The notes below the pieces were generated by a model. The model was not told the DNA's origin and did no database searches. It saw only the letters and a list, made by a program, of their open reading frames with translations. The translations under genes and the position numbers were made by a program. Of a DNA stretch of 64,000 nucleotides, positions 1-64,000 are shown in pieces. Within the stretch, counting starts at the first letter, position 1; each line of letters begins with the position of its first letter. The stretch is taken from the sequence record NC_042013.1; one strand, written 5' to 3'.

Positions 1-1303
1 GAACAAATGATTTCCCCGGCTCAAAAAGAATCACATTGAACAGGCGTGGAATATCAATACCAACAGCGGCAGTGCCGTATGTTGCGATAATCAAAACATC
101 ATCGTTGTCGGATGCTTGGGCATAATGTTTGTTTCTCTCTTCCACCTTAACTTTACCATTGATGAATTCAGAATTTGGTAAAAGCTTTTGTAGAGTTTCG
201 CCGGTTTCGATAAGATTAACGAGCACCAACGTATTCCCTGATTTGCGAACGGTGTCGATCATATTTGCCATATAATCAAGCTTGATATCGTCCGTAACAA
301 GGAACTTGTTTTCTTCTTTGAAATCTGCAAATTTGACATAATCAATCATCTGTAGAATATCGATATGGCAATTTGACAATACGCCCTTGTCCATCAAATC
401 TTTTGCGCGAATTTGGCCGGAAACAGGTCCAATAACGCATTCGATGATTTCTGCAAGGTATTTGTCTTTTGGAATGGTCCCTGTAAAACCCCAACGAATA
501 GGAATATCAGCGAACGCACCTGCCAGAAGATTTTTAAGTGTTGGACCAGAACTTCCATGACATTCATCAACCATCACACATACAACGTCTTTGATGAAAT
601 CTTTGAAATCGGTCTTATTGGTTTTAACTTTCTTACTCTTTCCTTTTGCAAGGACATCAAGGCTTTGCCACGTACAAATAGTATGTTGATGACCATATTC
701 TTTTCTATCACCATAAAAAACACCTACATCGAGACCGAGCATCTTGTAGTCTTTTTCGGTTTGTGTTACGAGTGATTTGTTGGGAACAATAACGATGGTT
801 CTACCGTACGTTTCGCATAGAAAACTAAGAGTCGCTGATGTAACTGTTTTTCCACCACCAGTACTAATTATCTGCGTGCTTTGTGTGTTTGAAAGGAAGT
901 TGTTAATAGCATCAACCTGATAATCACGTAAAATGATAGGTTGACCCTCGGCTGGATGGCCTTTAGGCCACACTGCATCCGGCTTGTTGTCTTTTAGATA
1001 ATTTTCATCAATTGGTTTGAAATCAAAAGTATGAGTCTTGCGATTATCCTCAATCTCAATTTCGTAACCATTATTAATGATGACAGGAAGAACACGCTCT
1101 AATGCATTTAGATAAGTTGCACCGTTTAGGTTAAACAAGCTTACGCTTCCGTCCCAATGGCCCATTCTAACTGCCATTGTGTGACGCGCATTGTACATAA
1201 TGTGTTTAACAGCCTCGTAACAATCACGTCGAGTCTTCGGGTCCAAGTTTCTAAAGAAGACGTTAACTTCGTCATCAATTATAAGTTGGGTTGTTTTTGT
1301 CAT
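1..1303 (-). CDS. uvsW: UvsW-like SF2 DNA helicase (3' end runs off window)
   Basis: Hand translation from ATG 1303: LRDYQ Q-motif, Walker A STGGGKT, DECH box, WGFTGT, ATYGTAAVGIDIP; absent from ORF track because truncated. Confidence 0.9.
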   Translation of the reverse strand, partial: MTKTTQLIIDDEVNVFFRNLDPKTRRDCYEAVKHIMYNARHTMAVRMGHWDGSVSLFNLNGATYLNALERVLPVIINNGYEIEIEDNRKTHTFDFKPIDENYLKDNKPDAVWPKGHPAEGQPIILRDYQVDAINNFLSNTQSTQIISTGGGKTVTSATLSFLCETYGRTIVIVPNKSLVTQTEKDYKMLGLDVGVFYGDRKEYGHQHTICTWQSLDVLAKGKSKKVKTNKTDFKDFIKDVVCVMVDECHGSSGPTLKNLLAGAFADIPIRWGFTGTIPKDKYLAEIIECVIGPVSGQIRAKDLMDKGVLSNCHIDILQMIDYVKFADFKEENKFLVTDDIKLDYMANMIDTVRKSGNTLVLVNLIETGETLQKLLPNSEFINGKVKVEERNKHYAQASDNDDVLIIATYGTAAVGIDIPRLFNVILFEPGKSFV

Positions 1304-1428
1304 AATATAAACCTTATTCAATATTCAATGATTATAACAAACCTCTACAAATTAAGTCAAAATTTAATTAATAAAATGGGTTGACCGTTTTCTCATTTAA
1401 TGCTACCGTTTTTTTAAAGGAGATGTTT

Positions 1429-1851
1429 ATGAGGCAGCTATTAAAAAATATCAAAAAATCTGCAATATTTTTTTATCGTCAGATATTTAAACGTAATGGC
1501 CGATTTGTTGTAAATGACACAAACGGTCTTTATATGTATGAGATTTTGAATTTTTCTGATCGTATATGGTTTGCAGACATTGGTTCAGTATTGTATTTCA
1601 AAAACGGGAAGCTTCATCGTGAAGACGGTCCCGCTGTTGATTGCGAATATGTTAAAGTTTGGTTCAAAAACGGCAAGCCGTGCAACGATAATGGCCCGTG
1701 GATTGTATTTAGTTCTGGTGTAATCATTTATTCATATCTACAGCCAAAACCATTTATGCAATTCCCCTCTGGCTTTAAACAATATCTTGATGTATATGGC
1801 AAAGATATTACCGAGCAAGAACATTTACGTGAATACAAACCTATTGATTGA
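1429..1851 (+). CDS. Hypothetical protein with KLHREDGPA-type repeats
   Basis: AAGGAG SD before ATG 1429; motifs GKLHREDGPAV and GKPCNDNGPWI. Confidence 0.65.
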   Translation: MRQLLKNIKKSAIFFYRQIFKRNGRFVVNDTNGLYMYEILNFSDRIWFADIGSVLYFKNGKLHREDGPAVDCEYVKVWFKNGKPCNDNGPWIVFSSGVIIYSYLQPKPFMQFPSGFKQYLDVYGKDITEQEHLREYKPID

Positions 1852-2845
1852 TTTCTTTTTCAACGGCGTACGGGGTAAAACTATAAGAAGAATTTATCTT
1901 CTTAAGAATGGACCGTTCCTTAGGAGTATATAACGTCGACGGTGATATTACCAATTGAAACGTATTAAATCCGCCCGCTTGCATATCAAGTATTGACTTA
2001 AAATATGTAAACTTGCTTTTGTGACTGCCTATTTCAGATGGGTTTTTGTAATGTGTTAGTTGTTTAACACGAGTTATAATATTATCGTCATACCCAATCA
2101 CAGCAATATTTATAGCTGAATCTTCATATTCTTTTACTATATTTGTTAATAATTTAATAATAAGCTTGGGGTCGTGGCTTATTAAGTTGTCACGAATAAT
2201 ATCAATCATTTGTGGTCTGTTTTTGAAAAAATCATCATCTGGTGTTGTTATATCATCGACATAATCTACCTTGTGATCATTTATTATCAAATGCAATTGA
2301 TAAGGAGAGATTCCGCATACATGAAGAAAATCTTTCGTATTTCGATCTAACGTTAATGATTGGTTTAATATAAATGATATGATTGGCTCTTTTTTGTATT
2401 TTGATAGTGTCGAAAAACTACGTAGCAAGGTAATGCGTTTGTCACACTGCACAAAACTATACGTTGTTAATTTTCCATCATCTATAACAAGATCGCAAGC
2501 TGGAACATTATATTTTGTACCAACAAAGTATTCTGGATCATCGGTTTTTGAAAATTCATTGACTTTTTTAAACCGTGTGTTTTTAAACAGTTCTTTGACT
2601 ACAGACGCATTGCTCAAGATACAAATTTTATTAAATCTGGATTCTTCCAATACTTCACCAAATGCTGCAATAGTTGCGGAGTTGGGCGAAAATGGGACAT
2701 ACAAGTGATAGTCATGAAAACGTATTGAATTTTTCATATCCTCAACCGTTATTTCTAACGGGAGTATTGGGTTTCCATTAGAAATCTCGAGGATGTTAGT
2801 TAGTAATTCTAAATTCTTAGGGGTGTTAGGAATCGTGTGTTTCAT
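1841..2845 (-). CDS. Hypothetical protein (334 aa)
   Basis: Long ORF overlapping neighbours in a co-oriented run. Confidence 0.7.
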   Translation of the reverse strand: MKHTIPNTPKNLELLTNILEISNGNPILPLEITVEDMKNSIRFHDYHLYVPFSPNSATIAAFGEVLEESRFNKICILSNASVVKELFKNTRFKKVNEFSKTDDPEYFVGTKYNVPACDLVIDDGKLTTYSFVQCDKRITLLRSFSTLSKYKKEPIISFILNQSLTLDRNTKDFLHVCGISPYQLHLIINDHKVDYVDDITTPDDDFFKNRPQMIDIIRDNLISHDPKLIIKLLTNIVKEYEDSAINIAVIGYDDNIITRVKQLTHYKNPSEIGSHKSKFTYFKSILDMQAGGFNTFQLVISPSTLYTPKERSILKKINSSYSFTPYAVEKEINQ

Positions 2846-3371
2846 CGAATCGAGCCATTTTGAATAGGTATTGTATCAGTTCTTCATTTCCATCGTCAAA
2901 CGTTATAAACTCATCGTCTATTTGATATTCTATTTTGGACGGGGTTGATAACATTCGCAGCGCGTCATATGTCACATCATTCATAGTGAAATCAAATTTC
3001 AGCACCATGTCAGATATAACATCTATATTTTTTGATGTCACCGTGATTGCGAATGAACCTAAATCTGATATATATTCTCCAGATAAATCATACGTGACTA
3101 AATTGTTTAGTTCCTCAGTCCTTGACGCTAAGTATAAAAGAAACGAGTACCTGTCTACGTGATGTATCGTATTCTGGCGAATAAGCTTATGCGTTTGACG
3201 TGAATAGCATTTATCTAAAGCTTGTGGTGATCCGTGTTTTCGTAAGATACGGGTTATGATATCTAATTGTTTTTTAGACCAGTAATCTTGATTAAGAACG
3301 TCGCTAACAAATTGACGTTCCCAATCTGACAATTGGCTAGTATCAATGTATCTAAGTTCGTCTTCAATCAT
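2826..3371 (-). CDS. Hypothetical protein (181 aa)
   Basis: ORF in co-oriented run. Confidence 0.7.
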   Translation of the reverse strand: MIEDELRYIDTSQLSDWERQFVSDVLNQDYWSKKQLDIITRILRKHGSPQALDKCYSRQTHKLIRQNTIHHVDRYSFLLYLASRTEELNNLVTYDLSGEYISDLGSFAITVTSKNIDVISDMVLKFDFTMNDVTYDALRMLSTPSKIEYQIDDEFITFDDGNEELIQYLFKMARFDETHDS

Positions 3372-3435
3372 TTGGTGGTTCCATTTAGTTTAGAACTAAA
3401 CTTTACCACCTATAATGTCATTTGATCAATATTAA

Positions 3436-4215
3436 TTATTGATCAAATTCCCAAAATTCGTTGAATGCAAGAATCGAGCATGGATCATTAGTTACCACAT
3501 TCTCCATTACCATACCATACTTTTTGCGTTCAAATTCACCGTAACGGTTTGGATGAATAATAACTGCATTATCGTGATTTTCATTATGCGACTTAACAGA
3601 TACTAGCCATCCGTTTTTGTCTTTACCACTACCATTATAAAACCAAAAAACAACCCCTTCATCAATTTTTGTATATTTGCAATCGGTGGGGATGCAGATA
3701 TCAAGAATTATGAAATTACTTCCGTATTGTTTAGATAATTCAAAAAATCTAGATCGAGGAAGGGATACCCGCTTATTTTTTACATGATTAAAATATTTCA
3801 ATGTATCACAACGGTACTCGTCATCATCAGGAGTCAGTTTCCAGAATTCATTGAAATTATTATCAACACCTCCCCAAGAAATACCATTTAACATCCAACA
3901 TATATTGTTCACAAAATCAAATGTGCCATAGTTATGATCACGAATGATTACAATATCTCTCATATCATAGAGAGTTTTAATAGGTTTCAAGCAAGTCGTA
4001 AGAAATTGATATCCGTGAGGATCAAGAATTTGGCGAGAATCCTCTAGGCGAAAAACAACCCCCTTGTTATCAAATGTCTCGTGGGGTGCACCATTCATAT
4101 CAATATCAAGGACTACAACCTCAAATCCATATTTCATGTACAAAGACAACTTTTCGCTATCATCGATATCAACAATACGATGTTTGATATGTGGAAATAT
4201 ATCAATAATAGCCAT
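3436..4215 (-). CDS. Hypothetical protein (259 aa)
   Basis: ORF abutting upstream gene. Confidence 0.7.
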   Translation of the reverse strand: MAIIDIFPHIKHRIVDIDDSEKLSLYMKYGFEVVVLDIDMNGAPHETFDNKGVVFRLEDSRQILDPHGYQFLTTCLKPIKTLYDMRDIVIIRDHNYGTFDFVNNICWMLNGISWGGVDNNFNEFWKLTPDDDEYRCDTLKYFNHVKNKRVSLPRSRFFELSKQYGSNFIILDICIPTDCKYTKIDEGVVFWFYNGSGKDKNGWLVSVKSHNENHDNAVIIHPNRYGEFERKKYGMVMENVVTNDPCSILAFNEFWEFDQ

Positions 4216-4217
4216 AA

Positions 4218-4535
4218 TTATTCAGACGTTCGAATAACGACAAGGCAATCATCAGAAAAACCATCACAAACCATGAAACGATAAAGTTCTGGCTTTTCAG
4301 TTCGAACATATTCAAGAGTATCAAAATCATTCGAGTAATAAATTGAGTACAATGGCGATCCGTCGCAATCACGGGTATGCTCACATACATAACCTCGAAT
4401 GCCGTGATGATCGGAATAGTGAAGATTAACCTCAACCAAAGTCTTAAGAGGAATTTTATGCTGAATTAGCATGTTCTTAGGGCGATCAAGTTGAGCAACG
4501 TTAATATATGTGGTCACGTCAATTATCCTTTCCAA
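4218..4535 (-). CDS. Hypothetical phage protein (RDCDGSPLY motif)
   Basis: ORF overlapping RNA ligase stop. Confidence 0.7.
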   Translation of the reverse strand: MERIIDVTTYINVAQLDRPKNMLIQHKIPLKTLVEVNLHYSDHHGIRGYVCEHTRDCDGSPLYSIYYSNDFDTLEYVRTEKPELYRFMVCDGFSDDCLVVIRTSE

Positions 4536-5208
4536 TTAATTTGTTTGGGGTCCAATTCTTGGTCCAGTGTTGATCTGTTTGAACGTGGTTTTTTCTTACA
4601 AATTTAGCTACGTTGTCTTTGAAATCAGAAACATCAAACGTTTCAACCGACGAAACCACTATACCCTCTACAGCGGTAGTGTCAATACTGTTACAAATAC
4701 TTTTGACTTTTTTCTCATCCCAAATACCACGATACAATACAGGAACAACAGTAAGATTAAGTTCTTCGGCCCAAAGCAAACATTCGTCCCAATGCAATCT
4801 ACGTGTATCATCATACACCCCGAACATTTCAAAATAGTCGGTCAAATTGTCATATGAAATAGAATGCTTAGCATATAAATTTTCACCGCATACACGTAGA
4901 GTGTCAGGGAGACGGAAAGAAACCTCCCGCCATTTCTTGATGAAAAAACTTTGATATTCTTTCCCTGTTCCATCTACACTACGTGCGTGTACATAACCAT
5001 CAGCGTATCCGGTGGTATTTTCGCCGTCGCGTTTTTCGGTAACAATAACTTCTTTACCAACAAAGGAACTACAATCTCGAAGTTTCTTATCATCCGAAGT
5101 TGCTCCTTCCGACCACGGTAAATGAAAAGTGCGCGGATAGGAATGACGTTGAATATTATTCACCTTCGACAACCGTATATTTTTCGATTTCGGATGTTTC
5201 ATTAGCAA
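4519..5208 (-). CDS. RNA ligase (ATP-dependent nucleotidyltransferase family)
   Basis: YPRTFHLPWS N-terminus, motif I TEKRDGEN, CGENLYAKHSI, VEGIVV, AKFVRKNHVQT; exact start uncertain. Confidence 0.8.
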   Translation of the reverse strand: MLMKHPKSKNIRLSKVNNIQRHSYPRTFHLPWSEGATSDDKKLRDCSSFVGKEVIVTEKRDGENTTGYADGYVHARSVDGTGKEYQSFFIKKWREVSFRLPDTLRVCGENLYAKHSISYDNLTDYFEMFGVYDDTRRLHWDECLLWAEELNLTVVPVLYRGIWDEKKVKSICNSIDTTAVEGIVVSSVETFDVSDFKDNVAKFVRKNHVQTDQHWTKNWTPNKLIGKDN

Positions 5209-5374
5209 GATTGATTACGTTCGTAAGAACATTATGATTGGCGATAGGCCCAACGGTGAACCATCCGTAATCATTCTCTGGAGTAAATTTAATGGTTGCG
5301 TGAACAACTTCAAACAGAGATGCAAAAACCTTCGCACTATCCTCAACATTGGTCTTGATAACTACGTGTGTCAC
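5156..5374 (-). CDS. Small early hypothetical protein
   Basis: GGAG SD and early promoter directly upstream; GTG start. Confidence 0.65.
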   Translation of the reverse strand: MTHVVIKTNVEDSAKVFASLFEVVHATIKFTPENDYGWFTVGPIANHNVLTNVINLANETSEIEKYTVVEGE

Positions 5375-5390
5375 CTTAGTTCTCCATTAT

Positions 5391-5434
5391 TCGTTTCGAT
5401 GATTAAGTTATATATCATCGTCAAATAAAGTCAA
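5391..5434 (-). promoter_or_regulatory. Early promoter with ATCGAAACG leader box
   Basis: TTGACT-N16-TATAAC then ATCGAAACGA and GGAG. Confidence 0.85.
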
Positions 5435-5742
5435 CACTTTATTTTGAAAATACGTTCGTCTATTCGCTTACCTTCACGATAAAAGGATTTCTTACCGGAA
5501 GCCCATATAACGGCTGGTCCATCATCACGATGTCTCTTACCTTCGTAATGATACTCTTGATTACCAAGATGATCAATGATCGCAGGCCCACCTACACGAT
5601 GTAGCTTTCCATAACGATAATATTCCACCGTCCCATTCTTCCAAACGATTGCCGGTTCGGTAGGATGGTGGAGTTTATTTTTCAAACGCCATTCTGTGCG
5701 ATTATCATAATAACGAACGGTATATTCAATATATTCTGTCAT
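5431..5742 (-). CDS. Hypothetical protein with LHRxxGPA repeats
   Basis: KLHHPTEPAIV, KLHRVGGPAII, KRHRDDGPAVI tandem repeats. Confidence 0.75.
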   Translation of the reverse strand: MTEYIEYTVRYYDNRTEWRLKNKLHHPTEPAIVWKNGTVEYYRYGKLHRVGGPAIIDHLGNQEYHYEGKRHRDDGPAVIWASGKKSFYREGKRIDERIFKIKC

Positions 5743-6062
5743 AGTTTAAAATATAACCCCTCTTTTTCACAAAATGTTGCGATAATGACTGCCGTTATAA
5801 TATCTGTTTGTGATGAAATAGTGTCTTCACCATCAACATCTAATACTACAAGGCGTTTATGATAACGATATTCTTCACAACGAGTATCATTCGTTTTAGG
5901 CCAATTATCTTCTTTTGCACTGTTATTCCAATCCCACGCTTTTTCAGCAGGTAGTTTTTTATTAAGACGTAAAGCACAATACACGGTAGTGTCAGTGACC
6001 GTATAATTTGAATAGCCATCATCTTTTTCAAACAAAAATCTACAACCAATACAACTCTTCAC
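5739..6062 (-). CDS. Cys-containing hypothetical protein
   Basis: ORF overlapping downstream start; CxxC near N-terminus. Confidence 0.65.
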   Translation of the reverse strand: MKSCIGCRFLFEKDDGYSNYTVTDTTVYCALRLNKKLPAEKAWDWNNSAKEDNWPKTNDTRCEEYRYHKRLVVLDVDGEDTISSQTDIITAVIIATFCEKEGLYFKL

Positions 6063-6120
6063 ATCTAAATCCTTTTTTGATAATCTATTTGTAATGTATT
6101 TTTTAAAAAAGTCAACAAAA

Positions 6121-6150
6121 AAGGTGATGATAGTTTCCCATCATCACCTT
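6121..6150 (-). terminator. Intrinsic terminator after tRNA
   Basis: Perfect 10-bp stem AAGGTGATGA/TCATCACCTT followed by a T-run on the minus strand. Confidence 0.8.
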
Positions 6151-6155
6151 GTTTA

Positions 6156-6280
6156 TGGTAGGCGCTGTCGGGCTCGAACCGACGACCCTCTGCTTACTGT
6201 TGCCTTAGTGGATTTGCACCACGTATCCCGTTTTGGATCAGGCCAAAGGCAGATGCTCTAACCAACTGAGCTAAGCGCCC
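6156..6280 (-). tRNA. tRNA with 48-nt anticodon-loop insertion; isotype unresolved
   Basis: Acceptor GGGCGCT/AGCGCCT, D-arm GCTC/GAGC, anticodon stem TCTGC/GCAGA enclosing 55 nt, T-arm GTCGG-TTCGAGC-CCGAC, encoded ACCA. Confidence 0.85.
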
Positions 6281-6298
6281 TTGCTTTTCAATATGTTA

Positions 6299-6327
6299 AA
6301 TATAGCAAAAGCCGTTTGCGGTGTCAA
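6299..6327 (-). promoter_or_regulatory. Sigma70-type promoter for the tRNA
   Basis: TTGACA-N17-TATATT, 18 nt upstream of tRNA 5' end. Confidence 0.7.
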
Positions 6328-6346
6328 CTATTTATTGGAAAAAAAC

Positions 6347-7009
6347 ATGTTTAAATGCGAAGAAATGTCAAAATCGGCATTTAAAAGAATGAAAATTAAA
6401 AATGATGAATATTTTTGTGTAATGTGTGATGTTAAAGGAGAATGGAACGGCAAACCATTGTCATTACACGTAGATCATATAGATGGAAATAATCGTAATA
6501 ACAAAATAGATAACTTAAGAATGTTATGCCCTAACTGTCATTCACAGACAGAAACGTATTGTGGAAATAATAATAAAAGAGGATACCACGCCGGAAATCT
6601 CAAAGTTAGTGACGAGAAGCTTTTAAAAGCTATGAAAGAAAATGTTCTACCAACGGACGCGTTGAAATCTGTAAAACTGGCCGGTGCGGGCAATTATGCT
6701 AGAATATATAAATTAGCGGAAACCCACAGTATCGAGCATATGAAAAGGAAAGAAAAGCCGGAATATTCATTTGAATGTAATCATTGCAACAATAAGGTGC
6801 ACGTCACTAATAAAAAAGATATTAAAAAATATTGTTCAATAGAGTGTTTTAGGACCAGCCGTGATAAAGATGCACCATTGACCAATATCTCAGTTAATGA
6901 AATAATTTCAAAACTTGAGGAATTTAATGGTAACTTTACACGAACTGGTCTGTTTTTCAAAGTATCTGATAATGCTATAAGAAAAAAGATAAAATCCTAT
7001 TATCCTTGA
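6347..7009 (+). CDS. Free-standing HNH homing endonuclease
   Basis: CVMC ... LHVDHIDGNNRNNKIDNLRMLCPNCHSQT; second Cys cluster CNHC...YCSIEC; start probably ATG 6347. Confidence 0.88.
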   Translation: MFKCEEMSKSAFKRMKIKNDEYFCVMCDVKGEWNGKPLSLHVDHIDGNNRNNKIDNLRMLCPNCHSQTETYCGNNNKRGYHAGNLKVSDEKLLKAMKENVLPTDALKSVKLAGAGNYARIYKLAETHSIEHMKRKEKPEYSFECNHCNNKVHVTNKKDIKKYCSIECFRTSRDKDAPLTNISVNEIISKLEEFNGNFTRTGLFFKVSDNAIRKKIKSYYP

Positions 7010-7191
7010 AACGATGCGATTGCCTCATTATCCATAAAAATAGTAATTTCGTATGGGATAGTAAGGATGTTACGATATTCTCCTACAAACAGTGAAGCGA
7101 GAGTAAGTGGATCATCAGTTCCGAATGTTGCGACTTCAACGTCTTTAAAATCAGTTTCAGCGGTACGAATTTTAACAACTGCGGTCATCAA
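7000..7191 (-). CDS. Small hypothetical protein
   Basis: ORF with GGAG SD downstream of uvsY. Confidence 0.55.
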   Translation of the reverse strand: MMTAVVKIRTAETDFKDVEVATFGTDDPLTLASLFVGEYRNILTIPYEITIFMDNEAIASFQG

Positions 7192-7253
7192 ATATCTCCT
7201 CTATTTAGTTTCTAAATTACATATATAGCAAAGAAACATAAAGTCAAGAGAAT

Positions 7254-7721
7254 TTATACAGAAAAATCTTCCATTCCACTAACTCTAAGTTTTGTAAGAT
7301 TTCCTATTTGCCACTGCTTTGCGTCAAGTCCTTTCATTATTCCCATATACGCATTACGCACAAGTGCGATTTCATTTATAAGATGATTAAGTTCAACGAC
7401 CTTTGGATCAGCATCGGCATACTTTTCAGCCTCACGTGCTGATAGTGCTTTATTATAATGTTCAAGATAGCCTTTGAATACTACACCTTTTTTCTTAGTA
7501 TGCAATATTTCTACAAATTTCAAGATAGCCTCAACCTCTTGATATTGACCAAAACGATGTTCAACAATACCGGGCAAATCTGCCGCAGCTTTTGCAACGG
7601 AACCGCTGAGTTTAACCTCGTACTTTGCATCCTGTAATTCTTGTTCGAAATACAAGATTGCATCAACAAGTGAGCTTAAATCGTCTGGATTGCTTGAAAC
7701 TTTTCTAAACCAATGATGCAT
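7254..7721 (-). CDS. uvsY: UvsY-like recombination mediator
   Basis: Helical 155-aa protein ending GLDAKQWQIGNLTKLRVSGME, resembling T4 UvsY; uvsW/uvsX/gp32 nearby. Confidence 0.7.
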   Translation of the reverse strand: MHHWFRKVSSNPDDLSSLVDAILYFEQELQDAKYEVKLSGSVAKAAADLPGIVEHRFGQYQEVEAILKFVEILHTKKKGVVFKGYLEHYNKALSAREAEKYADADPKVVELNHLINEIALVRNAYMGIMKGLDAKQWQIGNLTKLRVSGMEDFSV

Positions 7722-7768
7722 ATCTTGTATTCCTTTTTATTAATATTACCATTAACAATGGGATTATA

Positions 7769-8038
7769 TCAATAATCGTAGTCGTATTCTTCCTCTTCAT
7801 CCATTTCAGGTTCTTCACGATAATCAGCAAGAATTCTATCAAGGATAGCGTCTTCACCGTGAAGATCACTTGCCACTTCTTCTAAATCCGCGCCAGCATT
7901 CGAAAATACTTTAACAAGCTTATTAGCTACATCTTCGCGCTTGCTTGCAGATACGGAGTCTTTTACTAATTCCCAAACATTTAGGACGAGTTCTGAGTAT
8001 TCATTCATTTTTGCTTCAACCTTATTAATATAGACCAT
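7769..8038 (-). CDS. Acidic hypothetical protein
   Basis: ORF upstream of uvsY, behind TATAAATA at 8081-8088; start may be 8008. Confidence 0.65.
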   Translation of the reverse strand: MVYINKVEAKMNEYSELVLNVWELVKDSVSASKREDVANKLVKVFSNAGADLEEVASDLHGEDAILDRILADYREEPEMDEEEEYDYDY

Positions 8039-8135
8039 GATCGGTTTACTCGTTATTTAGTGAAAACCAATCTATTGACATATTTATAAATTAACATATG
8101 ATACGAGACGATTGCTATATAAAAAGGAGTGAAAC

Positions 8136-8357
8136 GTGGATTTGCACAATCTCACCATCGAACAAGTTCAAAAGATAATGGACGACGAAAAAGATTTTAG
8201 CCGTTGTATATCAATCGAATACATTGGTACTAATATGTTTGATGAAACCATTCCAAAATATAGAATGAAATGGTTTGATGAAATTGATGCAGAAGAAGTA
8301 GAAGATTCCATTATGATTTTCACGCGTGATGATGGATCACATTGGATTAGATATTGA
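8136..8357 (+). CDS. Early hypothetical protein
   Basis: AAGGAG SD; TTGACA-N16-TATGAT at 8075-8102. Confidence 0.7.
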   Translation: MDLHNLTIEQVQKIMDDEKDFSRCISIEYIGTNMFDETIPKYRMKWFDEIDAEEVEDSIMIFTRDDGSHWIRY

Positions 8358-8369
8358 AAGGAGAATAAA

Positions 8370-8852
8370 ATGGGTGCAGTTGTTAAGTTGCTTGATTTTT
8401 CTAAAGGTATTCCTACAAAAGACCATCCTGATCTGAATACCACTGACACGTATGTTATTATGCGCGAAGGTGAATATTTCGCGGTGACCCTATCTTCTGT
8501 GTGGTTTGGGTATAACATGTATGGACGTGGTATTAACGGCCAGCTTGATGTCCCCGGTACAAACGGGTGTAGAATTCAGCATATGTGGAAAGTTATTGAT
8601 AGTGCTGGCTTGCGTTCTGGAGAATCTATTTTGGAATCGGCTGGTATAGACACCGTTGCTTTTAGCAAGGATAGTGAATTGAAATTTGCTATTGATTGTA
8701 AAAATTATGCAATCAGTCACGGATTGGTTTCAAACGGTAGGAAAATCACCGAGGAATCACCTATCGAAGCTTGGATGTATAATAGCACTCTTCCTAAAAT
8801 GGAGCGCCTCGATTCCGATGATGATGATGATGATGATGATGATTGGGACTAA
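8370..8852 (+). CDS. Hypothetical protein with poly-Asp tail
   Basis: AAGGAG SD; GAT repeat encodes C-terminal Asp run. Confidence 0.75.
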   Translation: MGAVVKLLDFSKGIPTKDHPDLNTTDTYVIMREGEYFAVTLSSVWFGYNMYGRGINGQLDVPGTNGCRIQHMWKVIDSAGLRSGESILESAGIDTVAFSKDSELKFAIDCKNYAISHGLVSNGRKITEESPIEAWMYNSTLPKMERLDSDDDDDDDDDWD

Positions 8853-8854
8853 TA

Positions 8855-8880
8855 AAAAGGCGGGAATTATCCCGCCTTTT
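8855..8880. terminator. Bidirectional terminator
   Basis: AAAAGGCGGGA-atta-TCCCGCCTTTT between convergent genes. Confidence 0.85.
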
Positions 8881-9172
8881 CGGTTTTAATAATAACATCG
8901 TATGCTTTAATACCAGATGGTGAAATTCTCGAAACCTTATACTTTGTTAAATCTTTAATACGATATTGGGTAGTATCCTTGGTTTCATAATCTATAGAAA
9001 TGAAACCAACGCAATCCTCGTATAATTGACGGCATTCAATGCGTTTGTTGTTAACGGCCACTGACCATTTTTCATTGTGGATTGTAACAACATTTCTTTT
9101 TGATTCTTTGTGCCACTTATTCTTTTTGGCAAGGTTTTTGACCAGATTGCGGCTATCGTTGTTGCTTGTCAT
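8867..9172 (-). CDS. Basic hypothetical protein
   Basis: ORF; start placed at MTSNND, overlapping the methyltransferase stop. Confidence 0.55.
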   Translation of the reverse strand: MTSNNDSRNLVKNLAKKNKWHKESKRNVVTIHNEKWSVAVNNKRIECRQLYEDCVGFISIDYETKDTTQYRIKDLTKYKVSRISPSGIKAYDVIIKTEKAG

Positions 9173-9926
9173 AATAAACCTCATTATAAATTGTAATGAT
9201 CTGTTGTTTAGAAAACCACGCAACTCCACCGGAAACACTACTCAACGCGTATTTTTTCCAATCTATTTTTCGCAGTCTTTCAACTATTTCTTCACTACTA
9301 TAAAGGGTATATCCTCTATTATTCAATAATTTTTCTTTGGATGGAATGATTTTATGCGGTGCCGCACCAAATATAAACCATTCACCATTTTTAGAGAATT
9401 CGAAATCACTTGTAGTTTCTTCTTTTTTTAAGCTTTCCCGTAAATTAGTTGTATGATTTTTTATCCATATTTGAAAAACCGCTGGAACGTGATATGGTTT
9501 ACCATCCAAAAGAAATGAATCATTTGGTAACAGTATGTCTTCTACCAACGACCATTCATCAGGAAATATAGTTTGCATTGTTTTCTTTTGATACACTCTC
9601 GGTAATACAAATGCAATAATGTTTGCGTATGGTAATGAATGTGCAATGAAACCATTAGTTAATGCGTTTCTATTACCAAATGGTGGATTTCCAAATACAA
9701 CACAACCAGCAGGTGGCGTTATATCAAACCAATTGCTTTTAAGAATACCATCGTGTTCTGGTGCGATGTCGTATGCGGTACACGATATAAGAGTTGAAAA
9801 TGATCCATTACCGGCTGAAGGTTCAATCAACGGTTCATCAGAAATATATTTCTTTAAAAGATTTACACACTCTTTCGCAATACGAGGATTGGTGTAAAAC
9901 TTATCTAATTCCGATTTCATAAGCAT
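9153..9926 (-). CDS. Orphan amino-(N6A-type) DNA methyltransferase
   Basis: DKFYT, motif I IEPSAGNGSF, motif IV VFGNPPFG. Confidence 0.85.
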   Translation of the reverse strand: MLMKSELDKFYTNPRIAKECVNLLKKYISDEPLIEPSAGNGSFSTLISCTAYDIAPEHDGILKSNWFDITPPAGCVVFGNPPFGNRNALTNGFIAHSLPYANIIAFVLPRVYQKKTMQTIFPDEWSLVEDILLPNDSFLLDGKPYHVPAVFQIWIKNHTTNLRESLKKEETTSDFEFSKNGEWFIFGAAPHKIIPSKEKLLNNRGYTLYSSEEIVERLRKIDWKKYALSSVSGGVAWFSKQQIITIYNEVYYDKQQR

Positions 9927-9956
9927 CTCTTTTTTGAGATATTTAACAAAAGAGTG

Positions 9957-10009
9957 TTGACATTATTTTTTAGTAATGTATAACTTAATTATCGAAACGA
10001 ATTAAGGAG
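9957..10009 (+). promoter_or_regulatory. Early promoter with leader box
   Basis: TTGACA-N16-TATAAC, ATCGAAACGA, AAGGAG. Confidence 0.85.
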
Positions 10010-10015
10010 AATGAT

Positions 10016-10375
10016 ATGAGCTATGATGTATATGTAGGTGGTTCCGAGGAGCATCTGAATTACACCTCGAATGTTCGCAATCTGTTTTACACTCACATTC
10101 CTGATAATGGTAAGGGTGGCGGCATTCGAGAACTGCACAATACTCCTAATACAGAGGTTGTTCAGATTATGGGTAATTTCTTCCAGAGTGTTAACGAGGA
10201 ACGTCATAATTCTCGCCCTTGGGATGCACCGGAAGTGGTTGGTGAACCGGAAATGTGTGCTAAATATGATTCTCCCGGTGGTTGGGGTTCTCTGGTTGGC
10301 GCACTGGTTTTTTCGGCGCGTATTCTGGCGGAAGCTGCAAAATATCCTGACGGTGTAACTGAAGTTTCTATGTAA
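10016..10375 (+). CDS. Early hypothetical protein
   Basis: First ORF after early promoter. Confidence 0.8.
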   Translation: MSYDVYVGGSEEHLNYTSNVRNLFYTHIPDNGKGGGIRELHNTPNTEVVQIMGNFFQSVNEERHNSRPWDAPEVVGEPEMCAKYDSPGGWGSLVGALVFSARILAEAAKYPDGVTEVSM

Positions 10376-10391
10376 CAAGGAGGTGTGTGAT

Positions 10392-10709
10392 ATGAGCAAG
10401 TTTTTTGATGTATGGGTTGTAAAAGAAGTCATTGATGAATATGGCCGCGTCGGGCGCACCGTTGGTGTTTTTATCAATGAAGAAGGTGCAAAGATTGCAG
10501 CACGAAATAAAGGTTGGTGGGGTGGCGAAGGCGAGATTACCAAAAAGCCCGGTATGCTAAACCCTGTAAATCGCAAAGAAGTTATCGTTATTGATATGAT
10601 CATTGAACCTGACATTGATCTTATCGATGCAGCTAAGAAGGACCGGGCAGCGGCTATTGCCAAGCTTACCCCGCGTGAACGTGAACTACTCGGCGTAAGG
10701 GATGTATGA
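10392..10709 (+). CDS. Early hypothetical protein with C-terminal AIAKLTPRERELLG tag
   Basis: AAGGAGG SD; start MSKFF. Confidence 0.75.
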   Translation: MSKFFDVWVVKEVIDEYGRVGRTVGVFINEEGAKIAARNKGWWGGEGEITKKPGMLNPVNRKEVIVIDMIIEPDIDLIDAAKKDRAAAIAKLTPRERELLGVRDV

Positions 10710-11041
10710 ATATGGGTAATGTAGATAAGGAGATTCCGATGACATATAGCGAAAAGATGGCTGCTAATAAGCGTAATCACGACATTCGTAAGGCACACAA
10801 CATTTTTGCCAATATGAATGTTGATTTTGAAAATGATCTTGACCGTGGCGGTATTAATCCAACAGCGCTCGTTCCTGCATCGGACCACGTTTTTTTGATG
10901 AATGTATTCCAGAACTCGTACCCAATCGAGTTCGAAAATCATATGAATTATTACACCACGCAAGGCGTAGAACTTTCTTGGGGTTCGCAGTTTGATACAA
11001 AGGATGGTCCGGTTGTAGACGCTACTCTGAAAATCATCTAA
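10706..11041 (+). CDS. Early hypothetical protein
   Basis: ATGA overlap; internal AAGGAG suggests a start near 10739. Confidence 0.7.
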   Translation: MNMGNVDKEIPMTYSEKMAANKRNHDIRKAHNIFANMNVDFENDLDRGGINPTALVPASDHVFLMNVFQNSYPIEFENHMNYYTTQGVELSWGSQFDTKDGPVVDATLKII

Positions 11042-11055
11042 AAGGATATAGGGAG

Positions 11056-11370
11056 ATGCTGGTATATAGAAGTATGCTTAATTTGCATCTTAATACGATG
11101 AATCTCCCTATTACGATTGCTGATCAAGATATATCCGGTGGGTTGTGGATATGTAACAATCAAGTATCAAAATATTTGTCAACATTTATTCCATATGAAT
11201 TAGACATTTACAATAGAATTTACATGATTGTTATAGACAATGGCCTTGTTAAGATACGGAAAGAATCTTTTGTTTTTACATACGATATCTATAATTATAC
11301 TAATATTATTGAATTTATAAAAATTCTTGACGATATTCATTCAAAAGGATGCAACGCAATATGTATATAA
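11056..11370 (+). CDS. Hypothetical protein
   Basis: GGGAG SD. Confidence 0.6.
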   Translation: MLVYRSMLNLHLNTMNLPITIADQDISGGLWICNNQVSKYLSTFIPYELDIYNRIYMIVIDNGLVKIRKESFVFTYDIYNYTNIIEFIKILDDIHSKGCNAICI

Positions 11371-11651
11371 CATATTATAGCAAACATTTTATTCAAGCGA
11401 ACAATATGTCAACACCAAATGGTATTAATATCGAGTTTGGACTTTGGGGAACCAACAATGGGGTATCTGCCAACCTAACTGATCTGGTTCCCGCTAAATT
11501 CGATATGGTTGAACCCTTATACCATTTGGTCATTAAGCGCGGCCTTCTTAAAGTTAGAAGACACACTTCTGCAATGTATTATGATTATCATGTTCCACAT
11601 TTTGAAAAATTTGATGAGATTTTACAATACGTAGAAGATAAACTCTATTGA
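11349..11651 (+). CDS. Hypothetical protein, similar to 11056 ORF (VIxxGLxKxR motif)
   Basis: YMIVIDNGLVKIRK vs YHLVIKRGLLKVRR. Confidence 0.6.
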   Translation: MQRNMYITYYSKHFIQANNMSTPNGINIEFGLWGTNNGVSANLTDLVPAKFDMVEPLYHLVIKRGLLKVRRHTSAMYYDYHVPHFEKFDEILQYVEDKLY

Positions 11652-11700
11652 CATTATTTTTGAATAGAGTATAACTTAATCATCGAAACGAATTCAGGAG
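11648..11700 (+). promoter_or_regulatory. Early promoter with leader box
   Basis: TTGACA-N16-TATAAC, ATCGAAACGA, CAGGAG. Confidence 0.85.
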
Positions 11701-11707
11701 TTTTAAA

Positions 11708-11893
11708 ATGATTAAGGTTTGCCTTTCACATACGTCTTTTGACCGTCAGGTTTCTCTCCCTGCTGTTCCGCGTGTTGATGAAACGGTATCAATCGACCAC
11801 AAAGAATATCGGGTTTACAAGGTTGAACATTCGATTATGACTACCGTTGGTTCTGATGATATTGACGCTTCAATTGTCATTTACATTGTGTAA
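11708..11893 (+). CDS. Early hypothetical protein
   Basis: Follows early promoter/SD. Confidence 0.7.
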   Translation: MIKVCLSHTSFDRQVSLPAVPRVDETVSIDHKEYRVYKVEHSIMTTVGSDDIDASIVIYIV

Positions 11894-11902
11894 AGTATCG
11901 AT

Positions 11903-12139
11903 ATGCGTAACAAGTATGTTTGTGTAAAGAACATTGTTGGTGGCGAATCAATCATCGTTTTTCCTGAGATCATCGAGCACCGTGATTTCGTTGAGGGTTT
12001 TGGGCGGCACATCGTAAGTGCTGGTTTCATCGAAATGGACACGTATAATTGCCACGGTCGTTCTATTGGTCTTGGTATTCCATCACGGGGTGAAATCGAT
12101 ACGAACATTGCAATTCGTCAATTTGTTGAAAGAGAATAA
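11903..12139 (+). CDS. Early hypothetical protein
   Basis: Co-oriented ORF (VSAGFI...CHGRSIGLGIPSR). Confidence 0.7.
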   Translation: MRNKYVCVKNIVGGESIIVFPEIIEHRDFVEGFGRHIVSAGFIEMDTYNCHGRSIGLGIPSRGEIDTNIAIRQFVERE

Positions 12140-12143
12140 GTTG

Positions 12144-12196
12144 TTGACTTATTTTTTAGATGATGTATAACTACATTATCGAAGCGAATTAAGGAG
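12144..12196 (+). promoter_or_regulatory. Early promoter with variant leader box
   Basis: TTGACT-N16-TATAAC, ATCGAAGCGA, AAGGAG. Confidence 0.8.
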
Positions 12197-12202
12197 ATTC
12201 AA

Positions 12203-12496
12203 ATGGACCGTCAATATCGTGCACGTAAGTATCGTTACGCTGATGGTGTATCGTATCGTCCTAATTTATACCATTTGCATCTTTTGGATGACGATAACAT
12301 TCATACCAAAGCAATCCTCGGCGGAATGATTGTGTGTAAAAATAAAGTATTCGCATATGTTGGTCATCCAACATTGGTTCAAGAAAAAATTGAACGGATT
12401 ACTAATAGTTCTCACACGAAGCATTTCATTTGGGCAGACAACGTTGAAGGAGCGCTTAAAGCAATTAAGCCGTATCTTGAACTACAAGAGGCATAA
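12203..12496 (+). CDS. Early hypothetical protein
   Basis: Follows early promoter/SD. Confidence 0.75.
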   Translation: MDRQYRARKYRYADGVSYRPNLYHLHLLDDDNIHTKAILGGMIVCKNKVFAYVGHPTLVQEKIERITNSSHTKHFIWADNVEGALKAIKPYLELQEA

Positions 12497-12515
12497 AGCC
12501 CCCGAAGGGGCTTTA
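12494..12515. terminator. Bidirectional terminator
   Basis: TAAAGCCCC-cgaa-GGGGCTTTA between convergent genes. Confidence 0.85.
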
Positions 12516-12517
12516 TT

Positions 12518-13636
12518 TTATTCAATGATCACTCCGTCCTCGTCGTGTTCAGGTAAGGTTTCCTCAGGCAAACCAGCCTTAGCTCGTTCTTCTGCCCAAC
12601 GCTTTTCGTGCTCTGGATAATCAAGCATAATTGCGTCAAGATGCTTGCCCTTCCATTCTTTTCTGAAAAGCTTGGTTTCGGTTCCATTAACAGCAACATA
12701 CTTAAGTTTGTTGCCATCTTTGACAAGAAGACCAGCTTTTTCAAACATATCAACCAAGCCCGAATAAGGGTCCATTCCAGTTTCATATGGAATGTGAATT
12801 TCTACGCTTTCAAAAGGCTTAGCATAACGAGATTTAGCGACTTGGAACTTCGAACGAATACCAAGAACGTCTGTAACCTTGTTACCATCTTCGTCAATTT
12901 TAAGTTTAAACTTATTCATCAATGCCACGATTGATGCTGCGAAAATTGGTCCAGAACCACCGCCGATTTTGTCGGTTTTGTCGAACATATCTTGTGATGC
13001 ATACGTGTGGTTTGTTGCAATAATACCAACGTTCCATTCACCAATCATATTAACACAATTGGTAACAAGCGCTTTAAGAGCTTTAGCCTTACGGCCCATA
13101 TCACCCTTCATATCGCCGCCTTCAAACTGTGCAACGTCTGTTGGCGTCATAAGCATACCGATTGAGTCGATAACAAAAAGAACTTTCATTCTTTCTTCTT
13201 TTGGAACGTTTGCATAATCAGATTTATATGACTTCATAAAATCACTGATAATTTTTGCAACGTCATCAATCATTGCGGCATTGATCTTAAGAAGCTTATC
13301 CTCGGACGTATCAACACCAAGCGCCTCGAGCCACTCCGTATCAAGAGCATTTTCCGTATCGATTAGGATAACGAAAATCCCTTGCTTTTGAGCATTTGCA
13401 ACAATATTACCGGACACAACGAATGATTTTCCAGAACCGGATTCGCCAGCGAAAACGCTAACTTTTCCGAGTGGAATACCACGATTGAAATCACCGGAAA
13501 TTGCTTTATTTAGGGCATATGACCCTGTAGAAATCCAAGTATCTGGATCATGGAAACCAACGGAAATACCGTCTAGGCTTTTAGTAATAGATTTTCGAAA
13601 TTTTGAAATATCAAATGGCTTCATAGCTAACTCCAA
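12518..13636 (-). CDS. uvsX: RecA/UvsX recombinase
   Basis: Walker A AGESGSGKS, ILIDTENALD, FVIDSIG, DMGRKAKALK. Confidence 0.93.
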   Translation of the reverse strand: MELAMKPFDISKFRKSITKSLDGISVGFHDPDTWISTGSYALNKAISGDFNRGIPLGKVSVFAGESGSGKSFVVSGNIVANAQKQGIFVILIDTENALDTEWLEALGVDTSEDKLLKINAAMIDDVAKIISDFMKSYKSDYANVPKEERMKVLFVIDSIGMLMTPTDVAQFEGGDMKGDMGRKAKALKALVTNCVNMIGEWNVGIIATNHTYASQDMFDKTDKIGGGSGPIFAASIVALMNKFKLKIDEDGNKVTDVLGIRSKFQVAKSRYAKPFESVEIHIPYETGMDPYSGLVDMFEKAGLLVKDGNKLKYVAVNGTETKLFRKEWKGKHLDAIMLDYPEHEKRWAEERAKAGLPEETLPEHDEDGVIIE

Positions 13637-13652
13637 GCTAAATTATCAAAGT

Positions 13653-13676
13653 CATAGGGGAGATGACTCCCCTATG
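13653..13676 (-). terminator. Hairpin between gp32 and uvsX
   Basis: CATAGGGGAG-atga-CTCCCCTATG; weak T-tail. Confidence 0.55.
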
Positions 13677-13697
13677 TTATATCGGTTTAGTAAGGAA

Positions 13698-14699
13698 TTA
13701 CTTTGCTGACTGACGCGCCTTAAGCTGAGCGATAAGATCGGAAACGTCTGACTTACTACCCTTAGTTTCAGTCGTCTTAACTTCAGCAACCGTTTCAACT
13801 ACGGTTTCTTCTGCAACTTCGTCAACAGTTTCTTCAACAACTGGCTTTGTTACAGTCTTAGTCGCGGGCTTAGACACAACGTGTGTAGTCTTTGTTTCGG
13901 TCGTAGCGGAGTCATCGCTTACACCAAATGGGCGGTAGAACTTGCTCCAACGTGCTGGATCATACGCCTCACCATTAACGGATGCGTGGAACATCTCCTT
14001 AATTGCTTCGAGGTCTTCTTCAGAAGGCTTCTTCGGAAGGAAAGAACGAAGGTTATAAGGACCGTACTTTTCAAGTGCTTCACGTTCTGCCTCATTCAAT
14101 GCGCGTGATTTACGAGCCCAACCAGATGTTGTATAAGAATGCTGCGTTCCCTGAAGAGTCTTGTTGATCTTGAAGTCCGTACCGACATCAGCATCGCAAG
14201 GATAATCGAGTTCAGGGTCCATAATGGAAGTTTCGATGATCTTGTGAATCTGTGGACCGATGATGAAACGGCGAAGTGGGTTTTCAGGAACATTCTTTTC
14301 TTCAAAAGGAGAGTCTACAACGAAACCCTGATAAAGATAAGAACGCTTCTTGTAATATGTACGAGCCAAATCCTTCAAGGATTCGTCGTCCCACCAAGGG
14401 CGTGTTTCTGTGATAATAGGGCAAGGCTCCTTATACATTTCCATGCAAGGAACGGTTACGGTTACTTCGCGATCTGACTGGCCTACAATCCCTTGGAATG
14501 GAAGCTTAATAGTCAAGCGTTCAAGCCAGAAATAAGTATTGTCTTCATCAGCATCAGCTACGAAACGAACAGTTGCGGTAGTGTTTGGCTGAATTTCCCA
14601 AAAAGGATAAGATGCGTTGTCGTTGGAAGGGCGGCTCTGCGGGTCGTTCTTTGTCTTTTCTGCTGCGAGACGCTGACGGATGAGGTCCATTTTATTCAT
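13698..14699 (-). CDS. gp32: gp32-type single-stranded DNA binding protein
   Basis: ATVRFV, VTVPCMEMYKEPCPI, KRSYLYQGFV, RRFIIGPQI, GTDFKINKT; low-complexity C-terminal tail. Confidence 0.88.
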   Translation of the reverse strand: MNKMDLIRQRLAAEKTKNDPQSRPSNDNASYPFWEIQPNTTATVRFVADADEDNTYFWLERLTIKLPFQGIVGQSDREVTVTVPCMEMYKEPCPIITETRPWWDDESLKDLARTYYKKRSYLYQGFVVDSPFEEKNVPENPLRRFIIGPQIHKIIETSIMDPELDYPCDADVGTDFKINKTLQGTQHSYTTSGWARKSRALNEAEREALEKYGPYNLRSFLPKKPSEEDLEAIKEMFHASVNGEAYDPARWSKFYRPFGVSDDSATTETKTTHVVSKPATKTVTKPVVEETVDEVAEETVVETVAEVKTTETKGSKSDVSDLIAQLKARQSAK

Positions 14700-14712
14700 A
14701 ATATATTTCCTT

Positions 14713-14747
14713 AGTTGTGTAAATTGTGCTAATTGTGCTAAATTGTG
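14713..14747 (-). repeat. Four CACAA(T/C)T repeats in the gp32 leader
   Basis: Copies at 14713-19, 14722-28, 14731-37, 14741-47, abutting the AAGGA SD. Confidence 0.75.
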
Positions 14748-14923
14748 TTTTGTAGAAATTATCTACATAACTATTTATCATTTATATCAAACATCAAAAC
14801 GCTGTTTCAATATTATTTTTATAAATTTTTAGATAATTTATAAAGAAAAAGGAACCAAATAAATTATCTGGTCCCTTTATATCAAACCCTCGAGGTGGCC
14901 TGCAATATTATTTTAAATTTTAA

Positions 14924-17515
14924 TTAAAATCTTTTCACTGCATTAATAAAGTCGGTATCAACATCTCCACCAAGGGTGAAACCTGTTTGGAGTCTATCTT
15001 TAGATACTCGGTCATAGTAAGATGAAATTTTTCCATCCATAGAATCCACCAAACCTGAAATCAAATTAGTTGACGCCATAGAATTGCTAAATTCCTTACG
15101 AACGCGTGCCATAACTTGTTTCTTAAAAGTTTCATAATCTTTTTCATAAACTGAAACTTGTGGAAGAACTAATTCCAAAAAAGAATATATATCTTTAGCG
15201 GTTGATTGACCACGGTTGTATGCTTCTGTCAAATCGCCTTTGATAATTTTTTCAATTTTCTTAACGGTTGATGACTTGATACCTTTGTCATATGCAACGT
15301 CGATGCTTGGTGTTCCTTTAACATCAAAATCGCGATCTGCTGCCTCGCCAGCCATAAAAATAATGTCATCAGCGGTAGACTGGATCACCTCTTTAATTAC
15401 TTCGGGAGTGTCATCGGAGTCGATAAGAGATTTGATATCTTCAATATTTTGTGGTTTTGACAAATATTCATCAATCCAATCGGTTGCAAATGAAACAATT
15501 GTATCCTCGGACACATCTTCTCCAATATAATTCTCAAAAATATAATCGTGGTTTTCAAGAAAACCTTTGACTTTTGATCTAAACAATTCGGAAGCCTTTC
15601 CAGACAAATCAAAACGTTCAGAAATATCAAACTCGTTATGGAGGTAATGTTCGATAGAGTCAATAATTTCTTTTGATGAATATTTCATATCGTCCTGTTC
15701 AGGTGACGGACGGCCAAAATTAAAATCAGAACCGTATTTGTCAATGAAATCTCTTACATTAAAAGTAATTGAATCAGCTTTGCGTTCGTCTTCTTCAAAT
15801 CCTTTATAACCGTCTGGATTATTGTCCTCGAAAATGAAACCATGATCTTTTTCAAGAGCAGGTTTTACGTACTTATAGAATACGTTTTCAGCTTCTTCCT
15901 CGGCAGCAATTGGATTATTGTATTGACCAATATCAACAAGAAAATTAGCGATAGACGGAATAACTGCTTGAGCCTCATATCGTTTAGATTTATCTCTTGG
16001 ATCACGACCTAACCAATAATCAGTCCCGTATTCTTTAAAAAAACCATTTACGTCAAAACTCTCAAAAACAAATCCAAGTTCTTTTTCCATTGGCTTTTTG
16101 ACGAAGTTTTTGAAAATTTCGGATGCTTTACCGTGAGCGTCTTTAACTGTTTTATATCCACCAAAATCAACAAGGTACTGTGCAATAGAATCAACAACCT
16201 CGGATTTCTTTGTATGACCTACAACAAACTCCACGCCATATTGCTTAAAGAATTGCTTAACATCGAAACTGGTTTTACCTTCGACTACGGAAACATTAAC
16301 CCAACGATCAAATGCTAAAACTTCTGGAGTTTCATGTTCAAATGACAATGTACCGAAAACACCACGAATCGCTTTTACAAAATCTTCATAATGATTTGGA
16401 ATCAACGTATCAATACGATCATCTGCGTATGCTTTCATCAAACAAACAAGTGCACACGCCAAATCTTCCATTGAGTACACACCGTCAGTAAGATCGATAC
16501 CACGGGAATCAGCCTCTTGCTTTATTGCGACCAATGTATCAATCATATATTGACCGAGTTCGGGGTCGCCCTCTACGCCGTACGTCGCAATGTCTTCGTC
16601 TAATGCCTCGATAACAGCATTATGTTCCACGATGTCAACCAGCTTCTTAGTAAAGAATTGTTCGTTTGGATTTAGTTTTTCGTTGTGACGTAGTTTGTCA
16701 ACAACAGACCCAATATATTCTTTCAATGCACTATTATTCAAGTTAGAATTTACAACACGTTCTAATTCTGATGCAAATCGTAAATTATTCGAGCTAAACT
16801 TTTCTTCTTTTGCTGGCTTTACAATATGGACATCAAGTTTGTTTGAGATGATATCTTTGAAACCTTTTGCAAGATTTGTAATTTCATTAGCGTTAACGTC
16901 GCGGTCTAATCCGGTTCGTGTATTAACCCATTCAGTTGCATACTTCAAAAACACGTCACTGTTTTCTTGCAAAACCGCAGATGTAGTTTCAACAAGATAT
17001 TTCGTAGATTCGGTATATCCCTCATTACAAACGATATTATTGCCGAATACTGCAAAGTCAACTCCCTCTTTAAGGCCGAGCGATTTTGTCATATGACGCT
17101 GCAAATCGACACGTTGTGCAGCATTCGAAAGGGAGATTGTTTTAAACATTTTTGTTTCCTTGTTTTCGCTCACAATAGGTGTCGCCTGATATGCAAAATC
17201 CTTAGGCGACAACTTTTTACCATATTTACGAATATCAAAAAGAAGACCGTATTGAACCGCGATATTCCTAAGACTTGAAATTAATGAGGCAATATCTTTT
17301 GCATCAATATTGTTACCAAAATATAACGATATAAAAGAATCGTTATTGTCATCTTCCAAAACAATCATCAGTCTATCTGGAACCGCAAAAAATTTACGAG
17401 CATCCTTGGTTTTATAAATTTTATTACCTTGTTCATCAAACAAAGTTACTTTGCGACCAGAACTTTTCAATAGATTGAAAATGTCATTCGCCGCGCTACT
17501 GAACATATTAGCCAT
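14924..17515 (-). CDS. Large hypothetical (probably virion) protein with three internal repeats
   Basis: 863-aa ORF behind GGTAAATA late-type motif, directly after terL. Confidence 0.75.
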   Translation of the reverse strand: MANMFSSAANDIFNLLKSSGRKVTLFDEQGNKIYKTKDARKFFAVPDRLMIVLEDDNNDSFISLYFGNNIDAKDIASLISSLRNIAVQYGLLFDIRKYGKKLSPKDFAYQATPIVSENKETKMFKTISLSNAAQRVDLQRHMTKSLGLKEGVDFAVFGNNIVCNEGYTESTKYLVETTSAVLQENSDVFLKYATEWVNTRTGLDRDVNANEITNLAKGFKDIISNKLDVHIVKPAKEEKFSSNNLRFASELERVVNSNLNNSALKEYIGSVVDKLRHNEKLNPNEQFFTKKLVDIVEHNAVIEALDEDIATYGVEGDPELGQYMIDTLVAIKQEADSRGIDLTDGVYSMEDLACALVCLMKAYADDRIDTLIPNHYEDFVKAIRGVFGTLSFEHETPEVLAFDRWVNVSVVEGKTSFDVKQFFKQYGVEFVVGHTKKSEVVDSIAQYLVDFGGYKTVKDAHGKASEIFKNFVKKPMEKELGFVFESFDVNGFFKEYGTDYWLGRDPRDKSKRYEAQAVIPSIANFLVDIGQYNNPIAAEEEAENVFYKYVKPALEKDHGFIFEDNNPDGYKGFEEDERKADSITFNVRDFIDKYGSDFNFGRPSPEQDDMKYSSKEIIDSIEHYLHNEFDISERFDLSGKASELFRSKVKGFLENHDYIFENYIGEDVSEDTIVSFATDWIDEYLSKPQNIEDIKSLIDSDDTPEVIKEVIQSTADDIIFMAGEAADRDFDVKGTPSIDVAYDKGIKSSTVKKIEKIIKGDLTEAYNRGQSTAKDIYSFLELVLPQVSVYEKDYETFKKQVMARVRKEFSNSMASTNLISGLVDSMDGKISSYYDRVSKDRLQTGFTLGGDVDTDFINAVKRF

Positions 17516-17547
17516 TGGTTGTAATACTCCTATATTGAATATTTACC

Positions 17548-19739
<2,192 letters not shown>

Positions 19740-19741
19740 AA

Positions 19742-19777
19742 AAATACCTACATAATTTTCATATGTAGGTATTTAAC
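19742..19777 (-). promoter_or_regulatory. Late-type promoter inside a 13-bp RBS-sequestering hairpin (terL)
   Basis: GTTAAATA overlaps 5' arm AAATACCTACATA; 3' arm TATGTAGGTATTT holds SD. Confidence 0.75.
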
Positions 19778-19802
19778 AAATAATTATAATAAAAGTAGTA
19801 TT

Positions 19803-20144
19803 TTATACTTCTTTTGATGCTTTAACCTGTTCGACATATTCTCTTAATGTCTTTGGTTCCCTTGTTTCGTCAAACATGCCGATAAGATCAGTTGGTTTAA
19901 CACCAACCGCATTTGCAACGTGTGTAATTGCTTCCAGTTTATCAGTACCGTTACGATAAAACTTCTTGAAAAGTTTCTTGATATCTGATTCCGAGGTTTC
20001 AGACATCATAGGGTTATCGGCGGTGTTATTAACGTTGAATTGACGAATTACTGGCGGCGTATAGCTTGAAATACCATGATACGGTTGACCAATTTGTTTA
20101 CTATTTTCAAGTCCAGCCAAGATTTTAAGACGTTCGATATCCAT
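19803..20144 (-). CDS. Hypothetical protein (MDIERLKILAGL start)
   Basis: ORF in late cluster with AAGGA SD. Confidence 0.7.
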   Translation of the reverse strand: MDIERLKILAGLENSKQIGQPYHGISSYTPPVIRQFNVNNTADNPMMSETSESDIKKLFKKFYRNGTDKLEAITHVANAVGVKPTDLIGMFDETREPKTLREYVEQVKASKEV

Positions 20145-20156
20145 ATTAGTTAATCC

Positions 20157-22391
20157 TTATTGTGGCGTAATAAAAGTTGCACCGTCAACAGTAAACCAAG
20201 GATCGGTCGGGTTTGGTCCTGAAGCAATCAACATTCGTGGTGTTGTAATATCTATAATAATTTTACCAACAGCCTTATATTGTGTATTTATTGAATCGGT
20301 TGCATCTTCAATTTCATCAAGTTCAAATGCAGCCGTATACAAACCACCGGATGGATCAACAACGGTTCTACCACCAACGGTAAGCTGAATAGCTGGTTGA
20401 ATAGTTGTAACTCGCCCGTATTGATCAACTGTAATGTCTACCGCATTATAAGTACCCGGTGCAACTCCAAGAGTTTCCATGCCGATATTAAATACGCCTG
20501 TATCGGTTATAGGGCCACCAGTGACGACGATTCCGTTTCCTCCTAATGCCCCTACATAATTAACAGTACCGCTACCAGTGCCGCCTCCAGAGGTTGGATT
20601 CGCCCACGTTACGACTCCACCTGATATAGAAAGGACTTGTCCCTCTGTACCCATCGGCAAACGTGCTAAACCGTTTACTTGACGAACAATCATGTCACCG
20701 ATATTAGTTGTTGGATCAACCAGACCGGGATTACCAGATGATGCATTTGTAACACGTCCATACTGATCAACAGTAATCGTAGCACTGTTATAAGTACCTG
20801 CGGTTACTCCTGAATTTGCCAATGATATTGTTCTATCAGCAGAAAGATCACCGCCGCCAGTCAGACCGAAACCGGTATTGATCGCTCTTGATTGGCTAAT
20901 GGTAAGATTTTCACTAATACCAGTGATACGCCCATATGCATCTACAGATATAGTCGGGGTTCTAAATGTTCCAGAAGGTGTACCAGTTGTTCTAAGACCA
21001 ATGGTAATATCACCGCTACTTGTGATAGGGCTTCCAGCCACTTGAAGGCCGGGGCCTGCGATAATACCTACGGACGTCACCGACTGGTTAGTTGCTGGAA
21101 CCTGCCACGTTGGAACTCCATTTAAAATCGTCAATACTGAATTTGTCTGACCTGCTGGTAATCTAACAGTTGCATTCATAGAATTTCTATAAAGCATATC
21201 ACCAATAGATGTCATTGGATCAACGTAATGGCTTGCTTGACCGTTAGCAATATTAGTAATACGACCAAATCTATCTACAGTTACATTACTTAATGAATAT
21301 GAACCGGGTACAACACCAGTATCATTAAGACTAAAATCAACTGTTTTAGTTGTATCATTTGGCTGTAATAAAATTCCACCATCAGATGTTAAATTTAAAA
21401 TAGTAGTTGCAGTATTTGCAGAAATAGTAGTATTACCGATTTTAACTCCGGTAAACGTATTTTGAATATAAGATGACGGGTCTGGAATAGATACAGGTAA
21501 CCATCCAGTTCCATTGAAACCAAGAACTTGACCGTTAGTTGCTGTACCACTAACATTTGTTAGGGTTTCCAATGTAGTTGGTATAGTTGGTTTATTAATT
21601 AGAGATGTATATGAACCAGTTGTTGCTACGGGGTGTAATCCCGTTACTCTACTTGCAGTAATAGTACCTGAAACATTCGCTAAATTAATAGCACTTTCAT
21701 TTACAGTAAGAACTATATTGGTTCCAGACGAGTTTAGAGTAGTGCTGATAATAGAGTTACCGGATGCTATATTGCGAAAGTTTAACGTATTTCCGGTTTT
21801 ATCATTGAATACACCAACACCAACAGTTCCAACGTTCGCACCACCGGTAATATCTCCTATTGATGGAGGAGTTGTCAAACCAATGGTAATAGTTGAAGGG
21901 TTTTGTGTTAAAGTAAGACCTTGACCAGCAACAATATTACGAAATCTCATAATACTATTACTGTCGATTCCTTTGAATACAAGACCACCTGAATTTACTT
22001 CATTCAATCCACCTTGTACCAATACGATTGTTTCATCTGTTGGCTTCAAACTCAAACGAATTGATGACGGTGTTTCTTCTATCACAAGACCGTCACCAAT
22101 AGAGATTGACTTCAATTTAAAGTCATAAAAGCCTGTTGATCTATCTAAACCAGCAAAGATTCCCTTATCATTAGGACCAGAAATCATGTTGTCAAAACGA
22201 ATCAAATTTAGATATTCGGATGAAACGGTTGGTTCTGCAATAGACGGGTATGATGTCGTTTGCAACGTCGCAGTATTTGGAATAACAATATCTTGTGACG
22301 AAGACGGTTTTAAATAAACATCGCCAGTACCGGGTGTTATCCTGATAGTGGAAACGTCACCTTGCCCTGTTATGTTTTTTCGATTTACCAT
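20157..22391 (-). CDS. Repetitive tail fibre/structural protein
   Basis: Gly/Thr-rich; four GxYxxxxITVDxYGRIT-type units and two DPxTxxGDM...RLP..GQVL..W units. Confidence 0.75.
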   Translation of the reverse strand: MVNRKNITGQGDVSTIRITPGTGDVYLKPSSSQDIVIPNTATLQTTSYPSIAEPTVSSEYLNLIRFDNMISGPNDKGIFAGLDRSTGFYDFKLKSISIGDGLVIEETPSSIRLSLKPTDETIVLVQGGLNEVNSGGLVFKGIDSNSIMRFRNIVAGQGLTLTQNPSTITIGLTTPPSIGDITGGANVGTVGVGVFNDKTGNTLNFRNIASGNSIISTTLNSSGTNIVLTVNESAINLANVSGTITASRVTGLHPVATTGSYTSLINKPTIPTTLETLTNVSGTATNGQVLGFNGTGWLPVSIPDPSSYIQNTFTGVKIGNTTISANTATTILNLTSDGGILLQPNDTTKTVDFSLNDTGVVPGSYSLSNVTVDRFGRITNIANGQASHYVDPMTSIGDMLYRNSMNATVRLPAGQTNSVLTILNGVPTWQVPATNQSVTSVGIIAGPGLQVAGSPITSSGDITIGLRTTGTPSGTFRTPTISVDAYGRITGISENLTISQSRAINTGFGLTGGGDLSADRTISLANSGVTAGTYNSATITVDQYGRVTNASSGNPGLVDPTTNIGDMIVRQVNGLARLPMGTEGQVLSISGGVVTWANPTSGGGTGSGTVNYVGALGGNGIVVTGGPITDTGVFNIGMETLGVAPGTYNAVDITVDQYGRVTTIQPAIQLTVGGRTVVDPSGGLYTAAFELDEIEDATDSINTQYKAVGKIIIDITTPRMLIASGPNPTDPWFTVDGATFITPQ

Positions 22392-22392
22392 A

Positions 22393-23160
22393 TTATCTGT
22401 CGCCTACCAATTTAATATACTGATCTTTTGCGTCCTTGAAAGTTTTAACAACGTGACGTTGGCGATTATCAAAATTTCCATCTGGTGCCATTTCGAATGG
22501 TGGCTTAACTTCTTTAGACGTATCAATAGTGCTACCAGAAACAGTCTTTGTTCCGCCAAATTCGTCTACAAATTCGGTTGCTCTATCTGCCTTAAGGGTA
22601 TTCAGCCAAGCAAAAACAGTTGCTTTATTATTTGGGTCTTCTGCTTTTTTAGCTTGCTGATATGCAAGGTATTGTAAAAGAAGCTGATTATATTCGTTAC
22701 CAAATGCTTGCGGAATTTCACCAATGGTTTTAGCTTCAAAGCCGCTAAGAACTTCCTCGAGTTCATCTTCCACTGCTTTAACATCAATGTCAAAAGTTTC
22801 TTCTTGAAACTTCTCTCTCACTTCAAACGGGTCATTTTCAGAATGAACTTTGACATATTTTTCAAGCATTCCAAGATGCTGGCATAAATCTGCTTGGATT
22901 ACGCTCCCAAGTGCAGGACGTGATGTTGTAATTACAATCGTATATACGCAAGATGGAGGTACGTCCGAAAAGCCAATAGGATGACGTTGTAGAATGCTTC
23001 GTGTTGGCATCCCAATGCTTTCAACGTCATATTTTACAAACACCTTTTCAAGACCATCCATAATCTCCTCGTCAATCTCTTGCAAGAATTTGACGTGATA
23101 GGTGTAACATTTTTTAGATTCTGTTAAGTAATCTTGAAGAGTTTTCATCGTATTCCTCAA
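22393..23160 (-). CDS. Hypothetical late protein
   Basis: GATAAATA motif and GAGG SD upstream; start probably 23151. Confidence 0.7.
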   Translation of the reverse strand: MRNTMKTLQDYLTESKKCYTYHVKFLQEIDEEIMDGLEKVFVKYDVESIGMPTRSILQRHPIGFSDVPPSCVYTIVITTSRPALGSVIQADLCQHLGMLEKYVKVHSENDPFEVREKFQEETFDIDVKAVEDELEEVLSGFEAKTIGEIPQAFGNEYNQLLLQYLAYQQAKKAEDPNNKATVFAWLNTLKADRATEFVDEFGGTKTVSGSTIDTSKEVKPPFEMAPDGNFDNRQRHVVKTFKDAKDQYIKLVGDR

Positions 23161-23192
23161 TATAAATAGGCGGTTTAATGTATTTATCTCGT

Positions 23193-23411
23193 TTAGAAAT
23201 CTCTTACCAAATCATTGTAGCCACCAACATGTCTATTATTATAAAAAATCTGTGGTACGGTTGTTTCATTCGGTAAAACACGTTGAATTGTTTCGAAATG
23301 TTCTTTAATTTTAACATTTCTTAGTTCTACTTTTTCTTTTAAATGATTTTGAATATACTCGATTGCTTTTTGACAAAAAACACATCCATCCATTGTATAC
23401 ATAATAAACAT
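23193..23411 (-). CDS. Glutaredoxin
   Basis: CVFC active site, TVPQIF, VGGYNDL. Confidence 0.88.
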   Translation of the reverse strand: MFIMYTMDGCVFCQKAIEYIQNHLKEKVELRNVKIKEHFETIQRVLPNETTVPQIFYNNRHVGGYNDLVRDF

Positions 23412-23499
23412 TTTAATTTCCTCGTTACCATCTATATATCAGTTTGATATTGACATTAATGTGTGATAAAATATTGTATTCTATTTAAAGGGTTTTGTT

Positions 23500-23679
23500 A
23501 TGAATGATGAACAACGTGAAAAATTAAAAGAATTCATTAAAAAGCATACCGAAGAGATATGTAAAACACCGGAAAGTGCTCTTGCATATTTGGTAAAATT
23601 AGGTACGCATACTCCTGAAGGAAATCTCACACCAGAGTATGGTGGTCCACCAAGAACAACGGATGAAAAGAATGAATAA
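23500..23679 (+). CDS. Small hypothetical protein (59 aa, below ORF track cutoff)
   Basis: Hand translation MNDEQREKLKEFIKKH...DEKNE; AAGGG SD. Confidence 0.55.
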   Translation: MNDEQREKLKEFIKKHTEEICKTPESALAYLVKLGTHTPEGNLTPEYGGPPRTTDEKNE

Positions 23680-23866
23680 TGAGGAATTGAAACGCATTAA
23701 TGATGATAAAGTACATCACTCCTACACGGTGATTGCAAACATCATTCGTCAAGAAAACTATCGGCTTTATTCCGCACGTGCAGACGGACGTTGGAATGAC
23801 GCATTCCCATCACCAATCCACAAAGATTTAACAACTGCATTTCTTCAATATACCGGTGCACTTTAA
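23672..23866 (+). CDS. Small hypothetical protein
   Basis: Overlaps upstream stop; start MNNEEL. Confidence 0.55.
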   Translation: MNNEELKRINDDKVHHSYTVIANIIRQENYRLYSARADGRWNDAFPSPIHKDLTTAFLQYTGAL

Positions 23867-23879
23867 TACAAAAAATCAG

Positions 23880-23933
23880 TTGACATTATTTTTGCGTAGT
23901 GTATAACTTAATCATCGAAACGAATTAAGGAGA
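23880..23933 (+). promoter_or_regulatory. Early promoter with leader box
   Basis: TTGACA-N16-TATAAC, ATCGAAACGA, AAGGAG. Confidence 0.85.
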
Positions 23934-23940
23934 CTTTCCA

Positions 23941-24336
23941 ATGAATACTTTTGACAACGTTGCAGTAGCCGAACAGTTCGTTGGTAAGCCCCTTGGTCAA
24001 CTGATTGCAAAAGAAGAACGGAAATCCAAAACCATTTGGGTTTACGAGGGTTCTATCATTCGTTCCGAAGTTTCTAAGGCTGGCAAGGTTAAGAACTTTT
24101 TCTGGACTTGCGACGGTGGTCAGGAACTGTTCGTTCTCAAGAACAAGATGAAGACGGTAGATGGTTACAAAACCACCGTTCGGATGCAGTATGCCGAAAC
24201 CTATATGGTTGAAGTTGCTAAGGTATACAAGGGTTTCAAAAGCATCAAGGATGATAACGAACGGGGTATTCAACGTGATCGTTCCAAGGCAAATGCAATG
24301 CTTGCAAATCTTGGTGCAGCTTATCGCCTTGGTTGA
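23941..24336 (+). CDS. Early hypothetical protein
   Basis: Follows early promoter/SD. Confidence 0.8.
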   Translation: MNTFDNVAVAEQFVGKPLGQLIAKEERKSKTIWVYEGSIIRSEVSKAGKVKNFFWTCDGGQELFVLKNKMKTVDGYKTTVRMQYAETYMVEVAKVYKGFKSIKDDNERGIQRDRSKANAMLANLGAAYRLG

Positions 24337-24349
24337 TAAAAATAATCAG

Positions 24350-24403
24350 TTGACATTATTTTTGAATAATGTATAACTGAACCATCGAAACGAATGAAGG
24401 AGA
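24350..24403 (+). promoter_or_regulatory. Early promoter with leader box
   Basis: TTGACA-N16-TATAAC, ATCGAAACGA, AAGGAG. Confidence 0.85.
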
Positions 24404-24409
24404 TTTGAT

Positions 24410-24649
24410 ATGTTTGCACTTCGTAACATCCATACACAAGAATTAATCCGTTTCGATACTGATGTTGATGGATATTATTATGTTGGTTACTCCAATATGG
24501 ATGATGGTTTTTGGGTGGTTAATGACATTGCAATAGCAACAGCATTTATTACCAAAGACAACGAACCCGACATCGGTTCTTGGCTTAATCCATTTGATCG
24601 TAACCGGTTCATTGATGAACTTGAAGTAGTTGAATTGACAGTTAAGTAA
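24410..24649 (+). CDS. Early hypothetical protein
   Basis: Follows early promoter/SD. Confidence 0.75.
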   Translation: MFALRNIHTQELIRFDTDVDGYYYVGYSNMDDGFWVVNDIAIATAFITKDNEPDIGSWLNPFDRNRFIDELEVVELTVK

Positions 24650-24661
24650 AGGAGTTTTAAA

Positions 24662-24973
24662 ATGACAATTATTAAAGATGTTTGGGTTGTTCGTGAAAAA
24701 TACACCTCTGAGAACGGTAGCCCTGTCATTGGTGTTTATGATAACCACGATGCGGCAGTCAACAGGCGCAACATGGTTGCACTTAGTACAATTGAAAAAG
24801 AAAAAGGTGTTGTTGACGGTAAAAACATCCATATCATTTCTTTTACAACAACTTTCAATCAGGCAGAAGAGTCCACATTCGAGAAGCTGAGTCGCCTTTT
24901 TAAGAAACCTGCGGTTGATCTTACAACAGACGAATTGCAGTTTATTATTGATAACAAGGATGACTACGTTTAA
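24662..24973 (+). CDS. Early hypothetical protein
   Basis: AAGGAG SD. Confidence 0.75.
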   Translation: MTIIKDVWVVREKYTSENGSPVIGVYDNHDAAVNRRNMVALSTIEKEKGVVDGKNIHIISFTTTFNQAEESTFEKLSRLFKKPAVDLTTDELQFIIDNKDDYV

Positions 24974-24999
24974 CGCTAAATCAATTGTATGAAATATTA

Positions 25000-25020
25000 A
25001 AGGGCGCTTTAAGCGCCCTT
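25000..25020. terminator. Bidirectional terminator
   Basis: AAGGGCGCT-tta-AGCGCCCTT. Confidence 0.85.
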
Positions 25021-25239
25021 TTCTACGAAGGGAGATACCCATATATTTACACAAGTCTGTTTATATGTATTTTCGGTATTAACCAAACTATAACTAATCT
25101 TGTCAACGGTGTAACTTTCAACCATACTGGTGTTGGTATTTGTTACTTCTATAACTTCACCTTTACGAGGTATAGTTTCCATTTCAATACCATACCTCGG
25201 TTGATGATTCTTTATTCCACTTATCATAACAAGTGTCAT
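25009..25239 (-). CDS. Small hypothetical protein
   Basis: GAGG SD before MTLVMISG. Confidence 0.6.
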   Translation of the reverse strand: MTLVMISGIKNHQPRYGIEMETIPRKGEVIEVTNTNTSMVESYTVDKISYSLVNTENTYKQTCVNIWVSPFVEKGA

Positions 25240-25264
25240 TTTATTTCCTCTATTGTTGTTTATT

Positions 25265-25501
25265 TCATTTAAGATACTTAACCAAATCATCGTAGCCGCC
25301 GATATGCACGTCGCCGTGCCAGATTTGAGGCACTGTTCGTGCCTCGTATCCAAGTTTAGTATTCATTTCTGCCTTCTTTTCAAAAAGCGTGTCGGTAGGT
25401 TCGTCAATACGAATATCTACAAAATCTTCACCAAGAAGATCAAGAGTATCTTTTGCACGAACGCAATAACCACAACCGGACTTTGAATATACTGTGTACA
25501 T
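25265..25501 (-). CDS. Glutaredoxin (RNR-associated)
   Basis: CGYC, RTVPQIW, IGGYDDL; directly after nrdA. Confidence 0.9.
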   Translation of the reverse strand: MYTVYSKSGCGYCVRAKDTLDLLGEDFVDIRIDEPTDTLFEKKAEMNTKLGYEARTVPQIWHGDVHIGGYDDLVKYLK

Positions 25502-25513
25502 TTTTTATTCTCC

Positions 25514-27166
25514 TTAAGCTTCGCAAGATACGCAAGCGACAAGCTTACGATTCAATTCTGCGGTTGGCGATGTTGAACGCTGATAATAAAGACCCTTAAG
25601 TCCAAGCTCTTCAGCAGCGATGATCAACTTGTTAATATCCTTGATAGGGGTATCAGGATGGATCATAAGATTAAGTGACTGACCCTGATCGATGAACTTC
25701 TGGCGATCTGCTGCCTGAGTAATGACCTCAAACTGTGAAATTTCACCGAATGTTCTAAAGACCGCCTTTTCGTGTTCGGACAAGAATTCAAGATGCTGAA
25801 CTGAACCGGCCTTATTAAGAATTGATTTCCAAACGGTTTCATTATCCTTGCCCTTTTCGCCAAGAAGCTTCTTGAGGTATGGGTTGCGATACGTGAATTT
25901 ACCCTTAGCCAGAGACTTTGTATAATAGTTACTGTTTTCAGGTTCGATAGATGGAGATACCTGACCAAGAATAGCACTTGAAGACGTTGTTGGTGCAACT
26001 GCCATAGTAGTAACGTTACGCATTCCATAACCCTTAAGGAGTTCTGGTTCACCGTATTCAACAGCAAGCTTGCGTGAAGCTGCGTGTGTCTTTTCTTGAA
26101 TTGTCTTAAACATTTCAATATTAATGCGCTTAGCTTCAGCGGATTCGAAAGGTATCATCTTTGACTGGAGATAAGAATGCCAACCAAGAACACCGATACC
26201 AAGGGCGCGCTGCTCGGTTGCAAACTTGAGTGCTGCTTTCATAAATCGATTGTGACGAATCTTTTCGATGTATTCTGACATAACCGCGTCAAGGAAGTAT
26301 GTTACTACTTCTGGAAGATCGGTATCCTTCCACTCATCCCAATGCAATGCGTTCAAGGAAAGAAGGTTACAAACGAATGAGGTTTCTGCATCAGAATGAA
26401 GATAGATTTCATTGCAAAGATTGCTTGAAACGATTTCCATTCCCTTGTCTTTATAAACCTGTGGCTTGTTATCATTTACGTTGTCCTTAAAGAACAAGTA
26501 TGGATAACCCGTTTCAGAACGCTTACGAAGAATACGAAGCCAAATCTTACGCTTCTTTTTGTCGCCTTCCTTCATTTCTGCAAACCATTGACGTGAAATA
26601 CAAACACCGAGACTAAGGTGTTGAATATGATTACCTTCTTCACGACATTCAAGGAATTCCTCGATATCTGGATGCTCAACGTCAAGATATACAGCGCAAG
26701 AGCCACGGCGAACATTAGACTGGCTAATAATGTCGGTAACTTCTTGGATCATACCCATAAAGTGAACTGGACCATTAGATGTGCCACCAGCAGAGATTTC
26801 TGCCCCACGAGGACGAAGATGGCTCATATAAAGTGACGTACCAGCACCCATCTTTGTCATCATTGCGATTTCGGATGTCTTATCCAAAATAGATTCAATA
26901 TCATCTGACATAACGGAGTTGTTGCACGAAATAGGAAGGCCGCGTTCGTTTCCGAAATTTGACCAAATGGGGGATGAAAGGGATAACCAACCTTTTAAAA
27001 TATAATCTTCGATCTTGTCGGCAAAGCCGGGTTTATTCAAATACTTTTCTGCTGCTTCAGCAATTACGCGAATACGCATTTCTGCTGTTTCGCCTTCTTT
27101 AAGATATCCACGAGATAGGAATAATCTCGAGTCTTCATTAAGCCAGTACGTCATTATTTTCCTCAT
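25514..27166 (-). CDS. nrdA: Class I ribonucleotide reductase alpha subunit (short, no ATP-cone)
   Basis: LPISC, RRGSCAVYL, SSNLCNEI, VAPTTSSS, KGLYY, C-terminal CVSCEA. Confidence 0.95.
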   Translation of the reverse strand: MRKIMTYWLNEDSRLFLSRGYLKEGETAEMRIRVIAEAAEKYLNKPGFADKIEDYILKGWLSLSSPIWSNFGNERGLPISCNNSVMSDDIESILDKTSEIAMMTKMGAGTSLYMSHLRPRGAEISAGGTSNGPVHFMGMIQEVTDIISQSNVRRGSCAVYLDVEHPDIEEFLECREEGNHIQHLSLGVCISRQWFAEMKEGDKKKRKIWLRILRKRSETGYPYLFFKDNVNDNKPQVYKDKGMEIVSSNLCNEIYLHSDAETSFVCNLLSLNALHWDEWKDTDLPEVVTYFLDAVMSEYIEKIRHNRFMKAALKFATEQRALGIGVLGWHSYLQSKMIPFESAEAKRINIEMFKTIQEKTHAASRKLAVEYGEPELLKGYGMRNVTTMAVAPTTSSSAILGQVSPSIEPENSNYYTKSLAKGKFTYRNPYLKKLLGEKGKDNETVWKSILNKAGSVQHLEFLSEHEKAVFRTFGEISQFEVITQAADRQKFIDQGQSLNLMIHPDTPIKDINKLIIAAEELGLKGLYYQRSTSPTAELNRKLVACVSCEA

Positions 27167-27241
27167 ACATTTTATTAAATTTTTAATATCTGGATTATAG
27201 ACGGTATGTGAACCATACCGCCATATTTTTATTCATTAATT

Positions 27242-28240
27242 TTAAGCAAAAATATCGTCTTCGTCATCGAAGCCGAGTTCGTCCTCAGAAAAGCCTTTGC
27301 TATTCTTAGTATATTCAACAGGCTTCTGATTGAAGAAGTCTGTCATAAGATTACCGGTTGTTTCCTCATCGAACCAACGTGTTTTTACGAGTGCATCCTC
27401 GTCAATATCAAATGGTGTCCCAAAACCAATTTCGGTAAGGGATTCATTCATGCGGTTTTTGATAAACTCGCAAAGAATATTTGCATTAAGACCTACGCCA
27501 TTATAATCACCCAAAATCCAGTGAATGATCTTTGCCTCGGACTTGTATGCGTCCTGAATTTCTTTCTTAACTTTAGCTTCAAGTTCTGCATCAAATAGCT
27601 CTGGATATTCTTGACGAAGTGTGTTGATAAGTGTAATACCAACCTTTGCGTGAAGTGCTTCTTCACGAAGAGTGTAATCGGTCTGCTGTGCGGTATCCTT
27701 AAGGACGTTCTTATTACGGTTCAACCAACGGATGATATAAAACTGACTGAAAAGAGAAACATTTTCAACAAACAGCGTGAAAAGAATAAGTGAATAAACG
27801 TACTGCGCTTTCTTATCAGCATAAACTTTCTTGTTATGTTTGCGAAGGTATTCGACACGGCCTTTAAGCTCAGGAACCTTAAGGTTCTTTTCGAATGCAT
27901 CTTCCATACCAAGAACGTCAAGAAGTTTAATATATGCGCGGTTGTGAATGATTTCAGAATGGCCCATAACGCCACCGAGGTCTGCAATAGATGGATGTGG
28001 AAGATTAAGGCCGAGATTTGACCAGAACGTTTTAACCGCAATTTCAACCTGACCAACGGTTGATAGTGTCTTAGTTACAATTTCGCGTTCTTCATCAGTC
28101 AAATTAACCTTGAAATCGTGAACGTCACTCTTGAAATTAAATTCGTTTGGCGTCCAAAAAGAATTCCAGAACGCATCAATAAATGTATTAGTCCAAGGAT
28201 AAAGGTCAGGTTTACGGGAAATTTGTTCTTCGAAAAGCAT
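27242..28240 (-). CDS. nrdB: Class Ia ribonucleotide reductase beta subunit
   Basis: SEIIHNRAY (ExxH plus radical Tyr), VENVSLFSQF, REEALH, DFF. Confidence 0.95.
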   Translation of the reverse strand: MLFEEQISRKPDLYPWTNTFIDAFWNSFWTPNEFNFKSDVHDFKVNLTDEEREIVTKTLSTVGQVEIAVKTFWSNLGLNLPHPSIADLGGVMGHSEIIHNRAYIKLLDVLGMEDAFEKNLKVPELKGRVEYLRKHNKKVYADKKAQYVYSLILFTLFVENVSLFSQFYIIRWLNRNKNVLKDTAQQTDYTLREEALHAKVGITLINTLRQEYPELFDAELEAKVKKEIQDAYKSEAKIIHWILGDYNGVGLNANILCEFIKNRMNESLTEIGFGTPFDIDEDALVKTRWFDEETTGNLMTDFFNQKPVEYTKNSKGFSEDELGFDDEDDIFA

Positions 28241-28435
28241 GGTTGTTCTCTTACATAGGTTGCTAAATGATCGGGGTAAGGGTATTTATACTTCCACAAA
28301 CCGCCTTAATGAACAGATAGTACCATTAACCCCGGCTTTAATTCAAAATTTAATTGCGATTTTTTATAAATAATTTTATGAAGTGTTCACGGCGACGTAA
28401 TATAAATTCGCCTTTAAAAACAACGAGATATTATT

Positions 28436-28882
28436 ATGACAAAGCGTATTGAGGAAGTTTTAAACCTTATGCCTATTCCAGAGGTAGAGGTTGTAGAGGA
28501 AGATGACGATAGTGTTTTCACTACGTCTCCCGGTAACGACGCTTTTGATCTATTAACCCACGATAAAGAAATGGACGATCTTTATGATGTTGCGATGAGC
28601 GCCCATAAAGATATGCTTGAATTAAGTTTCAGTATGGAGCCAAAAAACGCCGGTCAGGTTCTTGAACCTGCGGCTAAAATGCTCGAGATTGCGTTAAAAG
28701 CAAGTCAGTCTAAAGTGGATTCACGTATCAAGGTCGCAAAGTCAATAATGGAGCGTGACAAGGTAAATTACGACACAAAGAAAAACGTTGATAGCGGTCT
28801 GATCGATGGGGAAACTCCAAATATTAATGGTTATGTTGCATCACGTAACGAGGTTCTAAAAAGATTGCGTCAAGCAGACTAA
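28436..28882 (+). CDS. Putative terminase small subunit
   Basis: Helical 148-aa protein with C-terminal YVASRNEVLKRL reminiscent of gp16-like tails; convergent with gp4. Confidence 0.45.
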   Translation: MTKRIEEVLNLMPIPEVEVVEEDDDSVFTTSPGNDAFDLLTHDKEMDDLYDVAMSAHKDMLELSFSMEPKNAGQVLEPAAKMLEIALKASQSKVDSRIKVAKSIMERDKVNYDTKKNVDSGLIDGETPNINGYVASRNEVLKRLRQAD

Positions 28883-29361
28883 CGCTTTCTAGGTTTACGT
28901 GCTGCTTTAGGTTTTTTAGGTTTACCATTATTTTTCGCGGTTGTATATAAATCATGTTCAGTCATGATACGAAATTTCATACCGCGTTGTTTGCAAAACA
29001 CACGTGCTGCTGCCCATTTCGCCTCATTTATCAGAACAGCCTCTTTATCGGCGCGTGATCTTGCCGCCTCTGATACAGCCTGTGAATTCGGTTTGATTTC
29101 GACAAGCTCACAGTGTTTTTTACCATTAGCGTCCATATACATAACCAAGAAATCTGGAATATATTTGTGCCATAATCCGGTGAATGGATTTTGATATGGA
29201 ATAGTTAATATCTCATATGCCCATTCGATGATTGACGGATGCTTATCACATACTTGACAAAAAGTAAGCTCCCACGCACTTCTATATTTTGGATTTGATG
29301 TCCCTTTATATTTCGATGGATTGGTAGGAACAAACACACCTGAATTAAATCGTTTTGCCAT
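28879..29361 (-). CDS. gp4: gp4-like head completion nuclease
   Basis: KYRSAWE, IIEWAYE, KYIPDF, LVEIKP, KWAAA. Confidence 0.85.
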   Translation of the reverse strand: MAKRFNSGVFVPTNPSKYKGTSNPKYRSAWELTFCQVCDKHPSIIEWAYEILTIPYQNPFTGLWHKYIPDFLVMYMDANGKKHCELVEIKPNSQAVSEAARSRADKEAVLINEAKWAAARVFCKQRGMKFRIMTEHDLYTTAKNNGKPKKPKAARKPRKR

Positions 29362-30347
29362 TAAGTAAGACCATCTACTAATCGATTTGCAATGTTTTCT
29401 TCATTTGATGCACCATTCGCATCAAATACCTGATTGCTACCGTTTGCACCAAGCAATCCATTTAACACGCTGTTGAATGAATTATTTAGTCCTGACAATC
29501 CGTCGCTTCTATTATTATCAGTGCTTGGTGATGCGGCGGCATTACCGCCATTAAACACGCTTGCAATATCAAAACCAACAGGTGCGGCATTTGCAGCCGT
29601 GTATGGTGATGAGGATGATGCAGGATATGGGCTTGACGTTTCCGGCTCATAATATCCAGCGCGATCAAGGCCCATCTCAGCTACCAAATCTGCTGGTAGT
29701 GCCTTATTATTCGCCACATAAATAAAACCTTCGTGTGCAAATTTTGTTGTAATATTTAGAGTTCCGTTGCCCTCGTCATATGACAACTCATCTAAATCCA
29801 TAGATGTTATTTTTGGATGGATAATATTAATTTGCGTGTATGTCTTGCCATATATGTAATATAATTCTATGTGTGAGAAATAATAGGAATAGTCAGGGTC
29901 TACCTGAGGAGGGATAAATCCCCAATTTCCCGCTTGTTTCATAGTATCGGACATGATATCCCAAGACCAATCAGCTACTTGATCGTGTCGAGGTTCACCA
30001 TAATAAAAACGATAATAATCATAGAACATATTAAACGCACGTTGGTCGACGGTATCGTGAAACGTTACCGAAATCTCATCGAATTCCTGCTTCTTTTGAA
30101 CAACACGTTTTTTATTGTATTGATTTAAAGTTTCAGTTTCGAAAGTAATAGATGGGCGCTTAACAGTATGTGCAAGTACACCAACTCCTTTAGTCCAATC
30201 GATTCCGCTGTCTGTATTACCAGAACCACCAGATTTCATAAAACGAACATAATAAAGGAATTTTGGTTTAGGTACTCCGTCCCAATTTGTTGAATTGAGA
30301 CGGAATGTATTTGCGGCTGTTCTGCTATCTTTTAGCATCAATGCCAC
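29361..30347 (-). CDS. gp19-fold baseplate/tail tube initiator (gp48/gp54-like)
   Basis: VKRPSITFETETLNQYNKKRVVQ, ISVTFHD, ITSMDLDELSY; follows tail tube gene. Confidence 0.65.
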   Translation of the reverse strand: MALMLKDSRTAANTFRLNSTNWDGVPKPKFLYYVRFMKSGGSGNTDSGIDWTKGVGVLAHTVKRPSITFETETLNQYNKKRVVQKKQEFDEISVTFHDTVDQRAFNMFYDYYRFYYGEPRHDQVADWSWDIMSDTMKQAGNWGFIPPQVDPDYSYYFSHIELYYIYGKTYTQINIIHPKITSMDLDELSYDEGNGTLNITTKFAHEGFIYVANNKALPADLVAEMGLDRAGYYEPETSSPYPASSSSPYTAANAAPVGFDIASVFNGGNAAASPSTDNNRSDGLSGLNNSFNSVLNGLLGANGSNQVFDANGASNEENIANRLVDGLT

Positions 30348-30358
30348 GGCTATAATCC

Positions 30359-30940
30359 TTAGATCATTACGCCAGCAATACGCTCAGGAAGAAGCGTCAT
30401 TAGGCCATCTGCCTGCGTAGCATTGTCAAAACGAATCGTCATAGTAATCGTCTGATATTCTGATTGTGAATAGTTCATATCACCATAATCGACTGACTTG
30501 AGCCAGCATCCTTCAAGTGTCCAAGCTTCAAGAACAACATCATTTCCGCCGTCCATAACTTCAATAAGAGTTACGAACTTATAGTTAGTACCGGATACGA
30601 AACCGGTCTGTTCAAAGTGGTTCAACTGCTTCTGCATCTGGTGACCAACAAGGGTTGAAACCGCGTTGGTAATGTCATCTTTGACAACCAAATCAATTGT
30701 ACCCCAAGTGTGCTTACCAGCGAACCATGCCTTTGAGTTGTAGCTGTTAACTTCGATTTCGTCGGTGTCGATATTTGGCTTTGAAACGCTTTCAACCTGC
30801 TGCGTAAGTTCCATACCACCAGCAATAGGTCCAAAGTTTACAACACGCACACGAAAGCGATAGCCGTACTTAAGCTGTAGCAAACCGCCACGGCCATTAC
30901 CACCACCCATAGGAACACCAAATTTATTAAGTGTAGCCAT
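30359..30940 (-). CDS. gp19: Tail tube protein
   Basis: YRFRV, VSKPNI, WFAGKHTWG, WTLEGCWLKSVDYGDMNY, MTIRFDNA. Confidence 0.88.
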   Translation of the reverse strand: MATLNKFGVPMGGGNGRGGLLQLKYGYRFRVRVVNFGPIAGGMELTQQVESVSKPNIDTDEIEVNSYNSKAWFAGKHTWGTIDLVVKDDITNAVSTLVGHQMQKQLNHFEQTGFVSGTNYKFVTLIEVMDGGNDVVLEAWTLEGCWLKSVDYGDMNYSQSEYQTITMTIRFDNATQADGLMTLLPERIAGVMI

Positions 30941-30947
30941 TAATATA

Positions 30948-30983
30948 AACCTCCGTTAGTATACAAGTATTTATACGGAAGTT
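30948..30983 (-). promoter_or_regulatory. TATAAATA late promoter within RBS-sequestering hairpin (tail tube)
   Basis: AACTTCCGT pairs with ACGGAGGTT (SD GGAGG); TATAAATA at 30968-30975. Confidence 0.8.
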
Positions 30984-31021
30984 GTAAATAATATTAATAA
31001 AATGATAATGAGACTAAACTT

Positions 31022-31270
31022 ATGAAACAACGTAAAATGTCTGATGCCCATAGGAAAGCGATCAGTAATTCCAAAAAAGGGAAACCTCTTGGAAAGGTAA
31101 TTTCGCGTCAAACAAAATACAAATTAGTTTCTCCTACAGGAAAAATATCATTTGTAGATTCGTATGATTTACCTAGATTTTTGAAGAATAATGGTCTTTC
31201 ATATCCAACTATGATGAGACACGTAAAATCAGAAAAAGCTCATCGGGGATGGCTAATCACCAGAATATAA
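31022..31270 (+). CDS. NUMOD3-type DNA-binding mini-protein (homing endonuclease remnant)
   Basis: RKMSDAHRKAISNSKKGK; no nuclease motif. Confidence 0.6.
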   Translation: MKQRKMSDAHRKAISNSKKGKPLGKVISRQTKYKLVSPTGKISFVDSYDLPRFLKNNGLSYPTMMRHVKSEKAHRGWLITRI

Positions 31271-31594
31271 ACGTCCCTCAACTATCATAAATTGTAATCC
31301 ATCTAATCTTTTAAGAAAATTATGTATACTCGTTTCATATACACAAACCGCAGTAATAGTATTATATGCTCTATAAGTATAATTATGGCTTACTGCAACT
31401 GAAAGCCACCTGTTATCAAAATGATAGCTAGAATCATCTACAAACACAAAACGACGCATATAGGAGCTATCTAAACGCGATATAGATATTCGATTTATGT
31501 TTCTTGTAATTTTATAATTTATAGGTTCTACCGGTAGTATATCACTAAGATTCACTACCGGAGAGCCATCATTTGAATAAATCGAATATATCAT
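31253..31594 (-). CDS. Hypothetical protein
   Basis: ATGA overlap with TROVE gene stop. Confidence 0.55.
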   Translation of the reverse strand: MIYSIYSNDGSPVVNLSDILPVEPINYKITRNINRISISRLDSSYMRRFVFVDDSSYHFDNRWLSVAVSHNYTYRAYNTITAVCVYETSIHNFLKRLDGLQFMIVEGRLYSGD

Positions 31595-33255
31595 TTTCTA
31601 AAGAAATCTGCAATTGCTGCTGGCGTATCAGGCGAAAATCCAACAAAGTCCATCATACCGCTATCTTTTGGATTAGCAATAGTAATTTCATTTGATACCA
31701 TTCCAACGACTGCAAGTTTTGTATCAACTTTAAGTCTATCCCGCATGCGATACAATGCTGCATCCGCTCTCATTGCCGTTTGATATGTTTCATTATCTGT
31801 ATACACAGAAATGTTTTCAAATGGAATTTCTTTGTCAATAGCATAAAGCATTGGCAAAGAACAATCGGTTCCACCAAATCTAAAACCAGCAATATAACGC
31901 ATTACCTGCGAAATCGTCATAGAAGGATCGATTTCCATTTCAATAATGGAACCCTTATTATGAGAATATCTCGAGGTCGTCTGGCTATAAGTCCATACGT
32001 CTTTTTTAGAATTCTTATCGTCATTGACTCCGACCGAGAACCCAATAAAAGATACATCTTTTTCAACATTGGCATTTACGAGAGCCAACGCCGCCGAAGC
32101 CGTTCTTGCGTCAAGGCCAATGATACCACCAACCTCGTGAGTAGTCATTGATCCAGAAACGTCTAATGCAATCAAACTTTTTTTACCAACCGGCGTTACA
32201 TTTGCAAATGTTTTGTAAAAACCCGTATTCAATGCTTCAGTTACTTCCTTAATAGGAACCCATTCACTTGATCCACGAGAAGACTTCCCGGCAACATAGG
32301 TCATATATGCGGCAAGCATTTTGATAGGATGAATCCTCGACTTATGCAAATATTCTTGATCGTTCAACCGCTCAATGACTTTATACGTAGCCTCTTTACT
32401 AACACCCAATAGACCAACACGAGTCATAGTTGCAATGTTTCTAACCATCGCCTCAAGGGGCATAGATTCCAACAAGGCTTCCCATACAGCGGGGTTTGTA
32501 AGATGTTCGGTAGGAATTGCCTCTCGTGGCAACTTAACGTCATTGCCGTTAATAAGCGATAGCAAACGCGGCAAATCTGCCGTTTTTGCTTGTTCGTATG
32601 CCGTTATAATATTTGGCAAATAATCGGTCAAATCTGCACGGTTGAGAACCTTCTTATCAACTTTGCCCTTAACATATGGAGTAGTACCAGAAACGGCATC
32701 CATTCCACCTACAATCCACCTGAAAATAGATTCAGTAGTTGCATTACCGGCGACAGGATGTGAAAGACGCAATGCATCTTTGTGTTTCCATCCATTACGT
32801 TCGCGATATTTAACAACCTGATATGCTAGTTGTTCAGGATTTTTAGTAGTATACCATTTTGCAACAGCTTTTCGGAGTGCTGAACCCCAACCACGATAAC
32901 CTTTAACAATTTCAAGAAATGTAAAAAGGTGAGTTGCAGTACGCGCAACTTCGTTAAGCTTCGATAAAGCATATGACCTGATCTTGTTATCATCTTGGCT
33001 TGCAGCAATAGCAAGAGCGAACAGACAATAGTCATTTTTAGACCCAAGACCAAGGGTCGAAACCTCAACGACACGGTCGATGGTTTTAACGTGATCTAGC
33101 TTAAGCAATTGAATGAGGTTGTCTGTATTCAACTTTGTCAATTCTGCACCGGTAGAATACATTGTATTATTCTCGGTTCCAAGAATCAAAAAGCGATCCA
33201 ATTTATCAAAATCATCAACAGCGTATACGTGCTTTTTATCAACCATTACCATCAC
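31591..33255 (-). CDS. rsr: Ro60/TROVE-vWA RNA-binding protein
   Basis: LDRFLILGTE, YRERNGWKHKDALRLSHP, MVRNIATMTR, SRIHP, MIDAS IALDVSGSM, GGTDCSLPM, YTDNET. Confidence 0.92.
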   Translation of the reverse strand: MMVMVDKKHVYAVDDFDKLDRFLILGTENNTMYSTGAELTKLNTDNLIQLLKLDHVKTIDRVVEVSTLGLGSKNDYCLFALAIAASQDDNKIRSYALSKLNEVARTATHLFTFLEIVKGYRGWGSALRKAVAKWYTTKNPEQLAYQVVKYRERNGWKHKDALRLSHPVAGNATTESIFRWIVGGMDAVSGTTPYVKGKVDKKVLNRADLTDYLPNIITAYEQAKTADLPRLLSLINGNDVKLPREAIPTEHLTNPAVWEALLESMPLEAMVRNIATMTRVGLLGVSKEATYKVIERLNDQEYLHKSRIHPIKMLAAYMTYVAGKSSRGSSEWVPIKEVTEALNTGFYKTFANVTPVGKKSLIALDVSGSMTTHEVGGIIGLDARTASAALALVNANVEKDVSFIGFSVGVNDDKNSKKDVWTYSQTTSRYSHNKGSIIEMEIDPSMTISQVMRYIAGFRFGGTDCSLPMLYAIDKEIPFENISVYTDNETYQTAMRADAALYRMRDRLKVDTKLAVVGMVSNEITIANPKDSGMMDFVGFSPDTPAAIADFFRK

Positions 33256-33505
33256 CTTTTAATGAGCGTAAAATTTCAAATGCCTCTTCTGGAGTTTTAA
33301 CAATATAAGTTTTCGATGATTTGTCAAGGATTATATGAATCAATCTTTTAGAAAAATATCGAACAACCCCTATACCTTCGTATCTACCATTGCCGGGATT
33401 TCTGTTTGTCCACCGATTAACTCTGTTTGATCCGTGATACGGTTCAATGTAAGGATGGGAGGATAGAATTATACCGCATTCATTATAAAATTGTTCTTTT
33501 GTCAT
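33239..33505 (-). CDS. Hypothetical protein
   Basis: Start likely MTKEQ after a terminator hairpin. Confidence 0.6.
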   Translation of the reverse strand: MTKEQFYNECGIILSSHPYIEPYHGSNRVNRWTNRNPGNGRYEGIGVVRYFSKRLIHIILDKSSKTYIVKTPEEAFEILRSLKGDGNG

Positions 33506-33531
33506 TATATTATAATATACGACAACAAAAA

Positions 33532-33557
33532 GGATAGCAACAACATTGTCGCTATCC
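33532..33557 (-). terminator. Intrinsic terminator
   Basis: GGATAGC/GCTATCC stem followed by TTTTT. Confidence 0.7.
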
Positions 33558-33564
33558 ATAGAAA

Positions 33565-33729
33565 TTATTTGAACGTTGTGAAATCCGTCTTATTCATTAT
33601 TCTAATCGCCTCCCTACGGTAAAACGCTTTTTCTTCAGACGTTAGGGGTCGAATTCCGTGACAAAAATTGTCATTGGCCGCGAGAAGATGTTTGGTTGAT
33701 ATTTTTTCACGTTCCATCTTCATCACCAT
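33565..33729 (-). CDS. 54-aa early peptide containing AANDNF
   Basis: TAATG coupling to upstream gene; hand translation MVMKMEREKISTKHLLAANDNFCHGIRPLTSEEKAFYRREAIRIMNKTDFTTFK. Confidence 0.55.
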   Translation of the reverse strand: MVMKMEREKISTKHLLAANDNFCHGIRPLTSEEKAFYRREAIRIMNKTDFTTFK

Positions 33730-34001
33730 TAATTATTGTTACGGTGATGACGCCTTGCCGCAGACCGGGCTTTACCAATAGTCTGAAACCATCCGTTATT
33801 ACGATTACCCTCGGAACCCTCGCGATAATCATCAAACGTATAAGGTCTCCAAATATCATCCGTTACAGAATATTGATACTGTACACGGTAAAAATTCATT
33901 CCCCACCGATCCGTTGTTTTTTGAATACGCATTGCCATTCGCTTACCGGGAATGATTTCAACAATTTCCTTAACATCATCCTTAGATTGATAATAAATCA
34001 T
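33729..34001 (-). CDS. Early hypothetical protein
   Basis: GGAGTG SD before MIYYQSK; early promoter upstream. Confidence 0.75.
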   Translation of the reverse strand: MIYYQSKDDVKEIVEIIPGKRMAMRIQKTTDRWGMNFYRVQYQYSVTDDIWRPYTFDDYREGSEGNRNNGWFQTIGKARSAARRHHRNNN

Positions 34002-34018
34002 TTGTTTCACTCCCTTGT

Positions 34019-34062
34019 TCGTTTCGATGTTGTAGTTATAACTCAATCAAAAATAAAGTCAA
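34019..34062 (-). promoter_or_regulatory. Early promoter with leader box
   Basis: TTGACT-N16-TATAAC, ATCGAAACGA. Confidence 0.85.
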
Positions 34063-34080
34063 CAAATTTTTCAATAAAAA

Positions 34081-34100
34081 AAGCGGCCCGAAAGCCGCTT
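34081..34100 (-). terminator. Terminator after tail sheath
   Basis: AAGCGGC/GCCGCTT stem then T-run. Confidence 0.8.
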
Positions 34101-34124
34101 CTTTTTTATCTATTCTGGTTTCAA

Positions 34125-37100
34125 TTAAGAATTAGAAACCTGTGTTGCATTACCATTATCGATATTGAACAACGTATTCAAGTCTGTTCCATATGGCGCA
34201 ATACGCAATGGAATATAAATGAATTCAACAGCCTTAGTTGGCGAGATAATCGCGTCAAGCCATAGCTCGTTACGATTAACACGATCTGGCGTATTGTTGG
34301 ACTCGTCACAAATAGTTAAGAAGTCATACAACGCTCTAAGAGCCACAAGGTTAGTCATGTAACGATCTGTTGAAATCTTGAATGCATCACGTGTATGCTT
34401 ATCATTAGGTTCAAACAAGAATGGCTTAGCAAGCGCGTCAAGATCATAACGCATCTTGTTAATAAGTCTTGCAACGTTAACACGGTCCATTGCCGTTGCG
34501 GTTGCTGAACGGGTCTTCTGTCCGAAAAGAGCCAAGCCGCGATTAGGCAAGAATGCAATAGGGTTAATCTTGTTAAGATACAACGTATCACGCTGACCTT
34601 CATTCAAGAATACTGCCTTGAATTCACCTTCTTCAGTAATGTAACCAACGTTGGTAGCATTTGTTACGAGACCACGCTGATAACCAGCAGGAGCAAACCA
34701 AGGATATGCAATGCTATCGTTATAAGCATACGTTCTAAGTGCCATAGTGGATGGTGGAACAACTACTTCAAAGCCGTCTACGTTAGTAGAATAACCCCAA
34801 GGATAGTAAACACCAACATATGGGCTGTTAGTAGTGATACCTGTTTCGCTATTTGATGCTGCACCAGAAAGTTCAACATTTGCCCAAGTCTGGATTGCTG
34901 TTGAATTTGGCTTAAGGCGCGCTGGAGTATCACCAATAATGAACGCAGTTTCTTTACGGTCGGTATTAAGCGTTACCATTTCATCGATAAGCTCAACATA
35001 ACCGGGTGTTGCCATTAGGTTGTAATAAATTGATTCCGCACGAATGTCTTCATTACTTGAAATAGTTGCACCCAATGCTCTAACGATAACCGCACGCTGT
35101 GCCTTACGGCCCATGTTTGGTGAACCGTCATTGGTATTACCAGAGATAGTAACCCAACGGCCTGCTGATGCAACTGGACCAAATGATGAGTAACCAACAT
35201 TGTATCCAGAAATTGTGAAGTTCGTATTAGGATCGAATTCACCCGCGAAATAGTTTGGACGCCATTCCTTTACGTTGTTTGTTGAATAACGTGTGTTAAA
35301 CAACAATACGCCATCTGGATACAAACGTGGGTCTGGAGCATCTGGATCAAGATAATCAGATACAAGCATATCCTCGATTGCAGTTGACGCGTCCTTAGTG
35401 CCTGCACTTGCTGCACGGGCATCTTCAAACACGATACCAAAAGGTGTAACGCTATCGCTATTATCAATCAAGCTCCAAGAACGAGTAGCTTCCTGATAAC
35501 GATAAAGTTTAGGATAGTTTTCTGTATCGCTGGTGTCAATCCATAGATCGTTCTGAACCAATGGGTTACCATTAGTCTGCGTCGTAGGTGCAGAACCTGC
35601 CAAAAGAACACCGGTAGCATTAGTGTTAAAGTTTTCAGGACGATTGCGGTATCCAACCCACTGGTCGCCATCTGCAACCATGATGTCAACGCGGAAATCA
35701 TCATTAAACCACATAGTACCTTCAACCGGAGAAGTTGACGGTGCAACTGCGCCATATGCATATACTAAATCTTCCCAAACGGAACCTGACCAACGGCGAA
35801 TTGCAAAATTAGCAATAGGTGGAACCGCACCAGTTTTGTTATAGCGAACATAAAGCGTTCCAATAGTCTTACTACCGCCAAACAATACGTCTGCTGCAAC
35901 ATCGGTTGCAAGAAGTGGTGCGGGGATAGTAATCCAAGCGCCGGAAACAGCATTGTAAAGCTTTACAGACCATTTAGAACCGTTATTGTATTCGGTTGTG
36001 TTGATCCATACTTCACCCGCTGCAACTACCTGACGACCTAAATCGTCTGTTCTACGTGGAACCTGATAGTTAGGTGCAAAACGAAGTAATTTACCAAATT
36101 TAGTAGTAATACCAATTACGGTAGCCGCTACTGAATCAGAATCGAGAACAATGTCGCCACCGAGTTTGTTAACGAGAACAACGCTACCTGCGTCAAGGAA
36201 TGCTTCAATTGCATTGCTTGTTGCATTATTTGCTGCGCCGAGTTCAGAATTGATAAAGCTAACAACGTCTGCTGGAGTAAGATCATTACCAAAAACAATG
36301 TTTACCTCAGTTGAAGGATCATTAGAAACATTAATCGTTAAAGACTGCCCATTAAGAGCAGGAACGGTTGTTGATCCAAGATTACCACCGATAGAACGAG
36401 TTGGAGTTGCTTTAGTCCAGATATCTGAACCAATTTCAAGCCAAGTCGCAATAGCGAGTGGGTCGTTAATAGTAGCAACACCACCGGGAACAATCTTCTG
36501 GTACATTGTATTACCATTGGTAATAGACACTGCAAATGATCCAGAAATACCGATAGTTGTTCTTGGAACGGTTTCTACAATTTCATTGCCATTAAGACCG
36601 ATAGATGAAAGAATTGCTGGCGTTGATCCAGTAAAATCAAATTCGTATCCTGCATTAGCAAGAAGAATTAGTCGGCTCATTCCTGAAAGCTGCAAGATGT
36701 TAGCCGTTACGCCAGTAACAGATGTTTGAATTGCAGTAACGAGTGATGCCAACGTATCCGTTGTAGCAATAGCAATAGTAGTACCGTTAATAACCAAATT
36801 ACCGGGTGTTGTTGTTACAGGCGCAGATGCATTTGGATATTCATTTGACGCAATAACGCGTGCCTGATGATCAGCAAGGCTTGTTAATACAGCAGGAGTC
36901 TGCGGAGTCCACGCGCTGTTAGGATATGTGCTTGCAACTCCTGAGAAAATACCAAACTTGGTATTTGCGGTATCAAACCAATATGTACCTGCAAGAGGTT
37001 CACCGCGTGGTTCGGAATCAGAAGGGAACAATTGTGCATAGTCTACTGAACCACGAATAACGTATGCGCGATTTGCCATACCAAGATACTGATATGTTGC

Positions 37101-37385
37101 GTGAAGACCATATTCGTTAAGTTCGTAACCGTGACGTGATGTACCATTTCGCTGATAGAATACAGGATTACCAAATGTTTGAACAAGTTCACGCTGTGAC
37201 GTGATGATGTACAATTTGTTTGCATTTTCAGGCAATGTGCCTTCAGCAATGTCAACACCATTCGGTTGAATCTTATATTCGTGAGTACCTAAAATAATCA
37301 GCGGAACAGTACCCTCGCCAGCCGTTGCGTAACCGCTTTCGTCAATCACGCTGATGTCTACGCCGGGAGAATTCAAAGTAGCCAT
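34125..37385 (-). CDS. gp18: Tail sheath protein (1086 aa, large insertions)
   Basis: SPGVDISVIDES, ITSQRELVQTFGNP, YPWFAPAGYQRG, RDTLYLNKINPI, FGQKT, DRVNVARL, FLFEPND, KAVEFIYIP. Confidence 0.93.
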   Translation of the reverse strand: MATLNSPGVDISVIDESGYATAGEGTVPLIILGTHEYKIQPNGVDIAEGTLPENANKLYIITSQRELVQTFGNPVFYQRNGTSRHGYELNEYGLHATYQYLGMANRAYVIRGSVDYAQLFPSDSEPRGEPLAGTYWFDTANTKFGIFSGVASTYPNSAWTPQTPAVLTSLADHQARVIASNEYPNASAPVTTTPGNLVINGTTIAIATTDTLASLVTAIQTSVTGVTANILQLSGMSRLILLANAGYEFDFTGSTPAILSSIGLNGNEIVETVPRTTIGISGSFAVSITNGNTMYQKIVPGGVATINDPLAIATWLEIGSDIWTKATPTRSIGGNLGSTTVPALNGQSLTINVSNDPSTEVNIVFGNDLTPADVVSFINSELGAANNATSNAIEAFLDAGSVVLVNKLGGDIVLDSDSVAATVIGITTKFGKLLRFAPNYQVPRRTDDLGRQVVAAGEVWINTTEYNNGSKWSVKLYNAVSGAWITIPAPLLATDVAADVLFGGSKTIGTLYVRYNKTGAVPPIANFAIRRWSGSVWEDLVYAYGAVAPSTSPVEGTMWFNDDFRVDIMVADGDQWVGYRNRPENFNTNATGVLLAGSAPTTQTNGNPLVQNDLWIDTSDTENYPKLYRYQEATRSWSLIDNSDSVTPFGIVFEDARAASAGTKDASTAIEDMLVSDYLDPDAPDPRLYPDGVLLFNTRYSTNNVKEWRPNYFAGEFDPNTNFTISGYNVGYSSFGPVASAGRWVTISGNTNDGSPNMGRKAQRAVIVRALGATISSNEDIRAESIYYNLMATPGYVELIDEMVTLNTDRKETAFIIGDTPARLKPNSTAIQTWANVELSGAASNSETGITTNSPYVGVYYPWGYSTNVDGFEVVVPPSTMALRTYAYNDSIAYPWFAPAGYQRGLVTNATNVGYITEEGEFKAVFLNEGQRDTLYLNKINPIAFLPNRGLALFGQKTRSATATAMDRVNVARLINKMRYDLDALAKPFLFEPNDKHTRDAFKISTDRYMTNLVALRALYDFLTICDESNNTPDRVNRNELWLDAIISPTKAVEFIYIPLRIAPYGTDLNTLFNIDNGNATQVSNS

Positions 37386-37386
37386 T

Positions 37387-37464
37387 ATATAACCCCATGT
37401 TTAAGATAAATTCGTATTGGGCAAAGAAAGCCCGTTTCAAGTATTTATCTCAGAGGGGTTATAT
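37387..37464 (-). promoter_or_regulatory. Late promoter within nested RBS-sequestering structure (tail sheath)
   Basis: ATATAACCCC/GGGGTTATAT, AGATAAAT/ATTTATCT, GGGC/GCCC; GATAAATA at 37442-37449. Confidence 0.75.
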
Positions 37465-37485
37465 GAGGCGGTTTTTTACCAATAA

Positions 37486-38043
37486 TTAGAAATCAAACAT
37501 AGATATTAAAACTTTTTCAAGCTGCTCGTCAGAAACATCTCTACTTCCTACACCTGCCCATACACCAGTAGGAGCAGGAACTTTTGTTATTTTCTGCCAA
37601 CAAGAACTGGTATACATGTACCAATTATCATCATTTAGATTATAAAGAAACATCGAATTACATAGTTCATCGAAAATATCAATGAACATTTGAACTGCCC
37701 ACGCAGTGCCACCTTCAACCGTTCCTTTTTCAACATTTAATTTGGCGATTGCATATAACTTATCGCTACCGTTAATTTGATACCAATTCCGGCGAAGGAG
37801 ATTATTAACGTGTTCGCTTTTTGATGGATATGACCTTTTTAATGTTTTATTAGCTTTTTGCAAAGCTTCCTCAGACATAGACAATTCATCATCGCTTAAA
37901 ATCACAACTCTTGAGCAAGAAGTCTTATGACCTTTGAACGAATAGTTAATAACGTGATGACCTATTCCAAATGCATATGCATTCCAGAAAGTATCAGCGC
38001 CTGTTGCCCCACCAGAAATACATACACCATTTTCACTATTCAT
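37486..38043 (-). CDS. SLOG-like nucleotide-binding protein
   Basis: CISGGATGAD, LLRRNWYQI, VEGGTAWAV. Confidence 0.55.
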   Translation of the reverse strand: MNSENGVCISGGATGADTFWNAYAFGIGHHVINYSFKGHKTSCSRVVILSDDELSMSEEALQKANKTLKRSYPSKSEHVNNLLRRNWYQINGSDKLYAIAKLNVEKGTVEGGTAWAVQMFIDIFDELCNSMFLYNLNDDNWYMYTSSCWQKITKVPAPTGVWAGVGSRDVSDEQLEKVLISMFDF

Positions 38044-38684
38044 AAAAGCAACTCCAACTTAGAATACAACGAATCTATTGTATCATCATTTGTCAACACT
38101 TCGTCAAAATCGTATCCAATCCACGACCATTCAGACGGATGAACACCAGTAGAAAGCATTATCTTATTTGCATTGTAATCACCGGTATTCGCTAACAATG
38201 CGGTTTCATACCAATCAGGTTCTTCGCCTTTTTTAATGCGAATGATTTTTCCATTCTTTTTGCGAATAGCATTTAATTCATTAAAAAATCTACCGTCAGT
38301 TATCACCACATCACTATTGTAATTTTCAATTCGGCGTTCTAATGATTTTATCCAAAGGCCATCATCAAAATGTTTTCTAACTAAATCTGTCCCGAATAAT
38401 TGCATTGCCGCTCTCGGCGTAAACCGTTCGGACACAAACCTATATGGAGAATTAATCCAATCTAACTCATTTTCCCACCATATATCAGGTTCGTTTCTCC
38501 ACGCTCTTGATGAAGGTGTGTTACCTTCTATCATTTCTCTATCCCATCCAAAAATTGCACATACACAATCTTTAACGGGAGAAGCAAAAGAATCTTGCTT
38601 ATAATCGTGGTAATGTGTAAAAAAATCCCCTGCTGTATTTTTTCCGCTACCAATAAACCCAACAATTCCAACAATATTTTTCAT
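38040..38684 (-). CDS. gp1: Deoxynucleoside monophosphate kinase
   Basis: GFIGSGKNT, SFASPVKD, TPRAAMQLFGTD, VVITDGRFFNE, HPSE. Confidence 0.9.
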   Translation of the reverse strand: MKNIVGIVGFIGSGKNTAGDFFTHYHDYKQDSFASPVKDCVCAIFGWDREMIEGNTPSSRAWRNEPDIWWENELDWINSPYRFVSERFTPRAAMQLFGTDLVRKHFDDGLWIKSLERRIENYNSDVVITDGRFFNELNAIRKKNGKIIRIKKGEEPDWYETALLANTGDYNANKIMLSTGVHPSEWSWIGYDFDEVLTNDDTIDSLYSKLELLL

Positions 38685-38752
38685 ATCGGTATTCTCTATA
38701 TTTTTAACTATATACAGAGAATACCAAAATCAAGGTTAATTATTCAATATTT

Positions 38753-40426
38753 TTATCTCCACTTGTTAACAATAGGATAGCGTCTATCCTTATTAAACAA
38801 ATGATTGGAGATTCGTGTGCCAATTGCTGTTTGTCGACGTTTGCCTTCAGCGCTGTAAATGAGATTGTTGATACGAACAACAACGTCCCTATCATTTCCC
38901 AATGCAACAACCTCATCAACCGATTTATTTCGATCAATTAGATTACGAAGGATTTCGTCCAACACCGGATAAGGAGGTAGCGAATCCTCATCCTTTTGAT
39001 CTGGCCTAAGTTCAGCCGATGGTGGTTTGCTGATAATAGATTCAGGAATAATTTCAATATCACCTTTACCCAAAAATCCAAGACCATCAACCTCGGTTTG
39101 TGTAATAGAATTCCTCCATCGTGCTACCTCAAACAAATATGATTTGTAATAATCTTGAATAGGATTATATGCACCACAAGAATCACCATAAAGAGTAAAA
39201 TACCCAACGCTCGTTTCAGAACGATTTCCTGTAGTAAGAACCATAGACCCTTCTTGGTTACTAATACTCATTAGAATTACACCGCGAGCACGCGCTTGAA
39301 TATTTTCATCAGCAGTCCCGGTCAAACTGGTTTTTAGTAGTTCAACGTTTTCTGCCTCATACGTTTCGTCATAAACACGTGTCCAACGATATGCTGCTCG
39401 TAGTGATTCTACAACCGGCTCGATATCAATCATCCTGAATGGTGCACAAAGACGCTTTGCCCCCTCAAGGGCGTCCGATTTAGAATGCTCAGATGAGTAT
39501 CCAGATGGGAGAGAAACCAATGTCACATTTTCCGGCCCAAAAGCGTCAACCGCCATTGCAGCAACAATACCGGAATCTACGCCACCAGAATAACCAAGAA
39601 CTGCTTTTTTAACACCTTGTTTGTGAAAAAAGTCTCGTAGGCCGAGAACGGATGCTTGGTAATTAGTTTGACGATCATCAACATCAGGGAATGGGTTGTT
39701 ATTGTCAAAATCTAAAACAAAAGAACCCTCGGCAAAAAGAGGCGTATGATCACGAACGCAACCATCATACAAAAATGATCCCCCGTCAAAAACGATATGA
39801 TCTTGACCTCCTACAATTGTCGCATACACAATTGGAATTCCGGTTTCATCAAATCTTTTTTTACAGACGTCCACTCTAACAGAAACTTTATCCTGCTCAT
39901 ATGGTGATCCATTGATTGAAACAATCAATGTCGCCCCTTGGCGTTTGTGTTCTGCAATTACGTCAGGATGCCACGTATCCTCACATACCACAATGCCTAC
40001 TTTTTCATTACCAATAGAAATAGTTCGAATGTCTTTCAGTTCGCCGCGCTTAAACGTCCTAATTTCATCAAATACGTAACCATTCGCCCGCATATGCTTT
40101 CTATTCATAACCAAAATAGACCCATTATGTGAGGCAACACCTACGTTGTATGCACCAACTTGGGCTTTTTCAATAGAACCAAAAATAATGGGTGTTTTCA
40201 AATGTGCGGTTTCGCGAACAAAACGCGCCGTTTCTTTCTCGGCAGCGTCTACAAAATCTTGCCTAAAAAGCAAATCTTCTGGAAGATAACCAACGGTGGC
40301 GCATTCACCAAATACGATCAGGTCAGACTTACCGTCAGCAGATGCCGCCAATGAAATCATGTTGTTTACGTTATTAACAATATCACCAACTACAGGATTA
40401 AAGTTGATCGTCGTTATCTTCATCAT
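38753..40426 (-). CDS. nadE: Glutamine-dependent NAD+ synthetase
   Basis: Nitrilase triad E(FGEC)-K(RKHM)-C(VCEDTW); SGGVDS, ENIQARARG, TGNRSE, PSAELRPDQKDED. Confidence 0.93.
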   Translation of the reverse strand: MMKITTINFNPVVGDIVNNVNNMISLAASADGKSDLIVFGECATVGYLPEDLLFRQDFVDAAEKETARFVRETAHLKTPIIFGSIEKAQVGAYNVGVASHNGSILVMNRKHMRANGYVFDEIRTFKRGELKDIRTISIGNEKVGIVVCEDTWHPDVIAEHKRQGATLIVSINGSPYEQDKVSVRVDVCKKRFDETGIPIVYATIVGGQDHIVFDGGSFLYDGCVRDHTPLFAEGSFVLDFDNNNPFPDVDDRQTNYQASVLGLRDFFHKQGVKKAVLGYSGGVDSGIVAAMAVDAFGPENVTLVSLPSGYSSEHSKSDALEGAKRLCAPFRMIDIEPVVESLRAAYRWTRVYDETYEAENVELLKTSLTGTADENIQARARGVILMSISNQEGSMVLTTGNRSETSVGYFTLYGDSCGAYNPIQDYYKSYLFEVARWRNSITQTEVDGLGFLGKGDIEIIPESIISKPPSAELRPDQKDEDSLPPYPVLDEILRNLIDRNKSVDEVVALGNDRDVVVRINNLIYSAEGKRRQTAIGTRISNHLFNKDRRYPIVNKWR

Positions 40427-40853
40427 TACGTCCTTCCATTAACACGTCCATTAAGGCGATATCCTCAATACCTAGAGCTTTTATATCATCAATATTAAGT
40501 TTGCGCAATGCGTGGCTTTTTCGTTTTATTAACATTTCATCAACATAAGTGTCGATAGGGTCAATCGTAATCGTTAATTTCACTTCGCCATAGTAAATAG
40601 GCGTGAATTTAAGACTATGAGAAGCCAAGCTATCTCTGACCACCCGCTCCTTTTTCAAAACCTCACTCTCAGTAATAGTTGTTGCCTCATTAACGCTTTC
40701 AACAACACGCGCTGAGTAATACGACACAGCTAATGGGCATAAAAATTTTCCATCTTTTCTTGGAAGAAAATCAACATCGACGTGATCTACGTTTAACTTG
40801 TAGAGTTCGTCTTCGTCCAATAAAATATATAAGATTTTTTTACTTACTTCCAT
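40398..40853 (-). CDS. Hypothetical protein with C-terminal ALRKLNIDDIKALG tag
   Basis: Overlapping run of four genes. Confidence 0.7.
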   Translation of the reverse strand: MEVSKKILYILLDEDELYKLNVDHVDVDFLPRKDGKFLCPLAVSYYSARVVESVNEATTITESEVLKKERVVRDSLASHSLKFTPIYYGEVKLTITIDPIDTYVDEMLIKRKSHALRKLNIDDIKALGIEDIALMDVLMEGRNDEDNDDQL

Positions 40854-41316
40854 TTTTTGACAACTCCCTTGCTAATTTAAGATCGTCTATCCCAAGTATT
40901 GAACATTCAGTTATAGTCAAACCATCTAATAGCATATTACGCATTGGCTCGTGAATTTGATGAGAAATATCTACATAATCATTCGGGCGGTCATGAAACC
41001 ACGTTACATATTGCAACATAATTTTTTCTACCTCAAATGATCGATTAATTCTCCGAGAAATTTTCAAAAAAACTTCAGGGCTGTCAAATTTTGTATAACG
41101 TCCAAACCCCGGATATAATAAACATTTAACATCACCACCAGCGGTAAGTATCGGAAATAATGTTATCATTTCCTCACCGTTTTCCTCAAAACGATATAGC
41201 TTACGACCAGTATCTGATATTAATTGTGTGTCATCACCTAGATTTAGATGCTTTGTATCTTCAGGCTTCACATTAATAATGTAAATATTTTCGGAATATT
41301 CTTTATAACGTCTCAT
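40840..41316 (-). CDS. Hypothetical protein with C-terminal LDGLTITECSILG tag
   Basis: ATGA overlap. Confidence 0.7.
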   Translation of the reverse strand: MRRYKEYSENIYIINVKPEDTKHLNLGDDTQLISDTGRKLYRFEENGEEMITLFPILTAGGDVKCLLYPGFGRYTKFDSPEVFLKISRRINRSFEVEKIMLQYVTWFHDRPNDYVDISHQIHEPMRNMLLDGLTITECSILGIDDLKLARELSKNGSK

Positions 41317-41780
41317 TTTTTACTCAATTCTCTGGCTAGTTTCAAATCCTCAAGTCCAAGTAACTTACTATCGTATATCGTCAAACCGTCAATAATTGTG
41401 TTTTTTCGATAATCATCAATATCTCCATATGCATCATCAACAGAAATATTAAAATTAAAAAAGCCAACCCCTATTTCAAAGTCTTCGTTTCGAAGGTGAC
41501 TTTTTATTAACCTATGTGCGGATGTAACATATTCAGAAAGTTCTTCGTTATTAATTTTTTCAGATACAGATGAATCATTCCAACTATGGCTTACATAAAC
41601 CCGTGTTTCGGAGGTATCAGGTTTCAAAAAAATTATGTAAAATTTTTCTGTACCAATCATAGTACTCAAATGATTGGCTTGTTGTTTTGTAATGGCCTCG
41701 ATATACTTTTCTGGAATCTTAGCATAAATGTATTTCTTTCGATGGGTGATTTTCATGTTAGTTGTCTCCAGAAATAGCAT
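41313..41780 (-). CDS. Hypothetical protein with C-terminal IDGLTIYDSKLLG tag
   Basis: Overlapping run. Confidence 0.7.
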   Translation of the reverse strand: MLFLETTNMKITHRKKYIYAKIPEKYIEAITKQQANHLSTMIGTEKFYIIFLKPDTSETRVYVSHSWNDSSVSEKINNEELSEYVTSAHRLIKSHLRNEDFEIGVGFFNFNISVDDAYGDIDDYRKNTIIDGLTIYDSKLLGLEDLKLARELSKK

Positions 41781-42252
41781 ATTTCAACTTATGACTAACA
41801 ATTCCGAGTAGCTCACATTCTTCGACCGTCAATTTTGAAACGGCGTGACGAATTGTTTCTTCCTCAATGGTGTCAGTAATAACCGTAATTTTTGGGGTAT
41901 ATTCTATCCACATTAATTCTACTTTATACGGTTTTGTATAAGGTACGTACTCATCTTCTTTTTCAAATGAAATATTTTTTTCAATGAAGTCAGTTATTTC
42001 AACTTTCATTCTACCCAATTCTTCGTCGGTAAAATCTTCGTGTAGGTAGCAAACCTCGGGGGATTCACTCAATAAAAATGAATCTTCATTAACTTTAATA
42101 AAGCAAATATATTCTGTGTTATCACTAGTCATATATAAATTAAAATCGTCAAATGGCTCGTGTTCCCAACATTCCCCTGCGAAACTCGCTCCAACCAACA
42201 ATGACACGCCAAAACATTTGAAATTAATAGGGTTATGACTATATTTTTCCAT
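41758..42252 (-). CDS. Hypothetical protein with C-terminal VSKLTVEECELLG tag
   Basis: First gene of run, behind a sigma70 promoter. Confidence 0.7.
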   Translation of the reverse strand: MEKYSHNPINFKCFGVSLLVGASFAGECWEHEPFDDFNLYMTSDNTEYICFIKVNEDSFLLSESPEVCYLHEDFTDEELGRMKVEITDFIEKNISFEKEDEYVPYTKPYKVELMWIEYTPKITVITDTIEEETIRHAVSKLTVEECELLGIVSHKLKYAISGDN

Positions 42253-42255
42253 GAA

Positions 42256-42310
42256 AAAACTCCGTACCTTTGGAATACGGAGTTTTATAATATTGTACGG
42301 GTTATGTCAA
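42256..42310 (-). promoter_or_regulatory. Sigma70 promoter overlapping terminator/RBS hairpin
   Basis: TTGACA-N17-TAAAAC; stem AAAACTCCGTA/TACGGAGTTTT carries GGAG SD. Confidence 0.65.
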
Positions 42311-42319
42311 GTAGGTAGA

Positions 42320-43693
42320 TTATAGGAAAATTCTCCAGTATCCCGGTGGGTATTTTTTGTTAACAGCATATTCCCAAACACCCTTTACAAACTTGTATTG
42401 TATACCAGACTGCAAGTTTAGAATGAATTGAACGTTTTCTTCCTCTGATGCATCAAATATCTTAACCCATTTTGTTCCATCAAACACAATGATATCATTT
42501 GCGTCTGCGGTCAAATCTCCCCAAATGTTACTCGGACGGATTTCACCAACAATGATATATCTATCACCCAAGGTCGGCAATGGTAGACCAGTTCCGAGAT
42601 ATGTTTTATTTGGATCGATGACTCCTTTAACATTAGGTAGGGTATTAGAAGGCAATGACATAGGATCAACTGCCCACGAAATTTTGTTAGGTTCATTTGG
42701 ATCAAGTTCAAACGTACCAACGATATCCGTTTCAAAATCCTCAATAAATTCTGATGTTTTAAGTCGTATTTGTGAAATACCCGGTCGTAACGTACCATAA
42801 TCTTCAATTAAAGCATTCCAGTCATGCAACAAACCGCCGTCAGTTTTCAAGCTACCATATGCACCAAGAAGCGTAATTTTACTATTATCAACAGAGATAA
42901 GGTGATTGCCGGGGGTTACAATGATTCTGCTTAATAAATCAGATTCAGACCAATACATTGCCGCCGTCTGTGGATCACTGTTTTCTCTAACAAGAGCCTC
43001 ATCCATATGATTAATATTAGTGACAATTTGCTCAATAATATTATATTTCATAATCTTAGCAGGCGGATTAATCCAAATAGGAACATTGAATGTTAGAACA
43101 GATGAATCGACGGTTGTTGTAGTATCACCGATAGGGATTGATCTTGAAGACCAAAGGGTGTCTGTTAATTCAACAATAGTCAATGATGACCAATCAACCG
43201 CGTTTGTATTGGATTGAATGTCGATAGATGGATTGAAAAGAACCAACAACTGTTCCATAATCTGATGCTTTTGATTATCGTTTGTTGTCCATATTTCAAC
43301 TTTCATAGTCATGTCGTATGCAACTGGCATAAAACGTTTGGCAGAATATGTAGCACCGCGTGTTTTAAGATACGAATTATTCATCGCATCATATTCACGT
43401 TCCACTATATCAACCTGATCGATATGATTAGGGGTCTGACGCCTATTTGGACTTACTGACAAATTATCAATATAGGCCGTTATTTGGGGGAACGACACTG
43501 CGGTGTTAGACGAGTTGTTACTTAAGATAGCACCTACAAGTGCATCTTTCAAAGCAAATTTTGCCGGTATCTTTTTCAAAACCGGATTACCGTCAGAATC
43601 GTTTCTAACAGAATAATGGATACTTTGAAAAATACGCAAGAATTGCAACATATAGTTACGTATTTGACCATCATAAAAATAATCTAATGCCAT
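42320..43693 (-). CDS. gp15: Tail terminator / sheath stabiliser with C-terminal extension
   Basis: YFYDGQIRNYMLQF, MPVAYDMTMKVEIWT, QIMEQLLVLFNPS, LTFNVPIWI. Confidence 0.8.
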   Translation of the reverse strand: MALDYFYDGQIRNYMLQFLRIFQSIHYSVRNDSDGNPVLKKIPAKFALKDALVGAILSNNSSNTAVSFPQITAYIDNLSVSPNRRQTPNHIDQVDIVEREYDAMNNSYLKTRGATYSAKRFMPVAYDMTMKVEIWTTNDNQKHQIMEQLLVLFNPSIDIQSNTNAVDWSSLTIVELTDTLWSSRSIPIGDTTTTVDSSVLTFNVPIWINPPAKIMKYNIIEQIVTNINHMDEALVRENSDPQTAAMYWSESDLLSRIIVTPGNHLISVDNSKITLLGAYGSLKTDGGLLHDWNALIEDYGTLRPGISQIRLKTSEFIEDFETDIVGTFELDPNEPNKISWAVDPMSLPSNTLPNVKGVIDPNKTYLGTGLPLPTLGDRYIIVGEIRPSNIWGDLTADANDIIVFDGTKWVKIFDASEEENVQFILNLQSGIQYKFVKGVWEYAVNKKYPPGYWRIFL

Positions 43694-44142
43694 TAGAAAT
43701 TAAGCTTTCCTGTTTCAAATAATTTAGCTTCAGATTCACGACGACGAACAAGACCGGCCATTACTTTACCGTTTGCCTTGTTCCATCGTCTGATTTGATC
43801 TGGAACAAGTTTATAATTACCCGCATTTAGTTGTGTCAAAAGCGTACTATTTGCAAAATTAGTAGGTCCAAGATTATAAACAAATGAAACCAATGCATCA
43901 AACTGTGATTGCGTCAATTTTACTTTAACAAGTCTATCTATATCTTTTTCAAATTTTGCAACGTCTGCACGCAACATGGATTCAGCTTGCGATTCGGTTA
44001 TTTTCATTCCTTGCTTTACGCCTGCGGTTGAACCATATCCGATAGTCCACGGGGTACTACCGGTTGCTGGATCGGGATAAGCTGTTAGTTTCAACCCTTC
44101 GTAGTGTTTGATAAGATCAAACCCTGCTTTACTAGTTTTCAT
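43693..44142 (-). CDS. GH24 lysozyme/endolysin
   Basis: E-G-L-x-L-x-A-Y-x-D, WTIGYG, QFDALVSFVYNLG, GLVRRRESE. Confidence 0.92.
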   Translation of the reverse strand: MKTSKAGFDLIKHYEGLKLTAYPDPATGSTPWTIGYGSTAGVKQGMKITESQAESMLRADVAKFEKDIDRLVKVKLTQSQFDALVSFVYNLGPTNFANSTLLTQLNAGNYKLVPDQIRRWNKANGKVMAGLVRRRESEAKLFETGKLNF

Positions 44143-44173
44143 AATAGTTCTCCAATTTATACTATTATTTAAC
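44141..44173 (-). promoter_or_regulatory. Late promoter in start-codon-sequestering hairpin (lysozyme)
   Basis: GTTAAATA overlaps ATAATAGT, which pairs with ACTATTAT(G); SD GGAG in loop. Confidence 0.65.
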
Positions 44174-45278
44174 TTTCATCAGGCTTTTTATAAGCTGCGA
44201 CTTTGGAAATAGCTTGTTTAGATTTTACAATCTTTCCATCAATTTCAACTTCACAGTCGTTATTAATAAACTTTTCAAGCAATCTATGTGCCGATACCCA
44301 TACAGGACGCATATCCGCCTCGAGACGACGCCATACTGGCCCGACTCGCTTGTAAAGAACGTGTGGGGTAAAATCGGTTCGTAAGAACCATGATCCTTCT
44401 GGAGGAAAGTTAGGAAACACAGAACCAGAACCTAACAACTCTGCACCATTTGGCGGAATTCCGTCTGCCGAGAATACGCTTGGTATTTGCGATGTAAATT
44501 CGTCGCCGGGTACAATATAGAATTGCTGAGTTTCAAAATTTCTACGATCAACATTCGCAGCCGCTGCTGCTTCCAACTCATCACTAATTTTGATATTGTT
44601 GTTATAATCGCTAATGATATCTCCAAGCGTAGGGCCATCACCACCATCTGTACCCTCTACAGGGTCACCATTACCATCCAGAATCGGTTGATCAAGGATA
44701 TCCTCATATTCATCGCTTGCAGTAATTGGCTTCGCTTTAACACGATACAGATGTGGAAACCACGTTGGTGAAAAACCTTCAGCAGGTCGGGTGATTTCAG
44801 TTATGACATAATACTTATTAACGGCTGGCATATTTTCGCCAAGAAGAGCATCGTCACGCAAATGTGGTAATTCCATAACATCTCCCGCCATTAATTTTCT
44901 ACCCAAACGGCGAATAGAATCATTAATATGAAATGTCATAAAAATAGTATCGGCCTCAAGATATACCGCAAATTGACTAAGGGTGAATTCCATATCTTGT
45001 ACGTTATGAACACCAAGTAATTCATAAATGTGCTTGTCATATTTTCTATCACGGTTTTCAAGAAACAAAATATCTTGAATAAAGGTAGGATCAAGACCAT
45101 CATTTTGAGGTAATGTAGGATCAGAGCCATCGCCGCCCACAGCGCCTAGATACTTATGCAAATACACGCTTGTAGCGCCCATAGCAAACATTTCACTAAT
45201 GGTATTATCAAAGAAATTATAATCATTCTTTTTACGTGGATTCCACAAGGACATATGCGTCATATTACAAAACCTCAT
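44169..45278 (-). CDS. gp14: Neck protein (gp14-like)
   Basis: IQDILFLENRDRKYD, FTLSQFAVYL, FMTFHIND, GDVMELPHL, WFPHLYRVKA. Confidence 0.75.
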   Translation of the reverse strand: MRFCNMTHMSLWNPRKKNDYNFFDNTISEMFAMGATSVYLHKYLGAVGGDGSDPTLPQNDGLDPTFIQDILFLENRDRKYDKHIYELLGVHNVQDMEFTLSQFAVYLEADTIFMTFHINDSIRRLGRKLMAGDVMELPHLRDDALLGENMPAVNKYYVITEITRPAEGFSPTWFPHLYRVKAKPITASDEYEDILDQPILDGNGDPVEGTDGGDGPTLGDIISDYNNNIKISDELEAAAAANVDRRNFETQQFYIVPGDEFTSQIPSVFSADGIPPNGAELLGSGSVFPNFPPEGSWFLRTDFTPHVLYKRVGPVWRRLEADMRPVWVSAHRLLEKFINNDCEVEIDGKIVKSKQAISKVAAYKKPDES

Positions 45279-45331
45279 TTGTATTCATAGATATTTACCG
45301 TTAAATACATTAGATTGTTTGGAGAAATTTT

Positions 45332-46102
45332 ATGTCTATTCCTGCACCGATTACATCCCAAAGTTTACGTGCTAAACTTACAAAAGAAATACGTTTGATG
45401 CTTGGCGGAAACATTATCGATCTGGAATTAACTCCTGATCATTATGAATTTGCTATTGATTCTGCTATTGACAGATACCGTCAGCGAAGTTCAAATAGTG
45501 CAGAAGATCGTGCCGCTTTTCTTGAGCTTCAACCTGAACAAACGGAATATATTCTACCATCAGAAATCATAGGGGTTAAACAAATTTATCGCCAAGGAAC
45601 GACCGGTGTTGCGTCTGGAACAGGGGCTGCGTTTGATCCATTTGGTGCAGCATTTATCAACCAAACCGCCGTTGGTCTTTCAGGTGGTACTGGTAGCCTA
45701 TTAACATATGAATTATATTCAGATTTTCTTGATACCGTAGGTAAAATGTTTGGTTATTGGGTTAATTTTACATTCAATCCACAAAATCATCGTTTGACTA
45801 TCATTAGAAATATTCGTGGTAAAGAAACGGTTTTGCTCCAAGTTTATATGTTAAAACCTGAAGAAATGCTATTAACAGATATCTATTCCAAACCGTGGAT
45901 TCGTGATTATGCTATTGCCAAGTGTAAAGTAATGATTGGCGAGGCACGTGGTAAATTTTCGACTATCGTTGGTCCACAAGGCGGTTCAACGCTTAATGGT
46001 CCTGAAATGAAAGCTGAAGGTTTGGCTGAAATGGAACGCCTTGAACAAGAAATTCTTAAACAAATCGACCAAGATACTGGTTGGGGTTTCGTTATTGGCT
46101 AA
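45332..46102 (+). CDS. gp13: Neck protein (gp13-like)
   Basis: LMLGGNIIDLELTPDH, PWIRDYAIAKCK, GEARGKF, TLNG. Confidence 0.85.
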   Translation: MSIPAPITSQSLRAKLTKEIRLMLGGNIIDLELTPDHYEFAIDSAIDRYRQRSSNSAEDRAAFLELQPEQTEYILPSEIIGVKQIYRQGTTGVASGTGAAFDPFGAAFINQTAVGLSGGTGSLLTYELYSDFLDTVGKMFGYWVNFTFNPQNHRLTIIRNIRGKETVLLQVYMLKPEEMLLTDIYSKPWIRDYAIAKCKVMIGEARGKFSTIVGPQGGSTLNGPEMKAEGLAEMERLEQEILKQIDQDTGWGFVIG

Positions 46103-46110
46103 TTAGCCTA

Positions 46111-46173
46111 TTGACTTTGCATAAACAACCTTTTACATTGCCTCGTATGTGAAAACAGCACGAGGCATTTTTT
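46111..46173 (+). promoter_or_regulatory. Sigma70 promoter overlapping terminator/RBS hairpin
   Basis: TTGACT-N17-TACATT; stem TGCCTCGT/ACGAGGCA plus T-run, GAGG SD in 3' arm. Confidence 0.65.
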
Positions 46174-46353
46174 ATGAGGGAATTATACAATCGATATATT
46201 GAGCGTATCATTGACGTTCTTCAAGCCGATTACCACCTTGTCAACAAGGAGGCTGTTTCTCTTTGTTCCTCACAAGAGGAATTGATTACTAATTTTTACA
46301 AATCAAGAACCTCCTATATTGAGGTTGCTCATATTCTGGTAGGAAAACAATGA
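46174..46353 (+). CDS. Small hypothetical protein (59 aa, below ORF track cutoff)
   Basis: Hand translation MRELYNRYIERIID...ILVGKQ; ATGA overlap with next gene. Confidence 0.6.
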   Translation: MRELYNRYIERIIDVLQADYHLVNKEAVSLCSSQEELITNFYKSRTSYIEVAHILVGKQ

Positions 46354-46775
46354 TTTCCAATAATGTAAAAGACTATTACGACGAGTCCTATCAGTTGATG
46401 CGGGTTCTCAAATCAAATCCAAAGTACGCGTCTTTTTTGAAAGAAAAAATTGAGGTTGCATCAAAAATCGATGGTGCGGTTTTTATGCCGGAACACCTGA
46501 TTAATCTTAATGAAGTTTTTATTGTTGGAACAATGAAAGACAGCAAATCTTTCAATGTTAACATAAAATCTGGCAGGCCACGCTTATATACTATCGACAC
46601 TAATATTCGAATTGATAATATAAATGAACTCGAAAGGCTAGAACTTAATATGATAGGCTTTTTTGTTCTTACAGGAAACGGTTTCGGGCCTTCCATATCA
46701 AAAGAAATTGCCTTTATATCAAAAAATAAAGCTATCAAATACGCAACACGTGAAATGGAGAAATTTAATGCCTAA
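46350..46775 (+). CDS. Hypothetical protein
   Basis: Coupled ORF. Confidence 0.65.
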   Translation: MISNNVKDYYDESYQLMRVLKSNPKYASFLKEKIEVASKIDGAVFMPEHLINLNEVFIVGTMKDSKSFNVNIKSGRPRLYTIDTNIRIDNINELERLELNMIGFFVLTGNGFGPSISKEIAFISKNKAIKYATREMEKFNA

Positions 46776-47187
46776 TTATCTTTATATTCTTTGTCGAAAT
46801 GACATGGCATCGATGGGGGCCGGAAAAACGATTGCACAAGGTGCTCACGTTGCCAACGATTTCATGTGGAAAGAAATCCACATTCCGTGGACAGAGAAAA
46901 AAGTTAATACTGAATTGATGGAATGGGTCGCTGAGGCTGGTGCATTCGGAACAACTATTACACTGTCCGCGAATGTAAATGAAATTAACGAATGCGTAAG
47001 ACTTGCAAAAGAATATGGTTTTATTGCTGGAATTACAGTTGATCCAGAATATCATATCAAGGACGGCGAAACGTGGCATATTGTGCCAAACGTTATTACA
47101 GGTGCTTATGTATTTGGTGACAAAGAAAAGCTCAAGGGTGTTCTTAGCAACCTTGAGCTAGTTTCGAATGAGCCTATTAGTAAGTGA
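46768..47187 (+). CDS. Pth2-family peptidyl-tRNA hydrolase-like protein
   Basis: YILCRNDMASMGAGKTIAQGAHVA, W...GTTITL; GGAG SD. Confidence 0.7.
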   Translation: MPNYLYILCRNDMASMGAGKTIAQGAHVANDFMWKEIHIPWTEKKVNTELMEWVAEAGAFGTTITLSANVNEINECVRLAKEYGFIAGITVDPEYHIKDGETWHIVPNVITGAYVFGDKEKLKGVLSNLELVSNEPISK

Positions 47188-47436
47188 TTATCTCTTTTTA
47201 AGATGAAGGCGGCTGTCTGCAAACAACAGGCGGTCGCCGTATCTTGCTCTAAAGAAAGCGCGAATATCTTTTCTAAGTGCGTCCTTTCTTACGAGATCAA
47301 TCTGCTGGCTGGCGGCAAGAACGTTTAGAACTTTTTTGATTGCGGCATCCTTGTCGGCAACTCTGCCAAGAAAGAATGCTAGGTACTTCTGCCAGTCGTT
47401 TCGCTTCAACATATTAACGATAACTGCGTGTGCCAT
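47188..47436 (-). CDS. Small basic hypothetical protein
   Basis: AAGGAG SD; stop abuts convergent gene. Confidence 0.65.
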   Translation of the reverse strand: MAHAVIVNMLKRNDWQKYLAFFLGRVADKDAAIKKVLNVLAASQQIDLVRKDALRKDIRAFFRARYGDRLLFADSRLHLKKR

Positions 47437-47560
47437 ATTCGCGGCTCCTTTCTTTCTATAGATATAATACCGGATAATTTAAAAATGTCAACTCTTTTTT
47501 ATGGTATTGACATTATTGCGTTTTATTGTATTATCTCTTGAAATTTAACAGGAGAACATT

Positions 47561-47959
47561 GTGGCGATTTATAAATTCTTTAGAGAGATATGGGACACCA
47601 GTAGTGATTATGGTGGATTTTGGGAATCCGACTATTTTTCCGAAAAATATTTTGATACAACTGAAGATGAAATAATCGCTTATACAAAGAAGGAAAATGA
47701 TCGTATCGTTCTTAAGAGAACGAATGAATTAGTAGAAGCCATTGACGTCCTCAAATCATCAGATAAAGATAATCTGACTATTGAAAATGAAATTAAAAAA
47801 CTATTAAAAGAGTTGATCCATATTGAATACACGCCGTTCGAAAAAATGGACAGCTTTGGCTGGAAAACAGTAATGAAAGAACAATTTGTATACGAGAAGT
47901 TGGAAGTTTTCACTCTCGAAAGACGTAGGGACAATAATTTCCATTCAAAAAAGGTATGA
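47561..47959 (+). CDS. Early hypothetical protein
   Basis: TTGACA-N16-TATTAT and CAGGAG upstream. Confidence 0.7.
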   Translation: MAIYKFFREIWDTSSDYGGFWESDYFSEKYFDTTEDEIIAYTKKENDRIVLKRTNELVEAIDVLKSSDKDNLTIENEIKKLLKELIHIEYTPFEKMDSFGWKTVMKEQFVYEKLEVFTLERRRDNNFHSKKV

Positions 47960-47962
47960 TTA

Positions 47963-48661
47963 ATGAAAAAAACATTCGTAAAAACGGTCGTCACCACTAC
48001 GGAGGTTGTAGCTGTTCCTATTGATGGAACAGATGAATTTGTTATTGTATACACTAACAATATCGAAGATCAAACTATTAATCAGTTTATCATGAAAACT
48101 TCCGATTTTGAAAACTCGGAAACAGCGGCTGATATTAAAAGCTACAAGTTTAAAATGCCGCACCAAATGAAACAAAACAAGTATCATTCATATTATTTCA
48201 TTGTTACTAAACAGTGGATGGATGAATACAAAAAAGAAGGTCGAGTGCCGAATATCAAATCGAGATATTTAACTTTTGGCGCACCATTGGCGTCTGATGA
48301 GTTCATTATCGGATATTCCCCTGCCGATAGTACCTTTTGCTATTTCGAAGGATCATACATTAATCATCCAATCATGGACTCGTATCTCAGCCGTGATTAT
48401 GACATCTATTCTATTCTTGAAAATGAAAAAAATAATCCAATGCTAATTTTTGGTGGATCGAATAGCTGGTCATCAGGAATTTATAACGTCCCCGGCAACG
48501 GTCCTACGTTAACGTTGGGTTTCAATCTTTCAGATGACTTATTTGAAAGATATATTCTAAGTGGTAGTTGGTATGAGAAAACGACGTTTTTGAAAAACAA
48601 TACCATTCTTGGTAAATATGAGCGTCCAGATGATTATCACGAAAATGAAGTGGATTACTAA
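47963..48661 (+). CDS. Hypothetical protein
   Basis: Co-oriented ORF. Confidence 0.7.
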   Translation: MKKTFVKTVVTTTEVVAVPIDGTDEFVIVYTNNIEDQTINQFIMKTSDFENSETAADIKSYKFKMPHQMKQNKYHSYYFIVTKQWMDEYKKEGRVPNIKSRYLTFGAPLASDEFIIGYSPADSTFCYFEGSYINHPIMDSYLSRDYDIYSILENEKNNPMLIFGGSNSWSSGIYNVPGNGPTLTLGFNLSDDLFERYILSGSWYEKTTFLKNNTILGKYERPDDYHENEVDY

Positions 48662-49083
48662 TGAAAGAGTGGAAATTTAGACAAGAACTTTTTCATCGTC
48701 TTAACCCGGTTACACCTGACATGTATGGGCCGGATGATATCGAAATGATGAAATCAACCTCATCTAACAATATCATTGCGGTTGTTTCTCGATATATGCA
48801 AGGATGGGTTCCTGAAAAAGTTATATATCCTGCTAAAAGTTATTTCGTTGCTATTGTTTATGCGCGTCTTCTTCGAGACCATTTTGGTGAAAATCCATAT
48901 GTTGTTTTAAATGATGTCGATTTACTACATCAAAATGATCCTTATTTTATTCCATATGATGATGCTATTCATATTTACGACGCGATATTAGACACTTTTG
49001 GTTGGGATTTCGACCTTACCCTCGGTGAAATCCCTGACGTTCAAAACTATTTTAACGAGGAATTTCAAATCAATTCCAAGTGA
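48661..49083 (+). CDS. Hypothetical protein (YPAKSYFVA...NDPYF)
   Basis: TAATG coupling. Confidence 0.75.
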   Translation: MKEWKFRQELFHRLNPVTPDMYGPDDIEMMKSTSSNNIIAVVSRYMQGWVPEKVIYPAKSYFVAIVYARLLRDHFGENPYVVLNDVDLLHQNDPYFIPYDDAIHIYDAILDTFGWDFDLTLGEIPDVQNYFNEEFQINSK

Positions 49084-49769
49084 TTTAGTTCCTTATCATT
49101 CCAATAAACATAGCGTTTAATACGAACAACCTCGCGGGTAATTTGGTCAACTGTCATACAATATCCGCGATGTGTTGGGGTGAAATCCTCATCATATTCT
49201 GGATACAAATCACCATAAAATTTACGCATCAATTCTCGGTCTGGATGAATAAAATAAAAGTCCGCGTAATTGCGTCGATAATCACGCGTCATATGAACTC
49301 CAACACCAAATGACTTTCCAAAATATATACCAGAAGGAAGTTCTTCAGGTAAAAGATATTTTTCAAAATCAGCGTCACAAACTTTTGCAAACGATTCACC
49401 AGTAACCGTATCATATTTTATAGTATACTCTAATTCAAGAGACGAATCTTTACCCTTCGTCGCTAATTTCATGTCCATAGGGATAATGTATCGTTCCCGA
49501 ACTGAGTCGTCAGGGGAAACGGTATAACTAATCACAATAGTTTCATTCGCGTAAGTGATGCCATCAGCCGGATGTATGCTAATGATGTCGTGCGGATTGA
49601 TTAGATCGTGATTTGCCGTTGGCACAAGTTCAATAAGTTTTGCCTTTAGCAATTGAATATATGGATCATTGGTAACACGCCATCCCTCCTCGACAATCCC
49701 ATTATTGTCGATTTGATATTCGGCTAATAAATGTTTCATATATGGATTGAAAATGTTCGTCAGGGACAT
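49065..49769 (-). CDS. Hypothetical protein
   Basis: GGAG SD inside hairpin 49775-49800. Confidence 0.7.
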   Translation of the reverse strand: MSLTNIFNPYMKHLLAEYQIDNNGIVEEGWRVTNDPYIQLLKAKLIELVPTANHDLINPHDIISIHPADGITYANETIVISYTVSPDDSVRERYIIPMDMKLATKGKDSSLELEYTIKYDTVTGESFAKVCDADFEKYLLPEELPSGIYFGKSFGVGVHMTRDYRRNYADFYFIHPDRELMRKFYGDLYPEYDEDFTPTHRGYCMTVDQITREVVRIKRYVYWNDKELNHLELI

Positions 49770-49774
49770 AAAAA

Positions 49775-49807
49775 ATCTCCGTAAAATCGATTACGGAGAT
49801 CATAACA
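49775..49807 (-). promoter_or_regulatory. Extended -10 promoter overlapping terminator/RBS hairpin
   Basis: TGTTATGAT; stem ATCTCCGTAA/TTACGGAGAT plus T-run. Confidence 0.55.
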
Positions 49808-49812
49808 TATTA

Positions 49813-49986
49813 TCAATCAAAAAGGGTATTATTTTTATATTTCTCAATTATTTCAGCATCAATGTCTTTATTCGATTTGATCGTTTTTGCAACAACCTTA
49901 TGCTTCACCGCTGCAATACGCATTTTTTCGTGAAGAACAAGAGCATTTGCAACGTTTCTTTTAACTGCGGTGAATTTAGTGCTCAT
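49813..49986 (-). CDS. Small basic protein (57 aa, below cutoff)
   Basis: AAGGAG SD; MSTKFTAVKRNVANAL...NTLFD. Confidence 0.65.
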   Translation of the reverse strand: MSTKFTAVKRNVANALVLHEKMRIAAVKHKVVAKTIKSNKDIDAEIIEKYKNNTLFD

Positions 49987-50043
49987 AGGTATCTCCTTGT
50001 TCCAATAATAGTTTTATAAACTATTATGAAATAATGTCAACAC

Positions 50044-50478
50044 TTATTTTACAACTACAACGTTTTTGAAACCTTTATTCAAGATATAATTACTCATCGT
50101 GGGCGTATCATTAAAAAGAACGATTGTTACCCGGTCTTTAATATTTTCAAGGGTTTCAATACCATACATATAACCGTCACTTAGGATTACTAGTTCCTCA
50201 TCTTCCATTAGATTAGCTACAACGACACTGATGTCAGTGCCACCGCCGACCATTCCGGTATGAATAGTTTTGTAATTGGAAATATTCTCTTCGGTTACAG
50301 TAGTAATATAATGGAAGGAATGATCGAAATTTGCAATACGCGCATTATAGCCGCTAATATCTTTAAGATTTTCTTCAATCATCGTCTTCATTTGTTCAAA
50401 CAACACCTCTGGAATACCTCCAGATACGTCCGTCGCGATTAGATAATTAGTGCTATTTTCCAAACCAAAATCGATCAT
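50044..50478 (-). CDS. Stand-alone vWA-like protein
   Basis: IATDVSGG, GGGTD, VILSDGY (MIDAS-like). Confidence 0.6.
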   Translation of the reverse strand: MIDFGLENSTNYLIATDVSGGIPEVLFEQMKTMIEENLKDISGYNARIANFDHSFHYITTVTEENISNYKTIHTGMVGGGTDISVVVANLMEDEELVILSDGYMYGIETLENIKDRVTIVLFNDTPTMSNYILNKGFKNVVVVK

Positions 50479-50538
50479 TTGTTTCTCCGTTAAGTTATAA
50501 TTTTTACTGTATACTAAAAATCCAACATATTCAATGAT

Positions 50539-50781
50539 TTATTTTCGATATTTTGATTTAGATGGTTGGAAGACATCAACAAGTTTGCCCTCATCAAGTT
50601 TCCCTAGTTCAAACTCAAGTACAATATATCGATGGTAGTCGTAAAACGGTGTGCCGCATTCGTGCTTTTGTTTACGATATTCAGTTCTTGCTTTAATAGC
50701 GTCATTCAATGACGGGAATATCCCTAATTCATATTGATCGTCATATTCTTCATCAGCACGTAAAAGAAAAACACTCGTCAT
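50539..50781 (-). CDS. Small hypothetical protein
   Basis: AAGG SD. Confidence 0.65.
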   Translation of the reverse strand: MTSVFLLRADEEYDDQYELGIFPSLNDAIKARTEYRKQKHECGTPFYDYHRYIVLEFELGKLDEGKLVDVFQPSKSKYRK

Positions 50782-50812
50782 AGTATTACCTTTCGTTAGT
50801 TTCTATAAAAAC

Positions 50813-50837
50813 AAAAAAGCCACCCTAGAGAGGTGGC
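50813..50837 (-). terminator. Terminator after tRNA-Leu
   Basis: GCCACC/GGTGGC stem followed by TTTTTT. Confidence 0.8.
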
Positions 50838-50847
50838 GGCTTTTTCG

Positions 50848-50884
50848 GAACTGATACCGGAGTGATCGAAACGAGGTATCGTTC
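50848..50884 (-). ncRNA. Candidate tRNA-trailer hairpin RNA with loop antisense to the early leader box
   Basis: GAAC-GATACC-[TCGTTTCGATCACTCC]-GGTATC-A-GTTC. Confidence 0.45.
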
Positions 50885-50889
50885 TAATT

Positions 50890-51251
50890 TGGTGTCCCCG
50901 ACCGGAGTCGAACCGGTACTCATTAAGAAACGGATTTTCATACCACTATAGCTTTCGCTACCAAATTTCTTTGTTTGTGGTCTGGACTATACCTTGAACA
51001 TATAGGAATTTACCGTGCGCGTTAATCGCTCTTGCGGGCTTTTCATCCGCGTCGTTTCCTACTTAGTTCCGAACCGTCTAGTCTCTACACCTTCAACGGA
51101 TTTCTCCGAAGCTTGGCTCGGTATTAGCAGTTTGAATTTCTTCAAGTTAAGCCTTCACCGAATTTGATTCGTTCTACTTTAAAGCTTTCGCTTTAAGCAC
51201 TCAAATTTTAATCCATAAGTCCGTCGCGTCTACCAATTCCGCCACGGGGAC
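50890..51251 (-). tRNA. trnL-UAA: tRNA-Leu(UAA) interrupted by a group I intron
   Basis: 5' exon 51251-51217 ends GGACTT; 3' exon 50938-50890 starts AAAATCCGT; spliced loop CT-TAA-AA; class II variable arm; CCA. Confidence 0.92.
50939..51216 (-). mobile_element. Group I intron (IC3-like), 278 nt, no ORF
   Basis: P1 ACUU/GAGU with U-G at splice site; AAATTCGGTGAA, AATACCGAGC, GTAGAGACTA, AAGGTATAGTCC; P3 CGAATC/GGTTCG; terminal G. Confidence 0.92.
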
Positions 51252-51261
51252 ATATTTCTAT

Positions 51262-51546
51262 TTACATCGTTGTATAAAGTCCTGTCTCTCTTTCAAAAAC
51301 TTCTTTTAGATTTTCTGCCTGAATCCCCTCAATCGTCTTTACCACTTTGTATTCCATTTTTCGAATTTTTCCAAATTCAATTACGTATTCGTCGTTTACA
51401 AGCCGAATGATCATTTTCGATGCATTCAAATTGTTCTTCGTTGTTTTGAACTGAACATAGTTGTTACCGATTAGTTCTTGACGAAAACCTGTCATTACGT
51501 AAAAAGCTTTACCGCCAAGGTGTGCATTAAGCTGATTAACGTCCAA
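51262..51546 (-). CDS. Early hypothetical protein
   Basis: Behind early promoter; TTG start with GGAG SD. Confidence 0.75.
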   Translation of the reverse strand: MDVNQLNAHLGGKAFYVMTGFRQELIGNNYVQFKTTKNNLNASKMIIRLVNDEYVIEFGKIRKMEYKVVKTIEGIQAENLKEVFERETGLYTTM

Positions 51547-51563
51547 TTTGGTAACTCCTATGT

Positions 51564-51608
51564 CCGTTTCGATGATTAAGTTATATCAAAAGGTTACGTT
51601 CGTGTCAA
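51564..51608 (-). promoter_or_regulatory. Early promoter with leader box
   Basis: TTGACA-N17-TATAAC, ATCGAAACGG. Confidence 0.8.
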
Positions 51609-51617
51609 CTGGTTTTT

Positions 51618-51839
51618 TTAAATAGTTGTCATATTTCCTTCGGCGTCAATTACGCAAGCGGCAGTGCCGTCCAGAACGGTAGAATGATCGAAAAGTCCGC
51701 GCATAGTTACGCCATATTCATTAGGGTTGCGATAATCAACATAAAGAACGTATTCCTTATCTGGATGCATCTTAGCAACTGACTTTGCTGCGGCGAGGGC
51801 GGTTGCAAATCCTTCAGTGGTGCGTGGGTAATTAGCCAT
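51618..51839 (-). CDS. Early hypothetical protein
   Basis: AAGGAG SD. Confidence 0.7.
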   Translation of the reverse strand: MANYPRTTEGFATALAAAKSVAKMHPDKEYVLYVDYRNPNEYGVTMRGLFDHSTVLDGTAACVIDAEGNMTTI

Positions 51840-51850
51840 TTATAATCTCC

Positions 51851-52102
51851 TTATGCTGCTACAATTTCATTGTAGGTGGTGTGCCAGTATTCGGTGCGCT
51901 TATGATTATTACCAAGAAGAACCCGTTCGAACTGAAAGTCGTCATTGACGAGATTTGGCAATTCTTTTACCACTTGATGCTTCATACGTGCAGGAATGTT
52001 ACCAATGAAATAATGGGTAGTGACTTCAAACGGCTTACCGCCAAGAATTTTAGTTTCGGTAGAAACCTTTGCATTCTTTTTCATCCAAGCGATTGCTGAC
52101 AT
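51851..52102 (-). CDS. Early hypothetical protein
   Basis: AAGGAG SD before MSAIAW. Confidence 0.7.
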   Translation of the reverse strand: MSAIAWMKKNAKVSTETKILGGKPFEVTTHYFIGNIPARMKHQVVKELPNLVNDDFQFERVLLGNNHKRTEYWHTTYNEIVAA

Positions 52103-52119
52103 TTGAAAGTCTCCTTCGT

Positions 52120-52163
52120 TCGTTTCGATGATTAAGTTATACACTATTCAAAAATAAAGTCAA
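52120..52163 (-). promoter_or_regulatory. Early promoter with leader box
   Basis: TTGACT-N16-TATAAC, ATCGAAACGA. Confidence 0.85.
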
Positions 52164-52172
52164 CACATTATT

Positions 52173-52409
52173 TTAATAATAATACATTGGATTATCAGAA
52201 AACCATTGCGCGAACCGAGCATAATCTCGTTCGTTTTCAATCAAACGACTACGATAATCAGCAATGATATCAGATGGAATGAAACATTGTGTTTCAAACA
52301 GACGCTTGAAATCCAAACCACAATTATCAATATCACCGAATTCCGAGGTCGGCCAGATGTCACGAACCTCGTTCATCCATTTGGTGAATTCAAGATTTTC
52401 AACGGTCAT
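52173..52409 (-). CDS. Early hypothetical protein
   Basis: Follows early promoter/SD. Confidence 0.75.
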   Translation of the reverse strand: MTVENLEFTKWMNEVRDIWPTSEFGDIDNCGLDFKRLFETQCFIPSDIIADYRSRLIENERDYARFAQWFSDNPMYYY

Positions 52410-52423
52410 AACAATCTCCTATA

Positions 52424-52467
52424 ACGTTTCGATGATGTAGTTATACACCATCGAAAAATAATGTCAA
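52424..52467 (-). promoter_or_regulatory. Early promoter with leader box
   Basis: TTGACA-N16-TATAAC, ATCGAAACGT. Confidence 0.85.
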
Positions 52468-52482
52468 CACATTATTTGAGAT

Positions 52483-52659
52483 TTAAATAACAAATTCCTC
52501 CAGATTTCGAATCTTCAAACGAACCTGACTCATAAGTTCGCGCAACTCTCTAACCTCCCCATCATCTTTAAGGGATGCGAGTTTATACAATGTATTGTCG
52601 AAATTACTAACCGTTTTCTTGAGTTCGTCAACGATTACCAATACGTCTTTCGTATTCAT
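52483..52659 (-). CDS. Small coiled-coil protein
   Basis: AAGGAG SD before MNTKDV. Confidence 0.6.
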   Translation of the reverse strand: MNTKDVLVIVDELKKTVSNFDNTLYKLASLKDDGEVRELRELMSQVRLKIRNLEEFVI

Positions 52660-52675
52660 TATGAACTCCTTAATA

Positions 52676-52879
52676 CTAGAAATTTTCAACTCTAAGACAA
52701 GAAAACTGATTAACTTGCAACATTCTTGGTTGGTTTCCACTAACATATTGCATATCATTCAGCATTTCAACGGCGGCGGCTTTACATTTTTCTTTTGTAG
52801 GCCACGACGCACCTGTAATTTCTGTTGCATTTCCATTACCGGAACCGGACAATGCGATAATAAGAATGAATTTTTCCAT
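52676..52879 (-). CDS. Small hypothetical protein with hydrophobic N-terminus
   Basis: AAGGAG SD. Confidence 0.65.
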   Translation of the reverse strand: MEKFILIIALSGSGNGNATEITGASWPTKEKCKAAAVEMLNDMQYVSGNQPRMLQVNQFSCLRVENF

Positions 52880-53019
52880 TTATGTTCTCCTTGTAAAAAT
52901 GTCGTCAATCGTGTGAAACTCAAAACGGAATAGCTAATATCCGCCGTGAAGTTGCTATTTTCACTGATTTCTGCAAGTAGGAGTAACTAACCGGTACTAC
53001 TCACGATTGACGACAAAGG

Positions 53020-53226
53020 TTAAAAGTTATGACCGATATAATTATCTTCAAGAGAAACAATAGATACCAGATGATACGTTACAGTTTCTTCTGTAATCGG
53101 TGGTAAAAACAATGGTTCTTTTTCAAGTTCCAATGTTGGTCGCGTTACATAGAATGCAATAACATTACGCTTAAAACATCCGCCAAGGGATTGAAAATCG
53201 TAATATTTAGAAGTGTAAATTCTCAT
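53020..53226 (-). CDS. Small hypothetical protein
   Basis: Abuts upstream stop. Confidence 0.5.
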   Translation of the reverse strand: MRIYTSKYYDFQSLGGCFKRNVIAFYVTRPTLELEKEPLFLPPITEETVTYHLVSIVSLEDNYIGHNF

Positions 53227-53553
53227 TCAAAACCGACCTTCGAAATCGAGACCATCCAAACGTTCAATGAAAATTTCCCAACCACCATGAACGTTTTTCC
53301 AATCAGAAAGTCTATCTTTGGATCGAGTATGCCAGTTATTGTGGAGAGATACAAGATCGAAAACAAAAGAATCGTCATCGAACGCGGTAACATCCTTGTA
53401 ACGGTCGGTAATTTCGGAACGTTCAAGATCAACCATTACCGTACCGGATTTATAAAATCCGCCAATTTCAAACTTATGTTCGCCTACAACTGTTACCGGA
53501 ATACCACATTCGGCCATTGCACCGAAAACTTTAAGTGCTTTAAGAGCGTCCAT
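53227..53553 (-). CDS. Early hypothetical protein
   Basis: Follows early promoter/SD. Confidence 0.75.
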   Translation of the reverse strand: MDALKALKVFGAMAECGIPVTVVGEHKFEIGGFYKSGTVMVDLERSEITDRYKDVTAFDDDSFVFDLVSLHNNWHTRSKDRLSDWKNVHGGWEIFIERLDGLDFEGRF

Positions 53554-53570
53554 TTGAAATCTCCTTCATT

Positions 53571-53613
53571 TGTTTCGATGATTAAGTTATACACCATTAA
53601 AAAATAATGTCAA
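53571..53613 (-). promoter_or_regulatory. Early promoter with leader box
   Basis: TTGACA-N16-TATAAC, ATCGAAACA. Confidence 0.8.
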
Positions 53614-53620
53614 GGGATTG

Positions 53621-53941
53621 TTACCACATTTTGATTTTAATTTCACCGCGTTTGATGAAATCAAGTCGAACGCCTTGCTCTTTTAATGCATCGTATAGTT
53701 CACCAAAAACACCCGTATCTGTGTTAATGGATTGCTCTTCAAAAATGATATCATATAGCATATAATCAACATACATAATATCACTTTCGTGTTCGGTAAT
53801 CATCCGTTCGATGTGTTTACGTACCTCGTGGAAAAAATAATAAATATCTGGATGTTCTTTTTCTGATTGACGAGCACGATGACGTTGAACCAGAGTTAGC
53901 TTGAGATTCTTCGATTCATATGGAAAGGTAATCATGTCCAT
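53621..53941 (-). CDS. Early hypothetical protein
   Basis: AAGGAG SD; TTGACT-N16-TATAAC at 53973-54000 lacking the leader box. Confidence 0.7.
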   Translation of the reverse strand: MDMITFPYESKNLKLTLVQRHRARQSEKEHPDIYYFFHEVRKHIERMITEHESDIMYVDYMLYDIIFEEQSINTDTGVFGELYDALKEQGVRLDFIKRGEIKIKMW

Positions 53942-53996
53942 CTTGGTTCTCCTTTAATTTTCATTTAATGGCGTTATACCCCATTAAAAAATAAAG

Positions 53997-54911
53997 TCAA
54001 CCAATTATTTCGTTTTTATACCAATCCACTAAATGTTTGAAGCCATTACAAGAATTTGTCAAATCTTTAACGTCGCGCAAATGTTCGCTAAGACATTTCC
54101 CAAAATATTCACAGCCATTACAAAAATCATTTTTAGAAACGCGTTCTTTTTCGATAAGTGTCCAATTCTCATATTCTGAAAATGTTTCCATTTCCAAGAA
54201 ATATTCGTTATCGTTTTCATCAAATTCCAATACACCAAATTTGCCGGTCGGTGTTATATATACGTGGTCATCTGAAAAGCTATGCGCAAGTCCGTCAATA
54301 ACGTCCTCGATTAAGAATTCATTTACAAATTCAAAATTTTTAGGAATTTCGCTAACTATCCATTTTTTAACGAATTCTTCAAAATCAGAAAAAGAAACGT
54401 CATCAACATTTGCTTGATTGGTACTATAAGGCTTTATTTCAACTGCTTTCAACCTGCTAAACAAATTCAATTCGTTTATCATATTGTCAACATCGAATGT
54501 TATTAATTCTTTTCCTGCAAGCATAAGAATGGAAAAATCTTTATCAAGCATAAGCATGTTGTTACGAACGCTTGCGCTTGCTTGGCGTGCAGTGAAATCG
54601 TAGCTAACAGAAAGATCGACATCATCATCAAGAAAGCCGGGATGAATTCGAGATAGATTTGTAATAACGTTTATAACGCCGCTATAATGCTTGCGGATAA
54701 CGTTCTTCATATCGTACCATTGATGTTCTTTAAGCAACCCAACCTCGCCACCGTATAGGTCTATGGCCGTTATATGGCCTATCTCAGCAAGACGTTTGTC
54801 CAACAAATCAAAATCTATAACTTTAGTATCGGCCAATTGCTTTTCTGTTAGATAGCAAAAGCTGCACCTGAAATTACACCAGTAAAGGGGGTTTAATGAG
54901 ACTTTGGTCAT
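53997..54911 (-). CDS. Radical SAM protein 4 (partial SPASM)
   Basis: CNFRCSFC; YGGEVG; C-terminal CNGCEYFGKC...C. Confidence 0.9.
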   Translation of the reverse strand: MTKVSLNPLYWCNFRCSFCYLTEKQLADTKVIDFDLLDKRLAEIGHITAIDLYGGEVGLLKEHQWYDMKNVIRKHYSGVINVITNLSRIHPGFLDDDVDLSVSYDFTARQASASVRNNMLMLDKDFSILMLAGKELITFDVDNMINELNLFSRLKAVEIKPYSTNQANVDDVSFSDFEEFVKKWIVSEIPKNFEFVNEFLIEDVIDGLAHSFSDDHVYITPTGKFGVLEFDENDNEYFLEMETFSEYENWTLIEKERVSKNDFCNGCEYFGKCLSEHLRDVKDLTNSCNGFKHLVDWYKNEIIG

Positions 54912-56014
54912 AGTCCATTCAATTCCAAAATGTCTGATGCGAGTGTTTTCATTAGTTTACAATGATCCTCAACTACGTTTGCGGCTTTTAAATCTTTTAC
55001 GGTTTTTCGGCAACCATTACAAATTGCAAACATTGGGCATCCGTAACATTCGTGTTTCATAGAATCGAGTTCAAAGTCTTCCTGTAGGGGTTTAAAGAAT
55101 GCACCATTCATTTCAGCGTCAAAGTCGATAGCCTTGTCCATATCGTCGCCAAATGCACCGCAACTATAGTACCCACCCTCTGGCTGAAGAGTTCTAATAC
55201 CCTCATCACAAGTTCTGTTCTGCGGGCAAATGGTGGCAAAACCACCAAGTCTCTTTCTCATCTGTTTGGTGTTAAATTCCCAATCAGATAGACCTTGCTT
55301 TGCAATATCCACGTATATTTTGTAAATCTTTGATAATTGATATGGTTTACCTTCTTGACCCATTTTATGACCAGTGCGCGGGTCGACAACAACCGGACCT
55401 GAGGCCATTGCATAGTTCAACTTACATTCAACCCCAATTTTTGTACCGTCTTCAAGAATTCTTGCGGGTTGATCATTACTCATTTTCTTAGCAAGGATCA
55501 CATTGTCAATTGCTAAATGTTCATTCTCATCTGTAATAACACTAATAAAGTCAGGGCGATATCCAACATGTTCAAGCATCGCATCCGATACTTTCCACAG
55601 GTCATCTTCGGTGAACAAACTAAGGTCACCTTTAACTCTCCCCGGCCCATAATTAAACGAGGTGTTAACGCCAACACGCCTATTTTTAAACAAATCTTTC
55701 CATTTATTAGGGTTCTTATAAAAAGGCCACAAATTTGATGTAAAGCTAATACTGGTGTCGTCGTATCCATTTGTATCCAAATGGTCAATAATCTTCCAAT
55801 AATATTCAGGTTGGACCATTAATGGATCACCACCATTAACGATAATTGTCTTGGTATCGGGGAATCGCTCAAGGAATCTAAAAATGTCGTTGATATCAAG
55901 TGTTGCCGCATTATTTGCAGATAATTTCGTGCTACTACAAAACGTGCATTTGAAATTGCATGCAACCGTGATTTTTGTTATCAAATCCACTTTTTCAATC
56001 CTCGTATGTTTCAA
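54908..56014 (-). CDS. Radical SAM/SPASM protein 3
   Basis: CNFKCTFC; NGGDPL; C...C...GGYYSC, CYGCPMFAICNGC...C. Confidence 0.92.
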   Translation of the reverse strand: MKHTRIEKVDLITKITVACNFKCTFCSSTKLSANNAATLDINDIFRFLERFPDTKTIIVNGGDPLMVQPEYYWKIIDHLDTNGYDDTSISFTSNLWPFYKNPNKWKDLFKNRRVGVNTSFNYGPGRVKGDLSLFTEDDLWKVSDAMLEHVGYRPDFISVITDENEHLAIDNVILAKKMSNDQPARILEDGTKIGVECKLNYAMASGPVVVDPRTGHKMGQEGKPYQLSKIYKIYVDIAKQGLSDWEFNTKQMRKRLGGFATICPQNRTCDEGIRTLQPEGGYYSCGAFGDDMDKAIDFDAEMNGAFFKPLQEDFELDSMKHECYGCPMFAICNGCRKTVKDLKAANVVEDHCKLMKTLASDILELNGL

Positions 56015-56897
56015 TTTTCTTTAGTATTTTAGCATTTTTTATAGAACCTAACAAGCCCTTTACCGCGTCACTTGATGAGGTGAATGCTATTCTTTTATTT
56101 GCATTGGAATTTATCAATCGTCCAACGGGTATCAAACCGATGGTTTTAATAGCGTGATCATATCTAAATTTTGGATTAAGATAGTCAATTTCTTTTTTAT
56201 ATTTTATTAGATTTTCAACTACCCTACCATGAATTGCGGTATGCTCATCAAAAAATGGTATCTCGAAACCTGCACTTAAAAATGATGGCAGACCAAACTC
56301 GTCTTTCACAATTGCCGTTTTTATGTCATCGATATTAGAATCTGATAAGAATGAATACGGGCGCTTTTCGTACATAGGCGTTGCATAGATATGCCCGTAC
56401 TGAATATCGTGAGTTATATAATCAATCCAGCTTTCTTCGAATTCAACAATGGTTTTATGGTTAAAACGAATTGTACCAAATACTGATTCGTTTGATCTTA
56501 CTTTTTTATCTTTACCATTATGAATCCAGAAACCGATATGTTTAAGTTCCTCTATTAACGGCAGTAAATTCATATCCGCTATAGGTGCGCTAGTAAATGT
56601 ATTCATAACGTGTGACAAAACAGCATTAATAACAGCGGGTGTTATTTTTTTATAATTAGTTCCCAATGCTTTGTGTGTTATGTTTAGATTATGTAATTGT
56701 CCACGAATATTGTTCCATATACGTTCGGCGTCCGAATCACAATCACAAAAATAAGTATCCACTGGATTTGATATTTCCATATCAAATCGCGTAATTGCGG
56801 CTTGCCATGCTTTGGCTGGAGGCGTATCCAAAAATTCCCAATCAAGCCTCTCGGACATATTAAGCCCGCAATCAAACATTGCGCTAATTTGCGTCAT
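55995..56897 (-). CDS. Hypothetical protein in rSAM operon
   Basis: Overlaps/abuts both neighbours. Confidence 0.75.
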   Translation of the reverse strand: MTQISAMFDCGLNMSERLDWEFLDTPPAKAWQAAITRFDMEISNPVDTYFCDCDSDAERIWNNIRGQLHNLNITHKALGTNYKKITPAVINAVLSHVMNTFTSAPIADMNLLPLIEELKHIGFWIHNGKDKKVRSNESVFGTIRFNHKTIVEFEESWIDYITHDIQYGHIYATPMYEKRPYSFLSDSNIDDIKTAIVKDEFGLPSFLSAGFEIPFFDEHTAIHGRVVENLIKYKKEIDYLNPKFRYDHAIKTIGLIPVGRLINSNANKRIAFTSSSDAVKGLLGSIKNAKILKKIETYED

Positions 56898-56898
56898 A

Positions 56899-57237
56899 TC
56901 ACAATTCCTTAAAATATTCGGTGCTTAGCTCGAGCAATTCTTCATCGGAGAGAACAGTGTCAAACATATGATACTTAATTCTGTTGGCGTACTGTATTAG
57001 AATAGTCGAAAGATCAACAGACGTTTTTGCATATTCGGTGTCTATAGTAAGACCGTCTGTTACAAAAATATGTATATGATAAAATTGAATATTGGGTTTT
57101 CTTTTTATCCAAATATACGTGTTTGATTTACTTGAATACAAAAACGAAACGTTATCGTCGGGATAAGATGTTTTAAATCCTATGCGTTCTGCTTTTTGTT
57201 CCAATGATCTTACTGTCGAATTATCATAGTCGTGCAT
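56899..57237 (-). CDS. Hypothetical protein in rSAM operon
   Basis: Overlaps upstream rSAM gene. Confidence 0.65.
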   Translation of the reverse strand: MHDYDNSTVRSLEQKAERIGFKTSYPDDNVSFLYSSKSNTYIWIKRKPNIQFYHIHIFVTDGLTIDTEYAKTSVDLSTILIQYANRIKYHMFDTVLSDEELLELSTEYFKEL

Positions 57238-58327
57238 TTACGATATCTATCTCCGCGTGAACTGGCTTCATCCAGCAATCGTTCATAGTTCTTGACGGGC
57301 CATTGAAATGTTGTTGTAGAAAACAACCAAGACCACATCTGTCGAAATATTTACAGTTTGGACAATCCATCTTCGTTACGAACTTAGATTCAATTTCACC
57401 TGCGGTTTCTGGCGCTTGTTCTTTGTGCGATTGATTAAGTAAAATAGTACAACGTCCTGCTGTTGAATCTGGCATAATAGTATACGTACTTTGGCAAGAC
57501 ATTGCATTGTAATGATTTCCCATCCATTCTCGCACGGGGCTTACATTTGGATAGTTGTTGATCAAATAAACGAACATATCTTTCAATTGATGATCTTTTG
57601 GCGCATTCAAATCAAAATTTTTCTCTGGAGTATAGTAATCAAAAAACACATCAAAGTTTTCGTAAATATAATCGAAATACTTAACGTCTCCATTTAAAAA
57701 CTTTTCAATATTTGGCTTAGTAAGAATTACATTAACCGTTCCGATATACTCTTTATATATTTCAAGATTTCGTCTGAATACTTCCAACGTTTCTTTGTTA
57801 AATCTTGAATGAGGATCAAATGACGTTCCAATAGTCGCGGTTATACCCTCGAGTTTCAAATCGTTCATAAATTTTATAATTCGATCTGTTTTCTCGTGAA
57901 CAAGATTGCTAATGAAACCAAACTTAATAGTTTCATTATTTTCTATTGCCCAATGGTAGATTCTTCTGGTCAATACCAGATAACGTTCCATTATACTATC
58001 ATCAAAAATGTCTTGGAATATTTCACCGCCCATTATGTTAACGGTAAAAGTTTCTTTTCTCATTTTTTTAAGAAGAGTAATAGCATTAACAACGGTGTCA
58101 AACTTATCCTCAATGGTATCAAATCCAAACATACTATCGTGATCTTGATTGCAAAACTTACAAGTAAGATTGCAACTTTCGAAAAGAGTAAGAATTATTT
58201 CGCCATTTGTCGAACGTTTCTTTTTCAACACTGTTTCGGCAAAGGATACTTCTTTTTGTGTCTTTTCGGGTAAAGAATTATAAAGAGTTATGGACCCTTT
58301 GCCAAAAACATATTCACTCATTTTCAA
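57224..58327 (-). CDS. Radical SAM/SPASM protein 2
   Basis: CNLTCKFC; MGGEIF; SCQ...GRC, CPNCKYFDRCGLGC...C. Confidence 0.92.
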   Translation of the reverse strand: MKMSEYVFGKGSITLYNSLPEKTQKEVSFAETVLKKKRSTNGEIILTLFESCNLTCKFCNQDHDSMFGFDTIEDKFDTVVNAITLLKKMRKETFTVNIMGGEIFQDIFDDSIMERYLVLTRRIYHWAIENNETIKFGFISNLVHEKTDRIIKFMNDLKLEGITATIGTSFDPHSRFNKETLEVFRRNLEIYKEYIGTVNVILTKPNIEKFLNGDVKYFDYIYENFDVFFDYYTPEKNFDLNAPKDHQLKDMFVYLINNYPNVSPVREWMGNHYNAMSCQSTYTIMPDSTAGRCTILLNQSHKEQAPETAGEIESKFVTKMDCPNCKYFDRCGLGCFLQQHFNGPSRTMNDCWMKPVHAEIDIVNARL

Positions 58328-59117
58328 TTTTTTCCAGAATTACTCTTTGGGCTTCGATCAAATCTTTATCCGCATCTTCAAGGGTGTAATCGCTTGTTCC
58401 GATGTAATCAAATGCGGCAACCAGCGGATTTCCACTTACTACGAAGTAATCATATAAGCATTTCGAACCATACATGAATTCTTCAAACTGTTTTGTAAAA
58501 TAATGGAATTCGACACCGGGGACGGAATAAAAGATTTCCATAAACAAAGTATTTGAAAACAAATGAACAAAATTCGATCCAAATTCATTAGCATTGTCAA
58601 TGTTGTTAACAGTATCTTTTGGATCACCGAAAGCTTCAACATACGCAAGTGATGTGTACATTGCAAAAACAACCATAGAATCCATAAGAACACGATGTTT
58701 GTGAACCAAATGATGGTTCTGTTCTATAAATTCTGCAATTTCTTCTGTTGAAAGATATGGTTTATCGAAACATTTATTATAGGTATCAATACCTTTCGAC
58801 ATACACAACACTGAAGCAAATGCATTACTTAGTACAGGAATAGGCGCAATGGTGCGAGTTTCAATATACTCTTTAAGTAATGTAAATCGTTCCTCTTTTG
58901 ACGTTGCGTCGGTAATTGAAAGATCGCAATCAATCTGCAAATTACCAACGTACGTTAAGAATTTTTTATCTTTGAATAGACTGTTATCATAATCGATTAA
59001 GAAAACGATATCTGGATTTGAAAATTTTTCGCGTAACAAATCAATGTCAATAGGCGCGATAGTCTTTCTAATATCTTCATCTTTAACGCTATAGATATCA
59101 ATCATTTTATTCTCCAA
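58314..59117 (-). CDS. Hypothetical protein in rSAM operon
   Basis: Starts immediately after substrate gene stop. Confidence 0.8.
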   Translation of the reverse strand: MENKMIDIYSVKDEDIRKTIAPIDIDLLREKFSNPDIVFLIDYDNSLFKDKKFLTYVGNLQIDCDLSITDATSKEERFTLLKEYIETRTIAPIPVLSNAFASVLCMSKGIDTYNKCFDKPYLSTEEIAEFIEQNHHLVHKHRVLMDSMVVFAMYTSLAYVEAFGDPKDTVNNIDNANEFGSNFVHLFSNTLFMEIFYSVPGVEFHYFTKQFEEFMYGSKCLYDYFVVSGNPLVAAFDYIGTSDYTLEDADKDLIEAQRVILEKIENE

Positions 59118-60008
59118 TTAACGGCGTGAACGACTATTGTGGCAAGATGCGTGACAGGACGAATGGCAAAAATCAACGCCGATACTTGCAGTAACGTTTG
59201 CTGACTGATACCACATATTCTTCATACGGTCGAATACTGTTACAAGCCCATCTGCGGAAATGTATTTTCCAACTTGCTGTCCGTTAGAACTTGGTCCAGA
59301 AATAGGATCGCCAAAAACGGTGTTCAAGATAGCAACATATTCTGGAGCAGACCTAAAAGGCTCAGCCATAGAACCATAGTCGCGGGTATTTAGGAAAATA
59401 CCATAAGTGTACCATTCAGTAATATCACCCATATTATATCCGTTAAATGGCATAACTTTACCATTAAACGTTGTTGGATATGATTTTGAATTAAACGGTT
59501 GGTTAGTTGTCGCGAAACGAGCAATGAAGTTAATAACACGAACACGCGACATGATACTCGTATAATTCGCTACAGCATTTGCAACTGAACTAGGATTAGA
59601 TGTACTGATAACAGAGTTAGGAGGATTATCCTGATTAACTTCTGCGAATACTGTTTGACCCTCAATAACTTGGCCTGCGGTCTGTGGTACTTGCCCGCCA
59701 TTAGGAATATCAACACTAGGCGGTCCAAATGCAGCAGGGATAGAGCCAACATTTCGTGCCGCGCCGAAATCACCACCGGGGCTTTGTGGCATAAAGCCAC
59801 CACCACCGGGTGTTGCGTTCATAGGATCATATACGTATACACCAATTAGTGACTGATCGCTAATAGTAGGAACATTGTCACGATGCCACCTGATGGAAGA
59901 GTTTACTTGATTGACAAACCCCTCTCTGAATTTTCCAAGAATATCATCTAATGCGCCGCCAGATGTTTCGCGTGCACGAATTAGCTCTCCTCTGGTTGGA
60001 TTTGCCAT
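59118..60008 (-). CDS. Gly/Pro-rich protein ending (CHxS)3-RSRR; candidate rSAM substrate
   Basis: C-terminus FCHSSCHASCHNSRSRR; GGAGG SD. Confidence 0.85.
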   Translation of the reverse strand: MANPTRGELIRARETSGGALDDILGKFREGFVNQVNSSIRWHRDNVPTISDQSLIGVYVYDPMNATPGGGGFMPQSPGGDFGAARNVGSIPAAFGPPSVDIPNGGQVPQTAGQVIEGQTVFAEVNQDNPPNSVISTSNPSSVANAVANYTSIMSRVRVINFIARFATTNQPFNSKSYPTTFNGKVMPFNGYNMGDITEWYTYGIFLNTRDYGSMAEPFRSAPEYVAILNTVFGDPISGPSSNGQQVGKYISADGLVTVFDRMKNMWYQSANVTASIGVDFCHSSCHASCHNSRSRR

Positions 60009-60010
60009 AT

Positions 60011-61069
60011 TTAGTCCTCCTTCAAGAACATTTCAAACAGTTCATAATTATTTATGGTCTTCAAATGCTTAATCATGCTCTTTGGACTCGCGCATACATT
60101 ACCTTGCCATAGCATTTGCTGACAATCCCCGTTACAAATATCAAAAACAGGGCAATGATAACAAGCAGGATTACGAAATGCTTCGCACGCAATCTTTTTC
60201 ATTCTACCGGGATTATAAAGAAGCGTATTAATATCATCGTCAAGGTGGCCGTAATTATTGATTGGTGCATCATTAGGACATCCTCCAATCGATCCATCTG
60301 GATTGATAGTGAACATTTTGGTTTCACAATTTCTGCAAAAAACGCCACCGGTATGACCTCGATTGAATTTCTCAAGGATGCCATTCATAAAGACATTTTT
60401 AGGAGCCCATTCCCAAGCTTTTGTTTCAACAGATTGGTGCCACATTTTAAGGAACCATTCATCCATTTCAATGTTTGACGGGAATACATTTTGACTACCA
60501 ACAGCATTACCGTGGGGTGTAATACGTTCCAGTGATACCCATTTAACCCCTAGTTCTGCTGCCATTCTAAATAGTTCGATTGGTTCCTTTTGAATGGTTT
60601 TCTTACTCAACGAAACCATTAAGGTAACCTCAAATCCCTCATCAACAAGTGTCTTTAGATTTTTTCTCCAAAGTGATTCTTGCTTCTCATTTTCAAATCG
60701 AATTCCGTCATCCCAACTGGTTGCAATATATGGAAACATTGCTTCTTTCATAAATTCCAATTTTTCATCATCGAGAGTATATGTTAAGTTTGTACAAGCT
60801 GCCCAACGCATATTAGGGAATAAATCTTTACATTCATTCCAAACTTTTCTCATATCTGCAACGGGCGCAAGAAATGGTTCACCGCCGTGAAATTCAACGG
60901 TAACGTGACGCAATGTTGGTTGTGCGTGATGTAAACGTTTAAACCAATCAATTGTTTTATCTGGATCAAAATATATCTTTTTTCCAAATCTGCCGGATGT
61001 AAAACAATGTGCACAATTCAATTGGCAAGTTTCGGTTGTTTTAAGATATATCTGCAATTCTTTAAGCAT
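60011..61069 (-). CDS. Radical SAM/SPASM protein 1
   Basis: CQLNCAHC; FHGGEPF; CRNC...GSIGGC, CYHCPVFDICNGDC...C. Confidence 0.93.
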   Translation of the reverse strand: MLKELQIYLKTTETCQLNCAHCFTSGRFGKKIYFDPDKTIDWFKRLHHAQPTLRHVTVEFHGGEPFLAPVADMRKVWNECKDLFPNMRWAACTNLTYTLDDEKLEFMKEAMFPYIATSWDDGIRFENEKQESLWRKNLKTLVDEGFEVTLMVSLSKKTIQKEPIELFRMAAELGVKWVSLERITPHGNAVGSQNVFPSNIEMDEWFLKMWHQSVETKAWEWAPKNVFMNGILEKFNRGHTGGVFCRNCETKMFTINPDGSIGGCPNDAPINNYGHLDDDINTLLYNPGRMKKIACEAFRNPACYHCPVFDICNGDCQQMLWQGNVCASPKSMIKHLKTINNYELFEMFLKED

Positions 61070-61646
61070 ATCGTTCTTCCACGTTCCAAAAATTATAATA
61101 GCCGAAACTCAGCATAACGGTATCTGTTATGTTGGTTGCACAATGACGAATGCCGTTTGGCATATATAACCAATCGCCTTCATTTAACATATGAACGCCC
61201 GTTTCTGTTTCCATTTTTTTAGTACCGGAAACCATATAACAGAATACATCCGAATCGTCGTCGTGCCATCCAAACGATCCTTTACCGGCAAAACCCACAA
61301 ACATATGAACATTACAGGGTTTACTATTTAGCCGTGATATATCTTGCGCTAAGGAAAATATTTCTTCAGAATAAGTTTCCATATTTTCAACTTTAATAGG
61401 AAAACCTGAATTCATAGAATCGGAGATAAACCCTAATTGGTTCATAAGGCCATTTTTATCTTGGATATTATAACTTCTATCAAATGAGCCATCGTCATTG
61501 AGAGTAATGATTTTAACATAATCATAATCAATTGCTTTAGAATTCATCATCGCTGATGATATTGTTTTATCAATAGCAACTGGATAATTGAATTGGTAGC
61601 TTTCAAATTTGTCTAAAACGGTACGCGTTAAGAATTGAGAAATCAT
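61062..61646 (-). CDS. JmjC/cupin-like Fe(II)/2OG oxygenase
   Basis: FGWHDDDSDVF (HxD), GTKK, GDWLYMPNGIRHCA (distal His). Confidence 0.82.
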   Translation of the reverse strand: MISQFLTRTVLDKFESYQFNYPVAIDKTISSAMMNSKAIDYDYVKIITLNDDGSFDRSYNIQDKNGLMNQLGFISDSMNSGFPIKVENMETYSEEIFSLAQDISRLNSKPCNVHMFVGFAGKGSFGWHDDDSDVFCYMVSGTKKMETETGVHMLNEGDWLYMPNGIRHCATNITDTVMLSFGYYNFWNVEERYA

Positions 61647-61712
61647 GTTATTAGTTCCAAGTTATAAATTGAACGTACCATTGATTTATAAGGATTTCAA
61701 TAAAATAATGTG

Positions 61713-61764
61713 TTGACATTATTTTTGAATAGTGTATAACTGAAACATCGAAACGTTGAAGGAG
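61713..61764 (+). promoter_or_regulatory. Early promoter with leader box (repeat copy 1)
   Basis: TTGACA-N16-TATAAC, ATCGAAACG, AAGGAG. Confidence 0.85.
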
Positions 61765-61771
61765 CTTTCAT

Positions 61772-62035
61772 ATGATATTTATCGTTGAATTTACCGATTC
61801 ATTTTCGGACATTAACGGTGAAATTAGAAAAGTTTTCACGGTTGACGCTACAGCGGCAAGTGTAATAAAATCTGAGGTGACTGCTATTTATCAAAAAATG
61901 TTTGACGGATACACTAATGGTCGAGTAATGAATGAAATTATTTGGAACGATTGTAAGTTTGAAACCAACGCATTTATTAATGGAGGAATTACGGTTGTGA
62001 TTACTCCTATTGGCGATTGGCCTAACATGTCTTGA
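61772..62035 (+). CDS. Early hypothetical protein
   Basis: Follows early promoter/SD. Confidence 0.75.
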   Translation: MIFIVEFTDSFSDINGEIRKVFTVDATAASVIKSEVTAIYQKMFDGYTNGRVMNEIIWNDCKFETNAFINGGITVVITPIGDWPNMS

Positions 62036-62083
62036 CATTATTTTTGAATAGTGTATAACTGAATCATCGAAACGTTGAAGGAG
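62032..62083 (+). promoter_or_regulatory. Early promoter with leader box (repeat copy 2)
   Basis: 51 of 52 nt identical to 61713-61764. Confidence 0.85.
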
Positions 62084-62091
62084 ATTTAAAA

Positions 62092-62274
62092 ATGGAAAAT
62101 GAAGCTAATACCGTTTGCAAGTTGTACCCTCGTTACGATAATTGTGCAAAATTTGCGGCCAAAATTGAAATGGCAAAGCCTGAAGAACGTCTTTCTCTGA
62201 TCTATCAGTACGTCAAAACTAACAAAATAGGTCTTGGTGTTTTTACTAAGATGATCAGCGACTACGTAAAGTAA
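62092..62274 (+). CDS. Early hypothetical protein
   Basis: Follows early promoter/SD. Confidence 0.7.
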   Translation: MENEANTVCKLYPRYDNCAKFAAKIEMAKPEERLSLIYQYVKTNKIGLGVFTKMISDYVK

Positions 62275-62309
62275 TTTATATAAAATATAATAACATTAAG
62301 GAGAACGGT

Positions 62310-62600
62310 ATGAGTCGCGGAAAATATAGCCCGAATTGCCCACACGCGGGTGATCGTTCGTATGAATACAAGTATAATGCGGATAAACAAATTCCTCCTG
62401 AATTTGATCCAAAAACTGATGTCTACAACGAGCGCCTACATTTCGGTGATTACGATTCGGAAGGTTTTGATAGATACGGTTATTCGTCTTTTGACAGCGA
62501 CGGCAAGTTCGTTGGATTGGGTAACGGTGTTGATCGTAACGGATATACCGAAATGGACTATCTCACAATGTCGGACGACGAATTTTTCTACCACCTCTGA
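62310..62600 (+). CDS. Hypothetical protein with G(F/Y)DRxGY repeats
   Basis: AAGGAG SD; EGFDRYGY, NGVDRNGY. Confidence 0.75.
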   Translation: MSRGKYSPNCPHAGDRSYEYKYNADKQIPPEFDPKTDVYNERLHFGDYDSEGFDRYGYSSFDSDGKFVGLGNGVDRNGYTEMDYLTMSDDEFFYHL

Positions 62601-62607
62601 TTATAAA

Positions 62608-62630
62608 AAAGGGCGCTTAAAGCGCCCTTT
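62608..62630. terminator. Bidirectional terminator
   Basis: AAAGGGCGCT-taa-AGCGCCCTTT. Confidence 0.85.
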
Positions 62631-62632
62631 TG

Positions 62633-64000
62633 TTATTTGGATTTAACCGATGAAAGTACAAGACCAACTTCCTCAGTTTCCTTATCTTCAAGTGCTCGCC
62701 CTACAACCAAGGATTCCTTAATGTCCTCAAGGTATCCACGGTATGCAACCGCAACACCGGGGGTTGAACTTAGTACAAGGCGTTCACCCTTAACTACCGT
62801 TCCAACAACTTTAACAGGAACTCGACCTGTAAGTGCAACAGGAAGTGTTACACCTGATTTAGGATGTGAGTTAAGCAAGAAACCGGGCTTTGTAGAAATT
62901 ACGCCAAAATAACGCGTATCATCATGACCGTTAGTAATTGTAATTTCCGCTGAACCACCGATAGAAACAAGCGTACCTGCCTCATACTTTTCGTCTGCAT
63001 AATAATTTTCTGCCAAGTCAGCATATCGTGCTTTCGTTACTTCACCGTCAAACACGTTTGCATAGATAGTACCCCAACGCTGCGCGTTGTTACCCATATC
63101 AAACTGACCAGCAGGAACTGATGATGCGTCCAATGGAACAAAGTTATTTTTAATTTGTTCTTCGATAACCTCTTCAACAACGTCTCTCGAGATATCTTTA
63201 ATAGAATCTTGACCAGCCTGCGAGAACGAATATGTCCAAGTATATTCATTTGCACCTGTTGCTGCAAAATCAGTTAGATCACCAGAAAGAACGCCTGCTG
63301 CTGTAATCTTTTTACCGTTTGCAAACATTTCTGCTTTTTCAGCGTAATCTGTTTTTTCTGCATAAGTTGCACGTCCGTGTAGATTGATAGTAGCAATATC
63401 GTCTTGACCATCAGGGTCGCTATCGCCAGCGTAAAAATGCTTGGAGAAAATATAGCGCCATTTACTTTCAGTCGTACCAAGATCAAAAACGTTATCTGTT
63501 CCAACCGGGAAATCTGACTGGTCGCGGCGAAGGAATGCGGTAGAGTCCAAACCGTCAAGGGTTTCAGAATCGAATGCAATACCATTCATTTTCATGCCGA
63601 GAAGATGGTTCATGTTCAAACCGGCTGTAAGAACGGTCGAACCTGATTGTCCCGGTTCGTTAGTGTATGTCAAAAAGTCCATATCATCGATTTTGGAATC
63701 TTCAATATCGAAAGGTTCATTTGTCCAAACTGCAACGAGGTCGCCATTAATAACAATTTTAAGAACGTCTACACTCTGACCTGACTGATTAACAATAGTT
63801 GTATACTGCGTATAGTTATTGTCTGTTTTGCTTCCAACTGGACCAACAAGTACCCAACCATTAGGAACAAGCGACTCATCCGCACGTTTTAGATTAGGAG
63901 GGAATGTTCCAGTATTTGCCAAGGTAGCATCGTATGCCATCAACTGACGTTCAGGAAGCATCCACCACAAATCACCCTCTTGTGGGTCTGGTGGAGGGTT
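62633..64000 (-). CDS. Tail fibre-like structural protein with C-terminal chaperone/autoprotease-like domain (5' end off window)
   Basis: Frame open to window edge (NPPPDPQEGDLWWM); RYADLAENY, GVISTKPGFLLN, PVALTGRVPVKV. Confidence 0.75.
   Translation of the reverse strand, partial: NPPPDPQEGDLWWMLPERQLMAYDATLANTGTFPPNLKRADESLVPNGWVLVGPVGSKTDNNYTQYTTIVNQSGQSVDVLKIVINGDLVAVWTNEPFDIEDSKIDDMDFLTYTNEPGQSGSTVLTAGLNMNHLLGMKMNGIAFDSETLDGLDSTAFLRRDQSDFPVGTDNVFDLGTTESKWRYIFSKHFYAGDSDPDGQDDIATINLHGRATYAEKTDYAEKAEMFANGKKITAAGVLSGDLTDFAATGANEYTWTYSFSQAGQDSIKDISRDVVEEVIEEQIKNNFVPLDASSVPAGQFDMGNNAQRWGTIYANVFDGEVTKARYADLAENYYADEKYEAGTLVSIGGSAEITITNGHDDTRYFGVISTKPGFLLNSHPKSGVTLPVALTGRVPVKVVGTVVKGERLVLSSTPGVAVAYRGYLEDIKESLVVGRALEDKETEEVGLVLSSVKSK

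Follow-up and report, generated by a model that had tools for sequence, protein, structure and literature searches.

Three phage pathways that reconstitute NAD+ have been validated experimentally as counter-defences, and none of them employs NadE. NARP1 (Adps and Namat) recycles ADP-ribose and nicotinamide by joining ADPR-PP directly to nicotinamide. NARP2 (Nampt and Nmnat, exemplified by NadV/NatV of KVP40) builds NAD+ from nicotinamide and PRPP along the amidated route via NMN, with a NadM-like adenylyltransferase accompanied by Nudix and with neither PncA nor NadE. NARP3 (PnuC and NadR; PMC13464706) imports nicotinamide riboside and is independent of NadE. An initial sequence-only reading of the locus considered here had stated that NadE has no part in NARP1 or NARP2, and this is borne out by 0 mentions of the enzyme in the NARP preprint. 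Its presentation of a NadE route as an alternative to these pathways overstated the novelty, however, as pncB-nadD-nadE clusters of ‘NAD-jumbo phages’, including Kuafu_71, were published in 2024 with the suggestion that they might counteract the depletion of NAD+ (PMC11662467), and a NARP3-like pair resides in the same genome as the NadE described below. In bacteria, Preiss-Handler salvage is represented by the pncA-pncB1-nadE operon of Pseudomonas aeruginosa, which encodes a nicotinamidase, a NAPRTase and a glutamine-dependent NadE.

The locus belongs to Agrobacterium phage Atu_ph07, a jumbo phage with a genome of 490 kb, and was analysed within a window of 64,000 nucleotides. As originally described, it comprises three co-oriented and tightly packed ORFs on the minus strand, and the region is 100% identical to the annotated Atu_ph07 genes gp133-gp135. 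These encode NadE, a glutamine-dependent NAD+ synthetase (gp135; 38753..40426, with the annotated start at 40423; 557 aa), a T4 gene-1-type dNMP kinase (gp134; 38040..38684; 214 aa) and a ‘GGAxGAD’ protein assigned to the SLOG superfamily by fold and motif (gp133; 37486..38043; 185 aa). A spacer of 68 nt separates NadE from the kinase gene, which in turn shares 4 nt with the SLOG gene. The match to annotated genes, together with a NadE dN of 0.029 against a dS of ~1.5 in comparison with a relative 83% identical, marks these as real genes rather than chance ORFs, and the resulting dN/dS of ~0.02 points to purifying selection on NadE.

The gp135 protein, which already carries the annotation of NAD synthetase, has the features expected of a genuine glutamine-dependent NAD+ synthetase and possesses the intact two-domain architecture attributed to it from the outset. 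It matches CN_hydrolase (PF00795; 3e-19) and NAD_synthase (PF02540; 1.7e-62) in Pfam, and scores 557.2 bits against NCBIfam NF010588 ‘NAD+ synthase’, above the curated cut-off of 479. The Glu-Lys-Cys triad of the N-terminal, nitrilase-type glutaminase domain (E41, K110 and C148) is invariant in a 12-sequence alignment, at positions matching the triad of 3n05 and 4f4h, as is the SGGxDS loop of the C-terminal N-type ATP pyrophosphatase domain (S280-G-G-V-D-S285). The nearest PDB entries are the two-domain NadE enzymes 3n05, 4f4h and 5kha (E ~1e-100), and the weakest match is the single-domain Francisella enzyme 3fiu (1.5e-13). Phylogenetically, gp135 falls in a viral-only clade (SH-aLRT 96-98) limited to jumbo-phage contigs of 150-580 kb, and is not nested within the host family Rhizobiaceae. 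Recent capture from the host is ruled out by this separate placement and by an identity of ~40% between gp135 and the NadE of Rhizobiaceae, including that of a bacterium of the host genus.

The proposal that NadE signifies a route through deamido-NAD is strongly backed by PncA-like, PncB, NadM-type and Nudix genes elsewhere in the genome, although these partners differ from the neighbouring genes with which NadE had been grouped. A search for pncA, pncB, nadD, nadM and prs recovered PncA-like, PncB and NadM-type genes and only a weak match for nadD, while no prs gene is present by annotation in Atu_ph07, so PRPP must be supplied by the host. The gp242 protein is a true PncB, scoring 464.6 bits against NF003704 (cut-off 379) and 292.7 bits against TIGR01514 (cut-off 269.55), versus only 121 bits against the PHROG ‘Nampt’ family, and a profile search detected no second NAPRTase-family ORF. 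The isochorismatase-family protein gp236 is PncA-like: it matches PF00857 above the cut-off, its best PDB matches are all nicotinamidases, and its D-K-C triad and metal ligands align with those enzymes; against the NCBIfam PncA model it reaches 21.7 bits, far under the cut-off of 174. Two HIGH-type nucleotidyltransferases are encoded, of which gp237 resembles NadM and archaeal NMNATs, with HxGH and SxTxxR motifs (47 bits, cut-off 127), and gp695 is weakly NadD-like (23 bits, cut-off 112). The adenylyltransferases of Atu_ph07 resemble NMN-type enzymes (1f9a, 2qjo and NadR), and NadM enzymes often favour NMN. A Nudix protein retaining the REx2EE motif, gp238, completes the set. Outside the window, ~320 kb from NadE, lie the adjacent genes gp586 and gp587. 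The first encodes a PnuC that matches both PF04973 and TIGR01528 above their cut-offs, and the second a NadR-like protein (phrog_3462, 271 bits) with the NMNAT part of NadR and an AAA_28 kinase part. The genome further encodes proteins that use or relate to NAD+, namely the NAD-dependent ligase gp282 and Macro and NADAR proteins, which together with the PnuC and NadR-like pair indicate a demand for NAD+.

The module is split in Atu_ph07, with the partners of NadE ~87 kb away, and co-regulation of these dispersed genes is consequently not to be assumed. In relatives, the NAD genes form a linked module. All four partners (PncA-like, PncB, NadM-type and Nudix) occur within 10 kb of NadE and on the same strand in 13 of 13 related contigs, these being untruncated loci with a NadE at least 43% identical and arranged in two layouts, A and B. 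The NadM-type adenylyltransferase is fused to the Nudix hydrolase in layout A, and PncB also flanks many of the more distant viral NadE genes. These neighbour counts rest on profiles made from Pfam-verified members, as tblastn with the Atu_ph07 proteins alone missed most of the PncA, adenylyltransferase and Nudix neighbours.

It is quite probable that gp135 catalyses the final step of a deamidating NAD+ salvage module of the Preiss-Handler type that the phage itself encodes. The genes assigned above would act in sequence, with the chemistry of each step read from its family. The PncA-like gp236 would turn nicotinamide into nicotinate, from which the PncB gp242 would make NaMN with PRPP. NaMN would then be adenylylated to NaAD by the NadM-type gp237, with gp695 or the host NadD as possible alternatives, and NadE would amidate NaAD to NAD+ at the expense of glutamine and ATP. 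The Nudix protein gp238 probably cleaves ADP-ribose to AMP and ribose-5-phosphate, which would feed PRPP synthesis. By starting from nicotinamide and cleaving ADP-ribose through gp238, the module would use up the two products that NADase defences release. What was annotated as an isolated ‘NAD synthetase’ is placed in a defined module, retained across a jumbo-phage clade with viral members only, that would start from the exact products of these defences.

The enzyme families and the operon-like clustering in related phages recall the P. aeruginosa operon, from which the phage module differs by the addition of a NadM-type adenylyltransferase and a Nudix protein, by its own viral clade and by its split in Atu_ph07. 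The published jumbo-phage clusters likewise combine NadE with PncB, but use nadD with no pncA or Nudix mentioned (PMC11662467), where the Atu_ph07 clade carries NadM-type, Nudix and PncA-like proteins. Like NARP2, the Atu_ph07 module would make NAD+ from nicotinamide and PRPP with a NadM-like adenylyltransferase and Nudix. Its equation with NARP2 is rejected, however, as the sole NAPRTase-family ORF, gp242, passes the PncB equivalog cut-offs and is not a Nampt. The proposed recycling of ADP-ribose and nicotinamide would be a feature in common with NARP1, but no CDS product in the annotation to position 490,000 corresponds to Adps (Prs-like) or Namat, as judged by annotation names and one profile. 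The pair of gp586 and gp587 resembles NARP3.

The module likely secures a supply of NAD+ for functions of the phage, such as that of the ligase gp282, and plausibly also offsets NAD+-depleting immunity, as the sequence-only reading had supposed; neither role precludes the other. The bolder proposal, that the five-gene set of PncA-like, PncB, NadM-type, Nudix and NadE constitutes a fourth phage NAD+ reconstitution pathway, deamidating and consuming nicotinamide and ADP-ribose, that protects jumbo phages from depletion of the Sir2, TIR or DSR type, is tentative and falls somewhat short of an even chance. If true, it would add a deamidating route to the phage NAD+ repertoire and explain the presence of two independent NAD+ routes in a phage that infects a plant pathogen and is itself studied as a biocontrol agent. 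With the NARP3-like route already present, NadE may nonetheless be redundant, and the NadE that a bacterium of the host genus encodes for itself also counts against the model. A literature search returned no experiments on a role in countering defence, and nothing relevant under the name ‘NARP4’. It is also possible, though one would not bet on it, that the module provides metabolic support alone, supplying more NAD+ to a very large and slowly replicating phage whose hosts live in soil or water poor in nutrients, with no specific link to immunity. The confinement of the NadE clade to jumbo-phage contigs and the NAD+ consumers encoded by the phage itself are consistent with such a role, as is the report that the jumbo phage PA5oct upregulates the equivalent pncA-pncB1-nadE operon of its host in ordinary infection (PMC7318152). 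The location of NadE among late structural genes could likewise fit metabolic support better than counter-defence. A search for an infection transcriptome found none; relatives occurred only in metagenomic runs, and RNA-labelled runs contained 5-9% of the sampled words. The match of a nicotinamide start and an ADP-ribose-type Nudix to both products of NADase effectors speaks against a purely metabolic function, as does the precedent of three other phage NAD+ routes shown by experiment to be counter-defences.

Francisella tularensis reportedly uses a set of PncB, NadE and NadM. A corresponding order of reactions in the phage would have NadE amidate NaMN to NMN, from which the NadM-type gp237 or the NadR-like gp587 would make NAD+ and NaAD would be bypassed; in this more unusual variant of the fourth-pathway proposal, a two-domain NadE may serve as an NMN synthetase. 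The conserved phage set of PncB, NadE and NadM-Nudix similarly has no clear NadD, and the NMN-type appearance of the adenylyltransferases in the genome would suit this order. It is nevertheless unlikely, as the Francisella enzyme (NadE*) is single-domain and ammonia-dependent and the least similar of the PDB matches, whereas gp135 is two-domain, exceeds the curated NAD+ synthase cut-off and is nearest to enzymes that use NaAD. The weak NadD-like match of gp695 also weighs against it, and NMNATs of the archaeal type presumably have to take NaMN as a substrate wherever an organism has no NadD. The deamidating order through NaAD also has to be set against the original pairing of NadE with the SLOG-like protein, according to which gp133-gp135 would form a single functional cassette in which the SLOG protein acts in NAD+ restoration. 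The three genes are indeed co-oriented and close together in Atu_ph07 and near relatives, and gp133-type SLOG proteins are fused to NADAR or DUF4326 in other viruses and also occur inside large multidomain crAss-like proteins (PMC7824862), so a ligand related to NAD or ADP-ribose is conceivable. Synteny largely refutes the pairing and leaves it highly improbable. Neither NadE nor PncB lies within 6 kb of a gp133 homologue in any of 79 viral loci (0/79), whereas a dNMP kinase is directly adjacent in 50 of the 79. Type-B relatives carry the kinase-SLOG-sheath unit ~8 kb away from NadE and on the opposite strand, NadE and the gp133-type gene are >200 kb apart in type-A jumbo contigs, and in one locus (L008) the kinase-SLOG-sheath order is retained downstream of a gene other than NadE. 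In addition, NadE and the kinase gene are kept apart by a conserved hairpin, in contrast to the overlapping genes for the kinase and the SLOG protein.

The dNMP kinase gp134 accordingly stands outside the NAD route and is part of a conserved kinase-SLOG-sheath block. It matches PF21448 (DNMK) and phrog_139, with T4 gp1 (1DEK) as its sole meaningful PDB match, and the 4-nt overlap suggests that gp133 is translationally coupled to it. Of the 79 viral loci, 50 have a sheath gene no more than 6 kb from their gp133 homologue, and in Atu_ph07 the downstream member of the block is the tail sheath gene gp132 (34125..37385, minus strand; 1086 aa; phrog_10581, PF17482). One inversion accounts for the adjacency of NadE to this block; followed by later rearrangements, it would have left NadE beside unrelated genes and moved the rest of the module ~87 kb away. 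The association of the SLOG protein with the kinase directs work on the widespread gp133 family towards nucleotide metabolism or signalling and not NAD+ synthesis.

The AlphaFold model of gp133 (pLDDT 94) predicts a Rossmann-like SLOG fold with a Gly-rich loop, the latter formed by SGGATGAD at residues 10-17. A structure search with VIA-align ranks 3imk highest (Z 12.4), followed by YpsA, LOG, MCP and DprA, and the top 14 matches are all SLOG proteins; against Pfam, gp133 has no match with the E-value limit relaxed to 10. With the cpYpsA or ‘molybdenum-cofactor-carrier-like’ branch (3imk) it has in common a GGT motif and the Gly-rich loop near the N-terminus, and PF12694 is the named family that is structurally nearest. 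The invariants of the gp133 family are SGGAxGAD, LLRRN and GGTAWA, and its own LLRRN motif and conserved pairing with a dNMP kinase set it apart, as does the absence of the PGGxGTxxE motif of LOG and the extra domains of DprA. The name DprA/Smf given by PHROG and RefSeq is rejected, as there is no match to PF02481 and DprA structures score Z 6.4-6.5, below 3imk and YpsA. A LOG phosphoribohydrolase is rejected as well, given GGTAWA in place of PGGxGTxxE, the lack of a conserved Glu where that motif has one and LOG Z scores of 5.6-6.9. Long gp133 homologues bear a C-terminal extension of ~100 aa that has no Pfam match, and its model (pLDDT 82) gives weak Tudor/SH3-like matches (Z <=4).

The spacer between NadE and the kinase gene contains a 16-bp hairpin (38686..38727, minus strand; dG -20.1 kcal/mol, z -5.0) whose end lies 4 nt short of the start codon of the kinase gene, and is 95% identical to that of a relative (L004), compared with 83% for the flanking coding DNA. 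This hairpin marks the boundary between the NadE and kinase units and is a candidate processing site or element of translational control. The window contains 6 copies of the T4 late-promoter motif TATAAATA versus 7.6 expected, with no excess, sigma-70 and terminator scans gave scores no higher than shuffles, and a search of the gap without CDS next to the Ro60 gene revealed no Y RNA. Leading into NadE are four small overlapping ORFs on the minus strand, gp136-gp139 (40398..42252), which have no Pfam or PHROG match and form one paralogous family; jackhmmer searches link gp137 to gp138 and recover with gp139 the ORFs that gp136 recovers. Further upstream, gp140 (42320..43693, minus strand; PF16724) encodes a tail sheath stabiliser like T4 gp15 and serves as a landmark. 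A gp15 gene is likewise upstream of NadE in the type-B relatives L018, L019, L021, L029, L030, L031 and L035, and homologues of gp136 lie between the two in all of these but L035. A terminator-like hairpin between gp140 and gp139 (42256..42286, minus strand), with a 13-bp stem followed by UUUUUU (dG -15, z -3.5), suggests that gp139-gp136 and NadE constitute a transcription unit apart from the structural genes gp142-gp140.

The 2.9-kb stretch bearing NadE matches Agrobacterium phage Atu_ph07 at 100% identity, a jumbo myovirus of the genus Polybotosvirus with a genome of 490,380 bp and A. tumefaciens C58 as host (subtracting 62,000 from a record position gives the window position). The three co-oriented open reading frames described in the sequence-only reading were recovered as such, all on the minus strand: gp135 (38753-40426), annotated as 'NAD synthetase'; gp134 (38040-38684), annotated as 'hypothetical' and here a dNMP kinase of the T4 gene-1 type; and the SLOG-like gp133 (37486-38043), annotated as a 'DprA-like DNA recombination-mediator protein'. 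The description of an intact two-domain NadE likewise holds, as gp135 bears CN_hydrolase and NAD_synthase domains, passes the curated NCBIfam NAD+ synthase model (557 bits; cut-off 479) and, aligned with its closest relatives, shows an invariant glutaminase triad (E41, K110, C148) and ATP-pyrophosphatase loop (S280-GGVD-S285). Among solved structures it is closest to 3n05, 4f4h and 5kha, all two-domain enzymes. Compared with L004, a relative of 83% DNA identity, its C-terminal half gives a dN of 0.029 and a dS of ~1.5, a constraint comparable to that on the sheath and kinase. NadE is the final member of a string of five overlapping genes, gp139-gp136 and then NadE, preceded by a terminator-like hairpin after the gp15-like gene, and a 68-nt spacer with a 16-bp hairpin, kept in L004, parts it from the kinase and SLOG genes. 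The four small ORFs gp136-gp139 (40398-42252, minus strand) overlap and form one paralogous family without a known domain; related phages carry one copy of this type between gp15 and NadE.

The partners of NadE lie elsewhere in the genome, where the gene inventory followed the record annotation to position 490,000. About 87 kb from NadE are gp236, an isochorismatase-family protein whose closest solved structures are without exception nicotinamidases, with which its Asp-Lys-Cys triad and metal ligands align; gp237, a nucleotidyltransferase that resembles NadM and archaeal NMNAT and has HxGH and SxTxxR motifs; gp238, a Nudix protein with its REx2EE retained; and gp242, which passes both PncB cut-offs. 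Farther off are an adjacent PnuC and NadR pair (gp586, gp587) and a second, weakly NadD-like nucleotidyltransferase (gp695), and the genome encodes three further Nudix proteins. The proposed search for pncA, pncB, nadD, nadM and prs was borne out for PncB, for PncA-like and NadM-like proteins and weakly for NadD, and failed for prs; neither annotation to position 490,000 nor the PncB profile revealed prs, Nampt or Namat. Outside the window, gp243 (L002:41064-41723, plus strand) overlaps the end of PncB and lacks a family match, with weak paralogues dispersed in the genome, one directly downstream of the NadR-like gene. A DarG-like Macro protein (gp670; L016:19338-19775, minus strand), a NADAR protein (gp673; L016:21521-22057, minus strand) and an NAD-dependent DNA ligase (gp282; L012:16351-18345, minus strand), also outside the window, make the NAD/ADP-ribose toolkit of Atu_ph07 far wider than NadE.

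In related phages these genes stand together. An exhaustive protein search, once relatives of >90% identity were set aside, returned best gp135 matches of 45-49% identity, and all three of those followed to their contigs sit amid phage genes, with NadE in a single co-directional cluster with NAPRTase, isochorismatase, nucleotidyltransferase and Nudix genes. An IMG/VR scan gave 58 viral loci with NadE relatives. With partner profiles built from Pfam-verified members, every untruncated locus whose NadE is at least 43% identical to gp135 (13/13) proved to have all four partners on the strand of NadE and within 10 kb of it. Two layouts recur: a nucleotidyltransferase-Nudix fusion followed by PncB, PncA and NadE (layout A), and gp15, a gp136-like gene, NadE, PncB, Nudix, nucleotidyltransferase and PncA (layout B), the last three in the order of gp238-gp237-gp236. 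A tree that includes bacterial NadE sequences places gp135 in viral-only clades (15, 17 and 19 rows; SH-aLRT 96, 96 and 98), beside Alphaproteobacteria and not within Rhizobiaceae. NadE thus belongs to an old phage lineage travelling with other salvage genes, and by comparative sequence evidence NadE and its partners are a module.

The identities and the linkage of the module genes are shown by sequence; their chemistry is inferred from family knowledge. PncA deamidates nicotinamide, PncB converts nicotinate and PRPP to NaMN, a HIGH-type adenylyltransferase yields NaAD, and NadE amidates NaAD with glutamine and ATP; the Nudix protein, given the family it belongs to and the adenylyltransferase to which it is fused, would recycle ADP-ribose. 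The weakest link is the adenylyltransferase, since NMN is often the preferred substrate of NadM-type enzymes. Such a preference would suit a Francisella-type order, in which NadE makes NMN from NaMN ahead of NAD+, but this order appears unlikely, since gp135 has the typical make-up of a two-domain NAD+ synthase and none of its PDB matches is more distant than the Francisella enzyme. The partner genes support the earlier proposal that NAD+ would be rebuilt through deamido-NAD.

As had been claimed, NadE has no part in NARP1 (Adps and Namat) or NARP2 (Nampt and Nmnat), nor is it used by NARP3 (PnuC and NadR), published in 2026. The original Atu_ph07 paper names NadR, PnuC, Nudix proteins and NAPRTase, and neither NadE nor a pathway. 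A survey of jumbo phages from the gut, published in 2024, describes complete gene sets for salvage or the Preiss-Handler route, among them a pncB-nadD-nadE cluster, and suggests a counter-defence role without a test of it (PMC11662467); Atu_ph07 is therefore a new and better-defined example of a kind known from in silico work. Another jumbo phage, PA5oct, raises expression of the pncA-pncB1-nadE operon of its host (PMC7318152), and the literature searched contained no experimental test of a deamidating phage route. Novelty is modest, the gene being already annotated and the general idea published; the additions are the PncA-like component, the Nudix component and the viral-only clade. As a candidate fourth route of NAD+ reconstitution, the module is clear-cut and open to testing.

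The SLOG protein, earlier paired with NadE, has a different partner. gp133 carries SGGATGAD, and its model (pLDDT 94) displays a SLOG fold, with a Z of 12.4 to 3imk followed by 13 matches to YpsA, LOG, MCP, DprA and other SLOG members. Its family numbers ~250 homologues, mainly on large phage contigs. Of 79 IMG/VR loci, Atu_ph07 excluded, 58 have a dNMP kinase within 6 kb of the gp133 homologue, and in 50 the two are co-oriented direct neighbours; 50 loci have a sheath gene, and none has NadE or PncB. In Atu_ph07 the kinase and SLOG genes share a 4-nt overlap; in layout B relatives the kinase-SLOG-sheath unit is on the strand opposite NadE, ~8 kb upstream of it, and the more distant L008 keeps this order with an upstream gene other than NadE. 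One inversion, from the gp142 side through NadE, would yield the Atu_ph07 order and would also part NadE from PncB. Judged by gene context, gp133 is not part of the NAD+ module, and its conserved kinase pairing suggests a nucleotide ligand. In other viruses, structure searches find this domain in fusions with NADAR or DUF4326 and embedded in crAss-like phage multidomain proteins of 1000-1450 aa, contexts of a kind connected by Iyer and colleagues to NAD/ADP-ribose-centred conflicts (PMC7824862). This is a lead to gp133 handling nucleotides or ADP-ribose derivatives, and not evidence of cooperation with NadE. Some homologues (L008:1114-2031, L087, L094, L101) bear a conserved C-terminal extension of ~100 aa, modelled as a small β-barrel with weak Tudor/SH3-like matches. 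The spacers flanking the kinase-SLOG pair form very stable minus-strand hairpins (37386-37485, dG -35.5, z -6.8; 38686-38727, dG -20.1, z -5.0) that extend into the ribosome-binding region of the next gene, and are 95-96% identical to a relative against 82-88% in its coding DNA; they may serve translational control or RNA processing.

Elsewhere in the window, an apparently unannotated tRNA-like gene (6159-6280, minus strand; 56.5 bits against Rfam tRNA, no ARAGORN call) adjoins the HNH endonuclease gp090 and a terminator-like hairpin at about 6112-6160; the 51-nt insertion in its anticodon loop is too short for a group I intron. Amid the tail genes, gp128 (31591-33255, minus strand) encodes a vWA-containing Ro60/TROVE protein and adjoins a 650-bp gap (~30941-31590) with no annotated gene, in which an Rfam scan (E up to 1) detected no Y RNA or other RNA family. 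Finally, the eight co-directional genes gp165-gp172 (54908-61646, minus strand; record 116908-123646), in which three radical SAM domain proteins are interspersed with hypothetical proteins, are a possible modification or natural-product-like cluster.

Follow-up and report, generated by a model that had tools for sequence, protein, structure and literature searches.

A tRNA-Leu(UAA) trailer hairpin of Agrobacterium phage Atu_ph07 carries the complement of the early leader box: a candidate trailer-derived pairing RNA

Organisation of the tRNA-Leu(UAA) locus

The window analysed in this study is a stretch of 64,000 nucleotides that corresponds to bases 62001-126000 (plus strand) of the 490 kb genome of Agrobacterium phage Atu_ph07 (MF403008.1), a giant phage of distant T4 type. 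On the minus strand of the window, a run of small early genes closes with ORF94 (51546-51262), which is followed by a tRNA-Leu(UAA) gene, a hairpin and then a terminator. The features of the locus are given below in the order of transcription, in window coordinates.

51564-51613, minus strand: nearest upstream early promoter cassette, with the box ATCGAAACGG at 51573-51564; drives ORF94 and then the tRNA and its trailer
51216-51251, minus strand: 5' exon of tRNA-Leu(UAA)
50938-51215, minus strand: group I intron of 278 nt in the anticodon loop (Rfam RF00028)
50890-50937, minus strand: 3' exon of tRNA-Leu(UAA), CCA encoded (ARAGORN with introns; exon junction from the DNA joints in relatives)
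50885-50889, minus strand: spacer AAUUA between CCA and hairpin, 5 nt, AU-rich and single-stranded
50848-50884, minus strand: trailer hairpin, a 10-bp stem with one bulged A and a 16-nt loop
50884-50875, minus strand: 5' arm of the hairpin, GAACGAUACC
50874-50859, minus strand: loop of the hairpin, UCGUUUCGAUCACUCC, 16 nt
50865-50874, minus strand: anti-box UCGUUUCGAU, nucleotides 1-10 of the loop, perfectly complementary to the leader box ATCGAAACGA
50858-50848, minus strand: 3' arm of the hairpin, GGUAUC-A-GUUC, with the single bulged A
50806-50847, minus strand: Rho-independent terminator, a GC-rich hairpin (50847-50813) and a U-tract

The tRNA-Leu(UAA) gene is absent from the GenBank annotation and was missed by ARAGORN with default settings; with introns allowed, the program reported a tRNA at c[112890,113251], i(36,278), with an intron of 278 nt. 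The intron matched RF00028 with 48.9 bits (gathering score 50, E = 2e-11). It lies after position 34/35 and has a group I core, and the exons join to a complete tRNA, as in group I intron-containing tRNA-Leu(UAA) genes. The 3' end of the tRNA reads ...GGGGACACCA, with CCA at 50890-50892 (plus-strand coordinates). The intron is optional: intron-less DNA alleles in metagenomes join exactly at 50937/51216 (loci L033-L035 and L046 were examined), and in some runs the intron stretch at ~50995-51074 was replaced by other letters. In L046, an extra ORF of 143 aa lies between ORF94 and the tRNA, and has a weak HNH match below the Pfam cut-offs. Short insertions right after the anticodon were also observed in other tRNAs of the phage, namely, Lys(UUU) (48-51 nt), Tyr (26 nt), Ala (11 nt) and Ser (33 nt). 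These insertions, at window 6156-6280 (minus strand) and genome 323904-324023, 331024-331107 and 335105-335213, are too short for group I introns.

An earlier note on this DNA had placed a bulged 10-bp stem and its 16-nt loop in the stretch that separates the CCA from the terminator, and had read the start of the loop as the exact complement of ATCGAAACGA. Both descriptions were confirmed. RNAfold predicted exactly this stem and loop ahead of the terminator (-28 kcal/mol, z = -3.7), and the hairpin folded alone gave -9.8 kcal/mol (z = -1.9). The complement occupies the first 10 loop bases, and its mean unpaired probability in the predicted ensemble was 0.74. The second hairpin (50847-50813) is a GC-rich stem-loop followed by a U-tract, as is typical of a Rho-independent terminator; its transcript begins CGAAAAAGCCGCCACC and finishes GGGUGGCUUUUUU. 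The terminator is able to terminate in both directions.

The trailer hairpin therefore occupies the place of a 3' external transcribed spacer (3'ETS): the last tRNA of the unit, with its mature 3' end, precedes it, and an intrinsic terminator follows. The early cassettes at 51579, 52135, 52439 and 53585 all point towards the trailer with no strong terminator between, and no plus-strand promoter reading through the hairpin was found. The AAUUA spacer would offer a plausible endonuclease entry site. Elsewhere in the genome, tRNA trailers that end in a terminator mostly have it straight after the tRNA; the trailer of tRNA-Cys also contains a long hairpin.

The leader box in Atu_ph07 and in other phages

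The sequence ATCGAAACGA occurred in 8 copies in the window, against 0.31 expected. Seven copies are located behind promoters, and the eighth is the trailer hairpin. Full boxes in the window's early leaders had been noticed before and were found again, although their number is seven and not six. The seven exact leader boxes are as follows.

52120-52129, minus strand: next upstream early cassette, on the same strand as the trailer
5391-5400, minus strand: +1 to +10 of an early cassette
9991-10000, plus strand: +1 to +10 of an early cassette
11682-11691, plus strand: +1 to +10 of an early cassette
23914-23923, plus strand: +1 to +10 of an early cassette
24384-24393, plus strand: +1 to +10 of an early cassette
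34019-34028, minus strand: +1 to +10 of an early cassette

Genome-wide, ~41 early cassettes with the box at predicted +1 to +10 were collected. The cassette, as seen around the seven promoter copies in the window, follows the order of a AAAATAAT-type upstream element, TTGACA, 16 nt, TATAAC, 6 nt, ATCGAAACGA, 4-5 nt, AAGGAG and ATG. This spacing places the A of the box at predicted +1, and early mRNAs should start with AUCGAAACG. The box is the best conserved block of the cassette, with a mean of 1.66 bits versus 1.40 for the -10 and 1.07 for the -35 element, a box figure that is inflated by the choice of the 41 cassettes on a box match of at least 7/8. The longest perfect match between loop and leader was 10 nt in 15 of the 41 cassettes, 9 nt in 14 and 8 nt in 8. 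In 37 of the 41 leaders, a match of at least 8 nt thus faces an anti-box that is predicted to be mostly unpaired. The complementarity is confined to the box and extends on neither side. The loop bases CACUCC can pair with GGAG, but an extension of the duplex by these bases was rejected, as their position relative to the anti-box does not allow a single uninterrupted helix with the leader. Leaders begun at their own promoter were predicted to be near-unstructured (mean -1.5 kcal/mol).

A separate feature was observed in six of the 41 cassettes, where the bases between the -10 element and +1 (e.g. CTCCTTCA) exactly complement the Shine-Dalgarno region (TGAAGGAG). These cassettes are at genome 191765 (plus), 311940 (minus), 178060 (minus), 179559 (minus), 192187 (plus) and 319015 (minus), all outside the window. 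The resulting hairpins (-7 to -15 kcal/mol) have the box as their loop, and are possible only in read-through RNA and not in RNA from the cassette's own promoter. Folds were weaker when the 5' arms were swapped among cassettes (mean -3.30 vs -2.66 +/- 0.19). At genome 163831-163840 (minus strand), also outside the window, the box is followed by a Shine-Dalgarno sequence and ATG (ATCGAAACGAATTAAGGAGATTATG) without a recognisable promoter. This promoter-less copy hints that the box is read in RNA and not merely as part of a promoter.

The box is not restricted to Atu_ph07. The pattern TTGAC-N16-19-TATAA-N7-8-ATCGAAACG matched 37 stretches in IMG/VR versus ~3 by chance (the size of the collection was guessed), and in nearly all of them a ribosome site and ATG came next. 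In ten further contigs, 31 of the 34 copies of the 9-mer ATCGAAACG were situated ~7 nt past a -10 element, even where the hexamer differed. More than 30 unrelated phage contigs thereby showed the +1 box behind TTGAC-N17-TATAAT promoters (loci L096-L127 and L128-L161, IMG/VR). The box-bearing contigs range from 33 to 51% GC, and two carry an alphaproteobacterial-type tmRNA. In bacterial genomes (596 Gb), the combined box and promoter pattern gave 91 matches versus ~35 expected, which is near chance, and it is therefore not a host promoter feature. The 9-mer ATCGAAACG looks like a widespread phage +1 leader tag. Its wide occurrence at phage +1 positions argues that the box is independent of an antisense partner. 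A literature search for the 9-mer returned primers and unrelated sequences only, and we know of no described counterpart of a recurring +1 9-mer.

A parallel to the trailer hairpin was found in one of the box-bearing phages, the 139.5 kb contig IMGVR_UViG_3300028844_004840 (hereafter G001), whose leaders mainly carry the variant TTATCGAAACGC. The exact complement of this variant over 12 nt, GCGTTTCGATAA, has one copy outside the G001 cassettes, against 0.38 expected genome-wide; the reversed and complement controls gave 0. This copy belongs to a non-coding hairpin inside a tRNA cluster (L091:1494-1521 = G001:C1:20238-20265, plus strand). It runs in the same direction as the plus-strand tRNAs. 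A TTGACG-N17-TATACA promoter precedes it, and a tRNA-like gene (L091:1617-1687; 33 bits in Rfam, missed by ARAGORN) follows ~95 nt further downstream. As in the Atu_ph07 trailer, the anti-box comes immediately after the 5' arm, here in the apical part of the hairpin. Leader position +10 differs in step with the anti-box, A:U in Atu_ph07 and C:G in G001, which is a single cross-phage difference. In the predicted fold of G001, half of the anti-box is paired, and the hairpin alone was no better than shuffles. The expectation of a G001-like match over all genomes tested was roughly 0.06-0.1. No relatives of G001 were found. Seven other box-bearing contigs (G003-G008 and G012) contained no non-coding antisense copy. 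A tRNA 3' end followed by CGTTTCGAT within 30 nt occurred in 83 IMG/VR stretches, which is the chance level, and none of these had box promoters nearby.

Chance expectation and conservation of the hairpin

The 10-mer ATCGAAACGA has 20 copies in the whole genome: 15 at promoters, one leader-like without a promoter and four that were isolated at first listing. One of these four is a cassette with a variant -10 element, so that three truly isolated copies are left, at genome 19205, 112865 (the trailer) and 215135. The copies at 19205 and 215135 are inside coding DNA, and the trailer copy alone is non-coding. The trailer had been regarded as the only promoter-less full copy; this holds within the window and fails genome-wide, where further copies include 19205, 215135 and 163831. 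For the 8-mer core, 39 isolated copies were counted, and only the trailer copy is outside an ORF. By chance, 1.12 copies of the 10-mer are expected per genome (both strands, base composition) and 0.056 in the ~5% of non-coding DNA.

A 10-mer match somewhere in the genome is thus unremarkable. For an exact match that falls in the loop of a non-coding hairpin and runs antisense to local transcription, the chance is roughly 1-5%, a figure that rises once the reader's freedom in the choice of motif is counted. We regard the significance of the match between loop and box as moderate. The 10-bp duplex of anti-box and box was predicted at -12.9 kcal/mol. The mean net gain on cofolding was -3.3 kcal/mol versus -1.7 +/- 0.7 for shuffled loops, in a model in which loop-loop contacts cannot be represented and the stem must open.

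Conservation was analysed in 11 related loci, which were fetched from metagenomic contigs via the flanking proteins. The sequencing runs that matched the phage were DNA metagenomes and a few doubtful metatranscriptomes, and contigs only were used. The hairpin is identical in all 11 loci, intron-plus and intron-less alike, and it is shared by two alleles with C and T, respectively, in the T-loop. The spacer is likewise identical, except for one extra A in an intron-less lineage. This invariance carries little weight because the relatives are only ~5% divergent in this block; at that divergence, 0 changes in 43 nt have a probability of ~0.1.

In the most divergent lineage (L040), 20 of 67 positions changed in the terminator and the ORF80 leader, versus 0 of 43 in the spacer and hairpin (p = 2e-5). 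The stem changes of the L040 terminator are compensatory, and its loop was replaced. We rejected this contrast as proof of selection. In the identity profile, a ~95% block (ORF73, ORF94, tRNA and hairpin) meets a 66-81% block exactly at the terminator, and selection on the hairpin is not proven because this drop in identity fits a mosaic junction. Gene conversion is a further confounder, given the mobile intron of the tRNA: some relatives have the intron, some lack it, and in others an HNH-like ORF comes with it.

Among cultured relatives at a greater distance, the collection contains Sinorhizobium phage Phosso only, and both the box cassettes and the trailer hairpin are absent from it. Phosso is too distant for this purpose (radical-SAM protein 68% identical, GC 49%, tRNA-Leu(UAA) non-orthologous). 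In a blastn search against the phage collection, the intron alone matched. The pattern of the tRNA 3' end had no match in IMG/VR, and one unrelated bacterial tRNA was obtained from the JGI metagenomes. LR756501 was rejected as a relative, as it has the intron in common and a different trailer, and Rhizobium phage B1VFA was rejected as a comparison, as it is not a box phage.

Candidate role of the trailer RNA and alternative explanations

The anatomy of the unit, in which the CCA is followed by an AU-rich spacer, a hairpin and a terminator hairpin with a U-tail, suits a trailer-derived RNA. Our tentative reading, to which we give somewhat less than an even chance, is that the hairpin is the working end of a tRNA 3'-trailer RNA that pairs with the 5' ends of early mRNAs. 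By the layout of the sequence, the upstream early promoters would transcribe ORF94, the tRNA, the hairpin and the terminator. By analogy with the E. coli trailer RNA 3'ETS-leuZ, an endonuclease cut in the AU-rich spacer past the CCA would free a two-hairpin RNA of ~80-85 nt that ends in the terminator stem and U-tail. The open 16-nt loop would present UCGUUUCGAU, which could bind AUCGAAACGA, the first ten bases of ~40 early mRNAs. Pairing at the 5' end would alter the fate of the message, most likely through faster decay or hindered ribosome loading; the opposite possibility is that pairing protects the 5' end. Pairing at +1 to +10 would leave the Shine-Dalgarno sequence uncovered, which makes an effect on 5'-end-dependent decay or at the edge of the ribosome footprint more likely. 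Since the trailer is made from early promoters, a stable trailer RNA would build up and exert delayed feedback on the expression of the early regulon. While sequence, predicted fold, complementarity and unit layout are as described above, we infer the processing, stability, binding and effect of the trailer RNA. The earlier proposal that one RNA silences the whole early regulon was not upheld, as it meets a problem of stoichiometry: ~5 early promoters make the trailer versus ~41 that make its targets.

The main rival, which we consider a substantial possibility, is that the hairpin is structural, serving tRNA 3' processing, protection from exonucleases or as a terminator backup, and that the match between loop and box is a coincidence. 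In favour of a coincidence, ~1.1 chance copies of the 10-mer are expected per genome and three isolated copies are present, and the box is partly self-complementary (UCG-AAA-CGA), its reverse complement sharing 6 of 9 core positions. The antisense copy is missing in most box-bearing phages, and low divergence, together with linkage to the tRNA and the mobile intron, can account for an invariant hairpin. However, any 16-nt loop would do for a purely structural hairpin, and yet the loop sequence never varied in the loci open to comparison; only 0.056 copies are expected in non-coding DNA; most other terminator-ended trailers in this genome have the terminator directly after the tRNA; and the parallel in G001 fits that phage's own leader variant. 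Pairing in cis was also weighed. The anti-box may pair with the ORF94 leader AUCGAAACGG, ~700 nt upstream in the same precursor, thereby bracketing ORF94 and the tRNA, to guide processing or stabilise the transcript, with no control of the regulon. This leader belongs to the nearest upstream cassette on the same strand, no strong terminator intervenes, its box pairs at 10 positions when a single G-U is tolerated, and the problem of stoichiometry is avoided. A 10-bp long-range helix is, however, weak and too short for RNase III, and the ORF94 leader is no different from the 40 others, so that we judge pairing in cis to be unlikely.

The other explanations are less probable still. The box might act at the DNA level as an operator for a phage or host protein, the trailer copy being an extra inverted operator, e.g. 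one that would block transcription where the early unit ends. Positions +1 to +10 are a classic repressor site, and the same placement recurs in more than 30 unrelated phage contigs, but the trailer copy sits within a 10-bp inverted repeat, which speaks for an RNA hairpin, the transcription unit is already ended by a terminator, the promoter-less cassette keeps box and Shine-Dalgarno sequence, which suggests reading in RNA, and no candidate protein is known; we therefore hold an operator to be very improbable. Equally improbable in our view is a protein-binding RNA element, e.g. for the phage Ro60 homologue or a tRNA-modifying or tRNA-processing enzyme. The bulged stem with its large loop resembles protein-binding stems, and the loop holds a T-loop-like UUCGAUC; against this, a permissive Rfam scan of 50700-51400 gave no Y-RNA/YrlA or other relevant match at E <= 1, and a 16-nt loop is not a T-arm. 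Finally, GenBank annotates a CDS of 38 aa here (AUZ94936, window 50825-50941, minus strand). This CDS overlaps the 3' exon of the tRNA, the hairpin and half of the terminator, and its ATG straddles the intron-exon junction and is missing in intron-less relatives (GACTTAAAATCC). AUZ94936 is almost certainly spurious.

The trailer RNA proposed here can be compared with known systems. In E. coli, 3'ETS-leuZ is a tRNA-Leu trailer that is released by RNase E and base-pairs in trans with other RNAs (bioRxiv 10.1101/2021.04.25.441314). As in the glyW-cysT-leuZ precursor, from which 3'ETS-leuZ derives, the candidate RNA of Atu_ph07 is located between the CCA of a tRNA-Leu and the terminator of the operon, and its output would be tied to the transcription and processing of a tRNA. 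In contrast, 3'ETS-leuZ is a sponge of the host sRNAs RyhB and RybB, whereas the candidate partners of the phage trailer are the 5' ends of ~40 phage mRNAs; the complementary sequences found here are mRNA 5' ends and not sponged sRNAs. Atu_ph07 also differs in an extra hairpin that displays the pairing bases in a loop. The trailer candidate would thus work like a 3'ETS-derived pairing RNA and not like an sRNA sponge, although the evidence is circumstantial.

Pairing bases are displayed in hairpin loops by plasmid antisense RNAs, such as CopA/CopT of R1 and RNA I/RNA II of ColE1. The trailer hairpin resembles these RNAs in its loop display, and the box itself forms the loop in the read-through RNA of some cassettes, which makes a loop-loop 'kiss' conceivable. 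The plasmid RNAs are encoded opposite a single target and are fully complementary to it, whereas the RNA of Atu_ph07 is encoded elsewhere, offers 10 nt and would have many targets. In T4, the stable RNAs of the tRNA cluster (species 1 and 2 / rnaC, rnaD) are co-transcribed with tRNAs and matured by the tRNA-processing machinery. They resemble the candidate of Atu_ph07 as phage small RNAs co-transcribed with tRNAs; to our knowledge, no target or function of species 1 and 2 has been established, and no complementarity to early leaders has been reported. Strong early promoters of phages, e.g. T5, have conserved transcribed regions, and promoter/stem-loop cassettes are found in T4-type phages. The box of Atu_ph07 is similar in that it belongs to an early promoter-leader cassette present in many copies, in which no other block is better conserved. 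It differs from the T5-type regions in its 9-mer, which more than 30 unrelated phage contigs share at +1.

A wider proposal, which we put forward as speculative and rather doubtful, is that lytic phages with a fixed 5' tag also encode a 'mirror' RNA, matured by the tRNA machinery, which would set the lifetime or translation of the early regulon. On this proposal, the mirror RNA would come from a 3' trailer in Atu_ph07 and from a 5' leader in G001, and would constitute an undescribed RNA-only timing switch coupled to tRNA maturation. If the preferred reading of the trailer as a pairing RNA is true, the trailer RNA would provide a one-molecule handle on the whole early regulon, and regulators derived from tRNA spacers would extend from bacteria to phages. 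The +1 tag that recurs across unrelated phages is a regularity in promoter-leader design that needs an explanation of its own.

Follow-up and report, generated by a model that had tools for sequence, protein, structure and literature searches.

Whether a tRNA gene of a bacteriophage can be interrupted by a group I intron and still yield a usable tRNA is the question raised by a locus on the minus strand of Agrobacterium phage Atu_ph07. A 2014 review (PMC3984707) placed all phage introns then known in protein-coding genes, despite the many tRNA genes found in phages, and a preliminary description of this DNA had said the same of the classic phage introns; full-text searches of the literature yielded no description of a phage tRNA gene with a group I intron. 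The sequence analyzed here, referred to as the window, is a stretch of 64,000 nucleotides covering bases 62001-126000 of record NC_042013.1 / MF403008.1, so that a window position equals the record position minus 62,000; the locus matches this record at 100% in BLAST. Atu_ph07 infects A. tumefaciens C58 and, at 490,380 bp, ranks as a jumbo phage; its G+C content is 38%, and that of the window 35-41%. Our results confirm that the locus holds a tRNA-Leu(UAA) gene with a group I intron, and make it very probable that this is a functional phage gene, split at U34/A35 by an ORF-less, IC3-like intron of the bacterial tRNA type.

With introns allowed, ARAGORN calls a tRNA-Leu(taa) at c[50890,51251] (minus strand, 51251-50890) interrupted at gene position 36 by an intron of 278 nt, reproducing exactly the coordinates and intron length of the preliminary description, which had left the strand unstated. 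The 5′ exon (51217..51251, 35 nt, minus strand) comprises the 5′ strand of the acceptor stem, the D arm, the 5′ strand of the anticodon stem and C32 U33 U34, terminating in ...GGACUU. The 3′ exon (50890..50938, 49 nt, minus strand), also delimited by ARAGORN, runs from A35 A36 A37 A38 through the 3′ strand of the anticodon stem, the variable arm, the T arm and the 3′ strand of the acceptor stem to A73 and an encoded CCA. Joined, the exons fold as an 84-nt class-II cloverleaf with a variable arm, a 7-bp acceptor stem, the anticodon UAA in the loop CUUAAAA, discriminator A73 and the encoded CCA, as expected from the isoacceptor identity first proposed, and the exon anticodon stem ACGGA/UCCGU is intact, with five Watson-Crick pairs. 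The junction reads CUU/a...g/AAAA and places the intron between nucleotides 34 and 35 (U34, A35), the sole position that yields both U-1 and omega-G. This is identical to the junction written for the Nostoc trnL intron, of type 'Leu.3Ug' (Williams 2020, bioRxiv 10.1101/2020.01.27.920355), and the claim that the insertion site is that of cyanobacterial and plastid genes therefore stands. The 3′ end of the tRNA is followed, after about 50 nt, by an intrinsic-terminator-like hairpin with a T-run (50809..50837, minus strand; seven pairs, five of them G-C; tail TTTTTTGTTT). No promoter is recognizable directly upstream of the gene, which therefore probably shares a transcript with gp155 and the genes that precede gp155.

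The intron itself (50939..51216, minus strand, 278 nt, 41% G+C), identified through Rfam RF00028 and a family profile, contains no ORF, as previously claimed, with stops in all six frames. In a search of 901 nt, the Rfam model Intron_gpI (RF00028) matches 51220-50959 over its full length with 48.9 bits and an E-value of 2.9e-11. The Rfam/Infernal check proposed in the preliminary description thus returns a complete match, at a score that falls 1.1 bits short of the curated gathering cut-off (50 bits). Because of this shortfall, a gathering-threshold Rfam scan of the window gives no match at the locus; an E-value scan of the whole window misses it too, through its speed filters, and a scan of the short region recovers it. 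The shortfall is probably due to the insertions in L5 and L8 described below; on the same model four relatives score 56.8-65.7 bits and another tRNA intron, on contig L389, scores 72.9 bits. When the window's sequence is left out and a profile is made from the 31 homologous phage introns, this profile matches the window at E-values of 2.3e-30 (51225-51054) and 3.2e-17 (51004-50930), with the two matches flanking the P8 insert and no other match in the 64 kb. The predicted fold of the intron beats all 200 shuffles (z = -3.15). Given that the ARAGORN map, the Rfam E-value, the independent profile and the fold score agree, the locus is real, far beyond chance.

Among 50,697 phage records searched with BLAST, the only true homologue is found in a 735-kb uncultured phage (LR756501/LR756503), and in LR756501 ARAGORN reports a tRNA-Leu(UAA) with a 205-nt intron at the identical site. 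Further BLAST matches are protein-gene introns with GIY-YIG endonucleases (Alteromonas AD45 phages; crAss-like dnaB), and a further BLAST with the 2.8 kb that surround the gene found no intron-less allele or syntenic relative in the same records. A scan of IMG/VR for the string spanning J6/7 and P7 identified at least 120 contigs. Among the 120 matches listed, ARAGORN finds a tRNA-Leu(UAA) split at 34/35 in at least 41 contigs and labels others as putative Tyr(ata), Met, Lys and Arg tRNAs. (A 15-mer from a 48-nt tRNA-Lys insert, searched in viral contigs, matched ordinary tRNAs; the string is T-arm-like and uninformative.) All 43 Leu copies share the form GACUU / ... G / AAAAUC, in loci of 29-46% G+C. 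The genes next to them include RIIA and baseplate hub/tail lysozyme genes (E-values down to 1e-135), which establishes the contigs as real phages. Many copies lie on T4-like or tRNA-array contigs, in arrays of up to 30 tRNA genes, and no unsplit Leu(UAA) gene is found in the tRNA arrays among the matches listed. Both the viral and the bacterial samples were chosen by core motif, and the frequencies and the tree reported here rest on the matches listed.

Aligning 32 distinct copies, we find pairing in 95.1% of pair cells; in slid controls, where the helix partner is shifted by 1-3 columns, the figure is 31-45%. Compensatory changes occur at 29 of the 57 pairs, and none of 500 shuffles reaches the observed values. 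Covariation is seen in helices P2, P3, P6a, P8 and P9b, and strict conservation in P4, in P6 and in most of P7. The Atu_ph07 copy retains every family-invariant column and carries two peripheral insertions, P5a and L8, that are seen in none of the 31 other phage copies. Being unique to this copy, the L8 insert and P5a could slow folding.

Helices were drawn by hand and their complementarity was checked by script, with window coordinates given by 51217 minus the intron position; all of the elements that follow are on the minus strand. The core helices of a group I intron (P3-P8), the P3/P7 pseudoknot and the P4-P6 domain all map on the window sequence, as do P1, P10, P3, P7 and omega-G, which had been reported as intact, and the motifs GCCAAGCUUCGG and GAAGGUGUAGAGACUAGACGG, quoted earlier together with U-1 and omega-G, are present. 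In P1 (51200..51219), exon CUU (51219-51217) pairs with the guide GAG (51202-51200, intron 15-17); the splice-site wobble U-1.G (51217 with 51202) is kept in 31 of the 32 sequences, and the C-G and U-A pairs in all of them. For P10, UUU at 51205-51203 (intron 12-14) can pair with exon AAA at 50938-50936 in three A-U pairs, which are kept in 23-31 of the 32 sequences, with covariation absent. P2 (51175..51199, intron 18-42) has 10 bp, one bulged A and a GAAA tetraloop, and shows compensatory changes at nine of its ten pairs. P3 is formed by CGAAUC (51166..51171, intron 46-51) and GGUUCG (51075-51070, intron 142-147), with four of six pairs compensatory and 100% of cells paired. The P4-P6 domain (51090..51162) consists of P4 (UUCGG/CCGAG, intron 55-59 / 96-100), P5 with P5a (intron 64-91), P6 and P6a (intron 101-127). 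P4 and P6 are invariant, and P5 and P6a covary; P6a is capped by a GAAA loop and contains two U.U mismatches. P5a, an extra 14-nt hairpin with a GAAA loop (51145-51132) that had gone unmentioned in the preliminary description, is lacking in all 31 viral homologues, and a P5 extension occurs in some alphaproteobacterial introns.

The segment 51070..51085 holds the 5′ strand of P7 (51085-51079), J7/3 (GAC) and the 3′ strand of P3. P7 pairs G, a bulged A and GACUA (intron 132-138) with UAGUCC (50989-50984, intron 228-233); five of its pairs are invariant, one A-U is replaced by U-A in 10 of the 32 sequences, and its crossing with P3 creates the group I pseudoknot. By analogy with Tetrahymena and Azoarcus, we take the G-C pair of P7 that adjoins the bulged nucleotide to be the guanosine-binding pair. 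P8 (50996..51069) has a basal stem GAAC/GUUC (intron 148-151 / 218-221; two of four pairs compensatory), followed by P8a (intron 156-214), which closes a 47-nt insert (intron 162-208) and bears out the earlier remark that P8 is enlarged. The base of P8 carries ACUAAG...UAUGU, with its outer pair altered and compensated and the L8 insert distal to it; we take this motif to resemble the 11-nt GAAA-tetraloop receptor, and its combination with the GAAA loop of L2 is presumably the Azoarcus arrangement. The P9 element (50943..50980, intron 237-274) is a three-way structure in which CCAC/GUGG closes a GAAA-capped P9a and P9b, the latter with compensatory changes at four of four pairs. The last intron nucleotide, omega-G (50939, intron 278), is invariant in 32 of 32 homologues. 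An IC3-like periphery is commonly characterized by a single P2, no P2.1, no P5abc, short P5, P6 and P8 and a P9 at the 3′ end, a pattern with which the helices drawn here appear to agree.

The element that enlarges P8 (51003..51061, minus strand) is delimited by the P8a stem UAGGAA/UUCCUA. Its 47-nt core (51055-51009, 55% G+C), which is lacking in all 31 viral homologues, contains hairpin A (GCGG, the 9-nt loop AUGAAAAGC, CCGC) and a hairpin B. Searches with the 17-mer GCGGAUGAAAAGCCCGC and a gapped pattern recovered six other copies, two on viral contigs (L371, of 323 kb, and L369, of 30 kb, where the 14 kb covered here contain 32 tRNA genes) and four on metagenome contigs. The seven copies share a nearly invariant core consisting of AACGACGCGG AUGAAAAGC CCGC(C)AAGAGC, a short hairpin and then GCGCACGGUA. 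The closing stem varies in sequence and is always paired, with five of six pairs compensatory, hairpin A has one compensatory GCCG/CGGC variant, and 98.2% of cells are paired over the seven copies, against 21-44% in slid controls. The existence of six other copies with a conserved core and covarying stems implies that the enlarged P8 is not a random expansion, and by sequence comparison the insert qualifies as a conserved, structured RNA module of ~45 nt. A covariance model built from three sequences of the module was dropped for its implausible RNAalifold structure.

The six other copies lie in leaders or spacers of tRNA clusters of phage type, and none of them can be placed in an intron. For three of them the position is either a gap between two tRNA genes or the stretch immediately ahead of one. 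A TTGACA-17-TATAGT/TATACT promoter immediately precedes the module in L369 and L371, and in L387 the end of the module is separated by 5 nt from a downstream tRNA-Lys gene. On the L388 and L390 loci, ARAGORN finds a tRNA-Leu as the sole tRNA, and the L389 locus also holds the tRNA split by the 72.9-bit group I intron. Wherever its context is legible, the module belongs to a segment of the pre-tRNA transcript that would later be discarded. A boxA-like string follows the module in L371 and is inconsistent elsewhere, for which reason an antitermination role was set aside. The module occurs once in Atu_ph07 and in none of the other GenBank phages; no Rfam family matches it, and nhmmer found no further copies over all fetched loci.

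When GTDB genomes were scanned with a core pattern stricter than the one used on the viral contigs, at least 120 loci matched. Among the 120 matches listed, which include no cyanobacterial sequence, at least 55 bacterial loci are tRNA-Leu(UAA) genes split at the same site, mostly in Alphaproteobacteria (Rhizobiaceae, Bradyrhizobium, Caulobacterales, Sphingomonadales and Rhodobacterales) and Acidobacteriota; other loci listed are tRNA-Arg(CCU), tRNA(CAU) and further isoacceptors. Among these matches, the J6/7-P7 core string is common to many bacterial tRNA introns of several isoacceptors, and an alignment of 13 sequences, including eight bacterial genome loci, contains more than 100 invariant columns. 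On this sequence evidence, the phage and bacterial tRNA-Leu(UAA) introns are clearly homologous. In a maximum-likelihood tree of 84 introns from the matches listed, the group that holds the Atu_ph07 intron comprises 29 viral sequences (SH-aLRT 97), three other viral introns are located on the bacterial side, and a low-GC 'Rhodospirillaceae' MAG contig pairs with a viral sequence. After RY coding, the intron lies in a split of 30 viral and no bacterial rows (SH-aLRT 93), and this persistence of the viral clade speaks against an artefact of base composition. An AU test does not reject the placement of the Atu_ph07 intron among bacteria (p = 0.40). The phylogeny proposed in the preliminary description thus favors a viral grouping, and of the suggestion that phages act as vectors for tRNA introns, the tRNA location in a phage is real, while a vector role draws little support from a tree on which phage and bacterial introns are mostly separate.

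The locus has so far been annotated quite differently. Run on the whole window with its default settings (introns off), ARAGORN calls no tRNA. The 2018 genome paper on Atu_ph07 lists 33 tRNAs found by tRNAscan-SE, with Leu-TAG and Leu-CAA as the only leucine tRNAs, no Leu-UAA and no mention of introns (PMC6102473), and the RefSeq record NC_042013.1 contains zero tRNA features. The split gene is so the only known UUA decoder of the phage. Counted over 45 long window ORFs, UUA makes up 13.9 per 1000 codons (18% of Leu), against 2.0 per 1000 codons (2% of Leu) in 30 genes of the host pAt plasmid, and is hence about seven times commoner in the phage ORFs, in agreement with the idea that UUA decoding would suit this phage and with the codon-usage comparison proposed alongside it. 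That the split gene is the only known decoder of a codon used ~7 times more than in the host accounts for its intact ribozyme core.

The evidence bears on several other explanations of the locus, one of which can draw on the RefSeq record itself. There, window positions 50941-50825 are annotated as gp154, a hypothetical protein of 38 aa, and the region might accordingly be protein-coding. The gp154 ATG, however, consists of the last three bases of the intron, from which the frame crosses the tRNA 3′ exon into the terminator hairpin; gp154 has no Pfam match, and the sequence is accounted for by a conserved tRNA half, so that a coding function for gp154 is scarcely credible. It is also highly improbable that the gene is a dead relic in which an intron burdened by P5a and the L8 insert has lost splicing and yields no usable tRNA. 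Decay of this kind would be consistent with an RF00028 score under the cut-off, with two insertions absent from all 31 phage homologues, with the mismatches in P6a and with the failure to find a promoter nearby, but every core helix pairs and all core positions that are invariant in the family are kept, the exons form a clean cloverleaf with A73 and CCA, and the phage makes heavy use of UUA with no other Leu(UAA) on its published list. The insertions, moreover, sit in the terminal loops L5 and L8, distal to the receptor-like motif of P8, and the one in L8 is a conserved module rather than a product of decay.

Two further alternatives concern the history and the use of a working intron. A recent capture from an alphaproteobacterial host, with or into a phage tRNA gene and outside any old phage lineage, is improbable. 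Identity to the best viral copies is 78-80%, versus 65-68% to the best bacterial copies, and transversion differences are 0.13 versus 0.21, both among the matches listed, with the host genome outside the set; the intron has a phage-like 41% G+C, compared with 55-70% in most bacterial loci; none of the bacterial tRNA-Leu genes sampled reaches 80% identity to its exons; and nucleotide and RY-coded trees alike keep it in the viral group. On the side of capture stand the fact that Alphaproteobacteria, among them Rhizobiaceae and Hyphomicrobiales, commonly have tRNA-Leu(UAA) introns that share its core, the P5 extensions found at the place of P5a in Hoeflea and Carnimonas, and the AU test, which leaves a grouping with bacteria unrejected. 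We therefore consider a phage-borne trnL(UAA) intron lineage, inherited with its tRNA gene, to be the most likely origin. We also deem it unlikely that the phage puts splicing to use, either by gating the supply of tRNA-Leu(UAA) through guanosine nucleotide levels, Mg levels or a factor that binds the L8 module, or by keeping the precursor as a reserve that host anticodon nucleases would be unable to cut. The nearly invariant core and covarying stems of the module, together with its location elsewhere in discarded parts of pre-tRNAs, speak for such a use, and phage tRNAs have been viewed as counter-measures to tRNA-targeting defences in literature cited in PMC10747093; the 31 other phage copies, on the other hand, are conserved without having the module.

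For the preferred reading, a functional tRNA gene with a self-splicing intron, we infer splicing, catalysis and expression, as well as any role of the module, from the features described above, and the following course of events can be proposed. The gene would be transcribed with the minus-strand genes upstream of it, with transcription ending at the hairpin and T-run at 50837-50809, and the intron would fold into its P3-P9 core. An external guanosine would attack after U-1, held as U.G in P1 (CUU/GAG); omega-G would then enter the P7 site and the exons would be ligated, restoring the anticodon loop CUUAAAA. The product would be an 84-nt tRNA with an encoded CCA, reading UUA and UUG, codons that this phage, at 38% GC, uses far more often than its host does. 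The intron, which has no homing endonuclease, would most likely have been inherited with the tRNA gene in a phage lineage related to the bacterial introns, and its L8 loop has acquired a conserved, structured RNA module that would leave with the excised intron.

Comparison with known systems places this intron close to several of them. It shares with the cyanobacterial/plastid trnL(UAA) intron its host gene, site and junction (CUU/a...g/AAAA), U-1 and omega-G, a small and ORF-less body and, presumably, a dependence on the exon anticodon stem; unlike that intron, it is found in a virulent phage and has an extra P5a and an RNA module in L8. According to the account of Zaug et al. 1993 given in PMC3984707, splicing of the Anabaena intron requires pairing of the exon anticodon stem. 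The tRNA-Leu(UAA) introns of Alphaproteobacteria, Acidobacteriota and other bacteria have the same site, architecture and core strings as the Atu_ph07 intron, but are GC-rich, mostly have a longer P9a and are set apart on the tree from almost every viral copy. The small, ORF-less IC3 introns of the Azoarcus tRNA-Ile(CAU) and Agrobacterium tRNA-Arg(CCU) genes, reportedly described by Reinhold-Hurek and Shub in 1992, occupy another tRNA and another position of the anticodon loop than the intron of Atu_ph07, whose J6/7-P7 string is also present in tRNA(CAU) and tRNA-Arg(CCU) introns of our bacterial sample. Bacterial tRNA introns have been classified into 21 types, in a survey of bacterial and archaeal genomes only (Williams 2020, bioRxiv 10.1101/2020.01.27.920355).

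The classical phage introns (T4 td/nrdB/nrdD, SPO1 DNA polymerase, Twort) are likewise of the self-splicing type and reside in virulent phages, and the introns of crAss-like dnaB and of Alteromonas phage AD45 have short P4-P6 and P7-P9 stretches with BLAST similarity to the Atu_ph07 intron. They differ from it in interrupting protein genes and in usually containing or adjoining a homing endonuclease, whereas the Atu_ph07 intron interrupts a tRNA gene, with no homing endonuclease in the intron, where stops occur in all frames, or in the adjacent gp153-gp155, as judged by Pfam. A 286-nt 'tRNA-Arg' annotated in Microcoleus phage My-WqHQDG (OR578706.1) is in fact a tRNA-Arg(CCU) with a 213-nt insert in its anticodon loop, the 3′ part of which resembles P7-P9 of the Leu(UAA) introns; it is split after the anticodon, unlike the 34/35 junction of Atu_ph07. 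The insert has no Rfam group I match at E<=0.001, which makes its nature less certain, and its annotation indicates that split phage tRNAs are already present in databases without comment.

As far as we can tell, then, the intron is of a classical kind, the trnL(UAA) intron of apparent IC3 type, and its setting in a phage tRNA gene and the L8 module are new. The recurrence of the split gene in a published phage and in dozens of contigs makes the rule that phage introns are confined to protein genes look like an artefact of annotation, one that seems to stem from tRNA finders run without introns and from an Rfam cut-off set just above the scores of small introns. For Atu_ph07, the tRNA set is corrected by the addition of a Leu-UAA decoder and the removal of a spurious ORF, and the phage and its host offer a tractable pair for the study of tRNA intron splicing during infection. 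The analysis also brings to light a short, conserved RNA module associated with the tRNA clusters of phages, and contributes phage sequences to the long-running debate over the spread of tRNA-Leu(UAA) introns among bacteria and plastids. More tentatively, the L8 module, elsewhere a promoter-proximal leader or spacer element, may be a non-coding cargo with a function of its own that is released by splicing, within an old phage lineage of trnL(UAA) introns. If this doubtful possibility is true, the excised intron would be a stable RNA, for instance one that binds a protein or ligand, tied to tRNA processing or to phage-host conflict, and the patchy distribution of tRNA-Leu(UAA) introns in bacteria could have been seeded from phages.

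Besides the intron-containing tRNA-Leu(UAA) gene, the window holds a second split tRNA gene on the minus strand (window 6156-6280), which scores 56.5 bits against the Rfam tRNA model and is called as Lys(UUU) by ARAGORN. The insert in its anticodon loop measures 51 nt according to the Rfam model and 48 nt according to ARAGORN, which places it between nucleotides 35 and 36; it carries a G at both ends, is preceded by a U, and folds into a pair of hairpins on a closing stem, with one hairpin resembling a T-arm. An identity as a group I intron was ruled out, the insert being too short, and the insert was found in no other GenBank phage. The tRNA-Lys-like gene has a near-perfect TTGACA-17-TATATT promoter (about 6327-6299) and its own terminator (about 6148-6112). 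In the published genome analysis (PMC6102473) it is listed as a 125-nt 'tRNA-Gln-TTG', and Lys-UUU is missing from the tRNA list. That absence contrasts with the three-fold enrichment of the AAA codon in Atu_ph07, as obtained by comparing 45 window ORFs with 30 genes of the host plasmid pAt.

Two neighboring genes are possible players in tRNA repair, splicing or gene mobility: gp086 (window 4519-5163, minus strand), which encodes a protein with an RNA ligase domain (PF09414, E 5e-25) and lies at a distance of about 1 kb from the tRNA-Lys-like gene, and gp090 (window 6347-7009, plus strand), a free-standing HNH endonuclease (PF01844) that divergently adjoins it across a 67-nt gap. Elsewhere in the phage genome, at positions 323904-324023 of the record (L364:48904-49023), the tRNA-Tyr(GUA) gene bears a 26-nt insert immediately 3′ of the anticodon, and the published list also includes a 109-nt tRNA-Ser-TGA (PMC6102473). 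Taken together with the tRNA-Lys-like gene, these cases therefore indicate that several Atu_ph07 tRNA genes contain short anticodon-loop inserts.

The RefSeq record of Atu_ph07 contains no tRNA features, and its 714 features equal in number the ORFs reported for the phage (PMC6102473). Among them, gp154 (window 50825-50941, minus strand), annotated as a hypothetical protein of 38 aa, almost certainly does not correspond to a real gene, because its start is the terminal AUG of the group I intron and its frame then crosses the tRNA 3′ exon and ends in the terminator. Separately, the Rfam model of the histone 3′ UTR stem-loop gives a sub-threshold hit on the minus strand (window 15525-15570; 30.8 bits against a cut-off of 34, E 7e-5), probably from a hairpin that fits the model by chance.

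The structured insert that enlarges P8 of the tRNA-Leu(UAA) intron also occurs as six free-standing copies, on two viral contigs (L369:358-423 and L371:12800-12868) and four metagenome contigs (L387:1055-1118, L388:322-383, L389:1-62 and L390:1893-1954). Where the context is readable, these copies occupy leader or spacer positions in tRNA clusters of phage type; two of the six have a strong sigma-70-like promoter immediately upstream. No Rfam family matches this module, which is a small RNA motif without earlier description.

A related tRNA-Leu intron is carried by a Rhodospirillaceae MAG contig (L177, CAZXSC010000006.1) that is filed as bacterial and has a G+C content of only 42%. In the intron tree it pairs with a viral contig, and the locus may stem from a phage or prophage whose contig was binned with the MAG, or from a transfer event.

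Among the viral matches listed (L003-L122), the same intron core extends beyond tRNA-Leu(UAA), with putative ARAGORN labels of Tyr(ata) for at least 14 split genes and of Met(cat), Lys(ttt), Arg(tct) and others for further ones; at least 35 of these core matches have no split tRNA around them according to ARAGORN. With gene labels remaining putative, this result suggests that phages carry several classes of tRNA introns. In Microcoleus phage My-WqHQDG (OR578706.1), the gene annotated as a 286-nt 'tRNA-Arg' (L247:1009-1294) is a tRNA-Arg(CCU) with a 213-nt insert 3′ of the anticodon. The 3′ end of this insert resembles P7-P9 of the phage tRNA-Leu(UAA) intron family, and the insert has no group I match in Rfam at E ≤ 0.001.

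Follow-up and report, generated by a model that had tools for sequence, protein, structure and literature searches.

A nine-gene operon of Agrobacterium phage Atu_ph07 that probably matures the Cys/His tail of a virion-associated protein

A compact operon of the giant Agrobacterium phage Atu_ph07 is, in our judgement, probably a self-contained multi-enzyme module for the post-translational maturation of gp170, one of the phage's own proteins, at its 16-residue C-terminal tail, (CHxS)3-R-x-R-R-COOH. The operon occupies positions 53997–61646 of the 64,000-nucleotide stretch of DNA that we analyzed (hereafter the window), which is 100% identical to Atu_ph07; these positions correspond to 115997–123646 of the phage record. 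Its content is a JmjC-like cupin, four radical SAM enzymes, gp170 (296 aa) and three unknown proteins, and we found no published description of such a module in the literature. The initial annotation had proposed a RiPP-like system acting on a Cys/His protein of the phage itself, a proposal now supported by co-occurrence, synteny, one-to-one orthology and proteomics.

The nine open reading frames (ORFs), gp172 to gp164, all lie on the minus strand and are tightly packed over 53997–61646. Computed on the longest ORFs, the successive spacings from gp172 to gp164 are −8, +2, 0, −14, −14, +1, −20 and −4 nt, so the description of a nine-gene operon with overlapping or abutting genes holds, all spacings falling between −20 and +2 nt. 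In the sequence of the divergent intergenic region upstream of gp172 (61647–61771), the octamer TATAAATC at 61690–61683 on the minus strand, 36 nt before the gp172 ATG, differs from the T4-type late-promoter box by one mismatch and offers a hint only of a possible T4-type late promoter for the operon. Exact copies of the T4 box do not exceed the chance expectation in the window, and scans for sigma-70 promoters and terminators stay at background level. Baseplate genes and the tail-fibre-like gp176 lie near the operon in Atu_ph07.

The predicted substrate, gp170 (59118–60008, minus strand; 31.89 kDa), ends in the 16-codon tail CHSSCHASCHNSRSRR (59121–59168, minus strand), the predicted modification site, with the stop codon directly after it. 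The rest of the protein has no Cys and one His. Across the 64-kb window the motif has a single occurrence against a chance expectation of 0, which bears out the earlier remark that the operon holds a single obvious Cys/His substrate. Across the family, the consensus (CHxS)3-R-[G/S]-R-R-stop shows almost no variation and is confined to the C-terminus: it is unchanged in 16 homologs whose identity is 34–42%, and it is kept even where the bodies fall below that range. The stop codon follows RR immediately in 143 of 146 viral matches, a profile search gave 134 of 147 family representatives ending in the tail, and in 133 of 177 family members the tail holds all the Cys. As synonymous codons are mixed across the tail, the constraint acts on its amino acids and not on the DNA. 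The gp170 family comprises 642 protein clusters, almost all metagenomic, and its bodies, which range from 126 to about 310 aa, still form a single homologous family once the tail is left out of the comparison. The AlphaFold model of gp170 (pLDDT 68) yielded no fold match, and a Pfam search found no peptidoglycan-binding domain in the protein.

The tail-bearing protein belongs to a recurrent module consisting of the cupin, rSAM1, the substrate, gp169 and rSAM2–4, with one-to-one orthologs across unrelated phages, as compared in six loci (Atu_ph07, Phosso, RSL2, pPa_SNUABM_DT01 and two metagenomic phages). A broader synteny survey took 120 viral contigs picked by the tail motif alone, with only a short stretch fetched around each. 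Of these tail-bearing loci, 91 contained one or more of the four radical SAM orthologs and 88 contained gp169, so that protein and enzymes do co-occur; no gene is met directly upstream of the substrate more often than rSAM1, with 73 loci, and gp169 directly follows the substrate in 68. Two tandem tail-bearing genes are present in 29 loci. Baseplate or spike genes lie near the module in RSL2 and DT01, and a tail chaperone in locus L005. Chromosomal copies of the module were also observed in predatory Bdellovibrionota, in which the rSAM1–substrate–gp169 adjacency is retained though gene order is shuffled.

All four radical SAM enzymes carry the CxxxCxxC motif, which begins at residues 15, 52, 19 and 12 of rSAM1 to rSAM4 and is invariant in orthologs, and all four match phrog_1802 (E 1e-45 to 1e-78). 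The Pfam Radical_SAM model (PF04055; cut-off 29.5 bits) scores rSAM1 (35.7) and rSAM2 (30.9) above its cut-off and rSAM3 (27.7) and rSAM4 (22.9) below it; motif and family-model match together place all four in the radical SAM superfamily. Their C-terminal regions are less uniform than the initial annotation, which gave SPASM-type auxiliary cysteines to all four, had it. The SPASM pattern (TIGR04085) consists of seven C-terminal Cys, C...C then CX2CX5CX3C...C, for two auxiliary 4Fe-4S clusters. In the six orthologous loci the invariant auxiliary Cys number eight in rSAM1, seven in rSAM2, eight in rSAM3 and four in rSAM4. Thus gp171 (rSAM1, 352 aa; 60011–61069, minus strand) combines C15/C19/C22 with its eight auxiliary Cys in a radical SAM/SPASM architecture; gp168 (rSAM2, 367 aa; 57224–58327, minus strand) has C52/C56/C59 and the canonical 7-Cys SPASM pattern with C278, C293, C322, C325, C331, C335 and C351; and gp165 (rSAM3, 368 aa as the longest ORF; 54908–56014, minus strand, with a start at 55990 favoured by RefSeq and orthologs) has C19/C23/C26 and an auxiliary pattern that includes CX2CX5CX2C. 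By comparison, gp164 (rSAM4, 304 aa; 53997–54911, minus strand) has C12/C16/C19 and the reduced motif CX2CX5C...C (C264, C267, C273 and C288), and with these four auxiliary Cys only it is not a full SPASM protein, so the earlier wording was slightly overstated. The SPASM-domain model (cut-off 27 bits) is passed by rSAM1 only, at 30 bits, with rSAM2 at 15.5, rSAM3 at 20.4 and rSAM4 giving no match.

RefSeq calls three of the four radical SAM genes of the operon. Its gp164 is a 237-aa hypothetical protein that starts at an internal ATG and thereby loses CxxxCxxC; the alignment with orthologs begins at residue 1 of the long ORF and not at the RefSeq start, and the orthologs annotated as radical SAM share 46–68% identity with rSAM4. 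The most conserved enzyme of the set is rSAM3 (54–75% identity to orthologs), and rSAM2 has orthologs in all six loci. Identity among the four paralogs is only 20–25%, ortholog identity is 31–81%, and each enzyme has its own ortholog in every lineage examined; by sequence comparison the four are old paralogs. In NCBIfam, the best matches of rSAM1 and most matches of rSAM2 and rSAM3 are to peptide- or protein-modifying SPASM families (DynA, PapB, DarE, anSME, HxsB/C), and the best match of rSAM4 is prokaryotic viperin; weak structure-profile matches of rSAM1 include 8vpo, anSME and CteB. Since all matches to characterized families fall far short of the respective cut-offs and are for the most part confined to the N-terminal core, the reaction is not firmly readable from them. 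Similarity to NrdG or QueE is at trace level only. With CxxxCxxC beginning at residues 12–52, none of the enzymes has space for an N-terminal recognition domain.

The 194-aa gp172 (61062–61646, minus strand) passes Pfam JmjC_2 (33.8 bits, cut-off 22, E 2.8e-8) as well as Cupin_2 and matches phrog_4992 at 4e-55. Its H128, D130 and H168, together with K143, are invariant in 17 orthologs and form an HxD...H triad plus Lys; triad, basic residue and family model are those of JmjC/cupin Fe(II)-2OG oxygenases, and the protein is predicted to be an Fe(II)/2-oxoglutarate protein hydroxylase. It shares the JmjC_2 match and the triad plus Lys with the JmjC ribosomal oxygenases (MINA53, NO66, YcfD) but is far smaller (about 160–200 aa) and lacks their dimerization and winged-helix domains. 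A profile of gp172 aligns with MINA53 over about 110 positions (E 4e-7), and in a PDB search generic bacterial cupins outscore MINA53. MINA53 is a protein histidyl hydroxylase, and the gp170 tail presents three His and three Arg. In other phage lineages there are additional 2OG oxygenases, or else a radical SAM enzyme that weakly matches a B12-binding domain.

For the remaining products, gp169, gp167 and gp166, as for gp170, NCBIfam returned no matches at E up to 0.1. The 267-aa gp169 (58314–59117, minus strand; 263 aa from the RefSeq start) matches phrog_20767 at 5e-123 and has no PDB match by sequence or, with its AlphaFold model (pLDDT 78), by fold; it is a core accessory protein of the module and possibly a substrate-handling partner. 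As neither gp170 nor gp169 has a fold with a known counterpart, the particle location of the one and the helper role of the other are read from synteny alone. The 112-aa gp167 (56899–57237, minus strand) is lineage-specific, with no homolog among the fetched loci and no family match in Pfam, NCBIfam and PHROG searches; the Phosso protein at its position shows no significant similarity (E 0.24). The 300-aa gp166 (55995–56897, minus strand) is common to Sinorhizobium phage Phosso only (28% identity), with no homolog beyond Phosso among the fetched loci and no family match in the same three collections.

Published data bear directly on the fate of the products. The Atu_ph07 virion proteome lists gp170 at 31.89 kDa, which equals our calculated mass, with 8 peptides and 35% coverage, and the other eight operon products are absent from the list (PMC6102473, Table S5). 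This lends support to the virion appendage that had been put forward as one option for the modified protein, virion proteomics having been named as a check. The preparation was PEG-purified only and included a few non-structural proteins (RNR, topoisomerase, SSB; PMC6102473), for which reason gp170 is a likely rather than a proven virion protein. It was detected in gel bands 1–9 with its maximum in band 1, the top slice, whereas most other 30–35 kDa proteins peak in bands 7–8 (PMC6102473). The gel loading buffer lists no reductant (PMC6102473), and disulfides through the three tail Cys or an SDS-resistant oligomer could give the band-1 signal without radical chemistry.

Among known systems, the nearest analogue is the bacterial HXS anti-phage defence system, in which the effector HxsA, with five His-Xaa-Ser repeats, is encoded with the radical SAM enzymes HxsB and HxsC and with HxsD; the repeats carry a covalent modification (+8 Da, seen on an SHRSS motif), none of them is dispensable, and the system blocks phage DNA entry in the periplasm (PMC13128918). 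In both, a whole protein rather than a short peptide bears tandem basic-rich H-x-S repeats, and its gene has as neighbours at least two radical SAM genes together with a gene for a partner protein that is small or unknown. In the phage, however, each repeat begins with an invariant Cys, and three repeats stand at the extreme C-terminus followed by R-x-R-R, as opposed to five in HxsA, which has a peptidoglycan-binding domain and undergoes N-terminal processing with export. The phage module has four radical SAM enzymes plus a cupin, against two radical SAM enzymes in HXS, and is phage-owned, with its product in virion preparations rather than in the periplasm. The family models do not assign it to HXS: scores against HxsB (TIGR03978) and HxsC (TIGR03977) are 32.4 bits versus 370 and 24.7 versus 268, and HxsA and HxsD give no match, the H-x-S repeats (three, each after Cys) being present.

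Triceptides are RiPPs with three-residue cyclophanes made by the radical SAM/SPASM 3-CyFEs HaaB, HtkB, YhhB, XyeB and FxsB, and HAA, HNR and HTK motifs, frequently arranged as tandem repeats, are known to be cross-linked from His-C2 to the C-beta of residue 3 (PMC11499958). The three H-x-S units of the gp170 tail fit the aromatic-X-X motif of this class, whose bacterial precursors are short leader–core peptides, usually with a single maturase, and have no counterpart to the invariant Cys and C-terminal Arg cluster. Against FxsB, YhhB, AmcB and XyeB, rSAM1 and rSAM3 score 22–27 bits (cut-offs 362–450), over the N-terminal core only. The best-scoring characterized relatives of rSAM1 are the ranthipeptide/sactipeptide maturases (PapB, CteB) and anSME. 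PapB acts on Cys-containing repeats (CX3D/E) and is reported to be able to use a C-terminal carboxylate (PMC12373016); anSME acts on Cys/Ser of a folded protein and, like the phage enzymes, has no N-terminal recognition domain. The scores of rSAM1, about a tenth of the cut-offs (43.8 bits versus 340 for PapB, 35.9 versus 349 for anSME), do not place it in either family; the tail has no Asp/Glu acceptor and lacks the C/S-x-P-x-R motif of anaerobic sulfatase maturases. The CXXX-repeat peptide system (TIGR04115 maturase) is a lead from its family name, the gp170 tail being literally a C-x-x-x repeat; rSAM2 matches it at E 0.0014 (18 bits, cut-off 350; N-terminal core only), and a tested relationship is not implied. 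Nor is this a classical RiPP pathway: the precursor is a conserved protein of 126–310 aa that stays in virion preparations, not a short leader–core peptide, and the operon has no maturase recognition domain, protease or transporter. The logic of the module resembles that of a RiPP pathway, but what it would mature is a protein.

How might maturation proceed? All nine genes would be co-expressed on a tightly coupled transcript. Inside the infected cell, four radical SAM enzymes of distinct function, three with SPASM-type auxiliary clusters and none with an N-terminal peptide-recognition domain, would act on the Cys/His/Ser repeats of an exposed, disordered tail, and the JmjC-like Fe(II)/2-oxoglutarate oxygenase would hydroxylate it, most plausibly on His or Arg. 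Because four conserved, non-redundant enzymes face three identical repeats, several successive reactions per repeat are favoured over one enzyme per repeat. Three His-C2 to Ser-C-beta cyclophanes of three residues each, Cys thioether cross-links, Cys/Ser oxidation and His/Arg hydroxylation are the candidate chemistries. With gp169 acting as a non-virion helper, finished gp170 alone would enter the particle, probably at or near the tail or baseplate, where the modified tail may give rise to a higher-order form that is covalent or very stable, to a site for metal binding or redox activity, or to both. We infer each of these steps; only the presence of gp170 in virion preparations comes from published data. 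It counts against this reading that a pathway combining oxygen-sensitive radical SAM enzymes with oxygen-dependent oxygenases is unusual.

Other explanations can be weighed against the same observations. The tail could be the core of a released product, with the gp170 body as a long leader or scaffold, and a cut peptide or small cofactor in the style of mycofactocin or PQQ would then act on the host or competitors. The tail does lie at the extreme C-terminus, as does the core in mycofactocin-type precursors, the radical SAM/SPASM-plus-oxygenase logic resembles cofactor and RiPP pathways, and the published gp170 coverage of 35% does not show that the tail is retained. We nevertheless regard release as unlikely: Pfam, NCBIfam and PHROG searches found no protease, transporter or immunity gene in the operon, nor are there such genes among the examined neighbours of related cassettes; the body is conserved as one family even without the tail; gp170 is recovered from virion preparations with up to 8 peptides; and the tandem tail-bearing genes of 29 loci fit structural paralogs better than precursors.

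Alternatively, the tail may be a Cys/His metal- or Fe-S-binding site that is not a radical SAM substrate, the enzymes acting on something else, for example nucleotides, DNA, lipid or a host protein, and accompanying gp170 on other grounds. Three Cys and three His are a plausible ligand set, and in other contractile systems the spike tip is a site of Fe or Zn binding. All four enzymes weakly match viperin N-terminally, rSAM3 and rSAM4 also MoaA, but these matches cover the generic radical SAM core only, and the SPASM-type auxiliary clusters and best-scoring families are those of peptide or protein modifiers. Some DNA hypermodification pathways of phages are reported to involve radical SAM enzymes (PMC8989533); no nucleotide-metabolism gene, however, is constant in the module, and the rSAM1–substrate–gp169 adjacency in about 70 loci, kept in the shuffled Bdellovibrionota, argues for a direct functional link; we regard this alternative as quite improbable. 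An earlier view of phage radical SAM clusters, put forward for Campylobacter phages with 11–12 radical SAM genes and for marine T4-like genomes (PMC2853527, PMC5332604), would make the enzymes auxiliary metabolic genes by which the phage boosts the Fe-S or anaerobic metabolism of its host, with gp170 an unrelated structural gene. It can explain neither the strict co-occurrence with an invariant C-terminal motif nor four anciently diverged paralogs, each a single-copy ortholog, and we consider it highly improbable here.

Maturation of the gp170 tail, then, is the reading we prefer, and a more tentative and in itself doubtful extension would see in the matured tail a novel cross-link, or a metallo/redox cofactor, derived from the protein itself; installed on a virion protein associated with tail or baseplate, it would serve cell-envelope penetration or DNA delivery. 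HXS, which uses radical SAM-matured basic HxS repeats and blocks phage DNA entry, might then be its functional or evolutionary counterpart, and the Bdellovibrionota copies a third use of the same chemistry. The maturation reading itself would imply an undescribed chemical finishing step for proteins of the virus particle, encoded by a module present in hundreds of uncultured phages.

The operon lies in the 490-kb genome of Agrobacterium phage Atu_ph07, a jumbo myovirus (Polybotosvirus), where record positions 115997-123646 correspond to window 53997-61646 at 100% identity. The nine-gene operon that the initial annotation placed in this interval is borne out, as nine minus-strand ORFs run from gp172 to gp164 and in their longest forms overlap or abut one another (-8, +2, 0, -14, -14, +1, -20, and -4 nt). 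All on the minus strand, these are, in order, the 194-aa cupin gp172; the radical SAM enzyme gp171 (rSAM1); gp170, a 296-aa protein with the C-terminus CHSSCHASCHNSRSRR; gp169; a second radical SAM enzyme, gp168 (rSAM2); gp167 and gp166; a third, gp165 (rSAM3); and, in ninth place, gp164 (rSAM4), a 304-aa ORF at window 53997-54911. RefSeq annotates only three radical SAM genes, as against the four in the operon, and gives gp164 (record 115997-116710) as a 237-aa "hypothetical protein" whose internal ATG start drops the CxxxCxxC motif; orthologs that carry a radical SAM annotation align with the 304-aa ORF from its first residue (residue 1) onward. Promoter and terminator scans returned no signal above shuffle background, and the exact T4 late box was not enriched.

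The feature around which the operon seems to be organized is the end of gp170, whose C-terminal peptide reads DFCHSSCHASCHNSR plus SRR. Proteins of this kind are highly variable in length and sequence yet share the ending CHTSCHASCHSSRSRR, CHSSCHTSCHGSRGRR, or CHTSCHTSCHSARGRR, and in an alignment of 16 homologs at 34-42% identity the final 16 residues, hereafter the tail, are nearly the sole long invariant stretch. Column by column, the tail comprises three C-H-x-S repeats, with S, A, or T at the variable position of the first and G, S, or T at that of the third, whose Ser is kept at 93%, followed by R, G (79%) or S, R, and R. No fourth repeat occurs among 177 members, and in 133 of these cysteine is confined to the tail. 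A degenerate DNA pattern for the tail recovered at least 120 IMG/VR contigs and 40 genome contigs; in 143 of the 146 viral matches listed, the stop codon directly follows the last Arg. The two Cys codons, the two His codons, and both Ser codon families are in free use within the tail, and selection therefore acts on the peptide, not the DNA.

The tail-carrying ORFs fall into sizes of ~126 aa (frequently in tandem), 137-140, 170-230, 257, and 296-309 aa. When the tail-less bodies are compared profile to profile, the size classes are joined via the 170-230-aa class (hhalign probability 92.7-99.7%), the 296-309-aa class that includes gp170 matching directly only to that class; because of these links, the carriers fit, at the level of sequence, a single family in which some members have insertions. 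When 1.84 billion representative proteins were scanned in full with HMMER, 642 clusters passed E ≤ 1e-3, of which 249 also passed E ≤ 1e-10, and among the representatives listed the canonical tail is terminal in 134 of 147, the others being truncated or small variants. Many members of the ~640 substrate-family clusters, taken at 50% identity, reside on contigs of ordinary phage size. Two adjacent ~126-aa tail-bearing genes, ~385 bp apart, occur in 29 loci among the matches listed (the IMG/VR loci L009, L020, L026, L064, and L101 are examples), apparently sharing one enzyme set, and at least one 151-kb contig carries a third tail-bearing copy elsewhere (loci L064 and L079). The gp170 protein is without structural relatives in the searches made: its profile had no match among PDB sequences, its AlphaFold model (pLDDT 68 on 16 homologs) drew nothing below E 0.7 in Foldseek against the PDB, and against BFVD it retrieved its own family only.

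What might act on such a tail? The initial annotation held that all four radical SAM enzymes keep CxxxCxxC and C-terminal auxiliary-cluster cysteines. The first part stands for all four, each of which also matches phrog_1802; the second holds for rSAM1-3, with seven to eight auxiliary cysteines invariant across orthologs in SPASM-like patterns, and needs correction for rSAM4, in which only four are kept. The best NCBIfam matches of rSAM1, and most of those of rSAM2 and rSAM3, are peptide- or protein-modifying radical SAM/SPASM families (DynA, PapB, DarE, anSME, TIGR04083, HxsB/HxsC, and the cyclophane synthases FxsB, YhhB, and XyeB), and the best match of rSAM4 is prokaryotic viperin; these scores reach about one tenth of the cut-offs for the respective families, and the matches are mostly confined to the N-terminal core. 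With profiles of six orthologs, rSAM1 weakly matched the cyclopropyl synthase entry 8vpo, anSME, and CteB in the PDB, rSAM2 found no PDB relative, and the matches of rSAM3 and rSAM4 were limited to the MoaA, lysine aminomutase, or viperin core. PADLOC likewise returned nothing but generic viperin-core matches. Since CxxxCxxC begins at residues 12-52, an N-terminal RiPP recognition domain cannot fit in these enzymes, which in this respect are like the protein-acting anSME. The cupin gp172 matches Pfam JmjC_2 and Cupin_2 above cut-off, conserves H128, D130, and H168 (HxD...H) together with K143 in all 17 orthologs examined, and aligns as a profile over ~110 positions with MINA53, a histidyl hydroxylase of a ribosomal protein; candidate residues for hydroxylation in the tail are its three His and three Arg.

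The AlphaFold model of gp169 (pLDDT 78 on 52 homologs) has a confident N-terminal alpha/beta domain together with helices, and it matched nothing in the PDB by profile or by fold. We considered a PqqD-like recognition element for this protein; in a comparison of secondary structure by eye, the required strand-strand-strand-helix-helix-helix order is absent. Neither gp166 nor gp167 matched any family, and both are restricted to Atu_ph07 and Sinorhizobium phage Phosso, the latter being the only source of gp166 homologs; we treat the two as lineage-specific additions.

By tblastn and locus comparison, the module genes are found in Phosso, in the Ralstonia/Burkholderia Chiangmaivirus group (RSL2, RSF1, FLC6, and relatives), in Pseudomonas phage pPa_SNUABM_DT01, and in metagenomic phage contigs. 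An all-against-all comparison resolves one-to-one orthologs of the cupin, rSAM1, the tail-bearing protein, gp169, and rSAM2-4; because identity is 31-81% among orthologs as against 20-25% between the four radical SAM enzymes, the latter are ancient paralogs with separate, retained roles. In place of gp166 and gp167, other lineages add 2OG-Fe(II) oxygenases, a ~355-aa protein of no assigned family, or a radical SAM enzyme that weakly matches the B12-binding domain. Linkage was assessed with HMMs of the six core genes against the ORFs of loci retrieved through the tail alone. Of the 120 viral loci listed, 91 have one or more of the four radical SAM orthologs, 88 have gp169, and 64 have the cupin, many of these stretches being only a few kb long; among the matches listed, the substrate has rSAM1 as its direct upstream neighbour in 73 cases and gp169 as its direct downstream neighbour in 68. 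Only 15 of 50,697 cultured-phage records carry the module, all of them jumbo phages with soil or plant-associated proteobacterial hosts. The Rak2-like relatives of Atu_ph07 are not among these carriers, which suggests an accessory, horizontally mobile module. With RSL2 as query, the tail-bearing protein appeared in further cultured phages of the Chiangmaivirus group alone, and for the radical SAM cluster of RP12/RP31, considered as a further instance, no link was established.

In Bdellovibrionota MAGs, too, the gene set stays together, in shuffled order, on large chromosomal contigs (up to 1.29 Mb), where it may represent prophages or domesticated modules. Near-complete cassettes (loci L145, L152, L155, L140, and L136) lie on contigs of 110 kb to 1.29 Mb from these predatory bacteria, each with a tail-bearing protein, gp169, and at least two of the rSAM1-4 types, most with 2OG oxygenases, and one with a radical SAM gene of the B12 type; next to one of the loci lies a Peptidase_S74 tail-fibre chaperone domain. 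Some cassettes, viral ones included, have an extra enzyme of ~545-575 aa with only weak matches to B12-binding and radical SAM domains (L007 13729-15363; L155 2152-3879), a hint of an optional C-methylation step. In the Chiangmaivirus group, rSAM2 and rSAM3 flank two dihydrofolate-reductase-like genes within the cassette (RSL2, L003 11954-13103), one annotated as DHFR and the following ORF a Pfam DHFR_1 match. A 45-kb contig from a Methanobacteriota archaeon MAG bin (L168) bears the tail gene, gp169, and rSAM2-4, and may be a mis-binned phage contig.

That the tail-bearing protein belongs to the particle is indicated by published proteomics, in which virion proteins of Atu_ph07 were identified from gel slices by ESI-MS/MS (Attai et al., 2018; PMC6102473). 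Table S5 of that study lists gp170 at 31.89 kDa, exactly our calculated mass, with 8 unique peptides and 35% coverage, and none of the other eight operon products is in the virion list, which derives from a PEG-purified preparation that also contained a few non-structural proteins. The same study has its second virion-gene cluster begin at CDS 170. The neighbourhood is tail-related as well: gp176 has a tail-fibre-like C-terminal part (phrog_19602, 8e-21) and 14 virion peptides (PMC6102473), gp180-182 are baseplate or structural genes, and neighbours elsewhere include a baseplate assembly protein (RSL2), the central spike (DT01), and a tail chaperone (locus L005). The next virion gene upstream, gp176 occupies window 62633-64000 and runs past the window end. 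Outside the window, the homing-endonuclease-like gp178 (phrog_314; L001 23109-23822) sits between the virion genes gp177 and gp180, and within it the annotation divides the terminase large subunit between two adjacent CDSs, gp109 and gp110 (window 17548-19739), both in the published virion proteome.

In the gel, gp170 was detected in bands 1-9 with its maximum in band 1. The other band-1 maxima belong mostly to 75-139 kDa proteins, along with two small proteins with only 1-2 peptides; other 30-35 kDa proteins have their peaks mostly in bands 7-8 (PMC6102473). The concentration of a 32-kDa protein in the uppermost part of a denaturing gel is suggestive of an assembly that is covalent or resists SDS. 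Alternatively, the band-1 signal could reflect disulfides via the three tail cysteines, a possible outcome given that the loading buffer, as described in PMC6102473, contained no reductant.

The initial annotation's proposal of a RiPP-like system modifying the phage's own protein is supported by tail invariance, co-occurrence, synteny, and the recovery of gp170 in virion preparations, and we regard it as probable that the cassette serves to mature the tail of a virion protein. In such a scheme, the gp170 tail would be the substrate, the four non-redundant radical SAM enzymes would carry out successive reactions on each of the three identical repeats, the cupin would hydroxylate His or Arg, gp169 may handle the substrate, and the product would be located at, or close to, the tail or baseplate. 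For any particular chemistry read from these sequences, our confidence is low. The H-x-S of each repeat conforms to the triceptide motif, at which radical SAM enzymes link His-C2 to the third-residue C-beta (PMC11499958), and the invariant cysteines suggest possible thioether formation or oxidation. The core of mycofactocin is C-terminal. The strict free C-terminus of the tail recalls, by analogy, both this arrangement and the carboxylate-directed chemistry of PapB (PMC12373016).

Among known systems, the closest in logic, by analogy, is the bacterial HXS defence, whose effector carries five basic HxS repeats, is matured by two radical SAM enzymes and HxsD, bears a +8 Da modification at an SHRSS motif, and acts from the periplasm to keep phage DNA from entering (PMC13128918). 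The phage module has in common with it the repeat type, multi-enzyme maturation, and a protein-sized substrate, whereas its repeats are Cys-led, three in number, and C-terminal. HxsB/HxsC scores are far under cut-off and HxsA and HxsD have no match; enzyme-family tests for triceptide, ranthipeptide, and anSME membership likewise failed. The module works similarly to a RiPP pathway but lacks a short precursor, recognition element, protease, and exporter. Because the membership tests failed and these hallmarks are missing, we regard it as a new form of protein maturation by radical SAM enzymes, outside every named family. Previous papers listed its genes only as "cupin", "Fe-S oxidoreductase", "radical SAM", or "2OG oxygenase", and others called the abundance of radical SAM proteins in phages puzzling. 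In open-access papers and preprints we found neither a description of the module or a substrate link, an absence that is not proof, nor any radical SAM reaction in the post-translational chemistry of phage particles.

The finding extends from one phage to a large, previously undescribed family. If true, it would explain why genes for radical SAM proteins, "Fe-S oxidoreductases", cupins, and 2OG oxygenases cluster in RSL2/RSF1/FLC6-type and other jumbo phages, a pattern noted long ago, and would supply a phage-side counterpart of the newly described HXS defence. The tail would be a defined 16-residue substrate for four radical SAM families that lie far from characterised enzymes, and with it would come a tractable route into new radical chemistry on Cys, His, and Ser. 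If the tail is indeed processed, many uncultured phages would be spending 5-10 kb on a small, invariant, and chemically elaborate virion structure.
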